Virus record (IMG/VR): IMGVR_UViG_3300030328_003747
Coordinates: 41,084-105,083 of that record
Origin: a virus
Reading direction: 5' to 3' (one strand)
DNA: 64,000 bases
Below are positions 1 through 64,000 of this stretch, in pieces (within the stretch, counting starts at the first letter, position 1; each line of letters starts with the position of its first letter). The notes under the pieces were generated by a model. It did not search any database. It was given only the letters and a program-made list of their open reading frames with translations, and had not been told where the DNA came from. Both the position numbers and the translations under genes were made by a program.

Positions 1-606
1 CTTGTTTCAGTAATAGAATTATTTAGAAGATTTGCTGATGAAACAACAGCATTACCATCATATACACATGGACAAACAAACAGCTCACTAAATAGAACGG
101 CTACAGGTATCTCAATATTAATGAGTAATGCCAATATTGTTCTAAAATCAGTCATCAAAAATATTGATGATTTCTTAACAAAACCAATGATACGCTCACT
201 TTATGATTGGAATATGACATGGAATGAAAATGAAAATGTCAAATCAGATATGCGTGTTATTGCAAAAGGATCCACAGCCCTGATACAGAAAGAAGTACAA
301 TCACAAAGATTGCTACAATTCTTGTCTTTAATCAATAACCCAATAGATGCACAAATGGTTGATAGAGAAAAACTATTAACTGATATAGCTAAATCATTGG
401 ATATTGATCCAGACGAAGTAATAAAATCTCAAGAGGAGTTAATGAATGAGCAAGCACTACAACAAGCTATCCTTGCCAGCCAGCAAGGCGGTGAAGTTAA
501 TCAAGTCGCAAATGCCGAAGGAATGGTCGGTCCTGATGGAAGAAATGGAGTCCCTACGCCAAGCGGAGCGGGACCAGTTGGAAATAACGGACAATTACCT
601 CTTTAG
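1..606 (+). CDS. Portal protein, C-terminal part (phage A; 5' truncated)
   Basis: Frame open from base 1 (FRRFADETTALPSYTHG...NRTATGISILM); acidic/Gln-rich tail; sits before scaffold and capsid genes. Confidence 0.8.
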   Translation, partial: LVSVIELFRRFADETTALPSYTHGQTNSSLNRTATGISILMSNANIVLKSVIKNIDDFLTKPMIRSLYDWNMTWNENENVKSDMRVIAKGSTALIQKEVQSQRLLQFLSLINNPIDAQMVDREKLLTDIAKSLDIDPDEVIKSQEELMNEQALQQAILASQQGGEVNQVANAEGMVGPDGRNGVPTPSGAGPVGNNGQLPL

Positions 607-715
607 TCAAGGTCGTTGCGACATTCTTAAGTTTATAGTATCTTTAGACGAGATTGCTGACAAAGTAATCAAAGCGTTAGGCACCCGAAAGGATACACCT
701 AACATTTATAGTTAA
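446..715 (+). CDS. Small conserved head-module protein (phage A)
   Basis: 89 aa with ERDQLE...SQGRCDIL; typical position between portal and scaffold. Confidence 0.6.
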   Translation: MSKHYNKLSLPASKAVKLIKSQMPKEWSVLMEEMESLRQAERDQLEITDNYLFSQGRCDILKFIVSLDEIADKVIKALGTRKDTPNIYS

Positions 716-747
716 TTTTATCGATACCCCGATTAAGGACCGAAAAA

Positions 748-1719
748 ATGGATAGAGAAAAAACTAAAGGCGAGATGATCGCTGAAAAGCTTGAAAAAGA
801 AGCTGATGAGATGTTGAAACAAGTTCAAGATTCTCAACAGGAATCCGAAGTTGAAGCTAAAGGGCTCGCAACCCAAGAAGAAGAAACAGAGGACACCCCT
901 GAAGAGTCTCAAGAAGATGTGGATAATTCACCCGATGAATCTCAGGATACTGAAGACTCATCTGATCAGCAAGAAGAGATTCAGGAAGAGGACATTAAAT
1001 CTGATAAGGGTTTGTTGTCTGCTGAACAGTGGGAAGAAAGGTATAAAAACGCCCAGGCGAAAATGACCAAATCTACCCAGAGAGAGAAAGAACTCGAAGC
1101 TAAAATAGCTGAAATGAATAATAAATTCACAGCAATGGAAGCGATGAAGTCTGATGCTCAAGTTGAAAAACAGAAAGAACAAGTGAATGTTGACCTTTCT
1201 GAGATAATTAAGGAATACCCAGATTTGGTGAAACCTTTACAATCTTATGTTGATGCTCGCATTGCCGCTGTTGATCAAAAGGTGAATCAGGCTACAGATG
1301 AGGTCTTGAAATCTCAAAAAGAAGAAGCAGACAAAAAGCATTTCGATGCTATTGCAAGTACACACCCGGATTGGAAGTCTTTATCAGCAAGTGAAGATTT
1401 TTCACTCTGGTTAAGCAGACAATCAAGGATGTGGCAAAACGCAGCTAAGGATGGAGATGCCGAGGATGTTGTATCCCTCTTATCAAAATATAAAGAAGAT
1501 TTGGGTCTAGTTTCCAACAGTGCTTCTAAAAAAGATTTAGTAGAAAAGGCTAAACAAAATGTTGAACCTTCACTCTCTAAAGCTAGGAAGCAAAATGTAA
1601 CAGGTAGTAAGAAGATTTGGACTGCCACGGAAATTGGAAAACTAACTGATAAACAGTTTAGTAAACACGAAAAAGATATTGATCGTGCTTATTCTGAAGG
1701 AAGGGTGAAGGACAGGTAG
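748..1719 (+). CDS. Capsid scaffolding protein (phage A)
   Basis: Very acidic N-terminus, coiled coil (WEERYKNAQ), HPDW motif, C-terminal AYSEGRV; directly upstream of capsid gene. Confidence 0.75.
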   Translation: MDREKTKGEMIAEKLEKEADEMLKQVQDSQQESEVEAKGLATQEEETEDTPEESQEDVDNSPDESQDTEDSSDQQEEIQEEDIKSDKGLLSAEQWEERYKNAQAKMTKSTQREKELEAKIAEMNNKFTAMEAMKSDAQVEKQKEQVNVDLSEIIKEYPDLVKPLQSYVDARIAAVDQKVNQATDEVLKSQKEEADKKHFDAIASTHPDWKSLSASEDFSLWLSRQSRMWQNAAKDGDAEDVVSLLSKYKEDLGLVSNSASKKDLVEKAKQNVEPSLSKARKQNVTGSKKIWTATEIGKLTDKQFSKHEKDIDRAYSEGRVKDR

Positions 1720-1762
1720 TCTTACTATATAGATTAATTTTTAAAATATATAGGAGAAAAAA

Positions 1763-2626
1763 ATGGCATATTCATCAAGTAGTGGAAGTTTTTCTTTCGC
1801 AGCTGGAGAACAGCATTTTATACCTGAAGTATTTTCCAAAAAGCTACAAGCTAAGTTTTACGCTCAGACCGTTTTGTCGGATGTAACAACTAACGAGTAC
1901 GAAGGAGAAATTTCAGGGTTAGGTAATAAAGTAAACATTAGAACAGTACCAGCAGTATCTGTAGCAGATTACACTGGCTCACTGACTTATTCAGATGTTA
2001 CTTCAAGTACAGTAGAGCTTGATATCAACAAGGCTAAAAGTTACGCTTTTAAAGTTGATGATATTTTAAGAACTCAGTCTGATATTGATTTTATGAATGC
2101 AGCAGCAGAAGATGCAGCTCAAAACATGAAAATTGCAGTTGAGCAAGATGTGTTTGGAAATGTTGCTTCAGGTTCATCTTTATCAGATGTAAACAGTGGT
2201 GGTGCAGCTACAACAGCTGCTAACATCTTAGGGCTTATTTTGGATTGTGGTAAATCACTAGACCAAAATAATATTCCAGAATCTGATAGGTTCTTAATTA
2301 TTGACCCAGCAACAGCTGCTGTAATTAAAAACTCAGACCTTAAGCAAGCTTACTTAACAGGTGATAGTGTTTCACCATTAAGAAATGGAAAGATTGGCAT
2401 GATAGATAGATTTAATGTTTATGTATCTAACAATTTAACTGTTGCTAGTGGAGTAACTTCTGGTTTCTTTGGTCATCCGAAGGCTATAGCTTATGCCTCT
2501 CAAATGACTAATACTGAAACTGTAAGATTAGAATCTTCATTTGGTGACGGTGTAAGAGGTTTAACTGTATATGGCTATAAAGTTGTTGTTCCAACAGCAT
2601 TTGGCGAACTTAAGTTAAACTCTTAA
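1763..2626 (+). CDS. Major capsid protein, P22-coat-like (phage A)
   Basis: FIPEVFSKKL, YEGEISGLGNKVNI, GKIGMIDRFNVYVSNN, FGDGVRGLTVYG motifs; AGGAG RBS; followed by terminator. Confidence 0.85.
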   Translation: MAYSSSSGSFSFAAGEQHFIPEVFSKKLQAKFYAQTVLSDVTTNEYEGEISGLGNKVNIRTVPAVSVADYTGSLTYSDVTSSTVELDINKAKSYAFKVDDILRTQSDIDFMNAAAEDAAQNMKIAVEQDVFGNVASGSSLSDVNSGGAATTAANILGLILDCGKSLDQNNIPESDRFLIIDPATAAVIKNSDLKQAYLTGDSVSPLRNGKIGMIDRFNVYVSNNLTVASGVTSGFFGHPKAIAYASQMTNTETVRLESSFGDGVRGLTVYGYKVVVPTAFGELKLNS

Positions 2627-2637
2627 TAATAAATTTT

Positions 2638-2661
2638 GGGGAGCTTCGGCTCCCCTCTTTT
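2638..2661 (+). terminator. Intrinsic terminator after capsid gene A
   Basis: GGGGAGC-TTCG-GCTCCCC followed by T-rich tract. Confidence 0.85.
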
Positions 2662-2704
2662 CATTATTTATGATATCTTTAATAAATACCCCGAAGGAGT
2701 AATA

Positions 2705-2986
2705 ATGACGAAAGACGAATTAGTAAAAGTAGCAAAAGAAAAGTTTAATGTTTCTTTAAATCCTAAAGACAAATTGGTAGATTTGGAATCACAACTTTCT
2801 TCACTAGAGAAATCTGATTCTGTAGATAAGCCTGTTAAAAAGGCAAAATCAAAAACACCACTTTATTCAGTTGGCGAACATGGAAAAATAGTTCCATATA
2901 GCCCTATACATAGAGAAGAGTATTGGAACTTTATATATGATGAAAAATCATTAACTGATGAGCAAAAAAAACTTTTAGGTAAATAA
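2705..2986 (+). CDS. Hypothetical protein (start moved to MTKDELVK)
   Basis: AAGGAG RBS before ATG at 2705; the track start at 2636 lies in the terminator. Confidence 0.65.
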   Translation: MTKDELVKVAKEKFNVSLNPKDKLVDLESQLSSLEKSDSVDKPVKKAKSKTPLYSVGEHGKIVPYSPIHREEYWNFIYDEKSLTDEQKKLLGK

Positions 2987-2987
2987 A

Positions 2988-3650
2988 GTGGCAACAGTTA
3001 AAGTAATAGATTTAATAGACAGAGCTGAGGAAATTCTTCAAGATACGACCAATGTTCGTTGGACCCAGCAAACTTTATTAAACTATCTTAATGATGCACA
3101 AAGAGAAATTGTATTATTTAGACCAGATGCTAATCCAGTAAATGCATCCTTTACTTTAGCTCAGGCAGCTAAACAAACACTACCAACAGCAGCATTAAGA
3201 TTATTATCAATCTACGCAAATGCTTCACCAGCAACAAAACCTATAACAAATATAGAAAGAAGAGTTCTTGACGATCAAATAGAAGACTGGCATGGAACTA
3301 CAGGAACAAGTGTTGAGCATTATGTGTATGATCCAGTAGATCCAAAAATATTTTATGTATATCCTCATCCTTCAGGTGGAGGACATACTATAAGTATTGT
3401 TTATAGTTCAGCCCCTAGTGACATTACTATTGGTAATTTTTCTAGCGACACAACTGTAATATCTTTGGATGATGTCTATGCTAATGCTATTTTAGATTAT
3501 ATGCTTTATAGGGCTTATCAAAAAGACACCGAATATGCTGGAGATATGAATAGAGCTGGAGTTTATCTTCAAGCATTTCAAAGTTCACTAGGAATAAAGG
3601 CTCAAGTTGATGCTGCTTCAATGCCTTCGCCATCAACTCCAGCACAGTAA
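2988..3650 (+). CDS. Head-tail adaptor protein (phage A)
   Basis: RWTQQTLLNYLNDAQREI and LDYMLYRAYQKDTEYA motifs; position after capsid. Confidence 0.7.
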   Translation: MATVKVIDLIDRAEEILQDTTNVRWTQQTLLNYLNDAQREIVLFRPDANPVNASFTLAQAAKQTLPTAALRLLSIYANASPATKPITNIERRVLDDQIEDWHGTTGTSVEHYVYDPVDPKIFYVYPHPSGGGHTISIVYSSAPSDITIGNFSSDTTVISLDDVYANAILDYMLYRAYQKDTEYAGDMNRAGVYLQAFQSSLGIKAQVDAASMPSPSTPAQ

Positions 3651-3656
3651 TGAATA

Positions 3657-4334
3657 ATGGCAGCATCAAAAAAAATAGAATCATTAGTACCTAAAGTAAA
3701 AAGAGAGGCTCCTAATTGCCCATCTTTTATTGTTATTGAGGAACTAAGAAATACTATTATCGATTTTTGTGTTAATACAGATATTTATTTAGCAGACCTT
3801 ACACTTTTCCAGTCAGTAACTGGAATAAATGAATATGAGTCTAATGACCTGGACATTCCTTCAGGAGCAGAATTAAATCATATATTAGAATTTTTTTACG
3901 AGAACGGAGAATCCGATGCTCAAATATCAGAAAAAAGTTTTTCAAGATTAGAACCAAAATCTTTAATTGGAAACCCATCTTTATTTGATTCATACGGGAA
4001 AGGACAGCCAAAATATTATTCTCAAAAGGATCAAGAAACAATTTTACTTGCTCCCACCCCAGACAAAAATTATTCTTTATATGCATTATATAGCTTGAAA
4101 CCAACATCAACTGCTACAACAATTCCAAATATCATCATTAATGAATATCAAGAAACTATAGTTCATGGTGCTCTTTATAGGCTTCAGATGATGAAAGATA
4201 GCCCTTGGAGTGATTTACAGGCAGCAGATTTAAATAAAATTATGTATGATAAAGGAGAGGCAAGAGCAGTCAGAAAAACTAAATATGGTTTAGTTGGTGC
4301 TCCTCTAACAGTTACATACCAGGAGTTTGTATAA
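3657..4334 (+). CDS. Second adaptor / tail-tube-like virion protein (phage A)
   Basis: APNCP...IIDFC, LAPTPD, IVHGALYRLQMM..PWS motifs. Confidence 0.6.
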   Translation: MAASKKIESLVPKVKREAPNCPSFIVIEELRNTIIDFCVNTDIYLADLTLFQSVTGINEYESNDLDIPSGAELNHILEFFYENGESDAQISEKSFSRLEPKSLIGNPSLFDSYGKGQPKYYSQKDQETILLAPTPDKNYSLYALYSLKPTSTATTIPNIIINEYQETIVHGALYRLQMMKDSPWSDLQAADLNKIMYDKGEARAVRKTKYGLVGAPLTVTYQEFV

Positions 4335-4709
4335 ATGGCATATTCAACAACAATAAAAGTAGTAACAGGAGATACACATCCTGAATTAAATTTTACTTTA
4401 ACTGATAGCAATACAGCGGCTGCGGGGAAAACATTAGACCCTGAAGACTCTACAACATTTGCACCAATAAATTTATCTGGTTCTACAGTTAAAATAAGAA
4501 TAAGAAAAATAGGAACTACTGCAATATTGGCAACTCTTACAGCCTCATTAACAACCCCAGCAGAAGGGAAATGTGCAGCTGTATTTACAAATTCAACATT
4601 TTCTACATCAGGATTTTATGAGGGTGAAATAGAAATTACCAAATCAGACGGTAATATTCAAACTGTTAATGATTTAATTAAATTTAATGTGAGAGATGAT
4701 TTTGACTAA
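4335..4709 (+). CDS. BppU-N-like virion protein
   Basis: VVTGDTHPEL...PINLSGSTV...YEGEIEIT...IQTVNDLIKFNVRDDF pattern. Confidence 0.6.
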   Translation: MAYSTTIKVVTGDTHPELNFTLTDSNTAAAGKTLDPEDSTTFAPINLSGSTVKIRIRKIGTTAILATLTASLTTPAEGKCAAVFTNSTFSTSGFYEGEIEITKSDGNIQTVNDLIKFNVRDDFD

Positions 4710-5875
4710 TGGCTATAAAGTTAACTGTAGAATATGTAAACCTACAGGCTTCAACTCAAACTCAAGAAGCTTCAGCATTAATAGAGTCTGCTCAATCTTC
4801 ATCACCTAGTTTATCCACAGGTTATACCAAGTATTCTGCTTCTGTTAGCAATCAAGTAATTGCTCCTTTAAAAGGGATTTTATTAAGTTACATAAAACCA
4901 CACTTATCAACAAATTATACAAATTTAAATCTTAAAATTTTTGTTGATTCAGATAGTAAAAACTTATATTTCTTGCCAGGCAATCCTAATGCAGAAACGA
5001 TAACAGTCCAGGAACAAGTTGTATTTTCATTTAATAATGTTTTATCTGACCAATTTTCATTTTCAGATTTAACTTTATTTTCTGTTTCTAAAGGATTTCC
5101 AGAAACAGTTAATTTATCAGAAAGTTCAGTAATATCATCTGATTTAGTAAAACAAGATCAGGTAACAATGTCTGAGTCTCATAGTTTTGGGTTAAGTAAT
5201 GTTGCAGAAGAAAACATATCTGTTAGTGATATTACTTCATTAGCAACATCTATAAGTGAAGCAGATACATTTAGTTTTGCAGATACATCTGTTATGCACC
5301 CAAATTTAGGAAAAACTGAAACATTAAGTATGTCTGAATCTCTTTCTAGGGTAGTTTCATTTAATAGAGATTTTACAGACTCTTTTACTCTTGATGATAG
5401 AGCTTCTTTAGCAGACCCATTACAAACTGATTCTATTTTAAATAAAGACAATATAACAACGCTGTCTGAAGAACATATTTATAATTTTTCTAAAGTCCTT
5501 TCTGATTCTTATTCATTTTCAGATGAATTAAATTTTGAATCTAGTAAACCAATTAGTGAAAGTTTTTCTATATCTGAACAGAAAGCATATTTATTTTCAA
5601 CACCTAGAACTGATGCCTTTAGTTTATCTGATTCTCCTGTTAAGTCTCCAGGTTTAAATAAGGCAGAATCTATATCTTTTTCTGATGAGCTTAACTCTTT
5701 TCAACTGGGAGTTGGAAAGACAGAATCTGTTTCATTATCAGAGACAGATGTGATATCTTTAAGCAAAGTAGATGCGGACTCCTTATCAGTAACTGAATCG
5801 ATATCTTTTCAGGTAACTTATGGTATTACTGGGGGTCTAAATACTTCTGCTTTAAATACCGGTGTATTAAATTAG
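4709..5875 (+). CDS. Ser/acidic repeat virion protein
   Basis: ~19-aa periodic repeats ending (F/L/M)S(D/E); structural module context. Confidence 0.6.
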   Translation: MAIKLTVEYVNLQASTQTQEASALIESAQSSSPSLSTGYTKYSASVSNQVIAPLKGILLSYIKPHLSTNYTNLNLKIFVDSDSKNLYFLPGNPNAETITVQEQVVFSFNNVLSDQFSFSDLTLFSVSKGFPETVNLSESSVISSDLVKQDQVTMSESHSFGLSNVAEENISVSDITSLATSISEADTFSFADTSVMHPNLGKTETLSMSESLSRVVSFNRDFTDSFTLDDRASLADPLQTDSILNKDNITTLSEEHIYNFSKVLSDSYSFSDELNFESSKPISESFSISEQKAYLFSTPRTDAFSLSDSPVKSPGLNKAESISFSDELNSFQLGVGKTESVSLSETDVISLSKVDADSLSVTESISFQVTYGITGGLNTSALNTGVLN

Positions 5876-5883
5876 GAGAAAAA

Positions 5884-6312
5884 ATGTTAAAAGACGGACT
5901 AAAATTAAAAGGTAAGTTACAAATTGCTTTAAATGGGGAAACCATTAAAGAAATTGATAACCTAGTTGTAACCGCTGGAAAAAATTTCGTAGCTAGCAGA
6001 ATGAAAGATGCTTCCGCCACTGCCATGACTCATATGGCTGTTGGTACAGGATCTACTGCTGCTGCCGCAGGGGACACTGCTTTAGGTTCACAAGTTGGAT
6101 CTAGAGTAAGTCTTACTTCTACTACAGTTACCAGTAATGAGGTTGCTTATGTTGCTACCTTTGCTGCTGGAACTGGAACTGGTGCTCTTACAGAAGCTGG
6201 ATTATTCAATGCTTCTTCAAGTGGAACTATGTTATGTAGAACAGTTTTTTCAGTAGTAAATAAAGGTGCAGCTGACTCTATGACAATAACTTGGACTGTA
6301 ACAGTTTCTTAA
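5884..6312 (+). CDS. Tail-associated structural protein
   Basis: NLVVTAGK...HMAVGTG...TEAGLFN...CRTVF motifs typical of small tail/baseplate proteins. Confidence 0.7.
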   Translation: MLKDGLKLKGKLQIALNGETIKEIDNLVVTAGKNFVASRMKDASATAMTHMAVGTGSTAAAAGDTALGSQVGSRVSLTSTTVTSNEVAYVATFAAGTGTGALTEAGLFNASSSGTMLCRTVFSVVNKGAADSMTITWTVTVS

Positions 6313-6332
6313 TAAGAACTTAGGAGTATTCT

Positions 6333-9300
6333 GTGGCAGTTGTTTTTAAGAACAATGCAAAAACAACCTTTAGTTCTGGGATAAATGACTCTGCAACTTC
6401 AATATCTGTAGTAGATGGCAGTGTCTTTCCATCCTTAGGAGCAGGAGAGGTTTGTTTTGTAACTTTTGATGATGGTGTTAACAATGAAATTGTTAAAGTT
6501 ACTGCTATTAGCAGTAATACTCTTACCGTTGTTAGAGCACAAGAAAGCACTTCAGCAAGATCTTTTTCCGCAGGCGATGATGTAGAATTAAGGCTAACTG
6601 CTGGAATACTTGGTCTGTTTTCTCAAACAGGCGTAGCTATTACCGATGAAATTGAAGCATATCTAGATGCTAACGGACTTACATTCCCAGACAACATTAA
6701 AGCTTATTTTGGTACAGGTAATGATTTAGAGATATATCACGATGGCTCAAACAGCATAATTTCCGAAACAGGAACAGGTGGCATAAAAATATTTACTGCG
6801 GGTGTAGCAACATCAGGGTTTTATAAAGTTGGTGGTGAAGAATTAGCAACCTTTGAACCTGATGGTCCAGTCACTTTATATCATAATGATAGTGCAAAAC
6901 TAGCCACATCAAGTAATGGTATAGATGTTACAGGAAACATATTGCTTGATGATGGCGATCCTAGATTATATTTTCAAACAGGTTCATCACATTACAATTG
7001 GAAAATAGCAGCACAAGATTCAACAAACAAAGGTTTTGAAATATCAAGTGGGGCAGCAGATGGGGCTGCTACTAACGACACTTATACCCCAAGAATAGTT
7101 ATAGAAGCTGATACAGGAGATGTAGGAATCGGAACTACCTCACCAGCAGGTAAGCTAATGGTAAGAGAAGATACTGCTGCAAATCCAGCAAGAATAATTG
7201 TTAGTAATGGTGGAAATGCAGAATCAGGAACTTCATCAAGACTATCTTTTTATGAAGGAACAACTGAAAAAAGTTATATAGAAAGAAGAAGAGATGGTTC
7301 TGGGAAAACTGCTTTTGTAACACCAGCAGACGATAATCCATTTGTTTGGGAAAATGCAAGTGGCGAGTTTATGAGATTTACTTCAGGTAATGTAGGAATC
7401 GGCACTACCTCACCTGATGCAGCATTAGATGTAAGTGGTGAAATATATGCAGGAACAGGAACTATAATACCTTACCTATCATATTCAAATGGCAATAGTA
7501 CAGGCATTATAGGAACTAAAAGCAATCATTCATTAGAGGTCAGAATAAATAATTCTGAAAAAATGAGACTTACTTCTACAGGTCTAGGAATCGGAACTAC
7601 CTCACCTGCAACTAAACTTCATGTAATGACAGCATCAAATGGTGCATCAACAGTAGGTGGTGCATCAGATGAATTAATTTTAGAAAATAGTAGTGATTGT
7701 GGATTAACAATAAGAAGTGGCTCGTCAAGTGATGGAGTTATTAGTTTTGCAGATGCAGACGATCATAATGTAGGTCAAGTATATTATGAGCATGATAACA
7801 ATGCTATGGTGTTTAGAACCAATGACTCTGAAAGAGTAAGGATTAATTCTTCAGGTAATGTAGGAATAGGAACAAGCTCACCTGATGGAACAAGTAGGCT
7901 TACATTAGTACACCCAAGTGGAACTAATGGCAGACTTATATCTTTATATAGATCAGCAGGTGCTTATGGCTTTCATTTAGGAGTAGATTCAAATAGCCAT
8001 TTTAATATATATGACAATAATGGCACTAGCTCTTTGATGGCTATAGCCCATACAACAGGTAATGTAGGAATCGGAACTTCTTCTCCTTCTTACCCATTAG
8101 ATGTTAGAAAAAATCAAGCTGGTTACACATATATTGCTGCTGATAATGCTAATTCGGCTGCATCAGGAACAGGTAGTGGTTTTGCTGTTACTGAATCTGG
8201 AAGTATTGCATGGTATATGAGGGGTGAAAGAGATGGTACAGGTAAATTCAACATAGGAAATTCAGCCAATAGATTAACCATAGATTCTTCAGGGAATGTA
8301 GGAATCGGCACAACAAGCCCCAGTTTTTCAGCAGGTTCTGGTTTAGAAATAAGTAGAGCAGGTCCTGCAACTTTAAGACTAGAAGATACAGATGGGACAA
8401 CAGGTGCAACAGAATTAGTACAAGTAGATGCAGACGGTTATTTATTAACTCGTCAATCTAGTAGTAACTTAATTTTTGGAATTAATAGTTCTGAGAAAAT
8501 GAGGTTAGATAGTTCAGGTAATCTTTTTGTAGGTCGTTCAGGTGATTTATATAACTCAAAAGCAATCTTTGAAGAAGATCAAAACGCAAGAACACAAATA
8601 TTAGTAAGAAATAATGATTCAGGTTCTAGTGCATCTTCTTGTATTACTTTAAATGCTTCTGGTAATAGTTGGGTTTTAGATTGTGGTTCAAGTAATAAAA
8701 ATTCTAATGCGTTTACTTTAGCACTTGATGCTTCTGCAACTACACCATCAGAAAAACTTCGTGTAGATACTTCAGGAAATGTGGGAATCAACAGAACCTC
8801 ACCTTCAGATAAACTTGATATAAATGGAACAATTAGTTTAAAAAATAATAGTGCTACAGATGCACATTATATTCATATGCCTAGAGGTGGTGGAATTACT
8901 TTTTATGGTGATGCTAACCAACATCATGGCATCTTCTCAAGAAATCAAAGCAATAGTGCAGCAGACGATATTATGATTAGCACTTATGGGGCTTTATATG
9001 TTGATTTAGATTCAAACGATAATAATAGTGCAAGTGCAGATTTTATTGTTGGTAAACATAATAGCACTAGCAATAATTTATTTAATCTTAGTGGAGAAAC
9101 AGGAAACCTAACCATATTAGGAAATATTACTGCTTATGGCTCACCTTCAGATTTAAGATTAAAAGAAAATATAGCCACAATAGAAAATCCATTAGATAAA
9201 GTTTCTCAACTTAGAGGTGTAACCTTTAATTACAAAGAAGATGGCTCAAAATCAACAGGTCTTATTGCTCAAGAACTAGAAAAAGTCTTACCTGAAGTCG

Positions 9301-9515
9301 TATATGAGACTGAAGATATTAATGATTCTGATAATAAATTCAAAGCTGTAAGATACGGAAATGTTGTTGGATTATTAGTTGAAGCTATTAAAGAGTTGAA
9401 AGTAGAAATAGAAGAATTAAAAAAAGATTCACACCCACCAAAAGGGCTACACGATCTTGATGGTTCAAAAGACCTGTTAGAAAGAATTAAAAAGTTAGAG
9501 GAAAAATATGCCTAA
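6333..9515 (+). CDS. Long tail fibre with GNVGIGTTSP modules and C-terminal peptidase S74 chaperone (probably chimeric at ~7600)
   Basis: Seven GxVGIGTxSP-type repeats; SDLRLKENI...GLIAQELEKVLPE...LLVEAIKEL chaperone signature; GTG start with AGGAG RBS. Confidence 0.88.
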   Translation: MAVVFKNNAKTTFSSGINDSATSISVVDGSVFPSLGAGEVCFVTFDDGVNNEIVKVTAISSNTLTVVRAQESTSARSFSAGDDVELRLTAGILGLFSQTGVAITDEIEAYLDANGLTFPDNIKAYFGTGNDLEIYHDGSNSIISETGTGGIKIFTAGVATSGFYKVGGEELATFEPDGPVTLYHNDSAKLATSSNGIDVTGNILLDDGDPRLYFQTGSSHYNWKIAAQDSTNKGFEISSGAADGAATNDTYTPRIVIEADTGDVGIGTTSPAGKLMVREDTAANPARIIVSNGGNAESGTSSRLSFYEGTTEKSYIERRRDGSGKTAFVTPADDNPFVWENASGEFMRFTSGNVGIGTTSPDAALDVSGEIYAGTGTIIPYLSYSNGNSTGIIGTKSNHSLEVRINNSEKMRLTSTGLGIGTTSPATKLHVMTASNGASTVGGASDELILENSSDCGLTIRSGSSSDGVISFADADDHNVGQVYYEHDNNAMVFRTNDSERVRINSSGNVGIGTSSPDGTSRLTLVHPSGTNGRLISLYRSAGAYGFHLGVDSNSHFNIYDNNGTSSLMAIAHTTGNVGIGTSSPSYPLDVRKNQAGYTYIAADNANSAASGTGSGFAVTESGSIAWYMRGERDGTGKFNIGNSANRLTIDSSGNVGIGTTSPSFSAGSGLEISRAGPATLRLEDTDGTTGATELVQVDADGYLLTRQSSSNLIFGINSSEKMRLDSSGNLFVGRSGDLYNSKAIFEEDQNARTQILVRNNDSGSSASSCITLNASGNSWVLDCGSSNKNSNAFTLALDASATTPSEKLRVDTSGNVGINRTSPSDKLDINGTISLKNNSATDAHYIHMPRGGGITFYGDANQHHGIFSRNQSNSAADDIMISTYGALYVDLDSNDNNSASADFIVGKHNSTSNNLFNLSGETGNLTILGNITAYGSPSDLRLKENIATIENPLDKVSQLRGVTFNYKEDGSKSTGLIAQELEKVLPEVVYETEDINDSDNKFKAVRYGNVVGLLVEAIKELKVEIEELKKDSHPPKGLHDLDGSKDLLERIKKLEEKYA
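7599..7675 (+). repeat. 77-nt exact direct repeat, copy 1 (copy 2 = 63924-64000)
   Basis: Base-by-base identity; 88/89 nt from 7587; offset 56325 nt, in frame. Confidence 0.95.
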
Positions 9516-10029
9516 AACTAGAGCAGTTACTATTGCTTTAACAAGTAGTGGAACAGATGTAACACAAAATGCTAGAGAATCAGACACTATAAATGTTACC
9601 GTTAATTTTCCTTCAGGCAAACAATCATCAGATTACAGTTATTCAGCTATAGCAGCAGCAGGTTGTTCAATAAGTTCTGGGGCTTCAGGCAATCATGGTG
9701 GCACTTGTACTATTACAACATCTTCTTCAGGTACAGCTTACGATCTTAGATTTCAAATGTTTAAAACAGGAGTTTTAGAGCCACAAGATGAATCTGGTAC
9801 TGTAACAGGATCAGTAGGTGATGAAATAACACAATTTAGTATTACTAGCGGAGAAATAGATTTTGGTGACATACAGACCTTTTGGGGTGGCAGTAATCCA
9901 ATAGAAATATCAGAATATTATAGAGGCGGATCTTATGTACCTTCTTTATCTGATACGGGTGATAATGACAACATACCAACATCAGGAACAATATCAATAT
10001 CAAATTTTTATGGTATGTTCAAAGAATAA
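9508..10029 (+). CDS. Tail-fibre-associated / adhesin-like protein
   Basis: SGEIDFGDIQTFWGGSNPIEISEYYRGG...IPTSGTISISNFYG motif; overlaps fibre stop. Confidence 0.6.
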   Translation: MPKTRAVTIALTSSGTDVTQNARESDTINVTVNFPSGKQSSDYSYSAIAAAGCSISSGASGNHGGTCTITTSSSGTAYDLRFQMFKTGVLEPQDESGTVTGSVGDEITQFSITSGEIDFGDIQTFWGGSNPIEISEYYRGGSYVPSLSDTGDNDNIPTSGTISISNFYGMFKE

Positions 10030-10050
10030 TAAAAAAGGTATAATTTTTTT

Positions 10051-10389
10051 ATGGCAATAAGTTATACATGGAATACAAAACAACACGAATACTATCCCAC
10101 ACACAACAGTAAGTCTAAAGTTGTTCATACTGTTCATTGGAGATTACTAGCAACCGATTCAGATAAAGACGAAAATGGTGTTAATTATACAGCCGAAGTT
10201 TATGGCTCTTGTGCTTTAGACACTTCTGACCTGTCTAGTTTTACGGCTTATGGGAGTGTAGATGAGGCTAAAACTCAAGCTTGGGTAGAGGCCACATTAG
10301 GCTCTACAGAGGTAGCTAGCCTTAAATCAGGTCTAGATACTCAAATTGCAGCTATTAAATCGCCTACAAGTGTTAGCGCTAGTTTTTAA
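10051..10389 (+). CDS. Tail-fibre-associated small protein
   Basis: MAISYTW...VVHTVHWRL...FTAY...AWVEATLG pattern commonly found next to fibre genes. Confidence 0.6.
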   Translation: MAISYTWNTKQHEYYPTHNSKSKVVHTVHWRLLATDSDKDENGVNYTAEVYGSCALDTSDLSSFTAYGSVDEAKTQAWVEATLGSTEVASLKSGLDTQIAAIKSPTSVSASF

Positions 10390-10421
10390 TAAGCAATTAA
10401 ATAGGTTATTATAAGTGAGAT

Positions 10422-11903
10422 ATGTATAGTCAAGATGGAATAATGTCCCTAGCAAAAGCTGGGAGAAATGGTGATACAGAATTAGCACACCTTATGGTTG
10501 GTGAGGTAGTCTTACCGCCAGGTACTTTAACAGGCAATAAAAGGCTTAAAAACGCTGTAGAAAAAAGTTTAGCTAAAACAGATACATCATTAAGTGATGT
10601 GACTGTTGGTGGAGATACTGTTTCTATCAATCCTTATACAGGATTACCTGAATTTGGTTTTTTAAGCAAACTTTGGAAAAAAGTTAAAAAAGTTATAGAT
10701 CCTGTAGCTCAAGTAGCAAGATTTATACCTGGGCCTTGGCAAGCACCAGCAAATATATACATTAAAGGTAAAGCAGCTATTAATATAGCTAAAGGCGACG
10801 ATTCAACATCAGATTATCTTTCACTATTTACTGGTGAAAAAGTTTTAGGTGGTGATGGTGATTTAGAAAAATTTGGCAAAGTTGGCTTTGATTTTGGGGG
10901 TGGCGACTGGAACTTTGAAACTCTTAAAGAGGGAATTGGCTCTTTATTTGGGGGCGGAACACAAGATACAACACAAGAATATATTGATGAGTTCGGCAAT
11001 AAGATAACACAAAGCGAATTTGACAATATAACTAATGTTGCTGAAAAATCTATGTATAAACCTGTAGAATCAGGTAATTTTTTAGGTAATTTCTTTAGTG
11101 GTGACCCTAACTACGACCCTACTACTGGTTCAGGTCAAAGCCGTTTTGGTATGATAGAAGACTATATAAAAGGACTTGGGGGTGGAGCTGTAGGTGAAAT
11201 AATAGGCGGTATAGGTAGTTTAGTGGACAAATCTGGGTTAGATCCTGCTCTTTTAGCCTTAGCTAAATATTATGGAGATGCTACTGAAAAAGCCTTAGAA
11301 AAACAAACAGGCGGTATGAGAGACATTAGAGACTCAATAAGACCAGATTTTGCATATAACACATCAGATGGATACGAAACATACGGCTTAGGCGGGTTTA
11401 ATTTAGGATTTAGTAACGGCGGATTTGCAGCAAATAATGATATTGCAGTAGATGTTTCTGAAGATCCTTATGTAGCAAGAACTTTAAACAGACTGCAAAG
11501 AGTATTTGTATATGGGTATGAAAATATTACCCCACAAGATGTAATGGATTTAAAAAATATGAATGAAGAAAGTTTTAAAATGTCCCCAACCCAACAAGCA
11601 GTTCTAAATGTAATAAACAAAAATACGAAAGGTATGCAGTACAATCAAGGTGGATCTGTTTTAGATATGCGTGATGGGGGCGAATCTATGGGCCCAGGAA
11701 CTGGGACTTCTGATGATATACCTGCGATGTTGTCTGATGGTGAATTTGTTATGACAGCAAAAGCTAACAAAGGTGCAGGTTCAGTTGGACTAAAACAAGG
11801 CAAAGATGGTATTATGGAACTATCACCTAATATGGAGCCTGATAGACAAAGAGGTGCAAAAAACATGATGACTTTAATGAGATATTTTGAGGGTTTAGCA
11901 TAA
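10422..11903 (+). CDS. Internal virion / ejection-type protein
   Basis: AGRNGDTELAHL, SINPYTGLPEFGF and GPGTGTSDDIPAMLSDGEFVMTA motifs; Gly-rich. Confidence 0.65.
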   Translation: MYSQDGIMSLAKAGRNGDTELAHLMVGEVVLPPGTLTGNKRLKNAVEKSLAKTDTSLSDVTVGGDTVSINPYTGLPEFGFLSKLWKKVKKVIDPVAQVARFIPGPWQAPANIYIKGKAAINIAKGDDSTSDYLSLFTGEKVLGGDGDLEKFGKVGFDFGGGDWNFETLKEGIGSLFGGGTQDTTQEYIDEFGNKITQSEFDNITNVAEKSMYKPVESGNFLGNFFSGDPNYDPTTGSGQSRFGMIEDYIKGLGGGAVGEIIGGIGSLVDKSGLDPALLALAKYYGDATEKALEKQTGGMRDIRDSIRPDFAYNTSDGYETYGLGGFNLGFSNGGFAANNDIAVDVSEDPYVARTLNRLQRVFVYGYENITPQDVMDLKNMNEESFKMSPTQQAVLNVINKNTKGMQYNQGGSVLDMRDGGESMGPGTGTSDDIPAMLSDGEFVMTAKANKGAGSVGLKQGKDGIMELSPNMEPDRQRGAKNMMTLMRYFEGLA

Positions 11904-12652
11904 TGGCAGAACCGATAGACCCAATTTTAGCTGATCAGCGTACGGAAGAAATACTTTCTGACCCTCTCGTTAGGGCATTATTTTTTGGTTCTGAAGGGTC
12001 TCCTGGTTTTTATAATCAATTATTATCTATAGGACAAGACGCCAGAAGTCAGCTTGGGGGTGGATTGGGCATGTATCTGCCTTACTTACAAAGATCTGAA
12101 CAGTTAGGTGAGGATGCTTATTCTGCTATTACTGATGAAGATATTAGTAAATTTATGGACCCATATGAAGATTTGGTTGTTCAAAAATCAATTGATGACG
12201 CTCTTAGAGGTTATCAACAATCAGAAATAGGTCAAAGAGCAACAGATATTGCTAGAGGTGGAGAATCAGCATATGGCTCTAGAGCAGGTCTTTTTGCAGG
12301 AGAAAGAGCAAAAGGATTTGCAGAAGGATTAGGCAGTATGGTAAGTGGGCTAAGATCAAGAGGCTTTGATCAGGCAATAGATGAGGCTTATCGTGAAAAA
12401 GGTTTGTTTGGCCAAGGAGCTCAATTCCAACAAGGATTAGCTGGTCTTTACCCACAATATTATTATCAAGACGTTATGAGACCTTTAGGTTTAATGCAGG
12501 GTCTATACAATATGTTACCTCAATACGATCAAGGTAAAACAGCAATTTACAGTCAATATGGTATTCCTCAAGATCCTAAAGCAGGTGGCTTAGGAGCTGC
12601 ATTAAGCTTGTATTCAGGATTTGCTCCTAGATCAGGTTATGGAGATGCATAA
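11903..12652 (+). CDS. Internal virion / DNA pilot-like protein
   Basis: FMDPYEDLVV...AYGSRAG...LRSRGFDQA; Gly/Ala-rich hydrophobic C-terminus. Confidence 0.6.
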   Translation: MAEPIDPILADQRTEEILSDPLVRALFFGSEGSPGFYNQLLSIGQDARSQLGGGLGMYLPYLQRSEQLGEDAYSAITDEDISKFMDPYEDLVVQKSIDDALRGYQQSEIGQRATDIARGGESAYGSRAGLFAGERAKGFAEGLGSMVSGLRSRGFDQAIDEAYREKGLFGQGAQFQQGLAGLYPQYYYQDVMRPLGLMQGLYNMLPQYDQGKTAIYSQYGIPQDPKAGGLGAALSLYSGFAPRSGYGDA

Positions 12653-12654
12653 GA

Positions 12655-14439
12655 ATGAGCTCATTCAATAGATCTAATGACCCCGATCATTTTAGAGGTA
12701 ATTACAGCATACCAGAACCTACTCCAGAACCTACTCCTGCACTAAATGACGAAAGTCCTACTTTTACACCTAATTTAAGCTTTGAATTCGTCGGAGCCCC
12801 GACATTTCTTAGACCTTCTATAGAGCTTACAGCAGATTACTCTAATCAACTTAACTTAGGCCCATTAGATATAGTTATGCCTGACCCTTCTTCTGGCAAA
12901 AATGTTGTTGTTACAATGCCAGATAATTTTGAAGATATGATTAATAATGGAGAGTTAGATGGAATGACTCTTTATCCAATAATAAATGGTGCTGTTGGAT
13001 TTGGTCCAGAAGCAGAAAGAATTTTAAGAAATTTTTCTAAGGCTGATGTTCCTTTTGGTGAAAAGCTTGGAATTTCTTTTGACACTAGAGGTAACAAAAG
13101 TTTTTATCGCCCAACAGATGTGGGTGCAACTTTACAAGAAACTATTTTTGATGTGGGTAGTTTTTTAGAAGATTGGGTGGCTCGTCCTGTTTCTGGGTTT
13201 ATAGGTGAGATAATTGGTGGTGCGACAGGTAGTATAGCAGCAAGAGATTTTGATTATGCTCCAACCAGAAGTGAAGTAAGTATATCAAAACTTTTAAGCA
13301 TACCTGGGATGCAAATTCAAGGCGGCCCTACAGTAACAAAAGAAGATGGTGAACCTATAAAAGATTTTTCTGGTGATTTAGCAGAGATAGAGGCTGGGAT
13401 AAATGAGGAAACTATTCAAAGCTCCTTGTTAGGTAAACCTTTTGAAGACAGCGCTCTAGCCGCAGTCACTAGAGAAGCATTAAAAGATGTTAAAGACAAA
13501 AAGCCTGTAAAAGAAGGCGAAGACGAAGAAGTAATAGAAGAAGTAACAGAAGTTACAGATGATGACAAAAAAGGCGGTAAAGATTTATCAGATACTAAGC
13601 CTGTTGGTTTTTTTGGTTCAGATAAGTTTTTATCTGCTATAAGAAATGTTGGTAAGTCTTTGGTTGAGCAAGGTCAGTTTGGCTCAGGACTTGCTTTAGG
13701 AGCAGTCGGTTTTGCTGACGAACAGGCTCAAAGAAAATTACTTGCAGAACAAGCGCAGGCTGATATTAAAAAATTATTATTAGAGAAAAGTTTAGAAGGG
13801 CAAGCTTCGTTAGACCCTAAAGATCTAAAAACTTTAAGTGATTTTGAAAAAAATATCACTCAAAACTCTGCCGATTTTCAAGGTGGTCAAGTTGCAATAG
13901 GCTTTATGGATATTATTATTGAGGAAATTGCAAAAGCACCACCAGGTAAAATTGGTGGATTCCAAGGGTGGGTTGATAGTACAGCTCAAGCAATTAGTAA
14001 TTTTCTTGGGTATGATGTCCCATTTGCTGATTTAGCACCACAAGCAAAAATAGAAGCGTTAGCTAAAGTTGTACAACAAGGTAACCTGCAAGCAATACTT
14101 GGAGAATCTGGCAGAACCATATCAGATAAAGATAGAGAAATAGTTGTACAAGTATTTGGTACGCCAGGGTTATTTGATAACAGAGATACAGCTTTAGAGA
14201 AATTACGAGCAAGCAGAAGTAAACTTATAAATGCAAATGCTAGAAGGAAAAATGATATAACCCTAGATTACAATAAAATTAGTGATCCTGCATTTGGGTA
14301 CCAAGGTCAAGTATCAGCCCTACAACTCAATCCATTAATACAGTTAATACAAAGTTTAGATCCTTACTCTCCAAGTGCGGCAACTGTTAACAACCTAACA
14401 TCCGAAATTAAAACTATTACATTAAGACCAAAGGATTAA
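12655..14439 (+). CDS. Internal virion / ejection-type protein
   Basis: 594 aa, ILGESGRTISDKDR motif; in ejection cluster. Confidence 0.55.
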   Translation: MSSFNRSNDPDHFRGNYSIPEPTPEPTPALNDESPTFTPNLSFEFVGAPTFLRPSIELTADYSNQLNLGPLDIVMPDPSSGKNVVVTMPDNFEDMINNGELDGMTLYPIINGAVGFGPEAERILRNFSKADVPFGEKLGISFDTRGNKSFYRPTDVGATLQETIFDVGSFLEDWVARPVSGFIGEIIGGATGSIAARDFDYAPTRSEVSISKLLSIPGMQIQGGPTVTKEDGEPIKDFSGDLAEIEAGINEETIQSSLLGKPFEDSALAAVTREALKDVKDKKPVKEGEDEEVIEEVTEVTDDDKKGGKDLSDTKPVGFFGSDKFLSAIRNVGKSLVEQGQFGSGLALGAVGFADEQAQRKLLAEQAQADIKKLLLEKSLEGQASLDPKDLKTLSDFEKNITQNSADFQGGQVAIGFMDIIIEEIAKAPPGKIGGFQGWVDSTAQAISNFLGYDVPFADLAPQAKIEALAKVVQQGNLQAILGESGRTISDKDREIVVQVFGTPGLFDNRDTALEKLRASRSKLINANARRKNDITLDYNKISDPAFGYQGQVSALQLNPLIQLIQSLDPYSPSAATVNNLTSEIKTITLRPKD

Positions 14440-14440
14440 A

Positions 14441-17400
14441 GTGCCAATCTATAATGTTCAAATTAATCCTCAGCACTCAGTACAAGTAGAGGCAGACTCT
14501 GAAGAAGAAGCAAGAGCAAAGGTAGAGCTCGATATTAAAGCTACAGCTGCTCGAAGGGCAGCAGTTCCGTATTTAGACGAAATAATGTTTGATTACGAAA
14601 CAGGTGTTCGAGATAAGTCTATAAGAAGAAGATTGGCTATAGCAGATAACCCTTTAGAAAGAGAGGGTACTGCTGAAAAAATTTTTGGTAAAGATGGATT
14701 TACCTACAACAGTAGAGGTCAATTAGCTGTTACTCCTGCTGGATTAGTAAGAATTGGAGAAGAACCAGACTATATTACCCTAACAGACGGTTCTAAGCTT
14801 TTGTTAAACCGTATTGTTGACGAAGACTCATTTAACTTAACAGATGGAGATCTTGCCGACTTTACTGGAATAGCTGGACCTGTTTTGGGTGCTGTTCTTG
14901 CTTTAACTCCACAAGCTAGAGTTTTAAGTTTAGTATCAAAACTAACTAAATTATTCAGTAATAAGCCTACTAGAATTAACCGTATTATTGCTAGTGGTAT
15001 CGGTACTGGTGGTGGTAAAGGTGTAGAAGAATTTGTAGAGTTAGAAATGGGATTGCAAATGCAATCTGCGGAAGAAATAAGAAATTTACTTGCCTTTGAA
15101 ACAACTCTTGGGGCTGGAGCACAAGGAATTGGAGAACTGTTGGGTGTAGGGTATCACTTACTACTCGGTAAAAATGCTCCTTTTGATAACTTACGTTTAT
15201 ACCGTCAAGCTACACAAGGAAGAAACTTAGATGATGTAATGAAGCTTGATTTGAAGCTAGGGAGAGAGGCTACTGAAAAAGAAATAAACCAAGCTGTAAA
15301 AGATGGAATTATTAAAGTTTATGCAGAAAAAGGCTTACCATCACAAGGGGCTTTTAATAAACAGTTGCCTGGCAAAGTACAATCACTTGCTGAACAAGTT
15401 TTAGGTAATACAAGAGTTGAAGAATCTAAAAAATATTTACTTAGAAGTATGACTGAACTTTTTGCTAGATTAAATAAAGAATCAGTAGACGGTCAAAGCT
15501 TAACAAGCTTACTAAAAAGGTATCAAGGCAAAACAGCTATGAGCCCAGAGCAAAAAGGTTTATTAGATAAATCTGTAAGTGCACAATTAGCCAAGGTTAA
15601 AACTTCTGAAGTTCAAACAATACAAAGTATAGAAAAACTTTTTGAAGATGTTATGGAAGATTTTACTTTAATGGGTATTAATAGGTCTCCTATAACTCTT
15701 GGTAAAGTTGGTGAAGAAATAAGAGATGCACTCCAAAAAGCAAAAGCAGGTGTTGATAAGAATTTAGCCGACAAGTATAGAATTGTAGACCTTGAGCTTA
15801 GATCTTTAAAGGAAGGTGTTGTTAACAAACAAATAGGCGAACAAATAGTAAGGCCAAGACTAGATAATGCTAGAAAAATAATTGATGACTATGTAAATAC
15901 TAACTATGCTGCAAGAATTAATATTGGAGATGCTGTAGATGTAAACAGCGATCCTGTTGCATATTTAAGAGCTATTATTCAAAGAATGGATGATGGAGTA
16001 GAAAATATTGGTATGGAAGGGGGAAGAGATTTTACTTTAGTTGGTCTAAGAAATGCACTATCAACCCTTAAAGAAGAAAGAAGATTAACTATGAGTGATA
16101 GTTTTCTTACAAAAATAACAGATGATGTTATTAAAGAATTACAAGGAATTTTTGACGATATGGCTGACCCAACAATTTTAAAAAGAGCGGCCCCTAATCT
16201 AAATGCTTTAGAAACACAAAAAATTTCAAGAGCTGCAGATCTTTTACAAGACGCTAATTTAAGCGCTCAAAAATATTTAGCTCCTTTTGATAATGCAAAA
16301 TTAATGAAAATTAAAGCAGAAGGTAAGTATGGAGCTTATGATCCTCTTGAAATTTACGAGTCTGCTGTTTTGAATGGTAAGACAAGAGATTTAAGAGATA
16401 TTTTTCAAGCCGTTAGAAATTACGACGATTATATTAAAACAACAGCACCAACAGGATTAAAAGCTGTAAATGAATTACAGTTAAGAAATAACTTAAAACA
16501 AAAACTAATAAGTGATGCTTTTCAAGATTCTTTTGATGCAGCTACAGATACAGTAGACTTTGCTAAATTTACAACTTACCTTAAAAACTTTGATAGAAAA
16601 TCTCCAGGTAAACTTCGAGAAATTTTTGCAAATGAAGCTTTAGGTAGTGAAAACTTTTTAAGAGTTCTTGATCAAATTAATAAATTAAAACCAAACTTAA
16701 AACCTGCTGAGATAACAAAACTAATAACACAATTTACCAAATCAAAAGTCCCAGGCGGTCTTACTGAAACAGCAACTGGAAAAGCTTTTTTAGAGGGGTT
16801 AAAAGAGTTAGCTGAAGCTAAATCTAAAACAGCCTCTTTTGAAGGCAATCTAATTATTAGAAAATTACCAGAAGCAACAACTGAAGAGGTGGTAAGTAAA
16901 ATATTTACACCTCAAGGGGCTTCTAATATTAAGTTAATAAGAGAAACTGTTGGCGAAGAATCATTTAAAGAAATTCAAAATAATGCGATGAACAAAATCT
17001 TACAAAGAGCAATTGATTTTGACGGCATTACTAAAAAAGGAGATATTACAAAAATTTTCCAAGCAGATAAATTTAATAATATTTTAAGATCATATGGTGA
17101 TGAAACACTAGAAGCTATGTTTGGTAAAGATATAGCAATAGGATTAAAAAACTACGGCAAAACTATAGATATAATGACAAGAGGAGAAGTAGGTCGTGGT
17201 GGAGCTGCAGGTACTCTTATCGCAGCCGCTATTGCTATTAACGCATTTAACCCTGCTTTATGGCCTACTATTGCTGGACTAGCTGTTCTTAGAACTGCAT
17301 TTCAAACTCCCTTTATACTTAAGATGATGGCTCGTACAGATAAATCTGCGGGAGTTCAGCTAGTAGAAATATTTGAAAGAATGTTTAGGCTTTATGGGTT

Positions 17401-17665
17401 AACAGAAATAGGTCGTGGTGTAAGAGAAGTTTCTGAAACTGCAAGAGAAGAACTAGACAAGAATATTCAAACTTTAAATCAAAATGAAGTTGATGACGAT
17501 CAATTGCAAAGCATAATTAATCAGGCTAAAAAATCTGTTCGATCACCTTCAACCATACAACTACCTACCGTTAAACCTTTAACAACCAATCTTAATCAAG
17601 GTAGCCTATCTAATGATCCTAGTGTTAGGGCAGCTATTTTAACTGGCGGTCAATCAATAGTATAA
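14441..17665 (+). CDS. Large internal virion / ejection protein
   Basis: 1074 aa, helical with Gly/Ala hydrophobic patches; last gene of the cluster. Confidence 0.6.
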   Translation: MPIYNVQINPQHSVQVEADSEEEARAKVELDIKATAARRAAVPYLDEIMFDYETGVRDKSIRRRLAIADNPLEREGTAEKIFGKDGFTYNSRGQLAVTPAGLVRIGEEPDYITLTDGSKLLLNRIVDEDSFNLTDGDLADFTGIAGPVLGAVLALTPQARVLSLVSKLTKLFSNKPTRINRIIASGIGTGGGKGVEEFVELEMGLQMQSAEEIRNLLAFETTLGAGAQGIGELLGVGYHLLLGKNAPFDNLRLYRQATQGRNLDDVMKLDLKLGREATEKEINQAVKDGIIKVYAEKGLPSQGAFNKQLPGKVQSLAEQVLGNTRVEESKKYLLRSMTELFARLNKESVDGQSLTSLLKRYQGKTAMSPEQKGLLDKSVSAQLAKVKTSEVQTIQSIEKLFEDVMEDFTLMGINRSPITLGKVGEEIRDALQKAKAGVDKNLADKYRIVDLELRSLKEGVVNKQIGEQIVRPRLDNARKIIDDYVNTNYAARINIGDAVDVNSDPVAYLRAIIQRMDDGVENIGMEGGRDFTLVGLRNALSTLKEERRLTMSDSFLTKITDDVIKELQGIFDDMADPTILKRAAPNLNALETQKISRAADLLQDANLSAQKYLAPFDNAKLMKIKAEGKYGAYDPLEIYESAVLNGKTRDLRDIFQAVRNYDDYIKTTAPTGLKAVNELQLRNNLKQKLISDAFQDSFDAATDTVDFAKFTTYLKNFDRKSPGKLREIFANEALGSENFLRVLDQINKLKPNLKPAEITKLITQFTKSKVPGGLTETATGKAFLEGLKELAEAKSKTASFEGNLIIRKLPEATTEEVVSKIFTPQGASNIKLIRETVGEESFKEIQNNAMNKILQRAIDFDGITKKGDITKIFQADKFNNILRSYGDETLEAMFGKDIAIGLKNYGKTIDIMTRGEVGRGGAAGTLIAAAIAINAFNPALWPTIAGLAVLRTAFQTPFILKMMARTDKSAGVQLVEIFERMFRLYGLTEIGRGVREVSETAREELDKNIQTLNQNEVDDDQLQSIINQAKKSVRSPSTIQLPTVKPLTTNLNQGSLSNDPSVRAAILTGGQSIV

Positions 17666-19404
17666 ATATTAAGTTTTTTAGACTTACCTTTCACTTCTAT
17701 ACTGTCTAATCTTTTAAGAGGATTTTTTAATTTTGTGCCTAATAATTTAGCTGCTGTTGACTCTCCTATTAATAAATCAGTACCTACGGCTTTAGTTGCT
17801 GACTCTAATCTTGCTGCGGTATTTACAGAGTCTCCTATAGCAGTATAATCGAAGCGTGAATCGCTACCCATATTACCTACAACAGCTTGCCCAGAATTTA
17901 AACCGATACCAATTTCAATACCTAACTTTGCTTCTTTTATGTCGTGTCTTATCTGAAGAGCTGTTTTTATAGCTAACTCTTCATGATTCTCTTGATCTAA
18001 TGGTGCATTAAATATTGCCATCATCGCATCACCAATATACTTATCCACCATACCGCCATTTTTTTGAACAGCATTAGCTTGTATGGTTAAAGCTGCATTC
18101 ATAATTTTTGCAACTTCTTTAGGTGGTAACACTTCTGATAAGGCAGTAAATCCTCTAACATCTGTAAATAAAAATGTGCAATATCTTTTTTCTCCACCTA
18201 GTTTTAATAACTCAGGATTATCTTGCAATCTTTTAACTTGTCTAGGATCTAGATAATGCTCAAACTGTTTTTTAATTTGTTGGCGCAATTTATATTGTTT
18301 TCTAAAGTTTAGGTAGTAAGCCACACTAGCAGTAACGAATTCTGCTATTAAAGTGTAGCTAAAATCAATTAAAATGCCTCTATTTATCATATAAAGCCCT
18401 ACAAGCCCCGTAGAGACAAATATGCCACTACCTAATATGATAGACCAAAAAATACCAAGATATGAGCTTACAACCCAAATAAGAAAGACACAAAATCCTA
18501 AAATTAAGAATTCTGCACCCAAGTGCCAATCTGGTATTCTTGGGCTGTCTTGAATTAGAATTGACTCAGATAATGCTGCTTGAATTTTGTGAGGTTCGAG
18601 TAAACCGACAGGAGTTGCAAGTGTTGGCATAATTCCAATTGCATTTACTCCAACAAATACAAACTTACCTTCAACATTCATTTCTTTTAATGTTGTTTCT
18701 GGTGTGTCTACCCAACTAATCCATTTCCTTCCTAGTGAGTCGGTAGGGACTGGTGGAATACCACGAACTGTTATTTCTGATATTCCATTTGCATTTGTTT
18801 TAATAATGTAAGTGTTAGATCCAGTTAAAGACTTTAATACTTGAGTACCAAAACTTGGCACCCAACCGTCTGGTATTTCATATAGTAGTGGTAATCTTCT
18901 TACCAAATTATCAACATCAACTGGTGCAGATACTACACCCTCTAAAACAGATTCTCTTATACCTTTTATATTTGGTAGGTGTCCTGGCAACCTGATACCT
19001 GAAACATCTTCTCCTAAAATTACAGTACCAGTTGGAAGTGGGTATTTTTCGTTATCGTAAGAAAAGGTGGCAACTACTGTATTTGGGGATTTCTGAATTG
19101 CGAGAATATATTCTTCGTCGCCACCAAACCTGTCTTTATCAACAAAGCTTATTACCCATCCTACACCAATAGCACCATTTCTTACAAGATCTCTTTGAAT
19201 TTCTGCTAACCTATCTCTAGGAAAAGGCCAACCCCCTTCTCTTTGCACATCCTCTTCTGTAATGTTTAAAATAACAAAATTACCTGTTGGTTCTTTTTTA
19301 GGGACCAAGTAATCAAATGTTTTTAGTTTAAGTATTTCTAGTGGAGCAACCTGGAATATTAAAGGAAGCGCCAGTATAGCAAATATAAGTAAAAACTTTT
19401 TCAT
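17650..19404 (-). CDS. CHASE2-domain class III adenylate cyclase
   Basis: N-terminal TM, CHASE2 (GGWPFPR, DVDNLVRRLPL, GKFVFVG), three TM helices, cyclase motifs FTDVRGFT, DKYIGDAMMAIF, DYTAIGDSVNTAARLE. Confidence 0.93.
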   Translation of the reverse strand: MKKFLLIFAILALPLIFQVAPLEILKLKTFDYLVPKKEPTGNFVILNITEEDVQREGGWPFPRDRLAEIQRDLVRNGAIGVGWVISFVDKDRFGGDEEYILAIQKSPNTVVATFSYDNEKYPLPTGTVILGEDVSGIRLPGHLPNIKGIRESVLEGVVSAPVDVDNLVRRLPLLYEIPDGWVPSFGTQVLKSLTGSNTYIIKTNANGISEITVRGIPPVPTDSLGRKWISWVDTPETTLKEMNVEGKFVFVGVNAIGIMPTLATPVGLLEPHKIQAALSESILIQDSPRIPDWHLGAEFLILGFCVFLIWVVSSYLGIFWSIILGSGIFVSTGLVGLYMINRGILIDFSYTLIAEFVTASVAYYLNFRKQYKLRQQIKKQFEHYLDPRQVKRLQDNPELLKLGGEKRYCTFLFTDVRGFTALSEVLPPKEVAKIMNAALTIQANAVQKNGGMVDKYIGDAMMAIFNAPLDQENHEELAIKTALQIRHDIKEAKLGIEIGIGLNSGQAVVGNMGSDSRFDYTAIGDSVNTAARLESATKAVGTDLLIGESTAAKLLGTKLKNPLKRLDSIEVKGKSKKLNIYTID

Positions 19405-20486
19405 CCTGATCCTTGTATAATTGTAATGTTAGACGAAGAAGCTCCATTTATCTTTACGGTTTTAGATACCCCATCTTGGATAAAGATAACCGTATAGGAT
19501 TGATCTGAGTTTAATATTAGTTGTGCGTTTTGATTTACTGTTCTCATTAGTTTAATTTGACTACCTTCTATTATAGTCGTTATATTTGTTTCTAGGTCTT
19601 GTCCTATTTGAGTACCTTCTACAACAACACCAGAAACTTGATTTAATAATTGCTCCTCATTTTCTTCATTTAATAAATCTAATACATCAAGCAGATCTTC
19701 AAAGAAATTTACATTCAAATAATCTATATCAACCTCAGAGAAATCAAGATCTTCTTCCTCTTCTAAAAGGTCTTCATCTAAGAAATCTACGTCTAGTTCA
19801 TTAAAATCTAGGTAATCTTTAGCACTTTGAGTAGAATCTTCAGCAATTATAGGCTCTTCTTTGGGTGGAGAAATTATAAGCAAGTTATCTATAAACTCTA
19901 AAGTTATATCTAATTGTACTGGAGTAGTAGGCGGTTTTTCATAAACACTAGTGGTTGTGGCTTGATAAGGTTTGTTTAATATAGCTTGTCCTAGTGCTGT
20001 TGAAACCACAATTTCACCACTAGCATCCCCATACTCATCAGGCAAAAGTATTATTAAAGCTTCACCTATTTCATTAACGGTTACGGTAAAATCTGTACCT
20101 CTTACCGCTATTTGGCTGCTTGGGGTGTTTATTGAAAGGTTGTTTTTATTTAACTTACCACTTACGAATCTAATAGTACCACTAGCAAACTGCAAGGCCA
20201 TTTTAGAGTTAGATGGATTAGGATCATATATATATTCATCTATATATAATTGTGAATGTTCGGTTAATCTTACAACGGAATCATCAAGAAAAGTAATAGC
20301 AATACGACCAGCTCTAGTGCGAATATCATCATATGAATTAATATCAAAGTCTAGAATTGCAGGGTATGGTTCATCCCTAAGAACTTGTCCATACCCTTTT
20401 AATTCTGTTATATCGCCTATTGCATCAGCATGAAGTGGAAACACCACCATCATTTTGAACAATACACCAGCTGCTATTCGAACCAT
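19401..20486 (-). CDS. FecR-domain exported protein with acidic C-terminal region
   Basis: Signal-peptide-like start; DDIRT...ITFLDDSVVRLTEHS...GTIRFVSG...TPSSQIAVRGTDF FecR motifs. Confidence 0.85.
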   Translation of the reverse strand: MVRIAAGVLFKMMVVFPLHADAIGDITELKGYGQVLRDEPYPAILDFDINSYDDIRTRAGRIAITFLDDSVVRLTEHSQLYIDEYIYDPNPSNSKMALQFASGTIRFVSGKLNKNNLSINTPSSQIAVRGTDFTVTVNEIGEALIILLPDEYGDASGEIVVSTALGQAILNKPYQATTTSVYEKPPTTPVQLDITLEFIDNLLIISPPKEEPIIAEDSTQSAKDYLDFNELDVDFLDEDLLEEEEDLDFSEVDIDYLNVNFFEDLLDVLDLLNEENEEQLLNQVSGVVVEGTQIGQDLETNITTIIEGSQIKLMRTVNQNAQLILNSDQSYTVIFIQDGVSKTVKINGASSSNITIIQGSG

Positions 20487-29418: not shown

Positions 29419-29595
29419 ATGGCTAAGAATAAAATAGACGAAAGCAAACAAACCGAACTTGAACAACAGCTTTGGTTTGCTACGAGTGAAGTTATTAACT
29501 TGATAAAGTTGATAAACGAGCTTCCACCTGAACATAGTAGGCATATTGAAGGCCTATTTAACCGTATTGAAAATAGAGGAGAGCAAGATGAGTAG
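29419..29595 (+). CDS. Hypothetical protein
   Basis: MAKNKIDESK...; first gene after promoter. Confidence 0.5.
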   Translation: MAKNKIDESKQTELEQQLWFATSEVINLIKLINELPPEHSRHIEGLFNRIENRGEQDE

Positions 29596-29824
29596 GCTTT
29601 TTAGAGCATATTGTGATGAAATTTGTGACGATACAAAAAAATGTGACGCTTTTCAGGAAGCAGTAAACATGGGGTATGATTGCCACAAAGAATTAATTCA
29701 TAATTATGAAAAATGCCATATCAAGCATAAAGGTGTAGCAACCAATAATGCTAGTATGGAAGTTGATGTATTAACTTCAGATTATGATTGGCCTTCACAT
29801 GATGAAGGTCAGTTTTTGTCGTAA
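29588..29824 (+). CDS. Hypothetical Cys/His-containing protein
   Basis: GAGGAG RBS, MSRLFRAYCDEIC. Confidence 0.55.
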   Translation: MSRLFRAYCDEICDDTKKCDAFQEAVNMGYDCHKELIHNYEKCHIKHKGVATNNASMEVDVLTSDYDWPSHDEGQFLS

Positions 29825-29944
29825 TCAGTTAGATCTGATTGTGTCTTTGTTAATTCTCCCTTAGACATAAGGTTACAGAGGAGCCTAAACGACAAAATCC
29901 TCTGCTTAACAAAAATTGTAACACGAATAGAAAAAAGGAGAAAA

Positions 29945-30469
29945 ATGAAAGTTGCATTTCCAAACAAAAAATACAATATAATTTACGCAGATCCGCCTTG
30001 GCAATATAAAAGGAATGGTAATCATTCTGCTGAATCTGTTTATGACGTAATGAATATTGAAGATATAAAAAATCTACCAATAAAAAATATGGTTGCAGAT
30101 CAGGCACATTTATATCTTTGGGTAACTAATCCATTTATACAAGAAGGGCTAGATGTTTGTAAGGCTTGGGGTTTTGAATATAAAACATTATTAACTTGGT
30201 TAAAAACATATAAAGACGGAACACCAGTTATGGGTATGGGTTATTACTTTAGGGGTTGTACTGAACATATTATTTTTGGTGTTAGAGGTAAAAAACTTTG
30301 TGAAAATAAAAGAACAAAAAATATAATTATTGAAAAAACAGGCAGGCACTCAGAAAAACCACACAACTTTAGAGATACTATTGTTGAGTGTAGTGGTGAT
30401 CTACCAAGAATAGAACTTTTTGCCCGACATAAAACAGACGGTTGGGATGTTTGGGGTAATGAAGTATGA
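29945..30469 (+). CDS. MT-A70-family DNA adenine methyltransferase
   Basis: IIYADPPW, HLYLWVT, WGFEY, HSEKP, IELFAR, WGNE. Confidence 0.9.
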   Translation: MKVAFPNKKYNIIYADPPWQYKRNGNHSAESVYDVMNIEDIKNLPIKNMVADQAHLYLWVTNPFIQEGLDVCKAWGFEYKTLLTWLKTYKDGTPVMGMGYYFRGCTEHIIFGVRGKKLCENKRTKNIIIEKTGRHSEKPHNFRDTIVECSGDLPRIELFARHKTDGWDVWGNEV

Positions 30470-32019
30470 AAGTATTAAGTTTGTTTGATGGTATGAGTTG
30501 TGGGCAGATAGCCCTAGATCAGCTCGGCATACCCGTTGAAACATATTACGCAAGTGAGATAGACAAGTATGCTATCCAAGTAACACAAGCCAACTACCCT
30601 AATACCGTTCAGGTGGGTGATGTTACTAACTTAGATCCAAAAGATTTTGCAGATGTTGATTTAATTATGGGTGGTAGCCCTTGCCAAGGTTTTTCTTTTG
30701 CAGGTAAACAGTTGGCTTTTGATGATCCAAGGTCGGCGCTGTTCTTTGAGTTTATTCGTTTGCTCAAAGCTATAAAGCCTAGATATTTCTTACTAGAGAA
30801 TGTGAGAATGAAGAAAGAGTTTTTAGATATAATTTCGCAAGAGGTGTCTAAGTGTTATCCAGAAATAGCTTTTGGTATAGAGCCTATTCTCATAAACAGT
30901 TCGCTTCTGAGTGCGCAATCAAGACAGAGATACTATTGGACCAACATACCTAACATACAACAACCAGAAGATAGGGGTATTGTGTTGAGAGATATATTGG
31001 AAGATGATTACGAAAGTGAAAGAGATAAGTCATATTGTATTGACGCTAATTACTTCAAGGGCGCAAGTGTTGAGCAATACAAAAAGAAATCAAGAAGGCA
31101 GTTAGTTAATAAGCCAAAAAAAGCATACGACATACCAAGAGAGATTCTTAAAGACAACGAAAGACAACGCAGAGTGTATGATCCAAGTGGCAAATCGCCT
31201 ACGATACTAGGCAGAAGTGATAGTCCAAAGATTACTACACCCAAACAAGACAAACAATTTGTCAGTAAGGAAGCTATCGAAAGGTATGTGCAGGACAAAG
31301 ATTCAGAATTTAACGACACTTACAACAAAAGAACAGTAAAGGGCGATAAGTCTACAACTATCAGACCAAATAATAATACAGCTAATATGTGGGTAAATGA
31401 AAAAGCAATAAGAGAAAGTAAACCAAAACAGGTTGGTAGTATTAAAGATGGTGGGCAGGGTAATAGAATATACTCACAAGATGGTAAATCTTCTACATTA
31501 TCTGCTCAATCAGGCGGTACTGCTGGTTCAGGTAATACGCTAGTTGAAACAAAGCCAAAACAGGTTGGTATGGCTGCTGACATCAAAGGACACGATATAT
31601 TGAGAAGAGTGTATAGCCCAGAGGGTAAATCTCCGACATTAAACAGTATGGGTGGTGGCAACAGAGAGCCAAAAGTGGTAGTTCAATCTTATAGAGAAGT
31701 TAGAACAGACGAAGCTAAGAAAATGCGTAGAATGGTAAGGCAAAAAACAGGCAAAGATCATACCCCTTATAGAGCAAAGAAATTAGAGCCAAGAAAAGAC
31801 GGTAAGGTTGGAACGGTCACTCCTAGCCTTAATAAAGACCACGAAATAAGTATTGAAAAAGAAGACCTTACTTGGAGAAAGCTAACACCTTTGGAGTGTG
31901 AAAGGTTGCAGACAGTCCCAGACAACTATACTAATCATGTGTCTAACACGCAGAGGTATAAGATGTTAGGCAACGGTTGGACTGTCGAAGTTATAAAGCA
32001 TATTTTAAAGAATGTCTAG
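30466..32019 (+). CDS. C5 cytosine DNA methyltransferase with long repeated variable region
   Basis: SLFDG, GGSPCQG, LENV, QSRQR, LTPLECERLQ, GNGW motifs. Confidence 0.92.
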   Translation: MKVLSLFDGMSCGQIALDQLGIPVETYYASEIDKYAIQVTQANYPNTVQVGDVTNLDPKDFADVDLIMGGSPCQGFSFAGKQLAFDDPRSALFFEFIRLLKAIKPRYFLLENVRMKKEFLDIISQEVSKCYPEIAFGIEPILINSSLLSAQSRQRYYWTNIPNIQQPEDRGIVLRDILEDDYESERDKSYCIDANYFKGASVEQYKKKSRRQLVNKPKKAYDIPREILKDNERQRRVYDPSGKSPTILGRSDSPKITTPKQDKQFVSKEAIERYVQDKDSEFNDTYNKRTVKGDKSTTIRPNNNTANMWVNEKAIRESKPKQVGSIKDGGQGNRIYSQDGKSSTLSAQSGGTAGSGNTLVETKPKQVGMAADIKGHDILRRVYSPEGKSPTLNSMGGGNREPKVVVQSYREVRTDEAKKMRRMVRQKTGKDHTPYRAKKLEPRKDGKVGTVTPSLNKDHEISIEKEDLTWRKLTPLECERLQTVPDNYTNHVSNTQRYKMLGNGWTVEVIKHILKNV

Positions 32020-32055
32020 ATTATTTTTCCTATTTTAAAGTGTTATGCTTAAAGT

Positions 32056-32346
32056 ATGAAAGATATTGCAAACAAGATGAACAGCTATTTCAGAGAGCCA
32101 TCTCCAGGCGAAACTGCGAGAACTCTAGACGCACAGATCCACTTCAATAAATCACAAAATGTCGGGGTAGAAGAGTCTATCACTTGGGGTATGTCATACT
32201 TTTTCTCACGTCTTATACATGAAACAGGAGATATTAACCAGGCTATCAACATAATGGACACAATTATCTCTCATTATACTGAGCCAGAAGTGTATGAAGG
32301 CCTGTATCAAGAAATGCCTTTTTCTGAAGATTTTAACTACGACTGA
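32056..32346 (+). CDS. Hypothetical protein
   Basis: 96-aa ORF on the operon strand. Confidence 0.5.
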   Translation: MKDIANKMNSYFREPSPGETARTLDAQIHFNKSQNVGVEESITWGMSYFFSRLIHETGDINQAINIMDTIISHYTEPEVYEGLYQEMPFSEDFNYD

Positions 32347-32349
32347 TTA

Positions 32350-32440
32350 TTGTCATATTTTTGTCATAGTATTAGTGACGTCGGAAAGGTAGATGTATAA
32401 AGACTTTCCGATTAAAAACATTTTTTTCATTTTTGTCATA
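32350..32440. other. Iteron-like repeats plus hairpin (candidate origin or pac site)
   Basis: TTGTCATA at 32350, 32361 and 32433 around inverted repeat TCGGAAAG...CTTTCCGA. Confidence 0.4.
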
Positions 32441-32622
32441 GGGCTAGGACTAAATGTATATTAATTTAAATAAAAATCTTGACAGGACTTGCGCTACATT
32501 CTAAGATTGGAAGTGTATACATATAGGTTATGTAGGGGTTAGAACATCTTTGGGCCAGATTAGGCCCCTAATATAGCCACTATTCTTTGCATATACTATC
32601 AGTATCATCTAAAATTCCTTAC

Positions 32623-33204
32623 ATGACAGAAGAAGTTAAATCGGGGTTTCAACCTTTATTGGATTCTGCTGAAGATCCTGCGATAGAGTTTTTCAATCTT
32701 TCTAATAAATTAAATCGTATGCAGCGTGTGTTTGTTTGGAATGTTGTTAATAATCCCAATATGAGTTATGTAGAGTGTGCTAGGAAATCGGGGTACAAAG
32801 ACGCAAGGCAGTCGGCCTACAAATTACTAAAACATCCAGAAGTTAAGAAAGAAATTAATTATCTGATGGGTGAAGTGCGCAAGAAATATGAATTAAACCA
32901 GGATAGAGCAGTTAAGGATCTGTATGATATTAGGGATAAAGCATTAGAATCTGGCTCATTTAACGCTGCGATAGCTGCGCAAAACAGTTTGCTTAAGGTG
33001 GGTGGCCTAGTGGTAGATAAGAAAGAAGTTAGGTATGGCAAGATAGATCAGATGTCGAGAGCTGAAATCGAGAATAGATTAAAGCACTTAATGGGTGATG
33101 TTATCGAGGGGGAAATAACTGACGAATCTGAAGAAGATTTACCTAAGACCTCTGTTGTCGATATGGTCGAGCAAGAATCCCAAGAAAGCAAAGAAGATAA
33201 ATAG
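32623..33204 (+). CDS. terS: Terminase small subunit
   Basis: LNRMQRVFV...CARKSGY...AYKLLKHPEV HTH; AAIAA..LLKVGGL; start moved to MTEEVK. Confidence 0.75.
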   Translation: MTEEVKSGFQPLLDSAEDPAIEFFNLSNKLNRMQRVFVWNVVNNPNMSYVECARKSGYKDARQSAYKLLKHPEVKKEINYLMGEVRKKYELNQDRAVKDLYDIRDKALESGSFNAAIAAQNSLLKVGGLVVDKKEVRYGKIDQMSRAEIENRLKHLMGDVIEGEITDESEEDLPKTSVVDMVEQESQESKEDK

Positions 33205-33256
33205 CAGAGGCAGAAAGCACAAAGCTAAGACTACTACGGCTATTTTTACAAATGTT

Positions 33257-33526
33257 TTAATCGTTATAATACTCTCCTGTAATTATTCGCCTTAAGGTTT
33301 CGGTATCCCATTTAAAAGTTTCGGACACATAAGTGTCTATATACTCTCTAAAGCTATTCCTGGTATCAAATAAGACCACATCAAAACGGTTAGAGTCATC
33401 ATCTACACGAAGTTCGGCAAAGACAAACCAACCTATCTTTTTAACTCTGCCGAGATCCGATTCAACATAATCAAAATTATGTGCATTCAAGTAATCTAAG
33501 AAATCTTTTTTATCGTATTTCATCAT
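33257..33526 (-). CDS. Early hypothetical protein
   Basis: GGAGTGA-ATG coupling; acidic. Confidence 0.65.
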   Translation of the reverse strand: MMKYDKKDFLDYLNAHNFDYVESDLGRVKKIGWFVFAELRVDDDSNRFDVVLFDTRNSFREYIDTYVSETFKWDTETLRRIITGEYYND

Positions 33527-33735
33527 TCACTCCTTTTAAACATATTATTTATAAAATCTTCGTCATAATTAAGTTCTTCAAGATACTCTATAAATTCTTT
33601 TTTATTCTTATCTTCTACTTGAGATAAAAAGTGGTCTTTTAAAATTTCTGCTACATACTTCCAATCATCAAAAGAAGATTCGACTTGTTCTTCTGCCCAA
33701 GTTTCTTTTATTCTATCTAATACATCACTCATCAT
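33523..33735 (-). CDS. Early hypothetical protein
   Basis: GGAGTGA-ATG coupling; acidic. Confidence 0.65.
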   Translation of the reverse strand: MMSDVLDRIKETWAEEQVESSFDDWKYVAEILKDHFLSQVEDKNKKEFIEYLEELNYDEDFINNMFKRSE

Positions 33736-33863
33736 TCACTCCCCATAAAAAAGACTACATAAAAAACAACTAAGACCAACAAAGGTATCTTAGTGTATAG
33801 GTGGTATTTAATATTGTTGTTATAAACCCACTCATCAAGTTTAGTTAGCTTACCTTTCATCAT
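33732..33863 (-). CDS. Small early membrane peptide (43 aa, not in track)
   Basis: MMKGKLTKLDEWVY...IPLLVLVVFYVVFFMGSE; RBS and ATGA overlap. Confidence 0.55.
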   Translation of the reverse strand: MMKGKLTKLDEWVYNNNIKYHLYTKIPLLVLVVFYVVFFMGSE

Positions 33864-34008
33864 TCATCTCCTCATAACAAACACCACAAAGCATTTTATC
33901 TTTAGGCACTTCATCAATATTTTTATAACCTTTATCTTCATAATTGTTATAGTCCGTTATATAGTCGGCTTTATAACCACACTCATTACAACACCCTCTA
34001 CTCATCAT
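33850..34008 (-). CDS. Small zinc-finger-like protein (52 aa, not in track)
   Basis: CNEC...CGVC pairs; RBS. Confidence 0.6.
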   Translation of the reverse strand: MMSRGCCNECGYKADYITDYNNYEDKGYKNIDEVPKDKMLCGVCYEEMNDER

Positions 34009-34016
34009 TCACTTCC

Positions 34017-34211
34017 TTATGTGTATGTGTGTTCATATACAACATTCCCATTTTCATCAGTAATTTTGTAATGCAGATGTTCCATTTTTTCTGATAATAC
34101 TTCATCTACAACACCCTCATTATAAAGTTCCATTAGTTCTTCAAAATTCTTAGCTTGAAAATCTATTTGATATAAACCTGCTTCTCTAGTTATTTTATAT
34201 TTTTTCATCAT
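34017..34211 (-). CDS. Early hypothetical protein
   Basis: AGGAGAG RBS. Confidence 0.65.
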   Translation of the reverse strand: MMKKYKITREAGLYQIDFQAKNFEELMELYNEGVVDEVLSEKMEHLHYKITDENGNVVYEHTYT

Positions 34212-34218
34212 TCTCTCC

Positions 34219-34383
34219 TTATTTGTCGTATGACTTTTCTAGTTCAGTCGGTTTATATTTACGGATTTCGTTGGTTTCTTCATCTCCAAACAAAACATAT
34301 CCATCTTTAGTAAAAGCAAGACAAGAGCCAAAGATCGCTTGGCCTTTAACTTTAACTCTGTCGGTATATTTATAATCAATCAT
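34219..34383 (-). CDS. Early hypothetical protein (54 aa, not in track)
   Basis: MIDYKYTDRVKVKG...; AGGAGAG RBS. Confidence 0.55.
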   Translation of the reverse strand: MIDYKYTDRVKVKGQAIFGSCLAFTKDGYVLFGDEETNEIRKYKPTELEKSYDK

Positions 34384-34391
34384 TTTCTCTC

Positions 34392-34727
34392 CTATTCAAT
34401 CTCTTCAATATCTACGGTTAAGGAAGCAGAAATTTCTAAGGCATACCATACAAGTATGTTCCTTAGTTCTTCGTCATTACTGACAAACTCTCCACCATTT
34501 AAACTAGCAATATACTCTAATGGTGTTACTTTGCTTCCACATATATCATCATCAATTAAAGACCAAATATCTTCCTTTAAGAAGTCGTATGCTTTGGATA
34601 TTTCTTCAAGTGTTTCTAGTCCTTGAATACCACTAGAATCGCCTGAACATTCAGCGATAGTTTTGATATCTTCTTCTGTAAAGTTTTGGAGTAAGTAGTC
34701 GCTAATATTGTCTATTGGGTGGCTCAT
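34392..34727 (-). CDS. Early acidic hypothetical protein
   Basis: IAECSGDSSGI...NILVWYALE; coupled start. Confidence 0.65.
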   Translation of the reverse strand: MSHPIDNISDYLLQNFTEEDIKTIAECSGDSSGIQGLETLEEISKAYDFLKEDIWSLIDDDICGSKVTPLEYIASLNGGEFVSNDEELRNILVWYALEISASLTVDIEEIE

Positions 34728-35035
34728 TCTTCCATCTCCTCAAATTTAATATCGGTTATATCGTGATTATATAGTTGTATATTATGTTCTTCCTTAAAAG
34801 ACTGTTTAACACTTTCTCTATATTCTTCTTCTGTTTCACACTCTCTACCTATATCGGTAACAGTATATGTTATTGTGCTAGTCCACCTTTTCATTGATGA
34901 TTCTTTCACCTCAACAATTTCAAAATCTTCTACATCTCCAAAATCTTCAGAATTTTCAGCGATCTCTTGGGCTTCCTCTGTTGATTTAACTTCTACTCGT
35001 TTCTCTAAAGTCCATCTTAAAATGTATTCTTTCAT
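34724..35035 (-). CDS. Early acidic hypothetical protein
   Basis: Glu-rich; coupled to neighbours. Confidence 0.65.
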   Translation of the reverse strand: MKEYILRWTLEKRVEVKSTEEAQEIAENSEDFGDVEDFEIVEVKESSMKRWTSTITYTVTDIGRECETEEEYRESVKQSFKEEHNIQLYNHDITDIKFEEMEE

Positions 35036-35520
35036 TATTCTTTCTCCGTAAAAAATGCTTCTAAAGGTATAAACTTAGTCCAATAGTGCAGACTAGAATG
35101 ATAAGCATTTATATCTATCTCTGCCGTATCTAAAAATTTGCTTTCTGATACATACCATTGTCCTTCGGGTATATGTTCACAAGTAGCGAAGTAGTAAAGG
35201 TATTCAATATATAAATTACCTCTCATTTCGTTCATCATACTGTATTTATCAGGACTTGGTATTGGTTGGATATTTGACCAATCTTCTTTGGTGTGTCCCC
35301 AAGAGAAACCTCTGTCTTTGTAAAACTTGGTGTGTTCTTCGTCAGTACCGAGTTCAGATATATCGCCTTTACTTACTAGACTTGTAGCTTTATCTTTATC
35401 GTTGTAGTAGTTGTGTAGTATTTGTCCTACACCCTCGTTGATGTAACCGTCAAAATGACAGTACACTCTGATAATCGAGCCGTCATCTTTATCAACGGCT
35501 ATATTGCTTCTTGTTGACAT
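35035..35520 (-). CDS. Conserved phage early protein (STRS...YCHxDGY family)
   Basis: MSTRSNIAV...VYCHFDGY...GDISEL...EYLYYF. Confidence 0.75.
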   Translation of the reverse strand: MSTRSNIAVDKDDGSIIRVYCHFDGYINEGVGQILHNYYNDKDKATSLVSKGDISELGTDEEHTKFYKDRGFSWGHTKEDWSNIQPIPSPDKYSMMNEMRGNLYIEYLYYFATCEHIPEGQWYVSESKFLDTAEIDINAYHSSLHYWTKFIPLEAFFTEKE

Positions 35521-35552
35521 ATTTTCTTCTCCTTAAAATAGTTAACGGTTAT

Positions 35553-35580
35553 ATACTACTAGTTGTATACAGAATGTCAA
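35553..35580 (-). promoter_or_regulatory. Leftward early promoter with TAC-N5-GTA box
   Basis: TTGACA-16-TAGTAT on minus strand; box at 35557-35567. Confidence 0.7.
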
Positions 35581-35852
35581 CAGTTAATATAAATAAGTAT
35601 ATAGTTTTTATGGGGTATTGTGGGGGTAAATAGCACCCTTACCCTCTCTGTCGCTCTCTCGCAAAAGAAAAGCAGACAAGTCGGCTCTATATAAGTCGGA
35701 ACTGTCGGGACACATATAAAGCAGTCGGGTGGTTATTAGACACACTACTATTATAACACTATTCACCTCTCCAGGCACCTGGGATCGCCAGGCAAAGCCC
35801 TTCCTGGAAGAAATGTGGGGGATTAAATTAAACCACTTATTCTTTCGTTCCT

Positions 35853-35881
35853 CTTGACTTGTTGATTACTGTAGGTAAACT
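35853..35881 (+). promoter_or_regulatory. Early promoter 1
   Basis: CTTGACTTGTTGATTACTGTAGGTAAACT. Confidence 0.75.
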
Positions 35882-35914
35882 AATAGATAACTAATAATTA
35901 GAGGAGAAAATATT

Positions 35915-36229
35915 ATGATTAGTGAAAGAGAAGTTGACGAGATGATTAAACATCCAAAAACTCAGATTGAGAAAGTAGCCGTTCCTTACTTTCTAATGAT
36001 GACCTGTCCCGACGATATTGAAAACCAAGAAGAGATAATGAATACTTGTCTTGAAAGTTTACAGCAAGAATTACCTTTCTTGGTAAGTGAAATGGGTAGA
36101 GAAAAAGGTTTTACTAAAGCTAAAAACTTAGCCGTTGAAATGGCACTTGCAACTAATATGCCTTTCTATAAAGAAAACAAAGATTGGATAGAGTTGGCTT
36201 TAGGTGTTAAACCTAAGATTACTCACTAA
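35915..36229 (+). CDS. Early cassette protein 1
   Basis: Own promoter, GAGGAG RBS, downstream hairpin. Confidence 0.7.
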   Translation: MISEREVDEMIKHPKTQIEKVAVPYFLMMTCPDDIENQEEIMNTCLESLQQELPFLVSEMGREKGFTKAKNLAVEMALATNMPFYKENKDWIELALGVKPKITH

Positions 36230-36240
36230 GTCGGGATTAT

Positions 36241-36272
36241 AGTCGGGAGTTCTTTTAGGACTCTCGGCTTAA
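36241..36272 (+). terminator. Hairpin after cassette 1
   Basis: AGTCGGGAGT...ACTCTCGGCT stem with G-U pairs; short T tract. Confidence 0.5.
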
Positions 36273-36375
36273 TAAAAAAAAGTTTAAATAACACAATAGA
36301 CAACACGTCTTCTAGATCCTGGGTGATACGCTAGGTGATAGATCTTTTTCGTTTAAAAAATAGAAGCACTTAATG

Positions 36376-36404
36376 CTTGACTTCTTGGTTACTTGTGGTA
36401 GTCT
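36376..36404 (+). promoter_or_regulatory. Early promoter 2
   Basis: CTTGACTTCTTGGTTACTTGTGGTAGTCT. Confidence 0.75.
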
Positions 36405-36426
36405 GAAAGCTAAGGAGAATTAAAAA

Positions 36427-36660
36427 ATGAGTAAAAGAGAATTACCATTCGAAGTAGAGGTTGATAGTTTTAATGAACCTCAAACCATTAAAAACCCATT
36501 TTCTGGGGAAAGTATAGAAATACCTGCTGACGCAGTAGCCGTATATGATGTTGTAATAGGGACGCAATATATGGCCAAGCCCGATTGGGATTTAGTACGC
36601 AAAGGTTGTGATTGGTTCAAACAATATGAGCCAAAAGCATATATGGTGTTGCTTGACTAG
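36427..36660 (+). CDS. Early cassette protein 2
   Basis: NPFSGES...AVYDVVIG...WF..YEPKAYMVLLD; AAGGAG RBS. Confidence 0.75.
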   Translation: MSKRELPFEVEVDSFNEPQTIKNPFSGESIEIPADAVAVYDVVIGTQYMAKPDWDLVRKGCDWFKQYEPKAYMVLLD

Positions 36661-36670
36661 TCGGGATACT

Positions 36671-36701
36671 GTCGGGGCTCCGAAGGGGCCCTGGCTTTTT
36701 T
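36671..36701 (+). terminator. Intrinsic terminator after cassette 2
   Basis: GTCGGGGCTC-CGAAG-GGGCCCTGGC-TTTTTT. Confidence 0.7.
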
Positions 36702-36808
36702 GCCCTACGGGGTAATTAACACAATAAGATCACCTATTCCTACATTCCCTGGTGGATCTGTTCGTAGACATTCGCCTGGGTAAGCCTCAAAAATAAATGA
36801 AGAAAGTT

Positions 36809-36837
36809 CTTGACTTATTAGTTACATGTGGTAACCT
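36809..36837 (+). promoter_or_regulatory. Early promoter 3
   Basis: CTTGACTTATTAGTTACATGTGGTAACCT, containing perfect GTTAC-N5-GTAAC. Confidence 0.78.
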
Positions 36838-36855
36838 TGTTAATAAGGAGAGCAT

Positions 36856-37131
36856 ATGAAGGAGAAAGAAATAAAGACCATACTTGAAAAGGTTGGTTTC
36901 ATTAGAGAAGCTAAGAAGCACCAAAAACTTGTGGACTTAGAAACTTATATGAAAAAGTTTTCAATATCTGAAAACGAAATGTTGGCAGAAATAGATTTTT
37001 TTAACGAAGTTTATTTTGAAATTAACAGGATGTTCAAAACTGATTGGACTTACCTGGAAAGTGGCATGTTATTTTTTACAAAAAACGACGCACTAAGAGA
37101 AAGACTATTTCCAAAAAAGGAGAGTGTATGA
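36856..37131 (+). CDS. Early cassette protein 3a
   Basis: AAGGAG RBS. Confidence 0.65.
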   Translation: MKEKEIKTILEKVGFIREAKKHQKLVDLETYMKKFSISENEMLAEIDFFNEVYFEINRMFKTDWTYLESGMLFFTKNDALRERLFPKKESV

Positions 37132-37301
37132 AGGATAAAATTAAAGCTACGTACGAGGAAGTGATGGGCAATAACTTTGACCAACACTTAAGAGAGTTAT
37201 TCCGAAGGGGAGAAGTAGAGATTATCGAAGACAAAGGTCACGTTGACTTAAGCAGCCTTAGTTTGATTAATATTAAACAGAAGCTGAAGGAGTTGGACTG
37301 A
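37128..37301 (+). CDS. Early cassette protein 3b (start at MKDKIK)
   Basis: AGGAGAG RBS, ATGA overlap. Confidence 0.6.
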   Translation: MKDKIKATYEEVMGNNFDQHLRELFRRGEVEIIEDKGHVDLSSLSLINIKQKLKELD

Positions 37302-37366
37302 TGGAGTTTGTAATATTATTTATAGTTATCCTGGTGATTGGGATAGTTTTAGATCAGATCGGGTAA
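37301..37366 (+). CDS. 21-aa membrane peptide MEFVILFIVILVIGIVLDQIG
   Basis: AAGGAG RBS, TGATG overlap, almost entirely hydrophobic. Confidence 0.5.
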   Translation: MEFVILFIVILVIGIVLDQIG

Positions 37367-37529
37367 GTCGGGATCACGTATAAAGGTCGGAATCGGGAGT
37401 TAAATGGATCTCCCAACACTTAAGGTCACACTACCAGGTTGATGTGTATCGTCAGAGTTCTCCCTGGATTCCCTGGCAAGTGTGGCCACTTTTCTCGTTG
37501 AAAAAAAGATGGGTTATTTTTGTTCTAAC

Positions 37530-37559
37530 CTTGACTTAGTTTACAAGATGTAGTCTAAT
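37530..37559 (+). promoter_or_regulatory. Early promoter 4
   Basis: CTTGACTTAGTTTACAAGATGTAGTCTAAT. Confidence 0.7.
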
Positions 37560-37580
37560 ACTAATTAAGGAGAACGAATT

Positions 37581-37802
37581 ATGATGAAATTAGATTTTCA
37601 AATAATAGACGAGAATGGGAATAGAATCCCAGGACACGAAACTGAGTTGCAAGACTTAGTGATAAACGGTCGCCACTTAATTGAGAATGGCGAGTGGAAT
37701 GAAGAAGTAGCTAACCAAGCTATCGAAGATACCCAAAGGTATATTGCCGAGCAACAAGCTGAGGCAGAGTTCGAAGATAGAGGGGGAATGCTAGATGGAT
37801 AA
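37581..37802 (+). CDS. Early cassette protein 4 (very acidic)
   Basis: AAGGAG RBS; Glu/Asp-rich. Confidence 0.65.
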   Translation: MMKLDFQIIDENGNRIPGHETELQDLVINGRHLIENGEWNEEVANQAIEDTQRYIAEQQAEAEFEDRGGMLDG

Positions 37803-37823
37803 ATAATCAAAGGTATCATCCTT

Positions 37824-37853
37824 GAGGGACGACTTCGGTCGTCCTTTTTTTTT
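37824..37853 (+). terminator. Intrinsic terminator ending early region
   Basis: GGACGAC-TTCG-GTCGTCC-T9. Confidence 0.9.
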
Positions 37854-38123
37854 GGGACTCTATTGGTCAGATGAGTCGGGAAGCAAATCGGGTTTTTCGG
37901 ATCAGCGACACCCCATTTGCCCTACGGGGTATATACACTATACTTTACACAACGTTTCTCTCGTACGAACATTTCATTTTTTAGAAAGGGTCCCATATGG
38001 GGGTATATATGTTATATTTTATTTTGGGAATGGCGTTTACTTCGCTTTTACTAGCTCTTCTCCTTCACCAAGGTAAGCGTCATCCCTCTTGCTTTTAACG
38101 GTTAGAATGTTTAGTATCACGAT

Positions 38124-38396
38124 ATGGATCCACAAATGATGAACCAACAAATGTCAGGAATGGTTGCCCCTGATGAAATACAAGCGGAAATCAATAATCT
38201 ATCTGGAGAAGACAAGATGGCGGCTAAACAAGCTTTAATGGAGATTAGAGCGATTATTGAACAAATGATGGCTCAAGGTGCTAGCGAAGAAGAGATTATG
38301 CAAATGCTTTCTGAACTTGGAATCACTATTGAGCAACTAGAATTTGCTGAAAGATTATTTTCAGAAGAAGACAATAGCTTAGGAATTAGTATATAA
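38124..38396 (+). CDS. Small acidic Met/Gln-rich protein
   Basis: First ORF of the late + strand block. Confidence 0.6.
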   Translation: MDPQMMNQQMSGMVAPDEIQAEINNLSGEDKMAAKQALMEIRAIIEQMMAQGASEEEIMQMLSELGITIEQLEFAERLFSEEDNSLGISI

Positions 38397-38403
38397 TCAA
38401 AAA

Positions 38404-39942
38404 ATGTCATTTTTCTCAACTTTAAGTAAAGGCCTAAAAAGAAGAGCCAGATTTAATAATGCCCAAAATATGAGAGGCGGATTACCTTATCGTACAATTG
38501 AACCTTATATGGGTGGCGGAATAATGGGCAGAAGATTACCGCCAGGCTATATGGACCCTTCTTTTAATTCACAACGCAGATCTCCAGTAGGAAATCTATT
38601 TGCAGATATGCCTCAGATGCCAGAAAATCAAACAATGGATATGCAAATTTATATTAATCCAATTACTGGCCAACAAGAACAAGGCTCTTCCACAATGATT
38701 CGTTATTTGAATGAATTAAAAGCTTATTTTGATGCTAATCCAGGAGCAGAAGATTATTGGAATTCTCAACAACAAGCTGCAAAGGAGAATAATTACAGGC
38801 CAAAACCACCACCTTTAATGAATAGACCAATACAACCAATCACCAATCCTATTCAAAATCCAATAGGCGGAACACCACCACCACCTAATTTTGATGATTA
38901 CTTAGATTTTTATAGAAATCCACCAATAGGAGCGCCAACACCAGCGCCAGCGCCAGTTCAAGGTACGCCTAGCAACCCATATGATTTAGGAACAGCTACA
39001 ACAACACCTAGTGAGTACGGCACACGACCAATAGATGGTAGTGGTTATCAACCTAAATATTATGTGGGTGATTGGGGTCCAGGTGGTCAACCTGTACCGC
39101 CAAAAGCACAACCAGATCCAATAGGTGCTCCTGCACCTATAAACCCAATAGGCAAACAACCGCCAGGTTTTAATATGCAAGGTGGCTACCCACCAGTAAA
39201 AATGTCTTTAGGTGGTGATATTGCTAAAACAGCAGCAAGGGCAGCTTACAAAAAAGCTACCGCTCCTTTACAGATGGCTGCTTTAGCTACTAATTTAATT
39301 GCTCCAAATTCAAAAGCAGCAGGTTTTCTTAAAAAAGCAGCTACTCCTTTTTCAAATGGTGGTCTAGCACAAGCATTTCAAAAAAAAAAGAATTTAGCTT
39401 CATACAGTAATGGCGGTATTGTTGATACGGTAATAAAAATAATTTCTGACCCAAGTAAAAGAACACTTTCAGATACAGAAATAAAAATAGTTCAGCAAAT
39501 GATACTTGATGGAAAATCTCCTGAAGAAATGGCTAGAATGGTTAAAGATTATAGATCTGCAATTGGTAGCCAAAGACCTATTAAATTTTCTGACAAAATT
39601 AGAGTTGGGCCAGAGTCTAGGTATAAAATGGACAGAGGGGGTCGGATGATTCCTCAAATCTCTCAAGGAGTACCACAAAATACTTTTAAAAGCCGTATTA
39701 AAGATCTTCTTAAGCTAGGAACAAAGGCACCCAAATTTTCACTACCATCATTAGCGTTAGGCTTAGGTTCAGGATTAGCTCTTGACTATTTCTTTGATGA
39801 TGAGGATGTACCAGCTCCAGTAATGGATTCAGGTAGGACTATATCAGATAGAGATCGTATGATAATGGAACGTATGATGGGCAGAGAGCTTAGTGACCAA
39901 GAGATTCAGATGCTTATAGAATCACTTCAATCAGATGAGTAA
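38404..39942 (+). CDS. Pro/Gly-rich putative internal virion protein
   Basis: Low complexity; MSLGG, FSNGG, YSNGG, MDRGG motifs; three R(T/E)(I/L)SD repeats. Confidence 0.55.
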   Translation: MSFFSTLSKGLKRRARFNNAQNMRGGLPYRTIEPYMGGGIMGRRLPPGYMDPSFNSQRRSPVGNLFADMPQMPENQTMDMQIYINPITGQQEQGSSTMIRYLNELKAYFDANPGAEDYWNSQQQAAKENNYRPKPPPLMNRPIQPITNPIQNPIGGTPPPPNFDDYLDFYRNPPIGAPTPAPAPVQGTPSNPYDLGTATTTPSEYGTRPIDGSGYQPKYYVGDWGPGGQPVPPKAQPDPIGAPAPINPIGKQPPGFNMQGGYPPVKMSLGGDIAKTAARAAYKKATAPLQMAALATNLIAPNSKAAGFLKKAATPFSNGGLAQAFQKKKNLASYSNGGIVDTVIKIISDPSKRTLSDTEIKIVQQMILDGKSPEEMARMVKDYRSAIGSQRPIKFSDKIRVGPESRYKMDRGGRMIPQISQGVPQNTFKSRIKDLLKLGTKAPKFSLPSLALGLGSGLALDYFFDDEDVPAPVMDSGRTISDRDRMIMERMMGRELSDQEIQMLIESLQSDE

Positions 39943-39944
39943 AC

Positions 39945-42326
39945 ATGTTTGGGGTAGAAGACACTCGACCTAAAAAAAGTAAGTTATCTAAAACTTTAAA
40001 AGAATATAAAGCTAGAAGAGCAGAAGCTTTAGCTCCCGTAAAAGAAAAAATAGACCAAATACAATCCTTAATTGATGAGGGTAAGAATAGAGAAGCTTAC
40101 CGTATTTTTGAAGAGCTCCCACTTGCTGATCAGCTAGCAGTTAGTTTAGCCCCTGGTGTGGGTGACGCACTTGCAGTTTTTGAAACTAAGGAATTTGGTA
40201 CTAGAGGGGGTGAGCGTTTTGAAGAAGGTGATGTTCTTGGTGGTTTAGGTAATTATTTACTTTCAGGACTTTCAGGAATTTCTACTATTCCTTTTTTTGG
40301 CGCAGTAGGAGATGTGGCTAAGATTGGAGTTAAGGGTATAGGTAGAGCTGCTAGAACGGCAGACGATATGGGTGGTGGACCTTCATCTGTAAAAATAGAC
40401 GATCCAAGAGCAAATGAATATGCAGGAACTAGACCAGAAATTCGTCCAGTTGATACGGAAAATATGCAATTTAAAGCAATTACAGAGGAGCCCCCTTCCT
40501 CTGGTTTTGGGTTAATATCAGGCACTAGAGAATTTCTTCAAAATTTACCTAACCGAGATAAACCAAAAAATATAGAAAGTTTAATATCTCAAATAAAAAA
40601 ACATAATCCTAGATATGAAGGAGAGCTTAGAGGTTTAAAAGTTCTTGATGATAACGGAAAAATAAGCCAAGAATTTAAAGATTACTTTAAAGCGCTTCCA
40701 GAATATTCTGAGGGCAAGATACCGCCAAATGCATTTGATGCATATTTGGCAAGAAATCAAAAAGATTTATTCAATATTCAAGAGGTTCCTCAGGAACATT
40801 TTGCATCTCCTGGGTACGGAGATATTATTGATGAGGTAGAAACACAAAGAGTTTATAGAATTAAGGGTGTTGATCCAGGTAAATCAGGAAATATTGGACC
40901 ATTACATTACAAAAAAGATGCTGAGATGTTACATGACGGTAAAATACTTCGCTATCCTGACTATTATTCAATGGATTCTACTGATGTTCGAAACACATCT
41001 TTAGGTAATGAACTGAGGGTTAACAGAGTTCAGTCTGATTATGTGGAAGAAATAGGCAAAATTACAGAAAAAAGAAAAATAGAGGGAGAAAGGCAATCGC
41101 CCTATTTGTCTGACGGTAAAGAAGAATTTTTAAAACCACCTACCGTAGATGTAATTGAAAAAAAACTTGCAGCTGATCTTGATAAAACAAATAAACTTGC
41201 TAAAGAAATAAATGAATTAAAGTATAGTAGGTTTGACGATATGTTTAATGCGGATGCAAGTCCAAAGTTAGCTACTGATATTGACCCTAAAAATATGAGC
41301 ACTAGACTAACAAAAGAAGAAGGCACAAGACTTAATCTTTTAGAATTAGACCACCAATCAGCTTCAGATGCACTTGAGAAAAAAATAAAAGATTTGGCTC
41401 CAGATAGGGCACTAGCTAATACTAAAATAAGAGAAATAGCAGCTGGAAAAGTATCTGAATTTGTAATGCCTCCTGGACTAGAAAATATTTTTAAATTTTT
41501 AAAAGCTCGTACAAAAATGTTAGAAGATAGTTCTGGCAAATCTAATCCTTTAAGATTTGATGCTTCAGCTTATGCGGGAATAGGAGAAGCTCTTGACCCA
41601 AACCTATTAGATTCAACTTTTGGTTTGCCATACGACAATTTTAAGCTTAAGTTCAACCCTGAACTTTTTACAGGTACTAAAACTGACCCACTTTCTTTAA
41701 CAGTAAAGGGTGAAAAAACTTTAGATGACATAATTGATAGACTTAATCAGAGCGTCATTGAATCTAACGAAGCTATAAATTTAAGAAATCAAGACCTACA
41801 TTTAAAAGATCCTTATGCTACTGATGTATCATCAAAATCAGAAATTTTACCAACTCGAAACTTAATAAATTTAGCAGCGCAAAATCCTGATATAGATTAT
41901 CTTACTATGTATCCTCAAAAAATATTAAAAAGTGAAGATGTAAGTCAAAGATATAGGACAAATAAAAAAAATCAAGGACATTACAACGATATAGTTACTG
42001 AAACAAGAAGGGTTCTTAAAGAGTTGGGCGTAGATAGAAATGCATTAGATGTTAAAAAAATTGACAAAAACTATACAAAAGATTTTGGTGTTGACCAAAA
42101 AATGGTGCCTTTGAAAAGTCTTGATGTGGATCATTTTCTAGACCCATTTAACCAAGGTTATGACCTAGATTTTAAGGTTCCTGTAGACGACAAATTAAAA
42201 GTTACTGAAAGTTATGTGCTTGATTTAGAGCCTATCAGAAAAGCAATAATAGAAGACGGTAAAAGAATTAAAGCATTCAAATATGGGGGATTAGCTAATA
42301 TAGATAGATTATTAAATAATTTATGA
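39945..42326 (+). CDS. Large putative internal virion protein
   Basis: APGVGDALA amphipathic region, RVNRVQSD, C-terminal FKYGG. Confidence 0.55.
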   Translation: MFGVEDTRPKKSKLSKTLKEYKARRAEALAPVKEKIDQIQSLIDEGKNREAYRIFEELPLADQLAVSLAPGVGDALAVFETKEFGTRGGERFEEGDVLGGLGNYLLSGLSGISTIPFFGAVGDVAKIGVKGIGRAARTADDMGGGPSSVKIDDPRANEYAGTRPEIRPVDTENMQFKAITEEPPSSGFGLISGTREFLQNLPNRDKPKNIESLISQIKKHNPRYEGELRGLKVLDDNGKISQEFKDYFKALPEYSEGKIPPNAFDAYLARNQKDLFNIQEVPQEHFASPGYGDIIDEVETQRVYRIKGVDPGKSGNIGPLHYKKDAEMLHDGKILRYPDYYSMDSTDVRNTSLGNELRVNRVQSDYVEEIGKITEKRKIEGERQSPYLSDGKEEFLKPPTVDVIEKKLAADLDKTNKLAKEINELKYSRFDDMFNADASPKLATDIDPKNMSTRLTKEEGTRLNLLELDHQSASDALEKKIKDLAPDRALANTKIREIAAGKVSEFVMPPGLENIFKFLKARTKMLEDSSGKSNPLRFDASAYAGIGEALDPNLLDSTFGLPYDNFKLKFNPELFTGTKTDPLSLTVKGEKTLDDIIDRLNQSVIESNEAINLRNQDLHLKDPYATDVSSKSEILPTRNLINLAAQNPDIDYLTMYPQKILKSEDVSQRYRTNKKNQGHYNDIVTETRRVLKELGVDRNALDVKKIDKNYTKDFGVDQKMVPLKSLDVDHFLDPFNQGYDLDFKVPVDDKLKVTESYVLDLEPIRKAIIEDGKRIKAFKYGGLANIDRLLNNL

Positions 42327-43783
42327 CATTACAAAGCTTATCAGATGCCGAGCTTAGAGAGGCGCTGCTACTAAAAGAACGTTTAGAAGTTCTTAAAAAT
42401 CAAGAAACCTGCCAAGAAGGTTTTATGGATTTTATCGAGCACATATGGCCTGAATTTATCTGCGGTCGACATCATAAAATTTTTGCTCAGAAGCTAGAAG
42501 ATATAGCTACTGGCAAAATTAACCGTTTAATTGTTAACATGCCACCAAGACACACTAAGTCTGAATTTGCTTCTACTTACTTTCCTGCTTGGGTTATGGG
42601 TAAATACCCTAATAAAAAAATTATGCAAACAACCCATACTGGAGAACTTGCTGTTAGGTTTGGTCGTAAAGTTAGAAACTTAATGGATACTGAAGAATAT
42701 TCGGCCATCTTTCCTCAAGTAAATTTATCGGCAGATTCCAAGTCTGCTGGTCGTTGGGAAACAAATAAAGGTGGTGAGTATTTCGCTGCGGGTGTAGGGG
42801 GAGCTATTACAGGTCGAGGTGCAGACTTACTTATAATAGATGACCCACATTCAGAACAAGATGCTTTGAGCTTAACGGCTATGGAGAGTGCTTGGGAATG
42901 GTACACATCTGGACCACGACAACGTTTACAACCTAAAGGAGCAATAGTTTTAGTTATGACTAGATGGAGTCAGGTAGATCTAACTCAAAAATTATTAGAC
43001 GCTCAAAAAGAACCTTTAGCAGATCAATGGGAAGTAATAGAGTTTCCAGCTATTTTTCCTGATACCGAAAAACCGTTATGGCCTGAGTTTTGGCCTATTG
43101 ATGAATTGCTTAAAGTTAAAGCTTCTCTACCTAATATTAAATGGAATGCTCAATGGATGCAGACACCAACGGCTGAAGAAGGTTCAATTATTAAGCGTGA
43201 ATGGTGGAATGAATGGAAACATGAGTCACTTCCTAATGTACAATATATTATTCAATCATATGATACAGCGTTCAGTAAGAAACAGACTGCTGACTATAGC
43301 GCTATTAGCACTTGGGGTGTTTTTAGACCTTCAGAGGATGCCCCTGATTCGATTATTCTTTTGGACTGCCAGAAGGGTAGGTGGGATTTTCCAGATTTGA
43401 AAAAAACAGCTATGGATGAATACAAATATTGGGAACCAGATATGGTGTTAATAGAAGCTAAAGCATCAGGAACTCCACTAACACACGAGCTTAGAAGGCT
43501 TGGGATTCCTGTCGTCAATTACACCCCATCAAGAGGACAAGACAAACATTCTCGTATGCATTCAGTTGCGCCTATTTTTGAGTCAGGTTTGGTATGGGCA
43601 CCACAAAAAGCTTTTGCTGATGATATGATTGAAGAATGTGCGTCATTTCCTTTCGCAGCCAACGATGATTTATGTGATACAATGACTCAAGCTTTGATGC
43701 GTTTCCGTGAAGGTGGATTAGTTTCTTTAGGAGATGATTATGAAGAGGAAGACAAAGCTCCTATAAAGAGGGTATATTATTAG
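42323..43783 (+). CDS. terL: Terminase large subunit
   Basis: NMPPRHTKSE, GRGADLLIIDDP, VMTRW, QSYDTA, IEAKASG, DDLCDTMTQA. Confidence 0.95.
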   Translation: MTLQSLSDAELREALLLKERLEVLKNQETCQEGFMDFIEHIWPEFICGRHHKIFAQKLEDIATGKINRLIVNMPPRHTKSEFASTYFPAWVMGKYPNKKIMQTTHTGELAVRFGRKVRNLMDTEEYSAIFPQVNLSADSKSAGRWETNKGGEYFAAGVGGAITGRGADLLIIDDPHSEQDALSLTAMESAWEWYTSGPRQRLQPKGAIVLVMTRWSQVDLTQKLLDAQKEPLADQWEVIEFPAIFPDTEKPLWPEFWPIDELLKVKASLPNIKWNAQWMQTPTAEEGSIIKREWWNEWKHESLPNVQYIIQSYDTAFSKKQTADYSAISTWGVFRPSEDAPDSIILLDCQKGRWDFPDLKKTAMDEYKYWEPDMVLIEAKASGTPLTHELRRLGIPVVNYTPSRGQDKHSRMHSVAPIFESGLVWAPQKAFADDMIEECASFPFAANDDLCDTMTQALMRFREGGLVSLGDDYEEEDKAPIKRVYY

Positions 43784-43784
43784 T

Positions 43785-43964
43785 ATGATTCAGTTCTATA
43801 TGACAGAATACGAAAAAGACGGTAAAAAAGTAGATGGCCCTTTGATTATGGCTCCGAATGCAGAGGTTGCAAGTATTCAGGCAAAAGATTTAAAATTACA
43901 ATTAGTTGGCGAAATGTTCCCTTTAATGGATATTGCTAGCTACAAAGAAAGGCAGATACATTAA
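43785..43964 (+). CDS. Small hypothetical protein (59 aa, not in track)
   Basis: MIQFYMTEYEKDGKKVDGPLIMA...; fills TerL-portal gap with TAATG overlap. Confidence 0.6.
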   Translation: MIQFYMTEYEKDGKKVDGPLIMAPNAEVASIQAKDLKLQLVGEMFPLMDIASYKERQIH

Positions 43965-46426
43965 TGGCAATAGAAAGACAAGGCGAATTACCAAAAGCAG
44001 AAACGCCAACTGAAGAAGAATTTATCGAACAAATAACAATATCTCAACCAGAAGAAGAGGTTGGTTTTGTTATGATGGAAGATGGAAGCGCAATTCCTGA
44101 AAGTGAGTTAGATGTTCCTCAAGAAGTTTCCTTTTATGACAACTTAGCCGAAAGTATGGAAGAGGATGAGCTTAATAAAATATCTAATGATCTTATGGCT
44201 GGAGTAGAGAAAGACAAATCTTCTAGATCCGATTGGGAAAAAACTTATACAGATGGACTTAAATATCTTGGTATGAAGTTTGACGAAGATAGATCAGAAC
44301 CTTTTGAGGGTGCTTCAGGTGTTATTCACCCATTACTAGGAGAAGCAGTTACTTCTTTTCAGGCACAAGCCTATAAAGAGTTATTGCCAGCAGGCGGCCC
44401 TGTAAAAACACAAGTGTTAGGTAATTATGACTCTGATGTTGAATTACAAGCACAAAGAGTTAAAGAATTTATGAATTATCAAATCGTTCATAAAATGGAA
44501 GAGTATGACCAAGAACTAGATCAATTGTTATTTTACCTACCTTTAGCGGGTTCAGCATTTAAAAAGGTTTATTATGATGAAGCTTTGGGTCGTGCTGTAT
44601 CAAAGTTTGTTGCTCCTGAAGATTTAATTGTTCCTTATTACACAACGGACTTAGAATCATGTTCTCGAATAACAAATGTAGTTAAGATGTCAGAAAATGA
44701 TGTTAAAAAATTACAAGCAACAGGTTTTTATAGAAAGGTAGAAGTTAAGTTGGGAGAAGACAATCAATATGGTGAAGTAGACGAAGAAATAGAAAAGTTA
44801 ACAGGAATGCAACAAAGCTACGATGATGGTGAAGTTGCAATTCTATACGAAATTCACGCAAATTTGGATATACCAGGTTTTGAAGATATGGGTAAAGATG
44901 GTGAGCCTACAGGAGTTAAGCTTCCTTACATCATTACTATTGACTCTAATTCAAATGAAGTGTTATCAATCAGAAGAAATTTTAATGAGGATGATCCTCT
45001 AAAGAATAAAGTAGAATACTTTGTTCATTTTAAGTTTTTACCAGGACTAGGATTTTACGGTTTTGGTTTAACTCATATGATAGGTGGCCTGTCAAAGGCA
45101 TCCACGTCCATTATGAGGCAATTGATTGATGCAGGTACCCTTGCAAACCTACCTGCTGGGTTTAAGACAAGAGGTATTAGGATAAGGGATGAAGATACAC
45201 CCTTACAGCCTGGAGAATTCAGAGATGTGGATGCCCCTGGTGGGTCTTTAAGAGAGTCGATACAACCGCTTCCTTTTAAAGAACCTAGCGGAACTTTATT
45301 AAATTTACTTGGAATTTTGGTTGATTCTGGTAAAACCTTTGCCTCTATTGCAGAAATTAATACAGGCCAAGGTAATCCACAAGCTCCAGTTGGAACAACT
45401 ATGGCATTATTAGAAAGGTCAACAAAAGTATTATCTGCCATTCATAAAAGATTACATAATGCTCAACGCAAAGAATTTAAACTTCTATCAAAAGTTTTCC
45501 AAGAGTATTTGCCTAATGAATTTCCATACATGACACCAGAAGGCAATCAAGAAGTAGGAGCTCAAGACTTTAACGACAGAGTTGATATAGTTCCAGTTTC
45601 AAATCCAGACATATTTAGCACATCACAAAGAATAGCTATGGCTCAAGAAATGATGCAATTAGTTAACTCAAACCCAGAAATACATGGGGGAGACGGTATA
45701 TACGAATCTTACCGTAGAATGTATGCTGCTATTGGTGTAGATAACCCCGATCAATTATTGGTGCCACCACCAAATAGTGATCCACTACCTGTTGAAGCTG
45801 GTATGGAAAACAATATGTTATTAATGGGCCAACCTGCACAAGCTTTTCCAGAACAAAATCATGATGCACATATAGCTATTCATATGAGTTTATTTAATAC
45901 ACCACCAGTTCAATCAAATGCAGGAATACAAGCTATGATTCATTCTCATATTATGCAACACTTACAAATGAAAGCTGATAATCTTGGTATAGAGCAAATG
46001 CCACCTGAAATTAGACAGCAATACGAACAAATGTCTGCTCAAATGCAACAAACTCCAGCTCCTGAACAAGAAAGGCTTCAAGCACAAATACAACAACTGG
46101 TTGCTCAATTTTCAGCTCCAATTTTAGCTGAACTTGTTAATGAATATACTCAAAAAGTTTCATCTCCAAGTGATGAAGATCCTTTAGTAACAATTAGAAA
46201 ACAAGAACTAGCTCTTAAAGGTCAAGAATTAGCTCAAGAACAGCAACAATTTGTAGCTGATCAGCAGAGAAGATCTGAAGAATCTAGTAGAGAAGATAGG
46301 ATAGATGTTGAAAGAATTAAAACTCAAGAAAAAATTGCTGATGAAAAAGCAGACCTAACTAGAGAAAGAATGGAATTGCAAAAACAATTAAAAATACAAG
46401 ATTTGATACAAAAATATCAAAAGTAA
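43964..46426 (+). CDS. Portal protein (phage B)
   Basis: SRSDWE, PFEGASGVIHP, LPLAGSAFKKVYYD, GFYGFGL, PGEFRDVD, APVGTT motifs. Confidence 0.92.
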   Translation: MAIERQGELPKAETPTEEEFIEQITISQPEEEVGFVMMEDGSAIPESELDVPQEVSFYDNLAESMEEDELNKISNDLMAGVEKDKSSRSDWEKTYTDGLKYLGMKFDEDRSEPFEGASGVIHPLLGEAVTSFQAQAYKELLPAGGPVKTQVLGNYDSDVELQAQRVKEFMNYQIVHKMEEYDQELDQLLFYLPLAGSAFKKVYYDEALGRAVSKFVAPEDLIVPYYTTDLESCSRITNVVKMSENDVKKLQATGFYRKVEVKLGEDNQYGEVDEEIEKLTGMQQSYDDGEVAILYEIHANLDIPGFEDMGKDGEPTGVKLPYIITIDSNSNEVLSIRRNFNEDDPLKNKVEYFVHFKFLPGLGFYGFGLTHMIGGLSKASTSIMRQLIDAGTLANLPAGFKTRGIRIRDEDTPLQPGEFRDVDAPGGSLRESIQPLPFKEPSGTLLNLLGILVDSGKTFASIAEINTGQGNPQAPVGTTMALLERSTKVLSAIHKRLHNAQRKEFKLLSKVFQEYLPNEFPYMTPEGNQEVGAQDFNDRVDIVPVSNPDIFSTSQRIAMAQEMMQLVNSNPEIHGGDGIYESYRRMYAAIGVDNPDQLLVPPPNSDPLPVEAGMENNMLLMGQPAQAFPEQNHDAHIAIHMSLFNTPPVQSNAGIQAMIHSHIMQHLQMKADNLGIEQMPPEIRQQYEQMSAQMQQTPAPEQERLQAQIQQLVAQFSAPILAELVNEYTQKVSSPSDEDPLVTIRKQELALKGQELAQEQQQFVADQQRRSEESSREDRIDVERIKTQEKIADEKADLTRERMELQKQLKIQDLIQKYQK

Positions 46427-46440
46427 CTTATAATACAAAA

Positions 46441-46644
46441 ATGATTAAGAGAACAAATATAAACAAACTATCAAACCCAAAGGTTATGAAGAACAAACAA
46501 AGTTATAGTAACAAGGGTAGTGTTTCTTATGCTCAGAAGAAAAAATTTAGTGCCAACACCACACCAAAACCTGGTATGGGTAAAGGTAAATCAAGAGGTG
46601 TAGGTATAGCCGAATCAGGAACTAAATTTTCAGGCGTGTATTAA
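46441..46644 (+). CDS. Small basic protein
   Basis: Lys-rich, ends RGVGIAESGTKFSGVY. Confidence 0.6.
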   Translation: MIKRTNINKLSNPKVMKNKQSYSNKGSVSYAQKKKFSANTTPKPGMGKGKSRGVGIAESGTKFSGVY

Positions 46645-46862
46645 TGTCAGTAGTTTGGGTGAGGGATAATTTAGTAAAATACCTTCGAGAAAATCGAGAG
46701 GGTATAAAAGACACTATATTGGCTGGTGTCAAAGATATGAGTCAATTAGAGTATCTGCGGGGGCAATATACAGCTCTGGCCCAAGTAGAGACAGAACTTA
46801 GAGAGCTGCTAGGAAAGGTTATTGAAGATGACGAAAACGACGAACAAGGTAATAGTACCTGA
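46644..46862 (+). CDS. Small conserved head-module protein
   Basis: LAGVKDMSQLEYLRGQ pattern. Confidence 0.65.
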   Translation: MSVVWVRDNLVKYLRENREGIKDTILAGVKDMSQLEYLRGQYTALAQVETELRELLGKVIEDDENDEQGNST

Positions 46863-47310
46863 CCACGTTGCTAAACAGGTAGAAGAGCAAAACAAAGAAA
46901 CAGGAGAAAAAGTCGAAGAGGCTTATGTTCCTGAAAAATCTAGAGTTCTAGATCCAACACTTTTAGATAAATCAATAATAGAAAGAATGCCACAACCAAC
47001 TGGTTGGAGAATGTTAATTCTTCCATTTGCTGGTATGGGTGTTTCTAAAGGTGGAATTCAATTATTACAAAACACAATAGATAGGGAAACCCTAGCAACC
47101 GTATGCGCATACGTTGTGAAGATGGGTCCTAGCTGTTACAAGGACGCAAAGTTTGAAGGAGAAAGCTGGTGTAAGGAAAAACAATGGGTGCTGATAGGAC
47201 GGTATGCAGGAGCTAAGTTTAAATTAGGTGATGATGCAGAATGCAGAATTATTAATGATGATGAAGTGATTGCAACCATACATGATCCTACAGACATCGT
47301 TGCAATATAG
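46828..47310 (+). CDS. groES: Co-chaperonin GroES-like protein
   Basis: PTGWRMLILP, SKGGI, VVKMGP, RYAG, RIINDDEVIA. Confidence 0.85.
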   Translation: MTKTTNKVIVPDHVAKQVEEQNKETGEKVEEAYVPEKSRVLDPTLLDKSIIERMPQPTGWRMLILPFAGMGVSKGGIQLLQNTIDRETLATVCAYVVKMGPSCYKDAKFEGESWCKEKQWVLIGRYAGAKFKLGDDAECRIINDDEVIATIHDPTDIVAI

Positions 47311-47318
47311 GAGTTTTT

Positions 47319-48236
47319 ATGACGGAAGAAGTAAAAAAAGAAGAATTAGTTGAAGAGGGTGAAATCGTAGAGATTGAGTCTGAAGAAACTGAAAAAAACG
47401 AAGTCGATTCTGATCCTGTAGAAGAGGTTCAAGCTGAGGAGTCTAAAGAAAAAGAAGACGATCCTGAGCTTGAAGATTATTCTGAAAGGGTTAAGAAAAG
47501 AATATCAAATCTCACTCGCAGATTAAGAGAAGCAGAAAGAGCAAGCGAATCAGCTTACACTTATGCTAATCAAGTGCAAGCAGAGAATAAGCAACTACAA
47601 GAGAAAAGTGTTAACTCAGATAAATCATATTTATCTGAAGCTGAGACTAGACTCAAATCTCAAAAGGTTCAAGCTCAGGCTGCATTAAAAGCAGCTTATG
47701 AAGAGCAAGATTTTGATAAAGTAGGTAAAGCACAAGATATTATTGCTAAAATAGCGGTAGAAGAAAGTAAAATAGATGCTTCTAAATCGCAATTAGAATA
47801 TCAAAATGTTTTAAAAGAACAGCAAAATCAACAGGTTTTACAACAAAATTTTCAACCTCAAAATCAAGAATCACCACCACTTGATCCTAAACTTGAAAAC
47901 TGGATGGAAAAAAATGTTTGGTTTGGTACAGATGAGGATATGACTCTTTCAGCCATGAACACACATCGTAAGTTAGTTGAAGAAGAAGGGTTTGATCCTA
48001 GGACAGATGAGTATTATACTGAGATTGATAAAAGAATACGTACGGTTTTTCCACAAAATTTTAACGATGTTGAAGACGGTGGAAAAAAACCTGCACAAAG
48101 AGTTGCTTCGGCAGGTAGAGCAGATACATCTGCAGCGCCTACTAAGAAGCAAGTAAGATTATCGCCTTCTGAGGTTCAGATGGCTAAAAAACTAAACGTA
48201 CCATTAAATGAGTACGCTAAATTTGTAAAAAGGTAA
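47319..48236 (+). CDS. Capsid scaffolding protein (phage B)
   Basis: Acidic N-terminus, YSERVKKRI, NVWFG, DEYYTEIDKRI, MAKKLNVPLNEYAK. Confidence 0.8.
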   Translation: MTEEVKKEELVEEGEIVEIESEETEKNEVDSDPVEEVQAEESKEKEDDPELEDYSERVKKRISNLTRRLREAERASESAYTYANQVQAENKQLQEKSVNSDKSYLSEAETRLKSQKVQAQAALKAAYEEQDFDKVGKAQDIIAKIAVEESKIDASKSQLEYQNVLKEQQNQQVLQQNFQPQNQESPPLDPKLENWMEKNVWFGTDEDMTLSAMNTHRKLVEEEGFDPRTDEYYTEIDKRIRTVFPQNFNDVEDGGKKPAQRVASAGRADTSAAPTKKQVRLSPSEVQMAKKLNVPLNEYAKFVKR

Positions 48237-48238
48237 AT

Positions 48239-48724
48239 ATGAATAGAGATGAAAAGGGAAAATTTATAAAAGATAACAGAGTGTCCCGCTCTGCCGATAC
48301 ACGTGAAGCAAGTGATTCACGCAAACCTTGGGCTCCCCCAAGTATGTTAGAAACCCCACCAGCACCACCTGGATACGTCTATAGATGGATCAGGGCTGAA
48401 ATTTTGAATGCTGATGATAAAAAGAATGTTATGTCTAGGACGAGAGAAGGCTTTGAACTTGTCAGATCTGAAGAGATAGGAAGCTTTGAGTTACCAAGTA
48501 TTCAAGATGGTAAGCACGCAGGTGTAGTGTCAGTTGGCGGTTTATTATTAGCTAAGATTCCAGAGGAAACTAGAAACGAGCGTAACGCATACTATGAAAA
48601 TAGAACACAAACAGCACAAGATGCTGTTGACAACGACCTCATGAAAGAATCTGATGCTCGTTCTCCAATAATGTCCCCCAGGAGAACTTCAAGCGTAACG
48701 TTTGGGGGCGGTAAACGAAAATAA
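48239..48724 (+). CDS. Conserved head-module protein
   Basis: WAPPSML..PPAPPGYVYRWIR...REGFELV...VGGLLLAKIP. Confidence 0.7.
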   Translation: MNRDEKGKFIKDNRVSRSADTREASDSRKPWAPPSMLETPPAPPGYVYRWIRAEILNADDKKNVMSRTREGFELVRSEEIGSFELPSIQDGKHAGVVSVGGLLLAKIPEETRNERNAYYENRTQTAQDAVDNDLMKESDARSPIMSPRRTSSVTFGGGKRK

Positions 48725-48739
48725 ACATAAGGATTTATA

Positions 48740-49309
48740 ATGGCAAATAAAGATAAAGCCTTTGGGTTTAAACTAGTTGGGAGTTTATCAGGAGATAATT
48801 CTGGTAAAGTCACAGAATATAATATTGAATCTGGTTCAACCCAAGGTATATTCTCTGGAGATCCCGTTAAAATGTTAACAGGTGGTTACATTGATGTAGC
48901 TGACGCCGCTGGCGATGTTAAGATTTTAGGAATTTTTAGGGGATGTAAATACGTAGATGCAACATCGAAAGATGTGACGCATTCATCTTATTTCCCTGCT
49001 GCTCAAACAGCAACAGGAGATATTGTAGCATATGTGGAAGATAATCCATGGAACCTTTACGAAGTTCAATGTACAGGCTCTTTAGCTAGAACTGATATTG
49101 GTGCTAATGTAGACATCGCTTATACAGCAGGATCGACTCAAACAGGTCAATCTAACGCTGAAGTAGCGTCTTCATCAGCTTCTGGTACAGCTAACTATAG
49201 AATCGTAGGAGTCTCAAAAGACCCTGAAAACAACGAACTCGGCAGCGCTAATGTAAATGTGACCGTTCTTATTAACGAGCATGCTTACAAAATAGAGGCT
49301 GGAATATAA
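48740..49309 (+). CDS. Capsid decoration / minor capsid protein
   Basis: MANKDKAFGF, IFSGDPV, GIFRGC, VLINEH; directly before capsid gene. Confidence 0.7.
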   Translation: MANKDKAFGFKLVGSLSGDNSGKVTEYNIESGSTQGIFSGDPVKMLTGGYIDVADAAGDVKILGIFRGCKYVDATSKDVTHSSYFPAAQTATGDIVAYVEDNPWNLYEVQCTGSLARTDIGANVDIAYTAGSTQTGQSNAEVASSSASGTANYRIVGVSKDPENNELGSANVNVTVLINEHAYKIEAGI

Positions 49310-49321
49310 TAGGAGTAAATT

Positions 49322-50230
49322 ATGGCTATTAATAGAGCACAATTAGCAAAAGAATTAGAACCTGGCCTTAATGCTTTGTTCGGTATGGAATATGCTCGTT
49401 ACGATAATGAGCATGCTGAAATCTTTGATACAGAATCATCAGACAGAGCGTTTGAAGAAGAAGTAATGATCGTAGGTTTTGGTAACGCACCAGTAAAGCC
49501 TGAAGGCGAAGGAGTATCATTCGATAATTCAAATGAAGGGTTCACAGCAAGGTATGAGCATGAAACAATTGCTCTAGCATTTGCTTTAACTGAAGAAGCA
49601 GTTGAAGATAACTTGTATGACAGACTTGGTTCAAGATATACGAAAGCACTAGCTAGAAGTATGGCTAACACCAAGCAGATTAAAGCTGCAAGTATTCTTA
49701 ATAATGCTTTTTCAACTTCTCATAATGGCGGCGATGGCAAACCTTTAGTTGCTACTGACCACCCACTATCAGGTGGTGGTACTGGAGCAAACAGAGCAAG
49801 CACATTTGCTGATCTGAATGAGACTTCATTAGAAGATGCACTTATCAGAATCTCTACTCAAACTGATGACAGAGGTCTAGCAATTGCACTACAAGGATCA
49901 AAACTTATAGTGCCACCACAATTACAATTTGTGGCTGACAGACTTCTTAAGTCACCAGGAAGAGTTGGAACTTCTGATAATGATGTCAACTCAATCGTTA
50001 ATCAAGGAATGCTCCCTGAAGGTTATGTGGTAAACCATTACCTATCTGACCCAGATGCTTTCTTCATTAAGACTGATGTACCTGACGGTTTCAAACATTT
50101 TGTTAGAACACCAATGTCAACAGCACTTGAGGGTGATTTTGATACAGGTAATATGAGATACAAAGCTAGAGAGAGATACTCTTTTGGATTCTCAAACTGG
50201 AGATGTGTAGACGCTTCTCAAGGAGCATAA
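49322..50230 (+). CDS. Major capsid protein (phage B)
   Basis: MAINRAQLAKELEPGLNALFG, SDRAFEE, ALARSMANTKQ, GDFDTGNMRYKARERYSFG. Confidence 0.92.
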   Translation: MAINRAQLAKELEPGLNALFGMEYARYDNEHAEIFDTESSDRAFEEEVMIVGFGNAPVKPEGEGVSFDNSNEGFTARYEHETIALAFALTEEAVEDNLYDRLGSRYTKALARSMANTKQIKAASILNNAFSTSHNGGDGKPLVATDHPLSGGGTGANRASTFADLNETSLEDALIRISTQTDDRGLAIALQGSKLIVPPQLQFVADRLLKSPGRVGTSDNDVNSIVNQGMLPEGYVVNHYLSDPDAFFIKTDVPDGFKHFVRTPMSTALEGDFDTGNMRYKARERYSFGFSNWRCVDASQGA

Positions 50231-50244
50231 TACGCAATTCATTT

Positions 50245-50273
50245 AAGGGGGAGCTTCGGCTCCCCTTTTTTTT
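50245..50273 (+). terminator. Intrinsic terminator after capsid gene B
   Basis: GGGGAGC-TTCG-GCTCCCC-T8. Confidence 0.9.
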
Positions 50274-50300
50274 GACACTAGATACCTAAAGTAGTATATT
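50272..50300 (+). promoter_or_regulatory. Promoter with TAC-N5-GTA box
   Basis: TTGACA-17-TATATT; TACCTAAAGTA at 50283-50293. Confidence 0.65.
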
Positions 50301-50321
50301 ATTCATGTTACAAAAAGTAGC

Positions 50322-50759
50322 ATGAGTTATTTAGCAGATGTAAATGGACTTCCTACATCTTTATGTGGATCTCCTTGTATCGGAAGATGTAGCACAACTT
50401 GGGGCGACATACGTTGTAAAGGTTGTGGCAGGACGGAAGTAGAGATACGAGATTGGAATACCTATTCCCCTGTAGAAAAAAAATTAATAAACTTAAAAAA
50501 TTCTAAAAACTATAACATTAGGCAAAAATTTAATAATAGTTTTGATAAATTAGTGAATATAAATATGCAAAAAGAAGAAAAAATAAAAGAAATTGAAAAT
50601 AAGCTATTTTCTGTTAGATGTTTAATAGAAATGGTAGGAGCTGAATTTAGACATACTTTTGCAAATAACGAAGAAGCTAAAGAATCTTATGTAAAAGTAT
50701 GTGAATCTTTAGAATCTATAAAAGAAGCAAAAAAACTGTTACCAGTTGAAAACAAATAA
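50322..50759 (+). CDS. DUF1289-like Cys-rich (predicted Fe-S) protein with coiled-coil extension
   Basis: SPCIGRC...CKGCGRT..EIRDW. Confidence 0.75.
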   Translation: MSYLADVNGLPTSLCGSPCIGRCSTTWGDIRCKGCGRTEVEIRDWNTYSPVEKKLINLKNSKNYNIRQKFNNSFDKLVNINMQKEEKIKEIENKLFSVRCLIEMVGAEFRHTFANNEEAKESYVKVCESLESIKEAKKLLPVENK

Positions 50760-50836
50760 ACTCTATAATACACTTAACTAGTTAGTTAATGAGGCGCACT
50801 TAAGCGTTCCCATTTTTTTTAAGACAAGGAGTTCAT

Positions 50837-51553
50837 ATGGCTAACCCACATTTTCAAAATTTAATTTTATGGGCAGGTAATACTGTCGCAAGTAAATCTA
50901 AAAAAGATTTACCTATGTTTCAACCATATCCGTCAGATCAGACATATTATGGTTATTTTAATGATTTTATGACCTACAATTCAGGCGACTGGACTGTTAC
51001 CACAACAGAAGATGGTACAGGAAGCGCAACAGAAGCTGTAGGTAGTGTAGCAGGCGGAGCATTAGTTTTAACTAACGCTGCTGGCGATAATGACTTAGAC
51101 TTTTTACAATTAAAAGGCGAGGCATTTAAGCTATCAACAAGTAAAAGAGCATTTTTCTCTGCAAGATTTAAAGTTTCTGATGTAGACCAATCAGACTTTG
51201 TTATGGGTCTTGGTATTACAGATACATCACCACTTGATACAACAGATGGTGTATTCTTTATCTCAGCAGACGGTGATGCAGGTTTAGATTTCTTAATTGA
51301 AAAAGATAACACCAATACTTCTACAGAAGATGTAGCAACTATGGCTGACGATACTTTTATTACTGTAAGCTGGTATATAGATCCAGATGCTTCAAAAGTG
51401 TATTACTCAGTTAATAATGCAGAACCAGTAGGTGTAACAAATGCAAATTTACCTGATGATGAAGAATTAACAGTTTCATTTGGCATTCAAAACGGTGAAG
51501 CCGTTGCTAAAGTAATGACGATTGATTACGTTACTGTAATGGTGGAAAGATAA
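50837..51553 (+). CDS. Virion structural protein (beta-rich)
   Basis: Asp/Thr-rich; AAGGAG RBS; structural context. Confidence 0.6.
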   Translation: MANPHFQNLILWAGNTVASKSKKDLPMFQPYPSDQTYYGYFNDFMTYNSGDWTVTTTEDGTGSATEAVGSVAGGALVLTNAAGDNDLDFLQLKGEAFKLSTSKRAFFSARFKVSDVDQSDFVMGLGITDTSPLDTTDGVFFISADGDAGLDFLIEKDNTNTSTEDVATMADDTFITVSWYIDPDASKVYYSVNNAEPVGVTNANLPDDEELTVSFGIQNGEAVAKVMTIDYVTVMVER

Positions 51554-51852
51554 TGTCAGGAAGAATGACAGGTTCAGATGTAAAAACTGCTACTACGACT
51601 AGTACCGCTACTGGTGGTGTTAGTCTAGTAAGTGGTAGATCTAGGTTAAAAGGGTTTGTAATATCTGGGGGCGGTTCTGATGGGACTGTTACCTTTAGAG
51701 ATGGTTCGGCTTCAGGGAGCACTTTATTAATTGTTCCTTGTAATACGAACGTTACAGAAACTCTTACTATTCCAGATCAGGGTGTATTATTTGAGAGTGG
51801 GATTCACGCTACTTTAGCTAATTTAGATAGAGTAACGGTTTTTCATTCTTAA
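51553..51852 (+). CDS. Small virion protein
   Basis: SDVK...RSRLKG...IPDQGVLF motif. Confidence 0.6.
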   Translation: MSGRMTGSDVKTATTTSTATGGVSLVSGRSRLKGFVISGGGSDGTVTFRDGSASGSTLLIVPCNTNVTETLTIPDQGVLFESGIHATLANLDRVTVFHS

Positions 51853-52140
51853 ATGGCAACCCAAAATATTAGAAAAACAGTAGGCCGAGGTGGAAACTAT
51901 CGGTCTACTAAGTCTGGTGCTGGTATGACCAAAAAAGGTGTAGCTGCTTATCGCAGAAAAAACCCTGGGTCAAAATTAAAAACAGCAGTAACAGGCAAGG
52001 TAAAGAGAGGGAGCAAAGCTGAAAAAAGACGTAAGTCTTATTGTGCAAGGTCAGAAGGACAGTTAAAGCGTAGCTCTGCTAAAACAAGAAATAATCCTAA
52101 TTCTAGGATTAGGCAAGCAAGAAGAAGATGGAGATGTTAA
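51853..52140 (+). CDS. Very basic small protein
   Basis: GAGMTKKGVAAYRRKNPGSKLKTAV...RRKSYCARS...ARRRWRC. Confidence 0.7.
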   Translation: MATQNIRKTVGRGGNYRSTKSGAGMTKKGVAAYRRKNPGSKLKTAVTGKVKRGSKAEKRRKSYCARSEGQLKRSSAKTRNNPNSRIRQARRRWRC

Positions 52141-52141
52141 T

Positions 52142-52321
52142 ATGAGTTTTTGGGAAAAAGTTGGCAACTTCTTTGGCTGGGTTAAGGTTAGAAACCGTGA
52201 TGAAAACGGTAGATATATAGCTGATGATAAAACTACAGAAAAGAATGAAGCTTACACAATGGTACATAAAGATTTAGTAAAAAAACCAAAAAGAAAATAT
52301 ACCAAAAAAAAGGTTAAGTAG
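52142..52321 (+). CDS. Small basic protein (59 aa, not in track)
   Basis: RNRDENGRYIADD..T..NEAY motif, Lys-rich tail. Confidence 0.6.
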   Translation: MSFWEKVGNFFGWVKVRNRDENGRYIADDKTTEKNEAYTMVHKDLVKKPKRKYTKKKVK

Positions 52322-52587
52322 TGGCAATTACTAAAACAACAGCAGTTCAAAGAATTGAAGTGTATCCACCTATGGATACTTCTGCGGCTAATTCTTCTAA
52401 CGACAAACATGAAAGAGTTATGGTTGTTTATGAAGATACGCTTGATGATAGTAGTGATGCTGAATTACCAGTTACAGCTACAAGAGTTAAACATTTTAAA
52501 AAATATGTTTCTGATGGTGGGAGTGCAACAGATTACAGCGCAGAAAATGCTCTTGTAAAAACTGTTTGTGATGCAATCTGGAGTTAA
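52321..52587 (+). CDS. Small tail-fibre-associated-like protein
   Basis: MAITKT...RIEV...VKTVCDAIW. Confidence 0.55.
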   Translation: MAITKTTAVQRIEVYPPMDTSAANSSNDKHERVMVVYEDTLDDSSDAELPVTATRVKHFKKYVSDGGSATDYSAENALVKTVCDAIWS

Positions 52588-53016
52588 ATGTACGAATATA
52601 AATGTGAAGTAACTAGAGTTGTAGATGGAGATACTTGTGACTGTATTTTGGATCTAGGCTTTTCTATTTTACATAAATGTCGTGTACGTCTTTATGGTAT
52701 TGATACCCCTGAATCTAGGACAAGAGATTTAGATGAAAAAGCTAGAGGTAAATTAGCTTCTAAGTTTTTAAAAGAATCTATAGATGGTGGTAAAGAAATA
52801 GTGTTAAGAAGCGAACTAAAAGACTCTAAAGGTAAATACGGTAGAGTTTTGGGCAGTATTATTGTTGATGGTTTAGATATTAACAAAGCTATGGTTGCTC
52901 AAAATCTAGCAGTAAAATATTTTGGTCAAAGTAAAGATGATGTTGAAGCAGAACATTTAGCTAATAGGCAAAAATTAATAGAATCAGGTGCTTACGAACC
53001 AAATTCCGATATATAA
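52588..53016 (+). CDS. Thermonuclease (SNase-like) family protein
   Basis: VVDGDT, RLYGIDTPESRT, GKYGRVLG. Confidence 0.88.
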   Translation: MYEYKCEVTRVVDGDTCDCILDLGFSILHKCRVRLYGIDTPESRTRDLDEKARGKLASKFLKESIDGGKEIVLRSELKDSKGKYGRVLGSIIVDGLDINKAMVAQNLAVKYFGQSKDDVEAEHLANRQKLIESGAYEPNSDI

Positions 53017-53023
53017 TCAGAAT

Positions 53024-53128
53024 ATGTCTAAGGTAAAAAATCAAAAGAAAAAGAAGCCAAGTGGATTTATAGCTAAAGGGTGTGGTAAAGTAATGGATAA
53101 CCGTAGGAAGGTTACAACAATAAGGTAA
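53024..53128 (+). CDS. Small basic peptide (34 aa, not in track)
   Basis: MSKVKNQKKKKPSGFIAKGCGKVMDNRRKVTTIR. Confidence 0.55.
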   Translation: MSKVKNQKKKKPSGFIAKGCGKVMDNRRKVTTIR

Positions 53129-53130
53129 AT

Positions 53131-53313
53131 ATGTATAAAAAATCTAAAAATTCAAGCATGATGAAAAAGTCAAAAGGCGGAAGCATGATGAAAAAATCTA
53201 AGGGTGGAAGTATAATGAAGAAATCCAAAGGTGGAAGCATGATGAAAAAGTCAAAAGGCGGAAGTGTCATGATGGCAGGTAATGCTAATAGAAGAAGAAG
53301 TAAATATAAATAG
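53131..53313 (+). CDS. Basic tandem-repeat peptide (MMKKSKGGS)x4
   Basis: 27-nt tandem repeats with synonymous variation. Confidence 0.75.
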   Translation: MYKKSKNSSMMKKSKGGSMMKKSKGGSIMKKSKGGSMMKKSKGGSVMMAGNANRRRSKYK

Positions 53314-53987
53314 TGCCGAATTTAATAAGTAATATTCCACATTTTAAATGTTGGATTAGAAAGGAGTTTACACACAATCACGAAAAATATCATGATGAAT
53401 ATATACATGCTTTAGCTATAGCAGTTAATACAATTCCTGATAGATCTTTAAGTTTTCAAGTTGTATTTACAGGAGAAGAATCTAATTGTGAAGATAATGA
53501 TGAACCCAACGTACATGGTGGCGCTATGTGGGCTAGAATGCCTATTCAAGGTATGGTTGCAGATATTCCAATGGAAGATTTTCCTAAACCTATGGAAGAT
53601 CATTTAGCACAACCTTGGGATTGTGAGTCTAGAGATCATTCTGTAGTTGTAATAGATAGAGTTAGCTCATCTCCTTGGTTAGTAAAAATTGAGGGTAATT
53701 TTTATCAAGCAAAATATTTGTTTACTGTAGACTATACAAACAACAGTATTGCAGATGACCCTGCACAACACAAACAATCTCATGTATTATATATAACAGA
53801 GGATTGTAAATGGAAAGGTAATTTAGTTGCTTTGCCTAACAACAGAGTCCGAGCTACTAGCCCTGCTTTATGGGTTACTGGTGAGGGTGCTCCTGACTTT
53901 AAACCGTCGCAATGGGCACATTCTGCTGAAGGTCATGAAAGTTATCTAGATCCATCAATTACATTCGATAATTTATATGAAGAATAA
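53313..53987 (+). CDS. Conserved phage protein of unknown function
   Basis: LISNIPHFKCW, HGGAMWARMP, QPWDC, QHKQSHV, ALPNNRVR. Confidence 0.7.
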   Translation: MPNLISNIPHFKCWIRKEFTHNHEKYHDEYIHALAIAVNTIPDRSLSFQVVFTGEESNCEDNDEPNVHGGAMWARMPIQGMVADIPMEDFPKPMEDHLAQPWDCESRDHSVVVIDRVSSSPWLVKIEGNFYQAKYLFTVDYTNNSIADDPAQHKQSHVLYITEDCKWKGNLVALPNNRVRATSPALWVTGEGAPDFKPSQWAHSAEGHESYLDPSITFDNLYEE

Positions 53988-54658
53988 TGGCAGTATCAGG
54001 TAGTACAGATTTTACCCCAGACATAACAGAGTTTATAGAAGAAGCATATGAAAGGTGTGGTCTTGAACTTAGAACTGGATATGACTTAAAAACCGCTATT
54101 AGATCAGCTAACTTAATGTTATCTGAATGGGCAAATAGAGGGTTAAATCAATGGACAATATCTACAGGAACTCAGACTGTTACAGAAGGAACAAGTAGTT
54201 ATGCTTTGGGTACTGATGTAATTGATGTTCTAGACGTAGTTATTAGGAGAACGGTTAATGATAAAGTAACCGATATAAGGTTAGATAAGCTATCTAGAGC
54301 AGAATATTTTAATATCCCAAATAAATCTACAAAAGCAAAACCGTCTCAATACTTTTTAGATAAACAAACTAATCCAACAATTTATGTTTATCCATCCCCA
54401 GAAAATTCTACAGACATCATAAGATTTAACAAACTAACAAGACTAGATGATGCTGATGATGCTAAAAACACTATGGATATACCTTTTAGATTTTATCCTT
54501 GTTTTGCAGCAGGGTTGGCCTATTACCTAAGTTTGAAAAAAAATCCTGAACTATCTCCACAATTAAAAGCTATTTATGAAGAAGAATTTCTTAGAGCAGC
54601 TGATCAGGACGAAGATAGAGCTTCATTTAGAGTAAGACCTGGCTTAAGGGGGTACTAA
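53987..54658 (+). CDS. Head-tail adaptor (P22 gp4-like)
   Basis: IEEAYERCG...EWANRGLNQW...RFYPC..AGLAYY. Confidence 0.75.
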   Translation: MAVSGSTDFTPDITEFIEEAYERCGLELRTGYDLKTAIRSANLMLSEWANRGLNQWTISTGTQTVTEGTSSYALGTDVIDVLDVVIRRTVNDKVTDIRLDKLSRAEYFNIPNKSTKAKPSQYFLDKQTNPTIYVYPSPENSTDIIRFNKLTRLDDADDAKNTMDIPFRFYPCFAAGLAYYLSLKKNPELSPQLKAIYEEEFLRAADQDEDRASFRVRPGLRGY

Positions 54659-54963
54659 TGTCATATGCTAGCGCTAAGTTTGCAGTAGGTTTATGCGATA
54701 GATGTGGTTTCAAATACAAGTTATTAGAATTAAAAAAAGAGTGGAATGGGTTAAAAGTTTGTTCTGAATGCTACGAACCAAAACATAAACAACTTGAACC
54801 ATTTACACATGTATCTGATCCTGAAGCTATTTATGACCCAAGACCAAATACTGATGTAGAAGCAAATGATGGTAGAGTCTATACACCAACAGATATTATT
54901 GGTAGAACTTTTGAAGGATTTAAAATTACATCTGCGTTAGGAACAGTTACAATAACTATATGA
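54658..54963 (+). CDS. Zinc-finger protein
   Basis: CDRC...EWNG..VCSEC..PKH. Confidence 0.7.
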   Translation: MSYASAKFAVGLCDRCGFKYKLLELKKEWNGLKVCSECYEPKHKQLEPFTHVSDPEAIYDPRPNTDVEANDGRVYTPTDIIGRTFEGFKITSALGTVTITI

Positions 54964-55631
54964 CATTAACAGAATTAAAATCACTTATACAAGATTATTT
55001 ACAAAACTCAGAAACAACATTTGTTAATAATCTAAATGAAATTATTAAAAATGCTGAAGAAAGATTGTTTGAAGAAGTTGAATTTGATTTTTTTAGAAAG
55101 ACATCTACTGGCACATTAACAGCAGGAGATAAGTTTTATACAGCTCCTTCTGATTTTGTTTTAGCTTTTAGCTTTGCTGTCAAAGATTCTTCAGACGATT
55201 ACAATTATTTAATAAAAAAACATCCTTCTTTTATGCAGGAATATGATGTTGATCCTGCTGATTCTTCTAAAAGAGCATTACCGAAATATTATGCTGATTA
55301 CGATAAAGAATTAGCAACAGGCTCTGCTGGATCTACTTTAGTGATAGCTCCAGTACCAGACTCAAATTATACGGTTGAATTAAATTATCTATACAAACCA
55401 ACTAGCCTAACAAGTAATTCTTCAGGCACTTGGCTGTCTCAAAATGCTAGAAACGGTTTACTTTATGCTTGCTTATTAGAAGCCTATACTTTTATGAAAG
55501 GAGATCCAGATCTTTTGCAATTATACGAAACAAGATATAATCAAGAACTAGCTAGATTAAAAAATAGAGCTGAAGCAAGGGGTAGAAAGGATGAATATCG
55601 TTACGATTCTTTGCGTAAGCCAGTAACTTAA
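54960..55631 (+). CDS. Adaptor / tail-tube-like virion protein
   Basis: IQDY...NAEERL...APVPDSNY..EL.Y...LLYACLLEAY.FMKG. Confidence 0.7.
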   Translation: MTLTELKSLIQDYLQNSETTFVNNLNEIIKNAEERLFEEVEFDFFRKTSTGTLTAGDKFYTAPSDFVLAFSFAVKDSSDDYNYLIKKHPSFMQEYDVDPADSSKRALPKYYADYDKELATGSAGSTLVIAPVPDSNYTVELNYLYKPTSLTSNSSGTWLSQNARNGLLYACLLEAYTFMKGDPDLLQLYETRYNQELARLKNRAEARGRKDEYRYDSLRKPVT

Positions 55632-56362
55632 TGAAGGATATAAAATCACTTGAAGGCAAACATGTTGCAATTGTTGCTTTAGGAGCAAGTTGGCACGACT
55701 ATAATGTGGCTAAAAGCCACGGCGCTGATTTTGATGAAGTTTGGGCTATAAATTCTGTATCTTCAGTAATATTTCATGACAGAGTATTTATGCTTGATCC
55801 AGCTTCTAGATTTTTAGACTCAGATGATGCTGGCGGACAAACACCTTCGATGCGTAAAGTTTTAAAAACTCACAAGGGGCCAATTTATACATGCGAATTA
55901 GATGATAGATGTCCAGGTCTTGTTGAATACCCTATTAATGAAGTAATGAAAGCAGGCAAATCCTGTTATTTAAACAATACAGTTGCTTATGCGGTTGCAT
56001 TTGCCTATATGTGTAAGGTAGGTAAATTGTCTTTATATGGAGTTGATTACAGTTATAAAGGTAATCTACATTTTGCTGAACAAGGAAGAGGTTGTGTTGA
56101 GTATTGGTTAGCAAAATTAATCTCTCAAGGATGTAAAGTAGGTGTAGGTTCTTCTTCAACCCTATTAGATTCAAATGAATTAGCAGAAGACAAGTTATAC
56201 GGCTACCATCGTTTAGATGATCCTTTAATTGTTTTGCAAAACAAAGAGGGAGACTATATTGCGATGAAAGTAAGTGAATATAGTCAAAGAGCCGAGCCAG
56301 TACAAGAACCAAAAAAAGTAGTTCTTGGAAGACAAGACCCACCAGAACCAAAAAAGTGGTAG
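55631..56362 (+). CDS. Rossmann-like enzyme of unknown function
   Basis: KHVAIVALGAS, DEVWAINS, NNTVAYAVA, LYGVDY motifs. Confidence 0.5.
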   Translation: MKDIKSLEGKHVAIVALGASWHDYNVAKSHGADFDEVWAINSVSSVIFHDRVFMLDPASRFLDSDDAGGQTPSMRKVLKTHKGPIYTCELDDRCPGLVEYPINEVMKAGKSCYLNNTVAYAVAFAYMCKVGKLSLYGVDYSYKGNLHFAEQGRGCVEYWLAKLISQGCKVGVGSSSTLLDSNELAEDKLYGYHRLDDPLIVLQNKEGDYIAMKVSEYSQRAEPVQEPKKVVLGRQDPPEPKKW

Positions 56363-56370
56363 AATAAATT

Positions 56371-56808
56371 ATGGCTATAACATCAGCTACATGCACATCA
56401 TTTAAACAAGAATTACTAAAAGGAATTCATAATTTTAATCAGGCTAGTTCTCCAGATACATTTAAACTAGCTTTATATAGTAGTTCAGCTACTTTAGGGG
56501 CATCCACAAACGCTTATTCGACTTCTGGAGAGGTGAGTGGTACAAATTATACAGCAGGTGGTGCTACGCTTACTTTAAAAAGCGGAACACCAACAACTAG
56601 TGGAACTACAGCACTAGTAGATTTTGATAATCTAACATTTTCAAATGTAACTTTAACGGCAAGAGGAGCACTAATTTACAACTCAAGTGATAGCAATAAA
56701 GCTGTTTGTGTTATAGACTTTGGAAAGGACGTATCAGCTACAGCAGGAGATTTAACTGTTAGCTTTCCCTCAACAGGAGCAGATACGTCAATAATTAGGA
56801 TAGATTAA
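56371..56808 (+). CDS. Tail structural protein
   Basis: CTSFKQELLKGIHNF, FKLALY, ARGALIYN. Confidence 0.7.
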   Translation: MAITSATCTSFKQELLKGIHNFNQASSPDTFKLALYSSSATLGASTNAYSTSGEVSGTNYTAGGATLTLKSGTPTTSGTTALVDFDNLTFSNVTLTARGALIYNSSDSNKAVCVIDFGKDVSATAGDLTVSFPSTGADTSIIRID

Positions 56809-58010
56809 TGGCAACTTATACAAACAATTTAAAATTAAAAGAAATAACTTCTGGGTCAGAATCAGGGTCTTGGGGTGATTCTACTAACACTAACCTAGAT
56901 CTAATTGCAGAATCTTTTGGGTATGCTTCATATGATGCATTCAGCTCAGATGCTAATGCTACAAAAACCGTACAAAATTCTGGTGCTACTCAAGAGTTTA
57001 CTAGAGGAATGTATGTTAAGATTACATCTTCAGCAACTTTATCAGCAACTAGAACACTAACAATCGCTCCTAATGATATTAGTAGAGTTTTGTTTATTTT
57101 AAACTCAACAACAGGCTCACAAGACATAACTATTAAACAAGGGTCTGGAGCAACTATAACTATCGCTAATGGCGCAACTAAATGTGTATATTTAGATGGT
57201 GCTGGCTCAGGCGCAGCAGTTGTTGAAGTATTTAATAGTTTTGAGTTTGCTAGCAGCAAAATAACAGGAACAACACCAACACTAACTATAGGAGATGGAG
57301 ATCAAGAAGATGCTAAAATAGTTTTTGATGGTAATGCCCAGGATTTTCATGTTGGGTTAGATGATTCAGCAGATGATCTTGTAATAGGTAAAGGGTCTGC
57401 ATTAGGAACAACTACCGCTATTGGTATTGATGAAAACTTACTAGCTACTTTCCACGGCGGTATAACTATGGTTGGCACTACACCAACCTTAACTATTGGT
57501 GATGCAGGGGCAGAAGACACAAAAATAGTATTTGACGGAAATGCTCAAGACTTCTATATGGGGTTAGATGATTCTGCCGATACTTTAATTTTAGGAACTG
57601 GTTCAACCGTAGGGTCTGGTGGCAGATTAAACATATCTTCTAGTCAAGTAGAGCTAACTGATGGTTCAAATCTTGTCTTAATTAAAGATTCAGACGGTAA
57701 TGGCGTTAAGGTAAAAAGTGATGACGCTATTCAGTTAGTTGTAGAAAGAACAAGCAATAGCCCAGCAGTAATAGCTTTTACTACAGATGAAATTACAAAA
57801 ACTGCAAAAATAGAAGCCAGTTTAACTGGAATGAAATTTTATACAAATAGTGCTAGCAGAATGTTAATTAAGCATGCTGGAGATATTGAAACAGATCAAG
57901 ATTTAAAATTTACAGATGATGCTAAAGGCCCAATTATAAAGTCTCCAAATGGAACTTACTATCGACTTATTGTTAGCAATCTTGGGGCTTTGAATACAGA
58001 GTCTGTCTAA
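56808..58010 (+). CDS. Short tail fibre/spike with internal duplication
   Basis: GSWGDSTNTNL N-terminus; TTPTLTIGD...KIVFDGNAQDF..GLDDSAD occurs twice. Confidence 0.75.
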   Translation: MATYTNNLKLKEITSGSESGSWGDSTNTNLDLIAESFGYASYDAFSSDANATKTVQNSGATQEFTRGMYVKITSSATLSATRTLTIAPNDISRVLFILNSTTGSQDITIKQGSGATITIANGATKCVYLDGAGSGAAVVEVFNSFEFASSKITGTTPTLTIGDGDQEDAKIVFDGNAQDFHVGLDDSADDLVIGKGSALGTTTAIGIDENLLATFHGGITMVGTTPTLTIGDAGAEDTKIVFDGNAQDFYMGLDDSADTLILGTGSTVGSGGRLNISSSQVELTDGSNLVLIKDSDGNGVKVKSDDAIQLVVERTSNSPAVIAFTTDEITKTAKIEASLTGMKFYTNSASRMLIKHAGDIETDQDLKFTDDAKGPIIKSPNGTYYRLIVSNLGALNTESV

Positions 58011-58053
58011 CCAGTTTTGTCTATACCAAATGTTTAATGTATAATCACAAGTT

Positions 58054-58278
58054 ATGAGCGAAAAGGATTTTTTAATTAGCGTTTTACAACTAATTGAAGT
58101 TTCTCTTCAGAGAGGAGCAATTAGAAGTGCAGAACTAGAAGTAATTACAGTTCTGAAACAGTATGTGGCAGAGAACTTGCAAAAGTATAATGAAAGTGTA
58201 CCAGCACAAGATTCAATAGAGCCAAAATCTACAGATCCAGAAATGGACAAATCAGAAGATAAAAAGGATAAAAAATAA
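58054..58278 (+). CDS. Hypothetical protein
   Basis: LIEVSLQRGAIRSAEL. Confidence 0.6.
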   Translation: MSEKDFLISVLQLIEVSLQRGAIRSAELEVITVLKQYVAENLQKYNESVPAQDSIEPKSTDPEMDKSEDKKDKK

Positions 58279-58388
58279 TGGATGTTTTAGTAGGAGTTGT
58301 TGTAGTTGGAGTGGTTGTTTTCGGAGTAGTTTGGAAATATAAACCTGAATGGCTAGAACACATTAAAAATTTAATTAATAAAAAGTAA
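58278..58388 (+). CDS. Single-TM peptide (36 aa, not in track)
   Basis: MDVLVGVVVVGVVVFGVVWKYKPEW...; TAATG overlap; lysis region. Confidence 0.55.
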   Translation: MDVLVGVVVVGVVVFGVVWKYKPEWLEHIKNLINKK

Positions 58389-58399
58389 CCCCTTACATA

Positions 58400-58621
58400 A
58401 TGGCAAGAAAAACCGCAGCAGATGTGCATTTAGAACTGTCAGTACACGAAAAAGAGTGTGCTGAAAGATGGAAAACCGCTTTTAATAAATTTTCAGATTT
58501 AGAACAAAACATAAAAGATCTAGAGTCTAAAATAAGTAACGGTTTAACAACTTTAGTTGTTCTTTTAGTAGGTCTGCTAGGTGGGGTTGTTGGGTTGATA
58601 ATAGAGAGTTTTGTTGTATGA
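58400..58621 (+). CDS. Coiled-coil/TM protein, holin-like
   Basis: HEKECAERW plus C-terminal TM; directly before lysozyme. Confidence 0.55.
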   Translation: MARKTAADVHLELSVHEKECAERWKTAFNKFSDLEQNIKDLESKISNGLTTLVVLLVGLLGGVVGLIIESFVV

Positions 58622-59070
58622 GCGATATAGCAAGTGGTGTAGAAGGTAAAGTAAGACACATGTTAAAAAAACATGAAGGTTTTGTTTCGCATGTTTATGA
58701 AGACTCAACCCCAGAAAAATATTTAACTATTGGATATGGCCGTCTAGTCGACGAAAGGTTAGGTGGTGGTATATCTCAAGATGAAGCAGATTTTTTATTA
58801 TTAAACGATATAAGAAATTGTATTAAGATATTATCTTTAAAAATAGCAGGTTTTGAATCTCTTTCAGAAACCAGACAAATAGTTTTAATTAATATGTATT
58901 TTAATCTAGGTAATAGATTGTTTAATTTTAAAAATATGCTTAAAGCACTAGATGACAAAGACTACGATAAAGTAGCAGAGGAAATGCTCAGTAGTAAATG
59001 GGCACAACAGGTCAAAGGAAGATCGTCAGAATTAGCAGGAATGATGAAAACTGACGTTTATCACGTCTAA
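58618..59070 (+). CDS. T4-type lysozyme (GH24) endolysin
   Basis: HEG...YED...TIGYGR, LINMYFNLG, EML.SKWAQQV..R. Confidence 0.88.
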   Translation: MSDIASGVEGKVRHMLKKHEGFVSHVYEDSTPEKYLTIGYGRLVDERLGGGISQDEADFLLLNDIRNCIKILSLKIAGFESLSETRQIVLINMYFNLGNRLFNFKNMLKALDDKDYDKVAEEMLSSKWAQQVKGRSSELAGMMKTDVYHV

Positions 59071-59080
59071 GGAGTTAGAC

Positions 59081-59491
59081 ATGCCACCTAATTATAGGAT
59101 GGGCAGAGCAGGAGAATATCTAGCTGCAAGCTGGTTAATTCGTCAATTAGACGAAGTATTTGAAGCCTCTCCATCATCTCGATATGATTTTTTATGTACA
59201 GATAAAGATTATGCCTATAAACTTCAAATTAAAACAACCTCATCATCTTTTGACCACCATTCTTCTGAATGGGTTCGTTGGGATATAAACAAAAAAGTAA
59301 ATAAGACAAAAAAAACATATACTAGAGAAGAGGTAGATATATTTGGTTTTGTTTACCTACCTTTAAATATAGTAGAATTTATCCCTAATTATAAACTAGG
59401 AAAAACATACCAAAAAAAGATAGAATATCTAAAAGAAGTTGATACTTTGAAATCTCTTCGAAGATCAATAACAATAGTTAATGAAATATAA
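59081..59491 (+). CDS. PD-(D/E)xK endonuclease
   Basis: GRAGEYLAA...YDF...LQIKTT. Confidence 0.7.
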   Translation: MPPNYRMGRAGEYLAASWLIRQLDEVFEASPSSRYDFLCTDKDYAYKLQIKTTSSSFDHHSSEWVRWDINKKVNKTKKTYTREEVDIFGFVYLPLNIVEFIPNYKLGKTYQKKIEYLKEVDTLKSLRRSITIVNEI

Positions 59492-61353
59492 TGATTCAAA
59501 AATATTTATTTAATCCAGGTATCTTTAGAGAGGGTACAGAATATGATGCAGAAGGGGGGTGGTTTGACTGTAACCTTATAAGGTTTAGGGCAGGTAGGCC
59601 TGAAAAAATAGGCGGATGGCAAAAGCTTATAGATACTGCATATAGCGGTACTGCAAGAGCTTTGCATAACTGGATACAAACTAACGGAACAAAAACATTA
59701 GGGTTGGGAACCAATCTAAAATATTATGTTACTGCTGATGACACCTATAATGATGTAACTCCAATTAGACTTACTACAGGGTCTGGAGATGTTACTTTTG
59801 CAAAAGTTGGTAATGGTGATGCAACCATTACAGTAAGTGAAACAGGTCACGGCGCAGTCTTAAATGATTTTGTTACTTTTTCTGGAGCAGAGACCCTAGG
59901 CGGCAATATAACTGCTGCTGTTTTAAACCAAGAATATCAAATAACAGAAATTGTAGATGCTAATTCTTTCAGAATAGAAGCTAAAGATACTAGTGGAAAT
60001 GCTGTTTTAGCTAACAGTAGTGATAGTGGAAATGGGGGCAGTTCTGTTGTAGGAACATATCAAATAAATGTTGGATTAAATGAATTTATTCAAGGAACAG
60101 GATGGGGAGCAGGTAATTGGGGGGAAAGCACTTGGGGTAGTACATCTTCTTTATCTTCAACTAATCAACTTAGGTTGTGGACACACGATAACTTTGGTGA
60201 AGATCTAATAATTGCTCCTAGAGGTGGAAATATATATAAGTGGGATGCTTCTAATGGAGTTTCAACAAGAGCTGTTGTACTTTCAGGAATAGGTGGAGCA
60301 AGTAAAGTTCCAACTAAAGCTTTACAGGTAATTACTTCTGAGGTTGACAGACATCTAATAGTTTTAGGAGCTGACCCTATTTCAGGTAGCAGCAGAACAG
60401 GAGTCCTTGACCCTATGTTAGTGGCTTTTAGTGATCAAGAAAATGAAATAGAGTTTAACCCCACAACCACTAATACCGCAGGATCTGTAAGACTTTCTTC
60501 AGGCTCACAAATTATAGGAGCGGTTAAATCTAGACAAGAAACCGTTATTTTTACAGACACTTCTGTATACAGTATGCAATTTATTGGGCCACCTTTTACT
60601 TTTGGAGTTAATTTAATTGATAACTCAACTGGATTAATAGCGCCTAAAGCAGCAATTACTGCTCCTGGCGGAGTGTACTTTATGAGTTACGACGGTTTTT
60701 ATGTGTATAGTGGGCAAGTAGCTAAAATACCTTGTTCTGTAAAAAATTATGTATTTTCAGATATAAACACTAGTCAAGCATATAAAATATTTGCTTTTTC
60801 AAATAACGAAAATAATGAAGTTGGGTGGTATTATCCTTCTGCTGATTCATCTGAAATTGACAGGTATGTTATTTATAACTATCAAGAAAATTTATGGTAT
60901 TACGGACAAATGGTTAGACATGCTTGGTTAGATTCAGGAGTTGAACCATATCCACAAGCAACAGGGTCAACATATTTGTATCAACATGAATTTGGTTTTA
61001 ATGATGATGGTAGCGAAATGACAAATGTGTTTATTGAGTCTGGAGATTTTGATATTGAAGATGGTAATCAGTTTTCTTTTATAAGCAGAATAATACCTGA
61101 TGTTAAATTTATTGCTAATTCAGCAGGTGGTAGCGTTAAGTTTTTAACTAAAGTTAGAAACTATCCAGGAGATTCTTTATCTACTGCTTCTACATCAACT
61201 GTATTATCCTCAACACAACAATCTTTTATTAGAGCAAGGGGTAGACAAGCCGTCTTAAGAATAGAGTCTAATGACGGGGATTCTGGCAATATAGGAACAG
61301 GGTGGAGATTAGGAGCCACAAGACTTGATGTAAAAACTGACGGAAGGAGATAA
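59491..61353 (+). CDS. Tail nozzle / packaged-DNA stabilisation protein (P22 gp10-like)
   Basis: RFRAGRPEKIGGW, WTHDNFGEDL, FSDQE, EVGWYYPS, RARGRQ, WRLG...DGRR. Confidence 0.8.
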   Translation: MIQKYLFNPGIFREGTEYDAEGGWFDCNLIRFRAGRPEKIGGWQKLIDTAYSGTARALHNWIQTNGTKTLGLGTNLKYYVTADDTYNDVTPIRLTTGSGDVTFAKVGNGDATITVSETGHGAVLNDFVTFSGAETLGGNITAAVLNQEYQITEIVDANSFRIEAKDTSGNAVLANSSDSGNGGSSVVGTYQINVGLNEFIQGTGWGAGNWGESTWGSTSSLSSTNQLRLWTHDNFGEDLIIAPRGGNIYKWDASNGVSTRAVVLSGIGGASKVPTKALQVITSEVDRHLIVLGADPISGSSRTGVLDPMLVAFSDQENEIEFNPTTTNTAGSVRLSSGSQIIGAVKSRQETVIFTDTSVYSMQFIGPPFTFGVNLIDNSTGLIAPKAAITAPGGVYFMSYDGFYVYSGQVAKIPCSVKNYVFSDINTSQAYKIFAFSNNENNEVGWYYPSADSSEIDRYVIYNYQENLWYYGQMVRHAWLDSGVEPYPQATGSTYLYQHEFGFNDDGSEMTNVFIESGDFDIEDGNQFSFISRIIPDVKFIANSAGGSVKFLTKVRNYPGDSLSTASTSTVLSSTQQSFIRARGRQAVLRIESNDGDSGNIGTGWRLGATRLDVKTDGRR

Positions 61354-64000
61354 TGGCAAAATTACTTAAAACTAATTTACCATTAGCTCAGGGTGAGGTA
61401 ACTCCTGATGTATTTAATAACCTTGTTAGAGTTCTAGAAATAAACTTAGGGTCTTTTGATCCAGACAATATTACTCAATTAACAACAGCCGAACGAGATA
61501 CAGGTAATTTTAATCTTGGTCAAATAATATACAACACCACCACAACAACACTTCAATATTGGGACGGTTCTACATTTCAAGATATATCGGCATTAGGAGC
61601 AACTAATTTAAATATAACTGATGGCTCTTCAAGTATTGCTATTAATCTTAATAGCGAAACACTAACTTTGGCGGGGGGAACTGGTATTGATACAAGCGCA
61701 AATACGAATACCGTTACTTTTGCTATTGATAGTACAGTAGCAACACTTACAGGATCTCAAACATTAACCAATAAAGTTCTTACAAACCCACAATTAGACG
61801 GAAGTCTTTCAGGGTCTGCTTTCTTGGATGAAGACAATATGGCGTCTGATTCAAATAGTAAGGTAGCTTCTCAACAATCTATTAAAGCTTATGCAGATAC
61901 AAAAGCAGTTTTATCTGGCTCAACAAACAATCAAATTACAACAGTTACAGGAGCGCATGCAATTCAAGGAGAATCAAACCTTACTTTTGACGGTTCAACT
62001 TTAGCGCTAACGGGTAGCGCAACAATTTCTGGAGATCTGACGGTAAGTGGCACTACAACAACTATTGACACCACAAATTTAAATGTAAAAGACAAAAATA
62101 TTACTTTAAATTATGCTTCAGGCGACACTTCATCTAATGCTGATGGAGCGGGAATAACAATTCAAGATGCGGTTAATTCTTCTACAGATGCAACAATACT
62201 TTGGGACGCATCAAATGATGAGTTTGATTTTTCTCATCCAATTAATGTAACAGGAATCGTAAAAACATCAGCTAGTGTAGATATTTCAGGTACTGCTCCA
62301 AAAATTACTTTTACCGATACTGATACTAATGCAGATTCAGAAATATCTGCTGCTTCCTCTGCTGGAAATATCGCAATATCTGCTGATAAAAATGATGAAT
62401 TAGATAATACAGTAATATATTTTCAAATAGATGGTGATACAAAATACTATATAGGTGAAAATGGTGGCCTGTATCACGGTACTTCTACACAAATTATTGA
62501 TGGTAGCAGAAATTTATTAAATATAGGTACAATTTCAAGTGGGACTATAACATCATCTCAAATACAAACTAGTAGTGGAGATTTTACCGTTGACTCTGCT
62601 GCTGATATTATCTTGGACGCTGACGGCGCAGATGTAACAATTAAAGATGGTGGAACTACAAGCTTTCAATTTATTCAGGCTGCAAATTCTGAAATAGATG
62701 TTCCAAGAGGTGATTTAACATTAGATGTTGCAGGAGACATAATTTTAGACGCTGACGGAGCTGACGTTGTTTTTAAAGATGGTGGTACCACTATTGCTAA
62801 ATTTACTAATAGTTCTAGTGATTTTGTAATAACTTCAGATGTTGATGACAAAGATATTATATTTAAAGGTCAAGACGGAACCTCAGAAATTACAGCACTT
62901 ACTTTAGATATGTCAGATGCTGGCGCAGCTACTTTTCATGAGCAGGTAACTATTGGGGGAATAAAACCAACAGCAGGAATAGGTTCAAGTGCAGCAAAAC
63001 TTTACGTTCATCAAGCTCCTGCTAGCACTAGTGTTTATAACCCAGGATTAGAATTATTTGCAGATTTATCTACAAGCGATAGTTACACAAAATTGGGGCA
63101 AATATTATTTACTGCGAATGATAGGGTTTCTGTTGCTCAAAGCAAAAGAGAGTTTGCAGCCATTAGAGCTATTTCAACAGCCAGAACAGATCAAGTAACA
63201 GGCGGAACTAATAGTGCAGATTTAACATTTAGTCTTTCTGTAACTAATACTTTAGTTGAAAGATTTAGAATAGCTTCTAGTGGAGCACTTGGCCTTAACG
63301 GTACAAATTACGGTTCAAGTGGACAGGTTTTAACATCTAACGGTTCAGGATCTGCTGCAACTTGGGAAGATGCTTCAGGAGCAATTAGCTCAATATCCAA
63401 CTTTTCAGATAATAGAGTATTAACCGCTAGTGGATCTGACACTATTAATGGTGAGGCTAATTTAACTTTTGATGGCACTAATTTAGATCTACCAGATTCT
63501 AAAAAAATAAGACTAGGTACAGGTAATGATTTAGAGATATATCATGCAAGTGACTTTAATTTCTTAATTGCACCTACACACCCAATCGTTATTGGTGGTA
63601 CTTCTATTAGTCTAAAAAATGCTGCAACTACTGAAAATATGTTAGTTGCTACACAAGATGGTGCAGTCACACTCTATTACAACAACTCAGCAAAACTAGC
63701 CACAACTTCAACAGGAATAGATGTTACAGGTAATATTGAAGCTAGTTTAATTAAAGCAACAGACCAATTCCAATCTGTTTCAGGTAGCAGAACTTTAGTT
63801 ATGAACGCAAACTTTAGTAGTTTGGGTGCTATTGGTATGTCTAGTAATGACCATCTAACTTTTGTTACTAACAATACAGAAAGAATGAGGTTAGATAACT
63901 CAGGAAACTTGGGAATCGGAACAACCTCACCTGCAACTAAACTTCATGTAATGACAGCATCAAATGGTGCATCAACAGTAGGTGGTGCATCAGATGAATT
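61353..64000 (+). CDS. Long tail fibre of phage B, N-terminal part (runs off window; absent from track)
   Basis: MAKLLKTNLPLA start with TAATG overlap; ASQQSIKAY, DIILDADG repeats, GTGNDLEIYH; same frame at the window end (GNLGIGTTSPATKLHV). Confidence 0.85.
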   Translation, partial: MAKLLKTNLPLAQGEVTPDVFNNLVRVLEINLGSFDPDNITQLTTAERDTGNFNLGQIIYNTTTTTLQYWDGSTFQDISALGATNLNITDGSSSIAINLNSETLTLAGGTGIDTSANTNTVTFAIDSTVATLTGSQTLTNKVLTNPQLDGSLSGSAFLDEDNMASDSNSKVASQQSIKAYADTKAVLSGSTNNQITTVTGAHAIQGESNLTFDGSTLALTGSATISGDLTVSGTTTTIDTTNLNVKDKNITLNYASGDTSSNADGAGITIQDAVNSSTDATILWDASNDEFDFSHPINVTGIVKTSASVDISGTAPKITFTDTDTNADSEISAASSAGNIAISADKNDELDNTVIYFQIDGDTKYYIGENGGLYHGTSTQIIDGSRNLLNIGTISSGTITSSQIQTSSGDFTVDSAADIILDADGADVTIKDGGTTSFQFIQAANSEIDVPRGDLTLDVAGDIILDADGADVVFKDGGTTIAKFTNSSSDFVITSDVDDKDIIFKGQDGTSEITALTLDMSDAGAATFHEQVTIGGIKPTAGIGSSAAKLYVHQAPASTSVYNPGLELFADLSTSDSYTKLGQILFTANDRVSVAQSKREFAAIRAISTARTDQVTGGTNSADLTFSLSVTNTLVERFRIASSGALGLNGTNYGSSGQVLTSNGSGSAATWEDASGAISSISNFSDNRVLTASGSDTINGEANLTFDGTNLDLPDSKKIRLGTGNDLEIYHASDFNFLIAPTHPIVIGGTSISLKNAATTENMLVATQDGAVTLYYNNSAKLATTSTGIDVTGNIEASLIKATDQFQSVSGSRTLVMNANFSSLGAIGMSSNDHLTFVTNNTERMRLDNSGNLGIGTTSPATKLHVMTASNGASTVGGASDE
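63924..64000 (+). repeat. 77-nt exact direct repeat, copy 2 (copy 1 = 7599-7675)
   Basis: Base-by-base identity up to the window end. Confidence 0.95.

What the first reader, a model, noticed from the sequence alone, without database searches (positions are those of the whole stretch)
35679..37931. Early gene cassettes separated by spacers with a fixed order of short-motif clusters
Seen: the spacers are not alignable as simple repeats, yet show the same order: 2-4 same-strand (G/A)TCGG (35680, 35695, 35704, 35724; 36230, 36242; 36660, 36671; 37358, 37367, 37386, 37392; 37875, 37887), then ACAC motifs (e.g. 35755, 36290, 36302, 36718, 37415, 37427), then CCWGG (35771, 35778, 35788, 35803; 36318; 36748, 36775; 37434, 37463, 37472) often with GATC, then a TCGT motif, promoter and RBS. 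Four CCWGG in 37 bp is far above chance in such AT-rich DNA. The fifth spacer lacks CCWGG. Inference: a multi-protein binding grammar, such as decoy or landing sites for restriction/methylation or other defence proteins, loading sites for injected phage proteins, or packaging/ejection signals. CCWGG and GATC are the classic Dcm and Dam targets.
Basis: partly seen in the sequence, partly recalled or inferred. Interest (0 to 1): 0.75.

Follow-up and report, generated by a model that had tools for sequence, protein, structure and literature searches.

The report
Modular phage spacers with polar boxes
The spacers between small early genes of this marine phage are diverged copies of one conserved regulatory module, and their (G/A)TCGG motif belongs to a one-stranded field of TCGGG boxes found just upstream of the DNA-packaging genes in a whole family of phages.

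Summary
In the five spacers RTCGG (13 vs 2.3 expected), ACAC (12 vs 3.6) and CCWGG (11 vs 1.7) exceed all 1000 simulations. GATC is marginal and TCGT is not enriched. The order boxes, ACAC, CCWGG/GATC, A-tract, near-consensus sigma-70 promoter, strong RBS recurs in 26 spacers of 8 related genomes whose cassette DNA does not otherwise align.

The spacers are paralogous copies of one composite module, some with a covariation-supported post-stop hairpin. They bound small ORFan cassettes that are shuffled between relatives. This works like the PeSL cassettes of T4-like phages.

The RTCGG motif is a separate layer. Its core, TCGGG, forms a strand-polar field:
- All 15 forward copies in the window lie in 32162-37888.
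- In a complete 55-kb relative, 40 of 41 forward copies lie in the 11 kb upstream of terL.
- The boxes keep the terL orientation where local genes are inverted, and they sit inside terS coding sequence in all three frames.

This points to a signal read on DNA. What reads it is unknown: small-terminase (TerS)/pac loading, Chi-like exonuclease control or replication are candidates. A Dam/Dcm role is untested, although the phage encodes two methyltransferases. Other first readers of this scan noted the same stretch.

The parts
32161..37892 (+). Polar TCGGG/GTCGGG box field. All 15 forward-strand TCGGG of the 64-kb window lie here. The 13 reverse-complement copies are spread over the window.
   Evidence: the same geometry in G001 and G002:C4/L308
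32623..33204 (+). Small terminase gene (Terminase_2, PF03592). It carries 2 boxes here. Its homologues in relatives carry 3-6 boxes in all three frames.
35553..35580 (-). Sigma-70-like promoter (TTGACA-16-TAGTAT) of the leftward block of small genes 33257-35520
   Evidence: pattern match only
35640..35914 (+). Spacer S1, in the divergent intergenic region. Four boxes at 35680-35729, ACAC boxes at 35740-35758, four CCWGG at 35771-35807, and promoter P1 at 35854-35881 (TTGACT-16-TAAACT).
35915..36229 (+). Cassette gene A (104 aa, ORFan). Absent from the 93%-TerL relatives.
36230..36426 (+). Spacer S2. Two boxes abut the stop codon (36230, 36242). Plus-strand hairpin HP1 at 36236-36273 has box 2 as its 5' arm. 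ACACAATAG at 36290, CCTGG at 36318, A-tract, promoter P2 at 36377-36404.
36427..36660 (+). Cassette gene B (77 aa). It is the first cassette in relatives L127-L130 and L053, and it lies on the opposite strand in G001.
36661..36855 (+). Spacer S3. Boxes at 36660 and 36671. Terminator-like hairpin at 36671-36695 followed by T6, then a second small hairpin at 36700-36715 (CTACGGGGTA box). ACACAATAA at 36719, CCTGG at 36748 and 36775, promoter P3 at 36810-36837.
36856..37366 (+). Cassette genes C (91 aa) and D (57 aa), and a 21-aa hydrophobic ORF (37301-37366) whose 3' end overlaps the first S4 boxes. The tiny ORF is conserved in relatives.
37358..37580 (+). Spacer S4. Four boxes at 37358-37397. 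Long hairpin HP2 at 37424-37487, with ACAC/GTGTG as outer arms and CCAGG/CCTGG as inner arms. A-tract, promoter P4 at 37531-37556.
37581..37802 (+). Cassette gene E (73 aa), conserved in all close relatives
37824..37853 (+). Intrinsic terminator that ends the early rightward unit
   Evidence: conserved in relatives
37854..38123 (+). Spacer S5, a non-coding block conserved at about 72-75% in relatives. GGGACTCTAT, two boxes (37875, 37887), CTACGGGGTA, ACAC boxes, no CCWGG. A possible promoter for the late operon at 37980-38009 (TTTAGA-18-TATATA, with a GC-rich palindrome in the spacer).
   Evidence: the promoter is inference from sequence only
38124..38396 (+). Gene F (90 aa), the first gene of the rightward operon that runs on to terL (42323-43783) and portal (43964-46426)
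29945..32019 (+). Two adjacent DNA methyltransferase genes: MT-A70 N6-adenine type (29945-30469) and a 517-aa C5-cytosine type (30466-32019). They bear on the CCWGG/GATC reading.

Best explanation
Two superimposed layers explain the spacers.

Layer 1: a composite early-gene expression and insulation module.
- Each spacer is a diverged copy of one module of about 200 bp.
- Its parts, in order: a hairpin directly after the upstream stop codon (a terminator or attenuator in S3, probably an RNA 3'-end or processing hairpin elsewhere); an upstream regulatory stretch with ACACAA boxes and CCWGG/GATC sites about 60 bp upstream of the -35; an A-rich UP-like tract; a near-consensus sigma-70 promoter (CTTGACTT, with TG-extended -10); and a strong Shine-Dalgarno sequence.
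- Because the copies are similar, recombination between them adds, deletes and swaps the small ORFan genes they flank. This works like the PeSL cassettes of T4-like phages.
- Shown: paralogy, conservation, the hairpin, cassette shuffling.
- Inferred: promoter activity, early timing, and recombination as the shuffling mechanism.

Layer 2: a separate, polar DNA signal.
- The (G/A)TCGG motif has the core TCGGG. It is scattered as arrays of 2-5 copies wherever the sequence tolerates it: after stop codons, after terminators, in the divergent promoter gap, and inside terS and other genes.
- It covers the 6-12 kb that lie immediately upstream of the late packaging operon, always on the terL-sense strand.
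- Shown: polarity, restriction to this zone, independence from reading frame and from local gene orientation, and conservation across the family.
- Inferred: it is read on DNA by a machine that moves or assembles directionally at the packaging end. The most likely readers are TerS/terminase loading or a Chi-like control of an end-processing nuclease or recombinase.
For: Motif enrichment and strand bias.

Paralogy and promoter consensus.

Relatives at 93% TerL identity:
- They do not align by blastn in the cassette region.
- They keep the same element order.
- The 80% TerL relative L308 also keeps it.

Cassette content and number differ between relatives, with the spacers as boundaries.

Hairpin HP1:
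- 96.6% of cells paired and 6 pairs with compensatory changes; 0/500 shuffles reach this; slid controls give 32-55% paired.
- It folds on the plus strand only (z -3.3 to -3.7, against about 0 for the complement).

Hairpin HP2 in the S4-type spacer, with compensatory CCAGAC/GTCTGG and CCTGG/CCAGG swaps.

Polar field:
- Window: 15/15 forward TCGGG lie in 32162-37888.
- G001: 40/41 forward copies lie in 1674-12461, upstream of terL at 15588, against 16 evenly spread reverse copies. The gene B homologue and its neighbours are on the opposite strand.
- G002:C4 shows the same geometry.
- TCGGG is enriched inside terS against synonymous-codon shuffles, in all three frames, in six relatives.
- Arrays occur in distant relatives L191 and L215.

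PeSL definition: PMC2839356 and PMC4122927.

Precedent for one-stranded short motifs clustered at the end next to the terminase genes: PMC12315714.
Against: - No transcript, promoter-activity or protein-binding data exist for this uncultured phage.
- In the window itself terS holds only 2 boxes, which is not significant.
- The field is far wider (5.7-11 kb) than any described pac site.
- GTCGGG is rare and only mildly over-represented in the one candidate host bin tested (obs/exp 1.2-1.3), and the phage has its own recombination module. Both weaken the Chi-like reading.
- In plus-oriented cassettes box 2 is always the 5' arm of an RNA-type hairpin with G-U pairs. An RNA-level role for some boxes is therefore not excluded.
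- Only two genomes (G001 and L246) show boxes opposite to local genes.
- Many of the 26 spacers come from close relatives and are not independent.
Confidence: 0.6

Rival explanations
1. The boxes are operator or roadblock sites for a phage regulator that shuts off or insulates early transcription units. This would resemble the asymmetric stoperators of mycobacteriophage L5. ACAC and CCWGG would be further factor sites of the same switch.
For: Arrays sit at transcription-unit boundaries: after stop codons, after terminators and in the divergent promoter gap. They are strand-specific and in direct repeat.
Against: The boxes also lie inside coding sequence in every frame. They keep the terL orientation where the local genes are inverted. 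Their number varies from about 4 to over 20 between near relatives. No conserved DNA-binding regulator was found next to them.
Confidence: 0.15
2. The CCWGG/GATC sites upstream of each early promoter are a methylation-sensitive switch. It would be set by the phage's own C5 and N6-adenine methyltransferases, so that incoming and newly replicated DNA differ in early promoter activity.
For: 25 of 26 spacers hold CCWGG, at a median of 59 bp upstream of the -35. CCAGG and CCTGG are both enriched (32 and 14, against 3.9 and 2.6 expected), while CCSGG and GGWCC are absent. GATC is 61 vs 16.7 and AGATCT is 10 vs 1.3. Two methyltransferase genes lie 3.6 kb upstream.
Against: The methyltransferase specificities are unknown. 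One relative (L053 S4) has lost CCWGG on both arms while keeping the pairing. In relatives the conserved word is longer (CCAGRCGCA). S5 lacks the sites.
Confidence: 0.15
3. The boxes are iterons of a replication origin zone, bound by the phage PrimPol/helicase. Comparable cases are SV40 T-antigen pentamers, AAV Rep tetramers and the octamers of P4 alpha in ori and crr.
For: They are short direct repeats of 5-8 bp period next to AT-rich tracts (L191 5900-6035, L215 1676-1760). A PrimPol plus helicase-type (DUF3987) protein is encoded at 24064-26187.
Against: Arrays occur at many places over 6-12 kb, including inside genes. No single ori-like architecture is conserved. The association is with the terL-proximal side, not with the replication genes.
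Confidence: 0.08
4. The pattern is chance or a neutral by-product, for example slippage-prone microsatellite-like TCGGG repeats and recent tandem duplication of one spacer.
For: Tandem (TCGGG)n tracts look slippage-prone, and the spacers are paralogues.
Against: 0/1000 simulations reach the observed counts. The blocks are conserved while the flanks have diverged beyond alignment. There is enrichment inside coding sequence against synonymous shuffles. The strand bias is absolute across genomes that share only 59-61% TerL identity.
Confidence: 0.02

Closest known systems
PeSL (promoter-early stem-loop) mobile regulatory cassettes of T4-like phages (Arbiol, Comeau & Krisch 2010, PMC2839356; Comeau et al. 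2014, PMC4122927)
   Same: [quoted passage not shown] Each has a near-consensus sigma-70 early promoter, an AT-rich tract upstream of the -35 and a stem-loop with G-T pairs. They are repeated between small ORFans in a hyperplastic region, and close relatives differ by gain, loss or replacement of the flanked ORFs.
   Different: The host phage is not T4-like; its terL is closest (61-64%) to that of pelagiphage HTVC027P, of the HTVC023P type. The modules are about 200 bp rather than about 100 bp. They carry extra conserved boxes (ACACAA, CCWGG/GATC, CTACGRGGTA). The stem-loop sits at the stop codon, not within or next to the promoter. Mini-circles are untested.
Terminally clustered, co-oriented Chi sites of LLS-type lambdoid phages and Pseudomonas phage MD8 (PMC12315714)
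   Same: A short G-rich asymmetric word, almost exclusively on one strand, concentrated in the kilobases that adjoin the packaging site and terminase genes on the circular map, with the same strand sense relative to the terminase genes.
   Different: The word is not known to be any host's Chi. In the one candidate host bin it is rare and only 1.2-1.3-fold over expectation. This phage has its own Sak4-like annealase, SSB and exonuclease, whereas the Chi-rich lambdoids lack a Rec module. The physical DNA ends are unknown.
pac sites built of repeated short motifs in or next to the small-terminase gene (SPP1 pacL/pacR boxes, P1 pac hexamers, P22 pac in gene 3; from general knowledge)
   Same: Direct repeats of a short motif inside and beside terS, co-oriented with packaging genes, in a phage whose TerS is of the SPP1-like Terminase_2 family.
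   Different: Known pac sites span at most a few hundred bp. This field spans 5.7-11 kb with 15-40 boxes, and in some relatives (L215) none lies in or next to terS.
Stoperators of mycobacteriophage L5 and cluster A phages (from general knowledge)
   Same: Many copies of an asymmetric site in short intergenic gaps near stop and start codons, all in one orientation.
   Different: Stoperators are 13 bp, are oriented with transcription and are spread genome-wide. These boxes are 5-6 bp, ignore local transcription direction and are confined to one zone.

Membership tests
PeSL-type composite promoter/stem-loop cassette | Near-consensus sigma-70 early promoter with an AT-rich tract upstream of the -35 | tested here: met
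   CTTGACTT-N-GTTAC-N-(TG)-TAnnCT at 35853, 36376, 36809 and 37530, the only four copies in the record. A-tracts lie at about -45 to -55. This is sequence evidence only; activity was not measured.
PeSL-type composite promoter/stem-loop cassette | Adjacent stable stem-loop (terminator or attenuator) | tested here: met
   HP1 in S2, S3 and the relatives' S2' is supported by covariation. The S3 hairpin is terminator-like. HP2 occurs in S4. S1 has none.
PeSL-type composite promoter/stem-loop cassette | Repeated between small ORFans in a variable region; relatives differ by indels or replacements bounded by the modules | tested here: met
   Cassette maps of 7 genomes. The cassette region is not alignable, while terS, S5 and terL align at 72-82%.
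PeSL-type composite promoter/stem-loop cassette | Occurs in T4-like myoviruses | tested here: not met
   terL is closest to Pelagibacter phage HTVC027P and 023Pt_psg01 (61-64%). Complete relatives are 53-55 kb.
PeSL-type composite promoter/stem-loop cassette | Recombination between modules yields mini-circles | not testable with these tools
   Needs inverse PCR on infected cells or virions.
Chi-like polar anti-exonuclease/recombination sites (LLS type) | Strong single-strand orientation and clustering next to the packaging end | tested here: met
   Window 15/15 forward copies in the zone. G001 has 40/41 forward copies in the 11 kb upstream of terL, with 16 reverse copies spread. The physical end itself is not mapped.
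Chi-like polar anti-exonuclease/recombination sites (LLS type) | The motif is the host's Chi: over-represented and skewed in the host chromosome | tested here: inconclusive
   The host is unknown. In 400 kb of the bin that holds a related phage contig (G002), TCGGG obs/exp is 1.20 and GTCGGG is 1.31, with no sense/antisense bias. GTCGGG is rarer than its reversed control in 4 bins.
Chi-like polar anti-exonuclease/recombination sites (LLS type) | The phage lacks its own recombination module | tested here: not met
   Sak4-like annealase, SSB and a PD-(D/E)XK exonuclease lie at 26608-29151.
pac site / TerS recognition repeats | Repeated motif in or adjoining terS, co-oriented with it | tested here: met
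   There is significant enrichment inside terS in L129, L134, L191, L192, L286 and L300. Large arrays lie just downstream of terS in G001 and L249. The window's own terS holds only 2 boxes.
pac site / TerS recognition repeats | Compact site (at most a few hundred bp) where packaging starts | tested here: not met
   The field spans 5.7 kb here and 10.8 kb in G001.
pac site / TerS recognition repeats | TerS binds the repeats; ends of the packaging series map there | not testable with these tools
   Needs EMSA or footprinting and virion end mapping.
Stoperator-type repressor sites | Orientation tied to the direction of transcription | tested here: not met
   In G001 and L246 the boxes lie between genes of the opposite strand.
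Dam/Dcm-type methylation-regulated promoter region | Cluster of palindromic methylation targets in the regulatory region | tested here: met
   Enrichment of CCWGG and GATC, with CCSGG absent.
Dam/Dcm-type methylation-regulated promoter region | A cognate methyltransferase acting on those sites | tested here: inconclusive
   C5 (PF00145) and MT-A70 (PF05063) genes are present. Their target sequences are unknown.

The most novel reading that the evidence does not exclude
The TCGGG field is a previously undescribed polar DNA signal of a widespread group of marine phages. It would mark the last 6-12 kb before the packaging operon for a directional machine: terminase loading or headful control, first-entering DNA, or a host end-processing nuclease whose recognition word in marine bacteria is unknown. 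The CCWGG/GATC sites of the early-promoter modules would be read through the phage's own two methyltransferases. Together these would give an epigenetically timed, modular early region.
Probability: 0.25. Interest if true: 0.8.

Novelty: new variant of a known kind. Interest (0 to 1): 0.62.

Why it matters
Phages whose terL resembles that of the HTVC023P-type pelagiphages belong to a group reported as among the most abundant viruses in the ocean (PMC12753301), yet their regulation and packaging signals are unstudied.

- The work extends PeSL-style modular shuffling of early ORFan genes beyond T4-like phages. That gives a mechanism for the rapid turnover of host-takeover and anti-defence genes in this group.
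- It defines a simple, searchable signature: one-stranded TCGGG arrays upstream of terL. The signature orients and delimits the early region in uncultured genomes.
- That signature poses a concrete question for bench work: which protein reads it, and does it act in packaging, end protection or replication?
- It supplies candidate strong portable promoters and insulators for low-GC marine hosts.

Tried and rejected
DNA searches:
- Megablast and blastn of the region against 50,697 phage records found nothing.
- Pattern scans of IMG/VR with box pairs or triplets returned mostly unrelated high-GC contigs. They had to be filtered by GC and box count.
- The 512-aa neighbour gave no related loci.

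RNA families:
- Rfam had nothing above threshold in 32-39 kb or in the L127 leader.

Ideas tested and dropped:
- A genome-wide phage-specific promoter (GGGGGTA): it is not repeated elsewhere.
- A box as the operator of the terS promoter: it is present in L134 but not in the window.
- The W region as a general inverted repeat: only the S4-type reaches significance, so I withdrew that generalisation.
- Boxes purely as hairpin arms: the S1, S4 and S5 boxes are unpaired.

Ideas considered from the sequence and set aside:
- G-quadruplex: possible in the relatives' S1' arrays and in (TCGGG)5 of L215, but not in the window.
- Type III restriction evasion by strand bias: the opposite orientation is common elsewhere in the genome.
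- Integron attC-like sites: no integrase was seen, and each cassette has its own promoter.

Host identification:
- terL homologues in bacterial bins were spread over many phyla, which points to mis-binning. The best was a Gammaproteobacteria TMED104 bin.
- The Chi-likeness test in that bin was inconclusive.

Cultured relative:
- HTVC027P has no TCGGG field.


Full report
**Where the region lies.** The window is bases 41084-105083 of a 105,083-bp IMG/VR virus record. The finding lies between two gene blocks.
- To the left is a leftward block of small genes (33257-35520).
- To the right is a rightward operon: gene F (38124), two large unknown proteins, terL (42323-43783, phrog_38) and portal.
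- A Terminase_2 small terminase gene lies at 32623-33204.
- Two DNA methyltransferase genes lie just upstream of it: MT-A70 at 29945-30469 and a C5 type at 30466-32019.
- terL is closest (61-64%) to that of Pelagibacter phage HTVC027P and phage 023Pt_psg01, so this is a marine phage.
- No DNA match exists among isolated phages.

**Observation.** I compared the five spacers with 1000 first-order Markov simulations of the same spacers.

| Motif | Observed | Expected | Simulations reaching observed |
|---|---|---|---|
| RTCGG | 13 | 2.3 | 0/1000 |
| GTCGGG | 8 | 0.4 | 0/1000 |
| ACAC | 12 | 3.6 | 0/1000 |
| CCWGG | 11 | 1.7 | 0/1000 |
| GATC | 8 | 3.8 | 35/1000 |
| TCGT | 7 | 4.4 | 165/1000 |

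- The spacers hold no reverse-complement copy of RTCGG.
- The 8 GTCGGG are 8 of the 9 copies in the whole record.
- GATC is marginal and TCGT is not enriched.
- The four CCWGG at 35771-35807 are the densest such cluster in the record.
- The 8-mer CTTGACTT occurs four times in 105 kb, each at a promoter-like site of the form CTTGACTT-N-GTTAC-N-(TG)-TAnnCT, followed by AAGGAG and a start codon.
- The spacers do align in blocks, so they are diverged paralogues. The fixed order of motifs follows from common descent plus selection on the blocks.

**Relatives.**
- Seven IMG/VR contigs with 93% (one 86%) TerL identity extend far enough upstream.
- By blastn they align with the window only in terS, in S5 plus gene F, and in terL, at 72-82%. 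The cassette region does not align.
- Even so, each relative has the same sequence of elements: a four-box array in the divergent gap; two boxes abutting the stop codon of the next cassette; three to five boxes overlapping the end of a tiny hydrophobic ORF; and two boxes after the final terminator. Each box group except the one after the final terminator is followed by ACACAA boxes, CCWGG/GATC, an A-tract and a TTGAC promoter.
- An 80% TerL relative, binned with a Gammaproteobacteria MAG (L308), shows the same.
- Over 26 promoter-bearing spacers of 8 genomes:
  - CCAGG is 32 against 3.9 expected.
  - CCTGG is 14 against 2.6.
  - CCSGG is 0 against about 6.
  - GATC is 61 against 16.7.
  - ACACAA is 32 against 2.1.
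  - TCGGG is 70 against 7.9.
  - 25 of 26 spacers have a CCWGG, at a median of 59 bp upstream of the -35.
- These spacers are not independent samples, because several genomes are close relatives.

**Cassettes.**
- Gene content between the spacers differs. The window has A | B | C+D+tiny ORF | E. L129 has B | G+tiny ORF | E+H+I. L134 has J | K+G+tiny ORF | E+H'+I.
- The window has four promoters and the 93% group has three.
- None of the small proteins matches Pfam or a named PHROG.
- This is the behaviour described for PeSL modules of T4-like phages: a strong sigma-70-like promoter, an AT-rich tract and a stem-loop between ORFans of hyperplastic regions, acting as recombination linkers (PMC2839356 and PMC4122927).

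**Hairpins.**
- In S2, S3 and the relatives' S2', the second box is the 5' arm of a hairpin that starts a few bases after the stop codon.
- In the relatives the first box also pairs, with the conserved CTCTACGA box.
- The consensus fold has 19 pairs, and 6 of them show compensatory changes.
- 96.6% of cells are paired, no shuffle out of 500 reaches this, and slid controls give 32-55% paired.
- It folds only on the plus strand, because of G-U pairs (z -3.3 to -3.7 against about 0).
- The S3 copy is followed by T6 and scores as a terminator. The others are followed by A-runs and are not canonical terminators.
- In the S4-type spacer the ACAC box and CCWGG are the outer and inner arms of a second long hairpin. 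L053 has CCAGAC/GTCTGG, so pairing is kept and CCWGG is lost. L127 swaps CCTGG and CCAGG.
- A general test for perfect inverted repeats in this region is significant only for the S4 type, so this does not explain CCWGG in S1-S3.
- The boxes of S1, S4 and S5 are unpaired.

**The boxes are a separate layer.**
- The core of the box is TCGGG.
- All 15 forward-strand TCGGG of the window lie in 32162-37888. The 13 reverse-complement copies are spread.
- A second pattern scan of IMG/VR found further low-GC contigs with one-stranded arrays, for example L191 with 20 forward and 0 reverse. Several of them carry terS homologues at 34-68% identity.
- L191 has four box doublets flanking a 72-bp AT-rich tract in its divergent gap, and more boxes after a terminator.
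- L215 (TerL 59%) has (TCGGG)5 in its divergent gap, boxes in a terminator loop and three more after it.
- Inside terS, TCGGG is enriched against synonymous-codon shuffles in six relatives: 0-3 of 2000 shuffles reach the observed count in five of them, and 14 of 2000 in the sixth. The boxes sit in all three frames, with almost none on the other strand. The window's own terS has only two.
- The complete 55,446-bp genome G001 (99-bp end overlap; TerL 61%) has 41 forward TCGGG. Forty of them lie in 1674-12461, just upstream of terL at 15588. Its 16 reverse copies are evenly spread.
- In G001 the gene B homologue and its neighbours lie on the opposite strand, yet the boxes between them keep the terL sense. 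Boxes also sit inside a helicase gene and a Mom-like gene.
- The 53-kb contig G002:C4 shows the same geometry.
- The polarity therefore follows the packaging genes, not local transcription or reading frame. This argues for a signal read on DNA.

**What reads the boxes.** I could not decide this.
- *Terminase loading.* In favour: the boxes lie in and beside terS, in a phage with an SPP1-type TerS. Against: the field is much wider than any known pac site.
- *A Chi-like role.* In favour: there is a direct geometric precedent. LLS-type lambdoid phages carry 20 or more co-oriented Chi sites clustered at the end next to the terminase genes (PMC12315714).
- *A Chi-like role, against:*
  - The host is unknown.
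  - terL homologues sit in bins of many phyla.
  - In four candidate bins GTCGGG is rarer than its reversed control.
  - In 400 kb of the best bin TCGGG is only 1.2-fold over expectation, with no strand bias relative to genes.
  - The phage has its own annealase, SSB and exonuclease.
- *Origin iterons for the PrimPol-helicase, or roadblock operators.* Both remain possible but fit the distribution less well.
- *Cultured relative.* HTVC027P has no TCGGG field. Its transcriptome places genes beside its terS and its long intergenic gap in early-to-middle classes (PMC12753301). This is only loose support for calling this region early.

**CCWGG and GATC.**
- Both W variants are enriched and CCSGG is absent. 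That suits a palindromic recognition unit.
- The phage encodes a C5 and an N6-adenine methyltransferase, so a methylation-sensitive switch is not excluded.
- Against a simple Dcm/Dam reading: the phage is marine; CCWGG is not depleted in the genome (120 copies); the conserved word in relatives is longer (CCAGRCGCA); and one relative keeps pairing but not the site.

**Verdict.** The spacers are a PeSL-like modular early-gene system in a marine phage that is not T4-like. Superimposed on them is a family-wide, strand-polar TCGGG field upstream of the packaging operon. Other first readers of this scan noted the same stretch (e1-6038872, -873, -874), and their readings agree with these tests.

Noticed in passing
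whole record G000 (window 1-64000 plus 41 kb upstream): The 105-kb record may be a join of two phages. Complete relatives are 53-55 kb (G001, G002:C4). About 3.7 kb at genome 1.6-5.2 kb recurs inverted at 59.6-63.3 kb. The record starts and ends inside a repetitive fibre-like gene.
   Followed up: partly
L127:640-960: A non-coding leader of about 330 nt, GC-rich and looking structured, lies between promoter P2' and the next gene in one relative. It has no Rfam match.
   Followed up: partly
window 37854-38123 (S5) and its orthologues: A 270-bp non-coding block is conserved at 72-75% in relatives. It includes GGGACTCTAT, TACACAATACTTTACACAA and a GC-rich palindrome (GGGTCCCATATGGGGG) between -35- and -10-like hexamers ahead of the late operon. 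Gene F has no visible Shine-Dalgarno sequence.
   Followed up: partly
window 37301-37366: A 21-aa hydrophobic ORF (MEFVILFIVILVIGIVLDQIG) is conserved in position and character in all close relatives. Its 3' end overlaps the box array. L053 has a natural deletion that removes the boxes.
   Followed up: no
window 29945-32019: Two overlapping methyltransferase genes: MT-A70 (174 aa) and a 517-aa C5 enzyme with a very long variable region.
   Followed up: partly
window 26608-29151: A recombination module: Sak4-like annealase, SSB and a PD-(D/E)XK exonuclease (DUF3799), with a nucleotide-kinase-like gene in between.
   Followed up: no
L174:8875-9010 and L176:8923-9010: A perfect 16-bp tandem repeat (ATCGTCTAAT...), 6-9 copies, lies about 1 kb upstream of terL in a 61% TerL lineage.
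   Followed up: no
L188 (HTVC027P) about 8140-8170: The 550-bp divergent intergenic gap of the cultured pelagiphage carries AGCTTGA/GGCTTG repeats. GGCTTG occurs 10 times upstream of terL and once downstream on the same strand. This may be a different polar word in that lineage.
   Followed up: no
G001 (L305) 4149-4601: A Mom-like DNA modification gene (phrog_1384) lies inside the box field of the 55-kb relative and itself carries five boxes.
   Followed up: no
window 34795-34885 and genome 33342-33432: A direct repeat of about 90 bp links the leftward small-gene block to the first 41 kb of the record.
   Followed up: no
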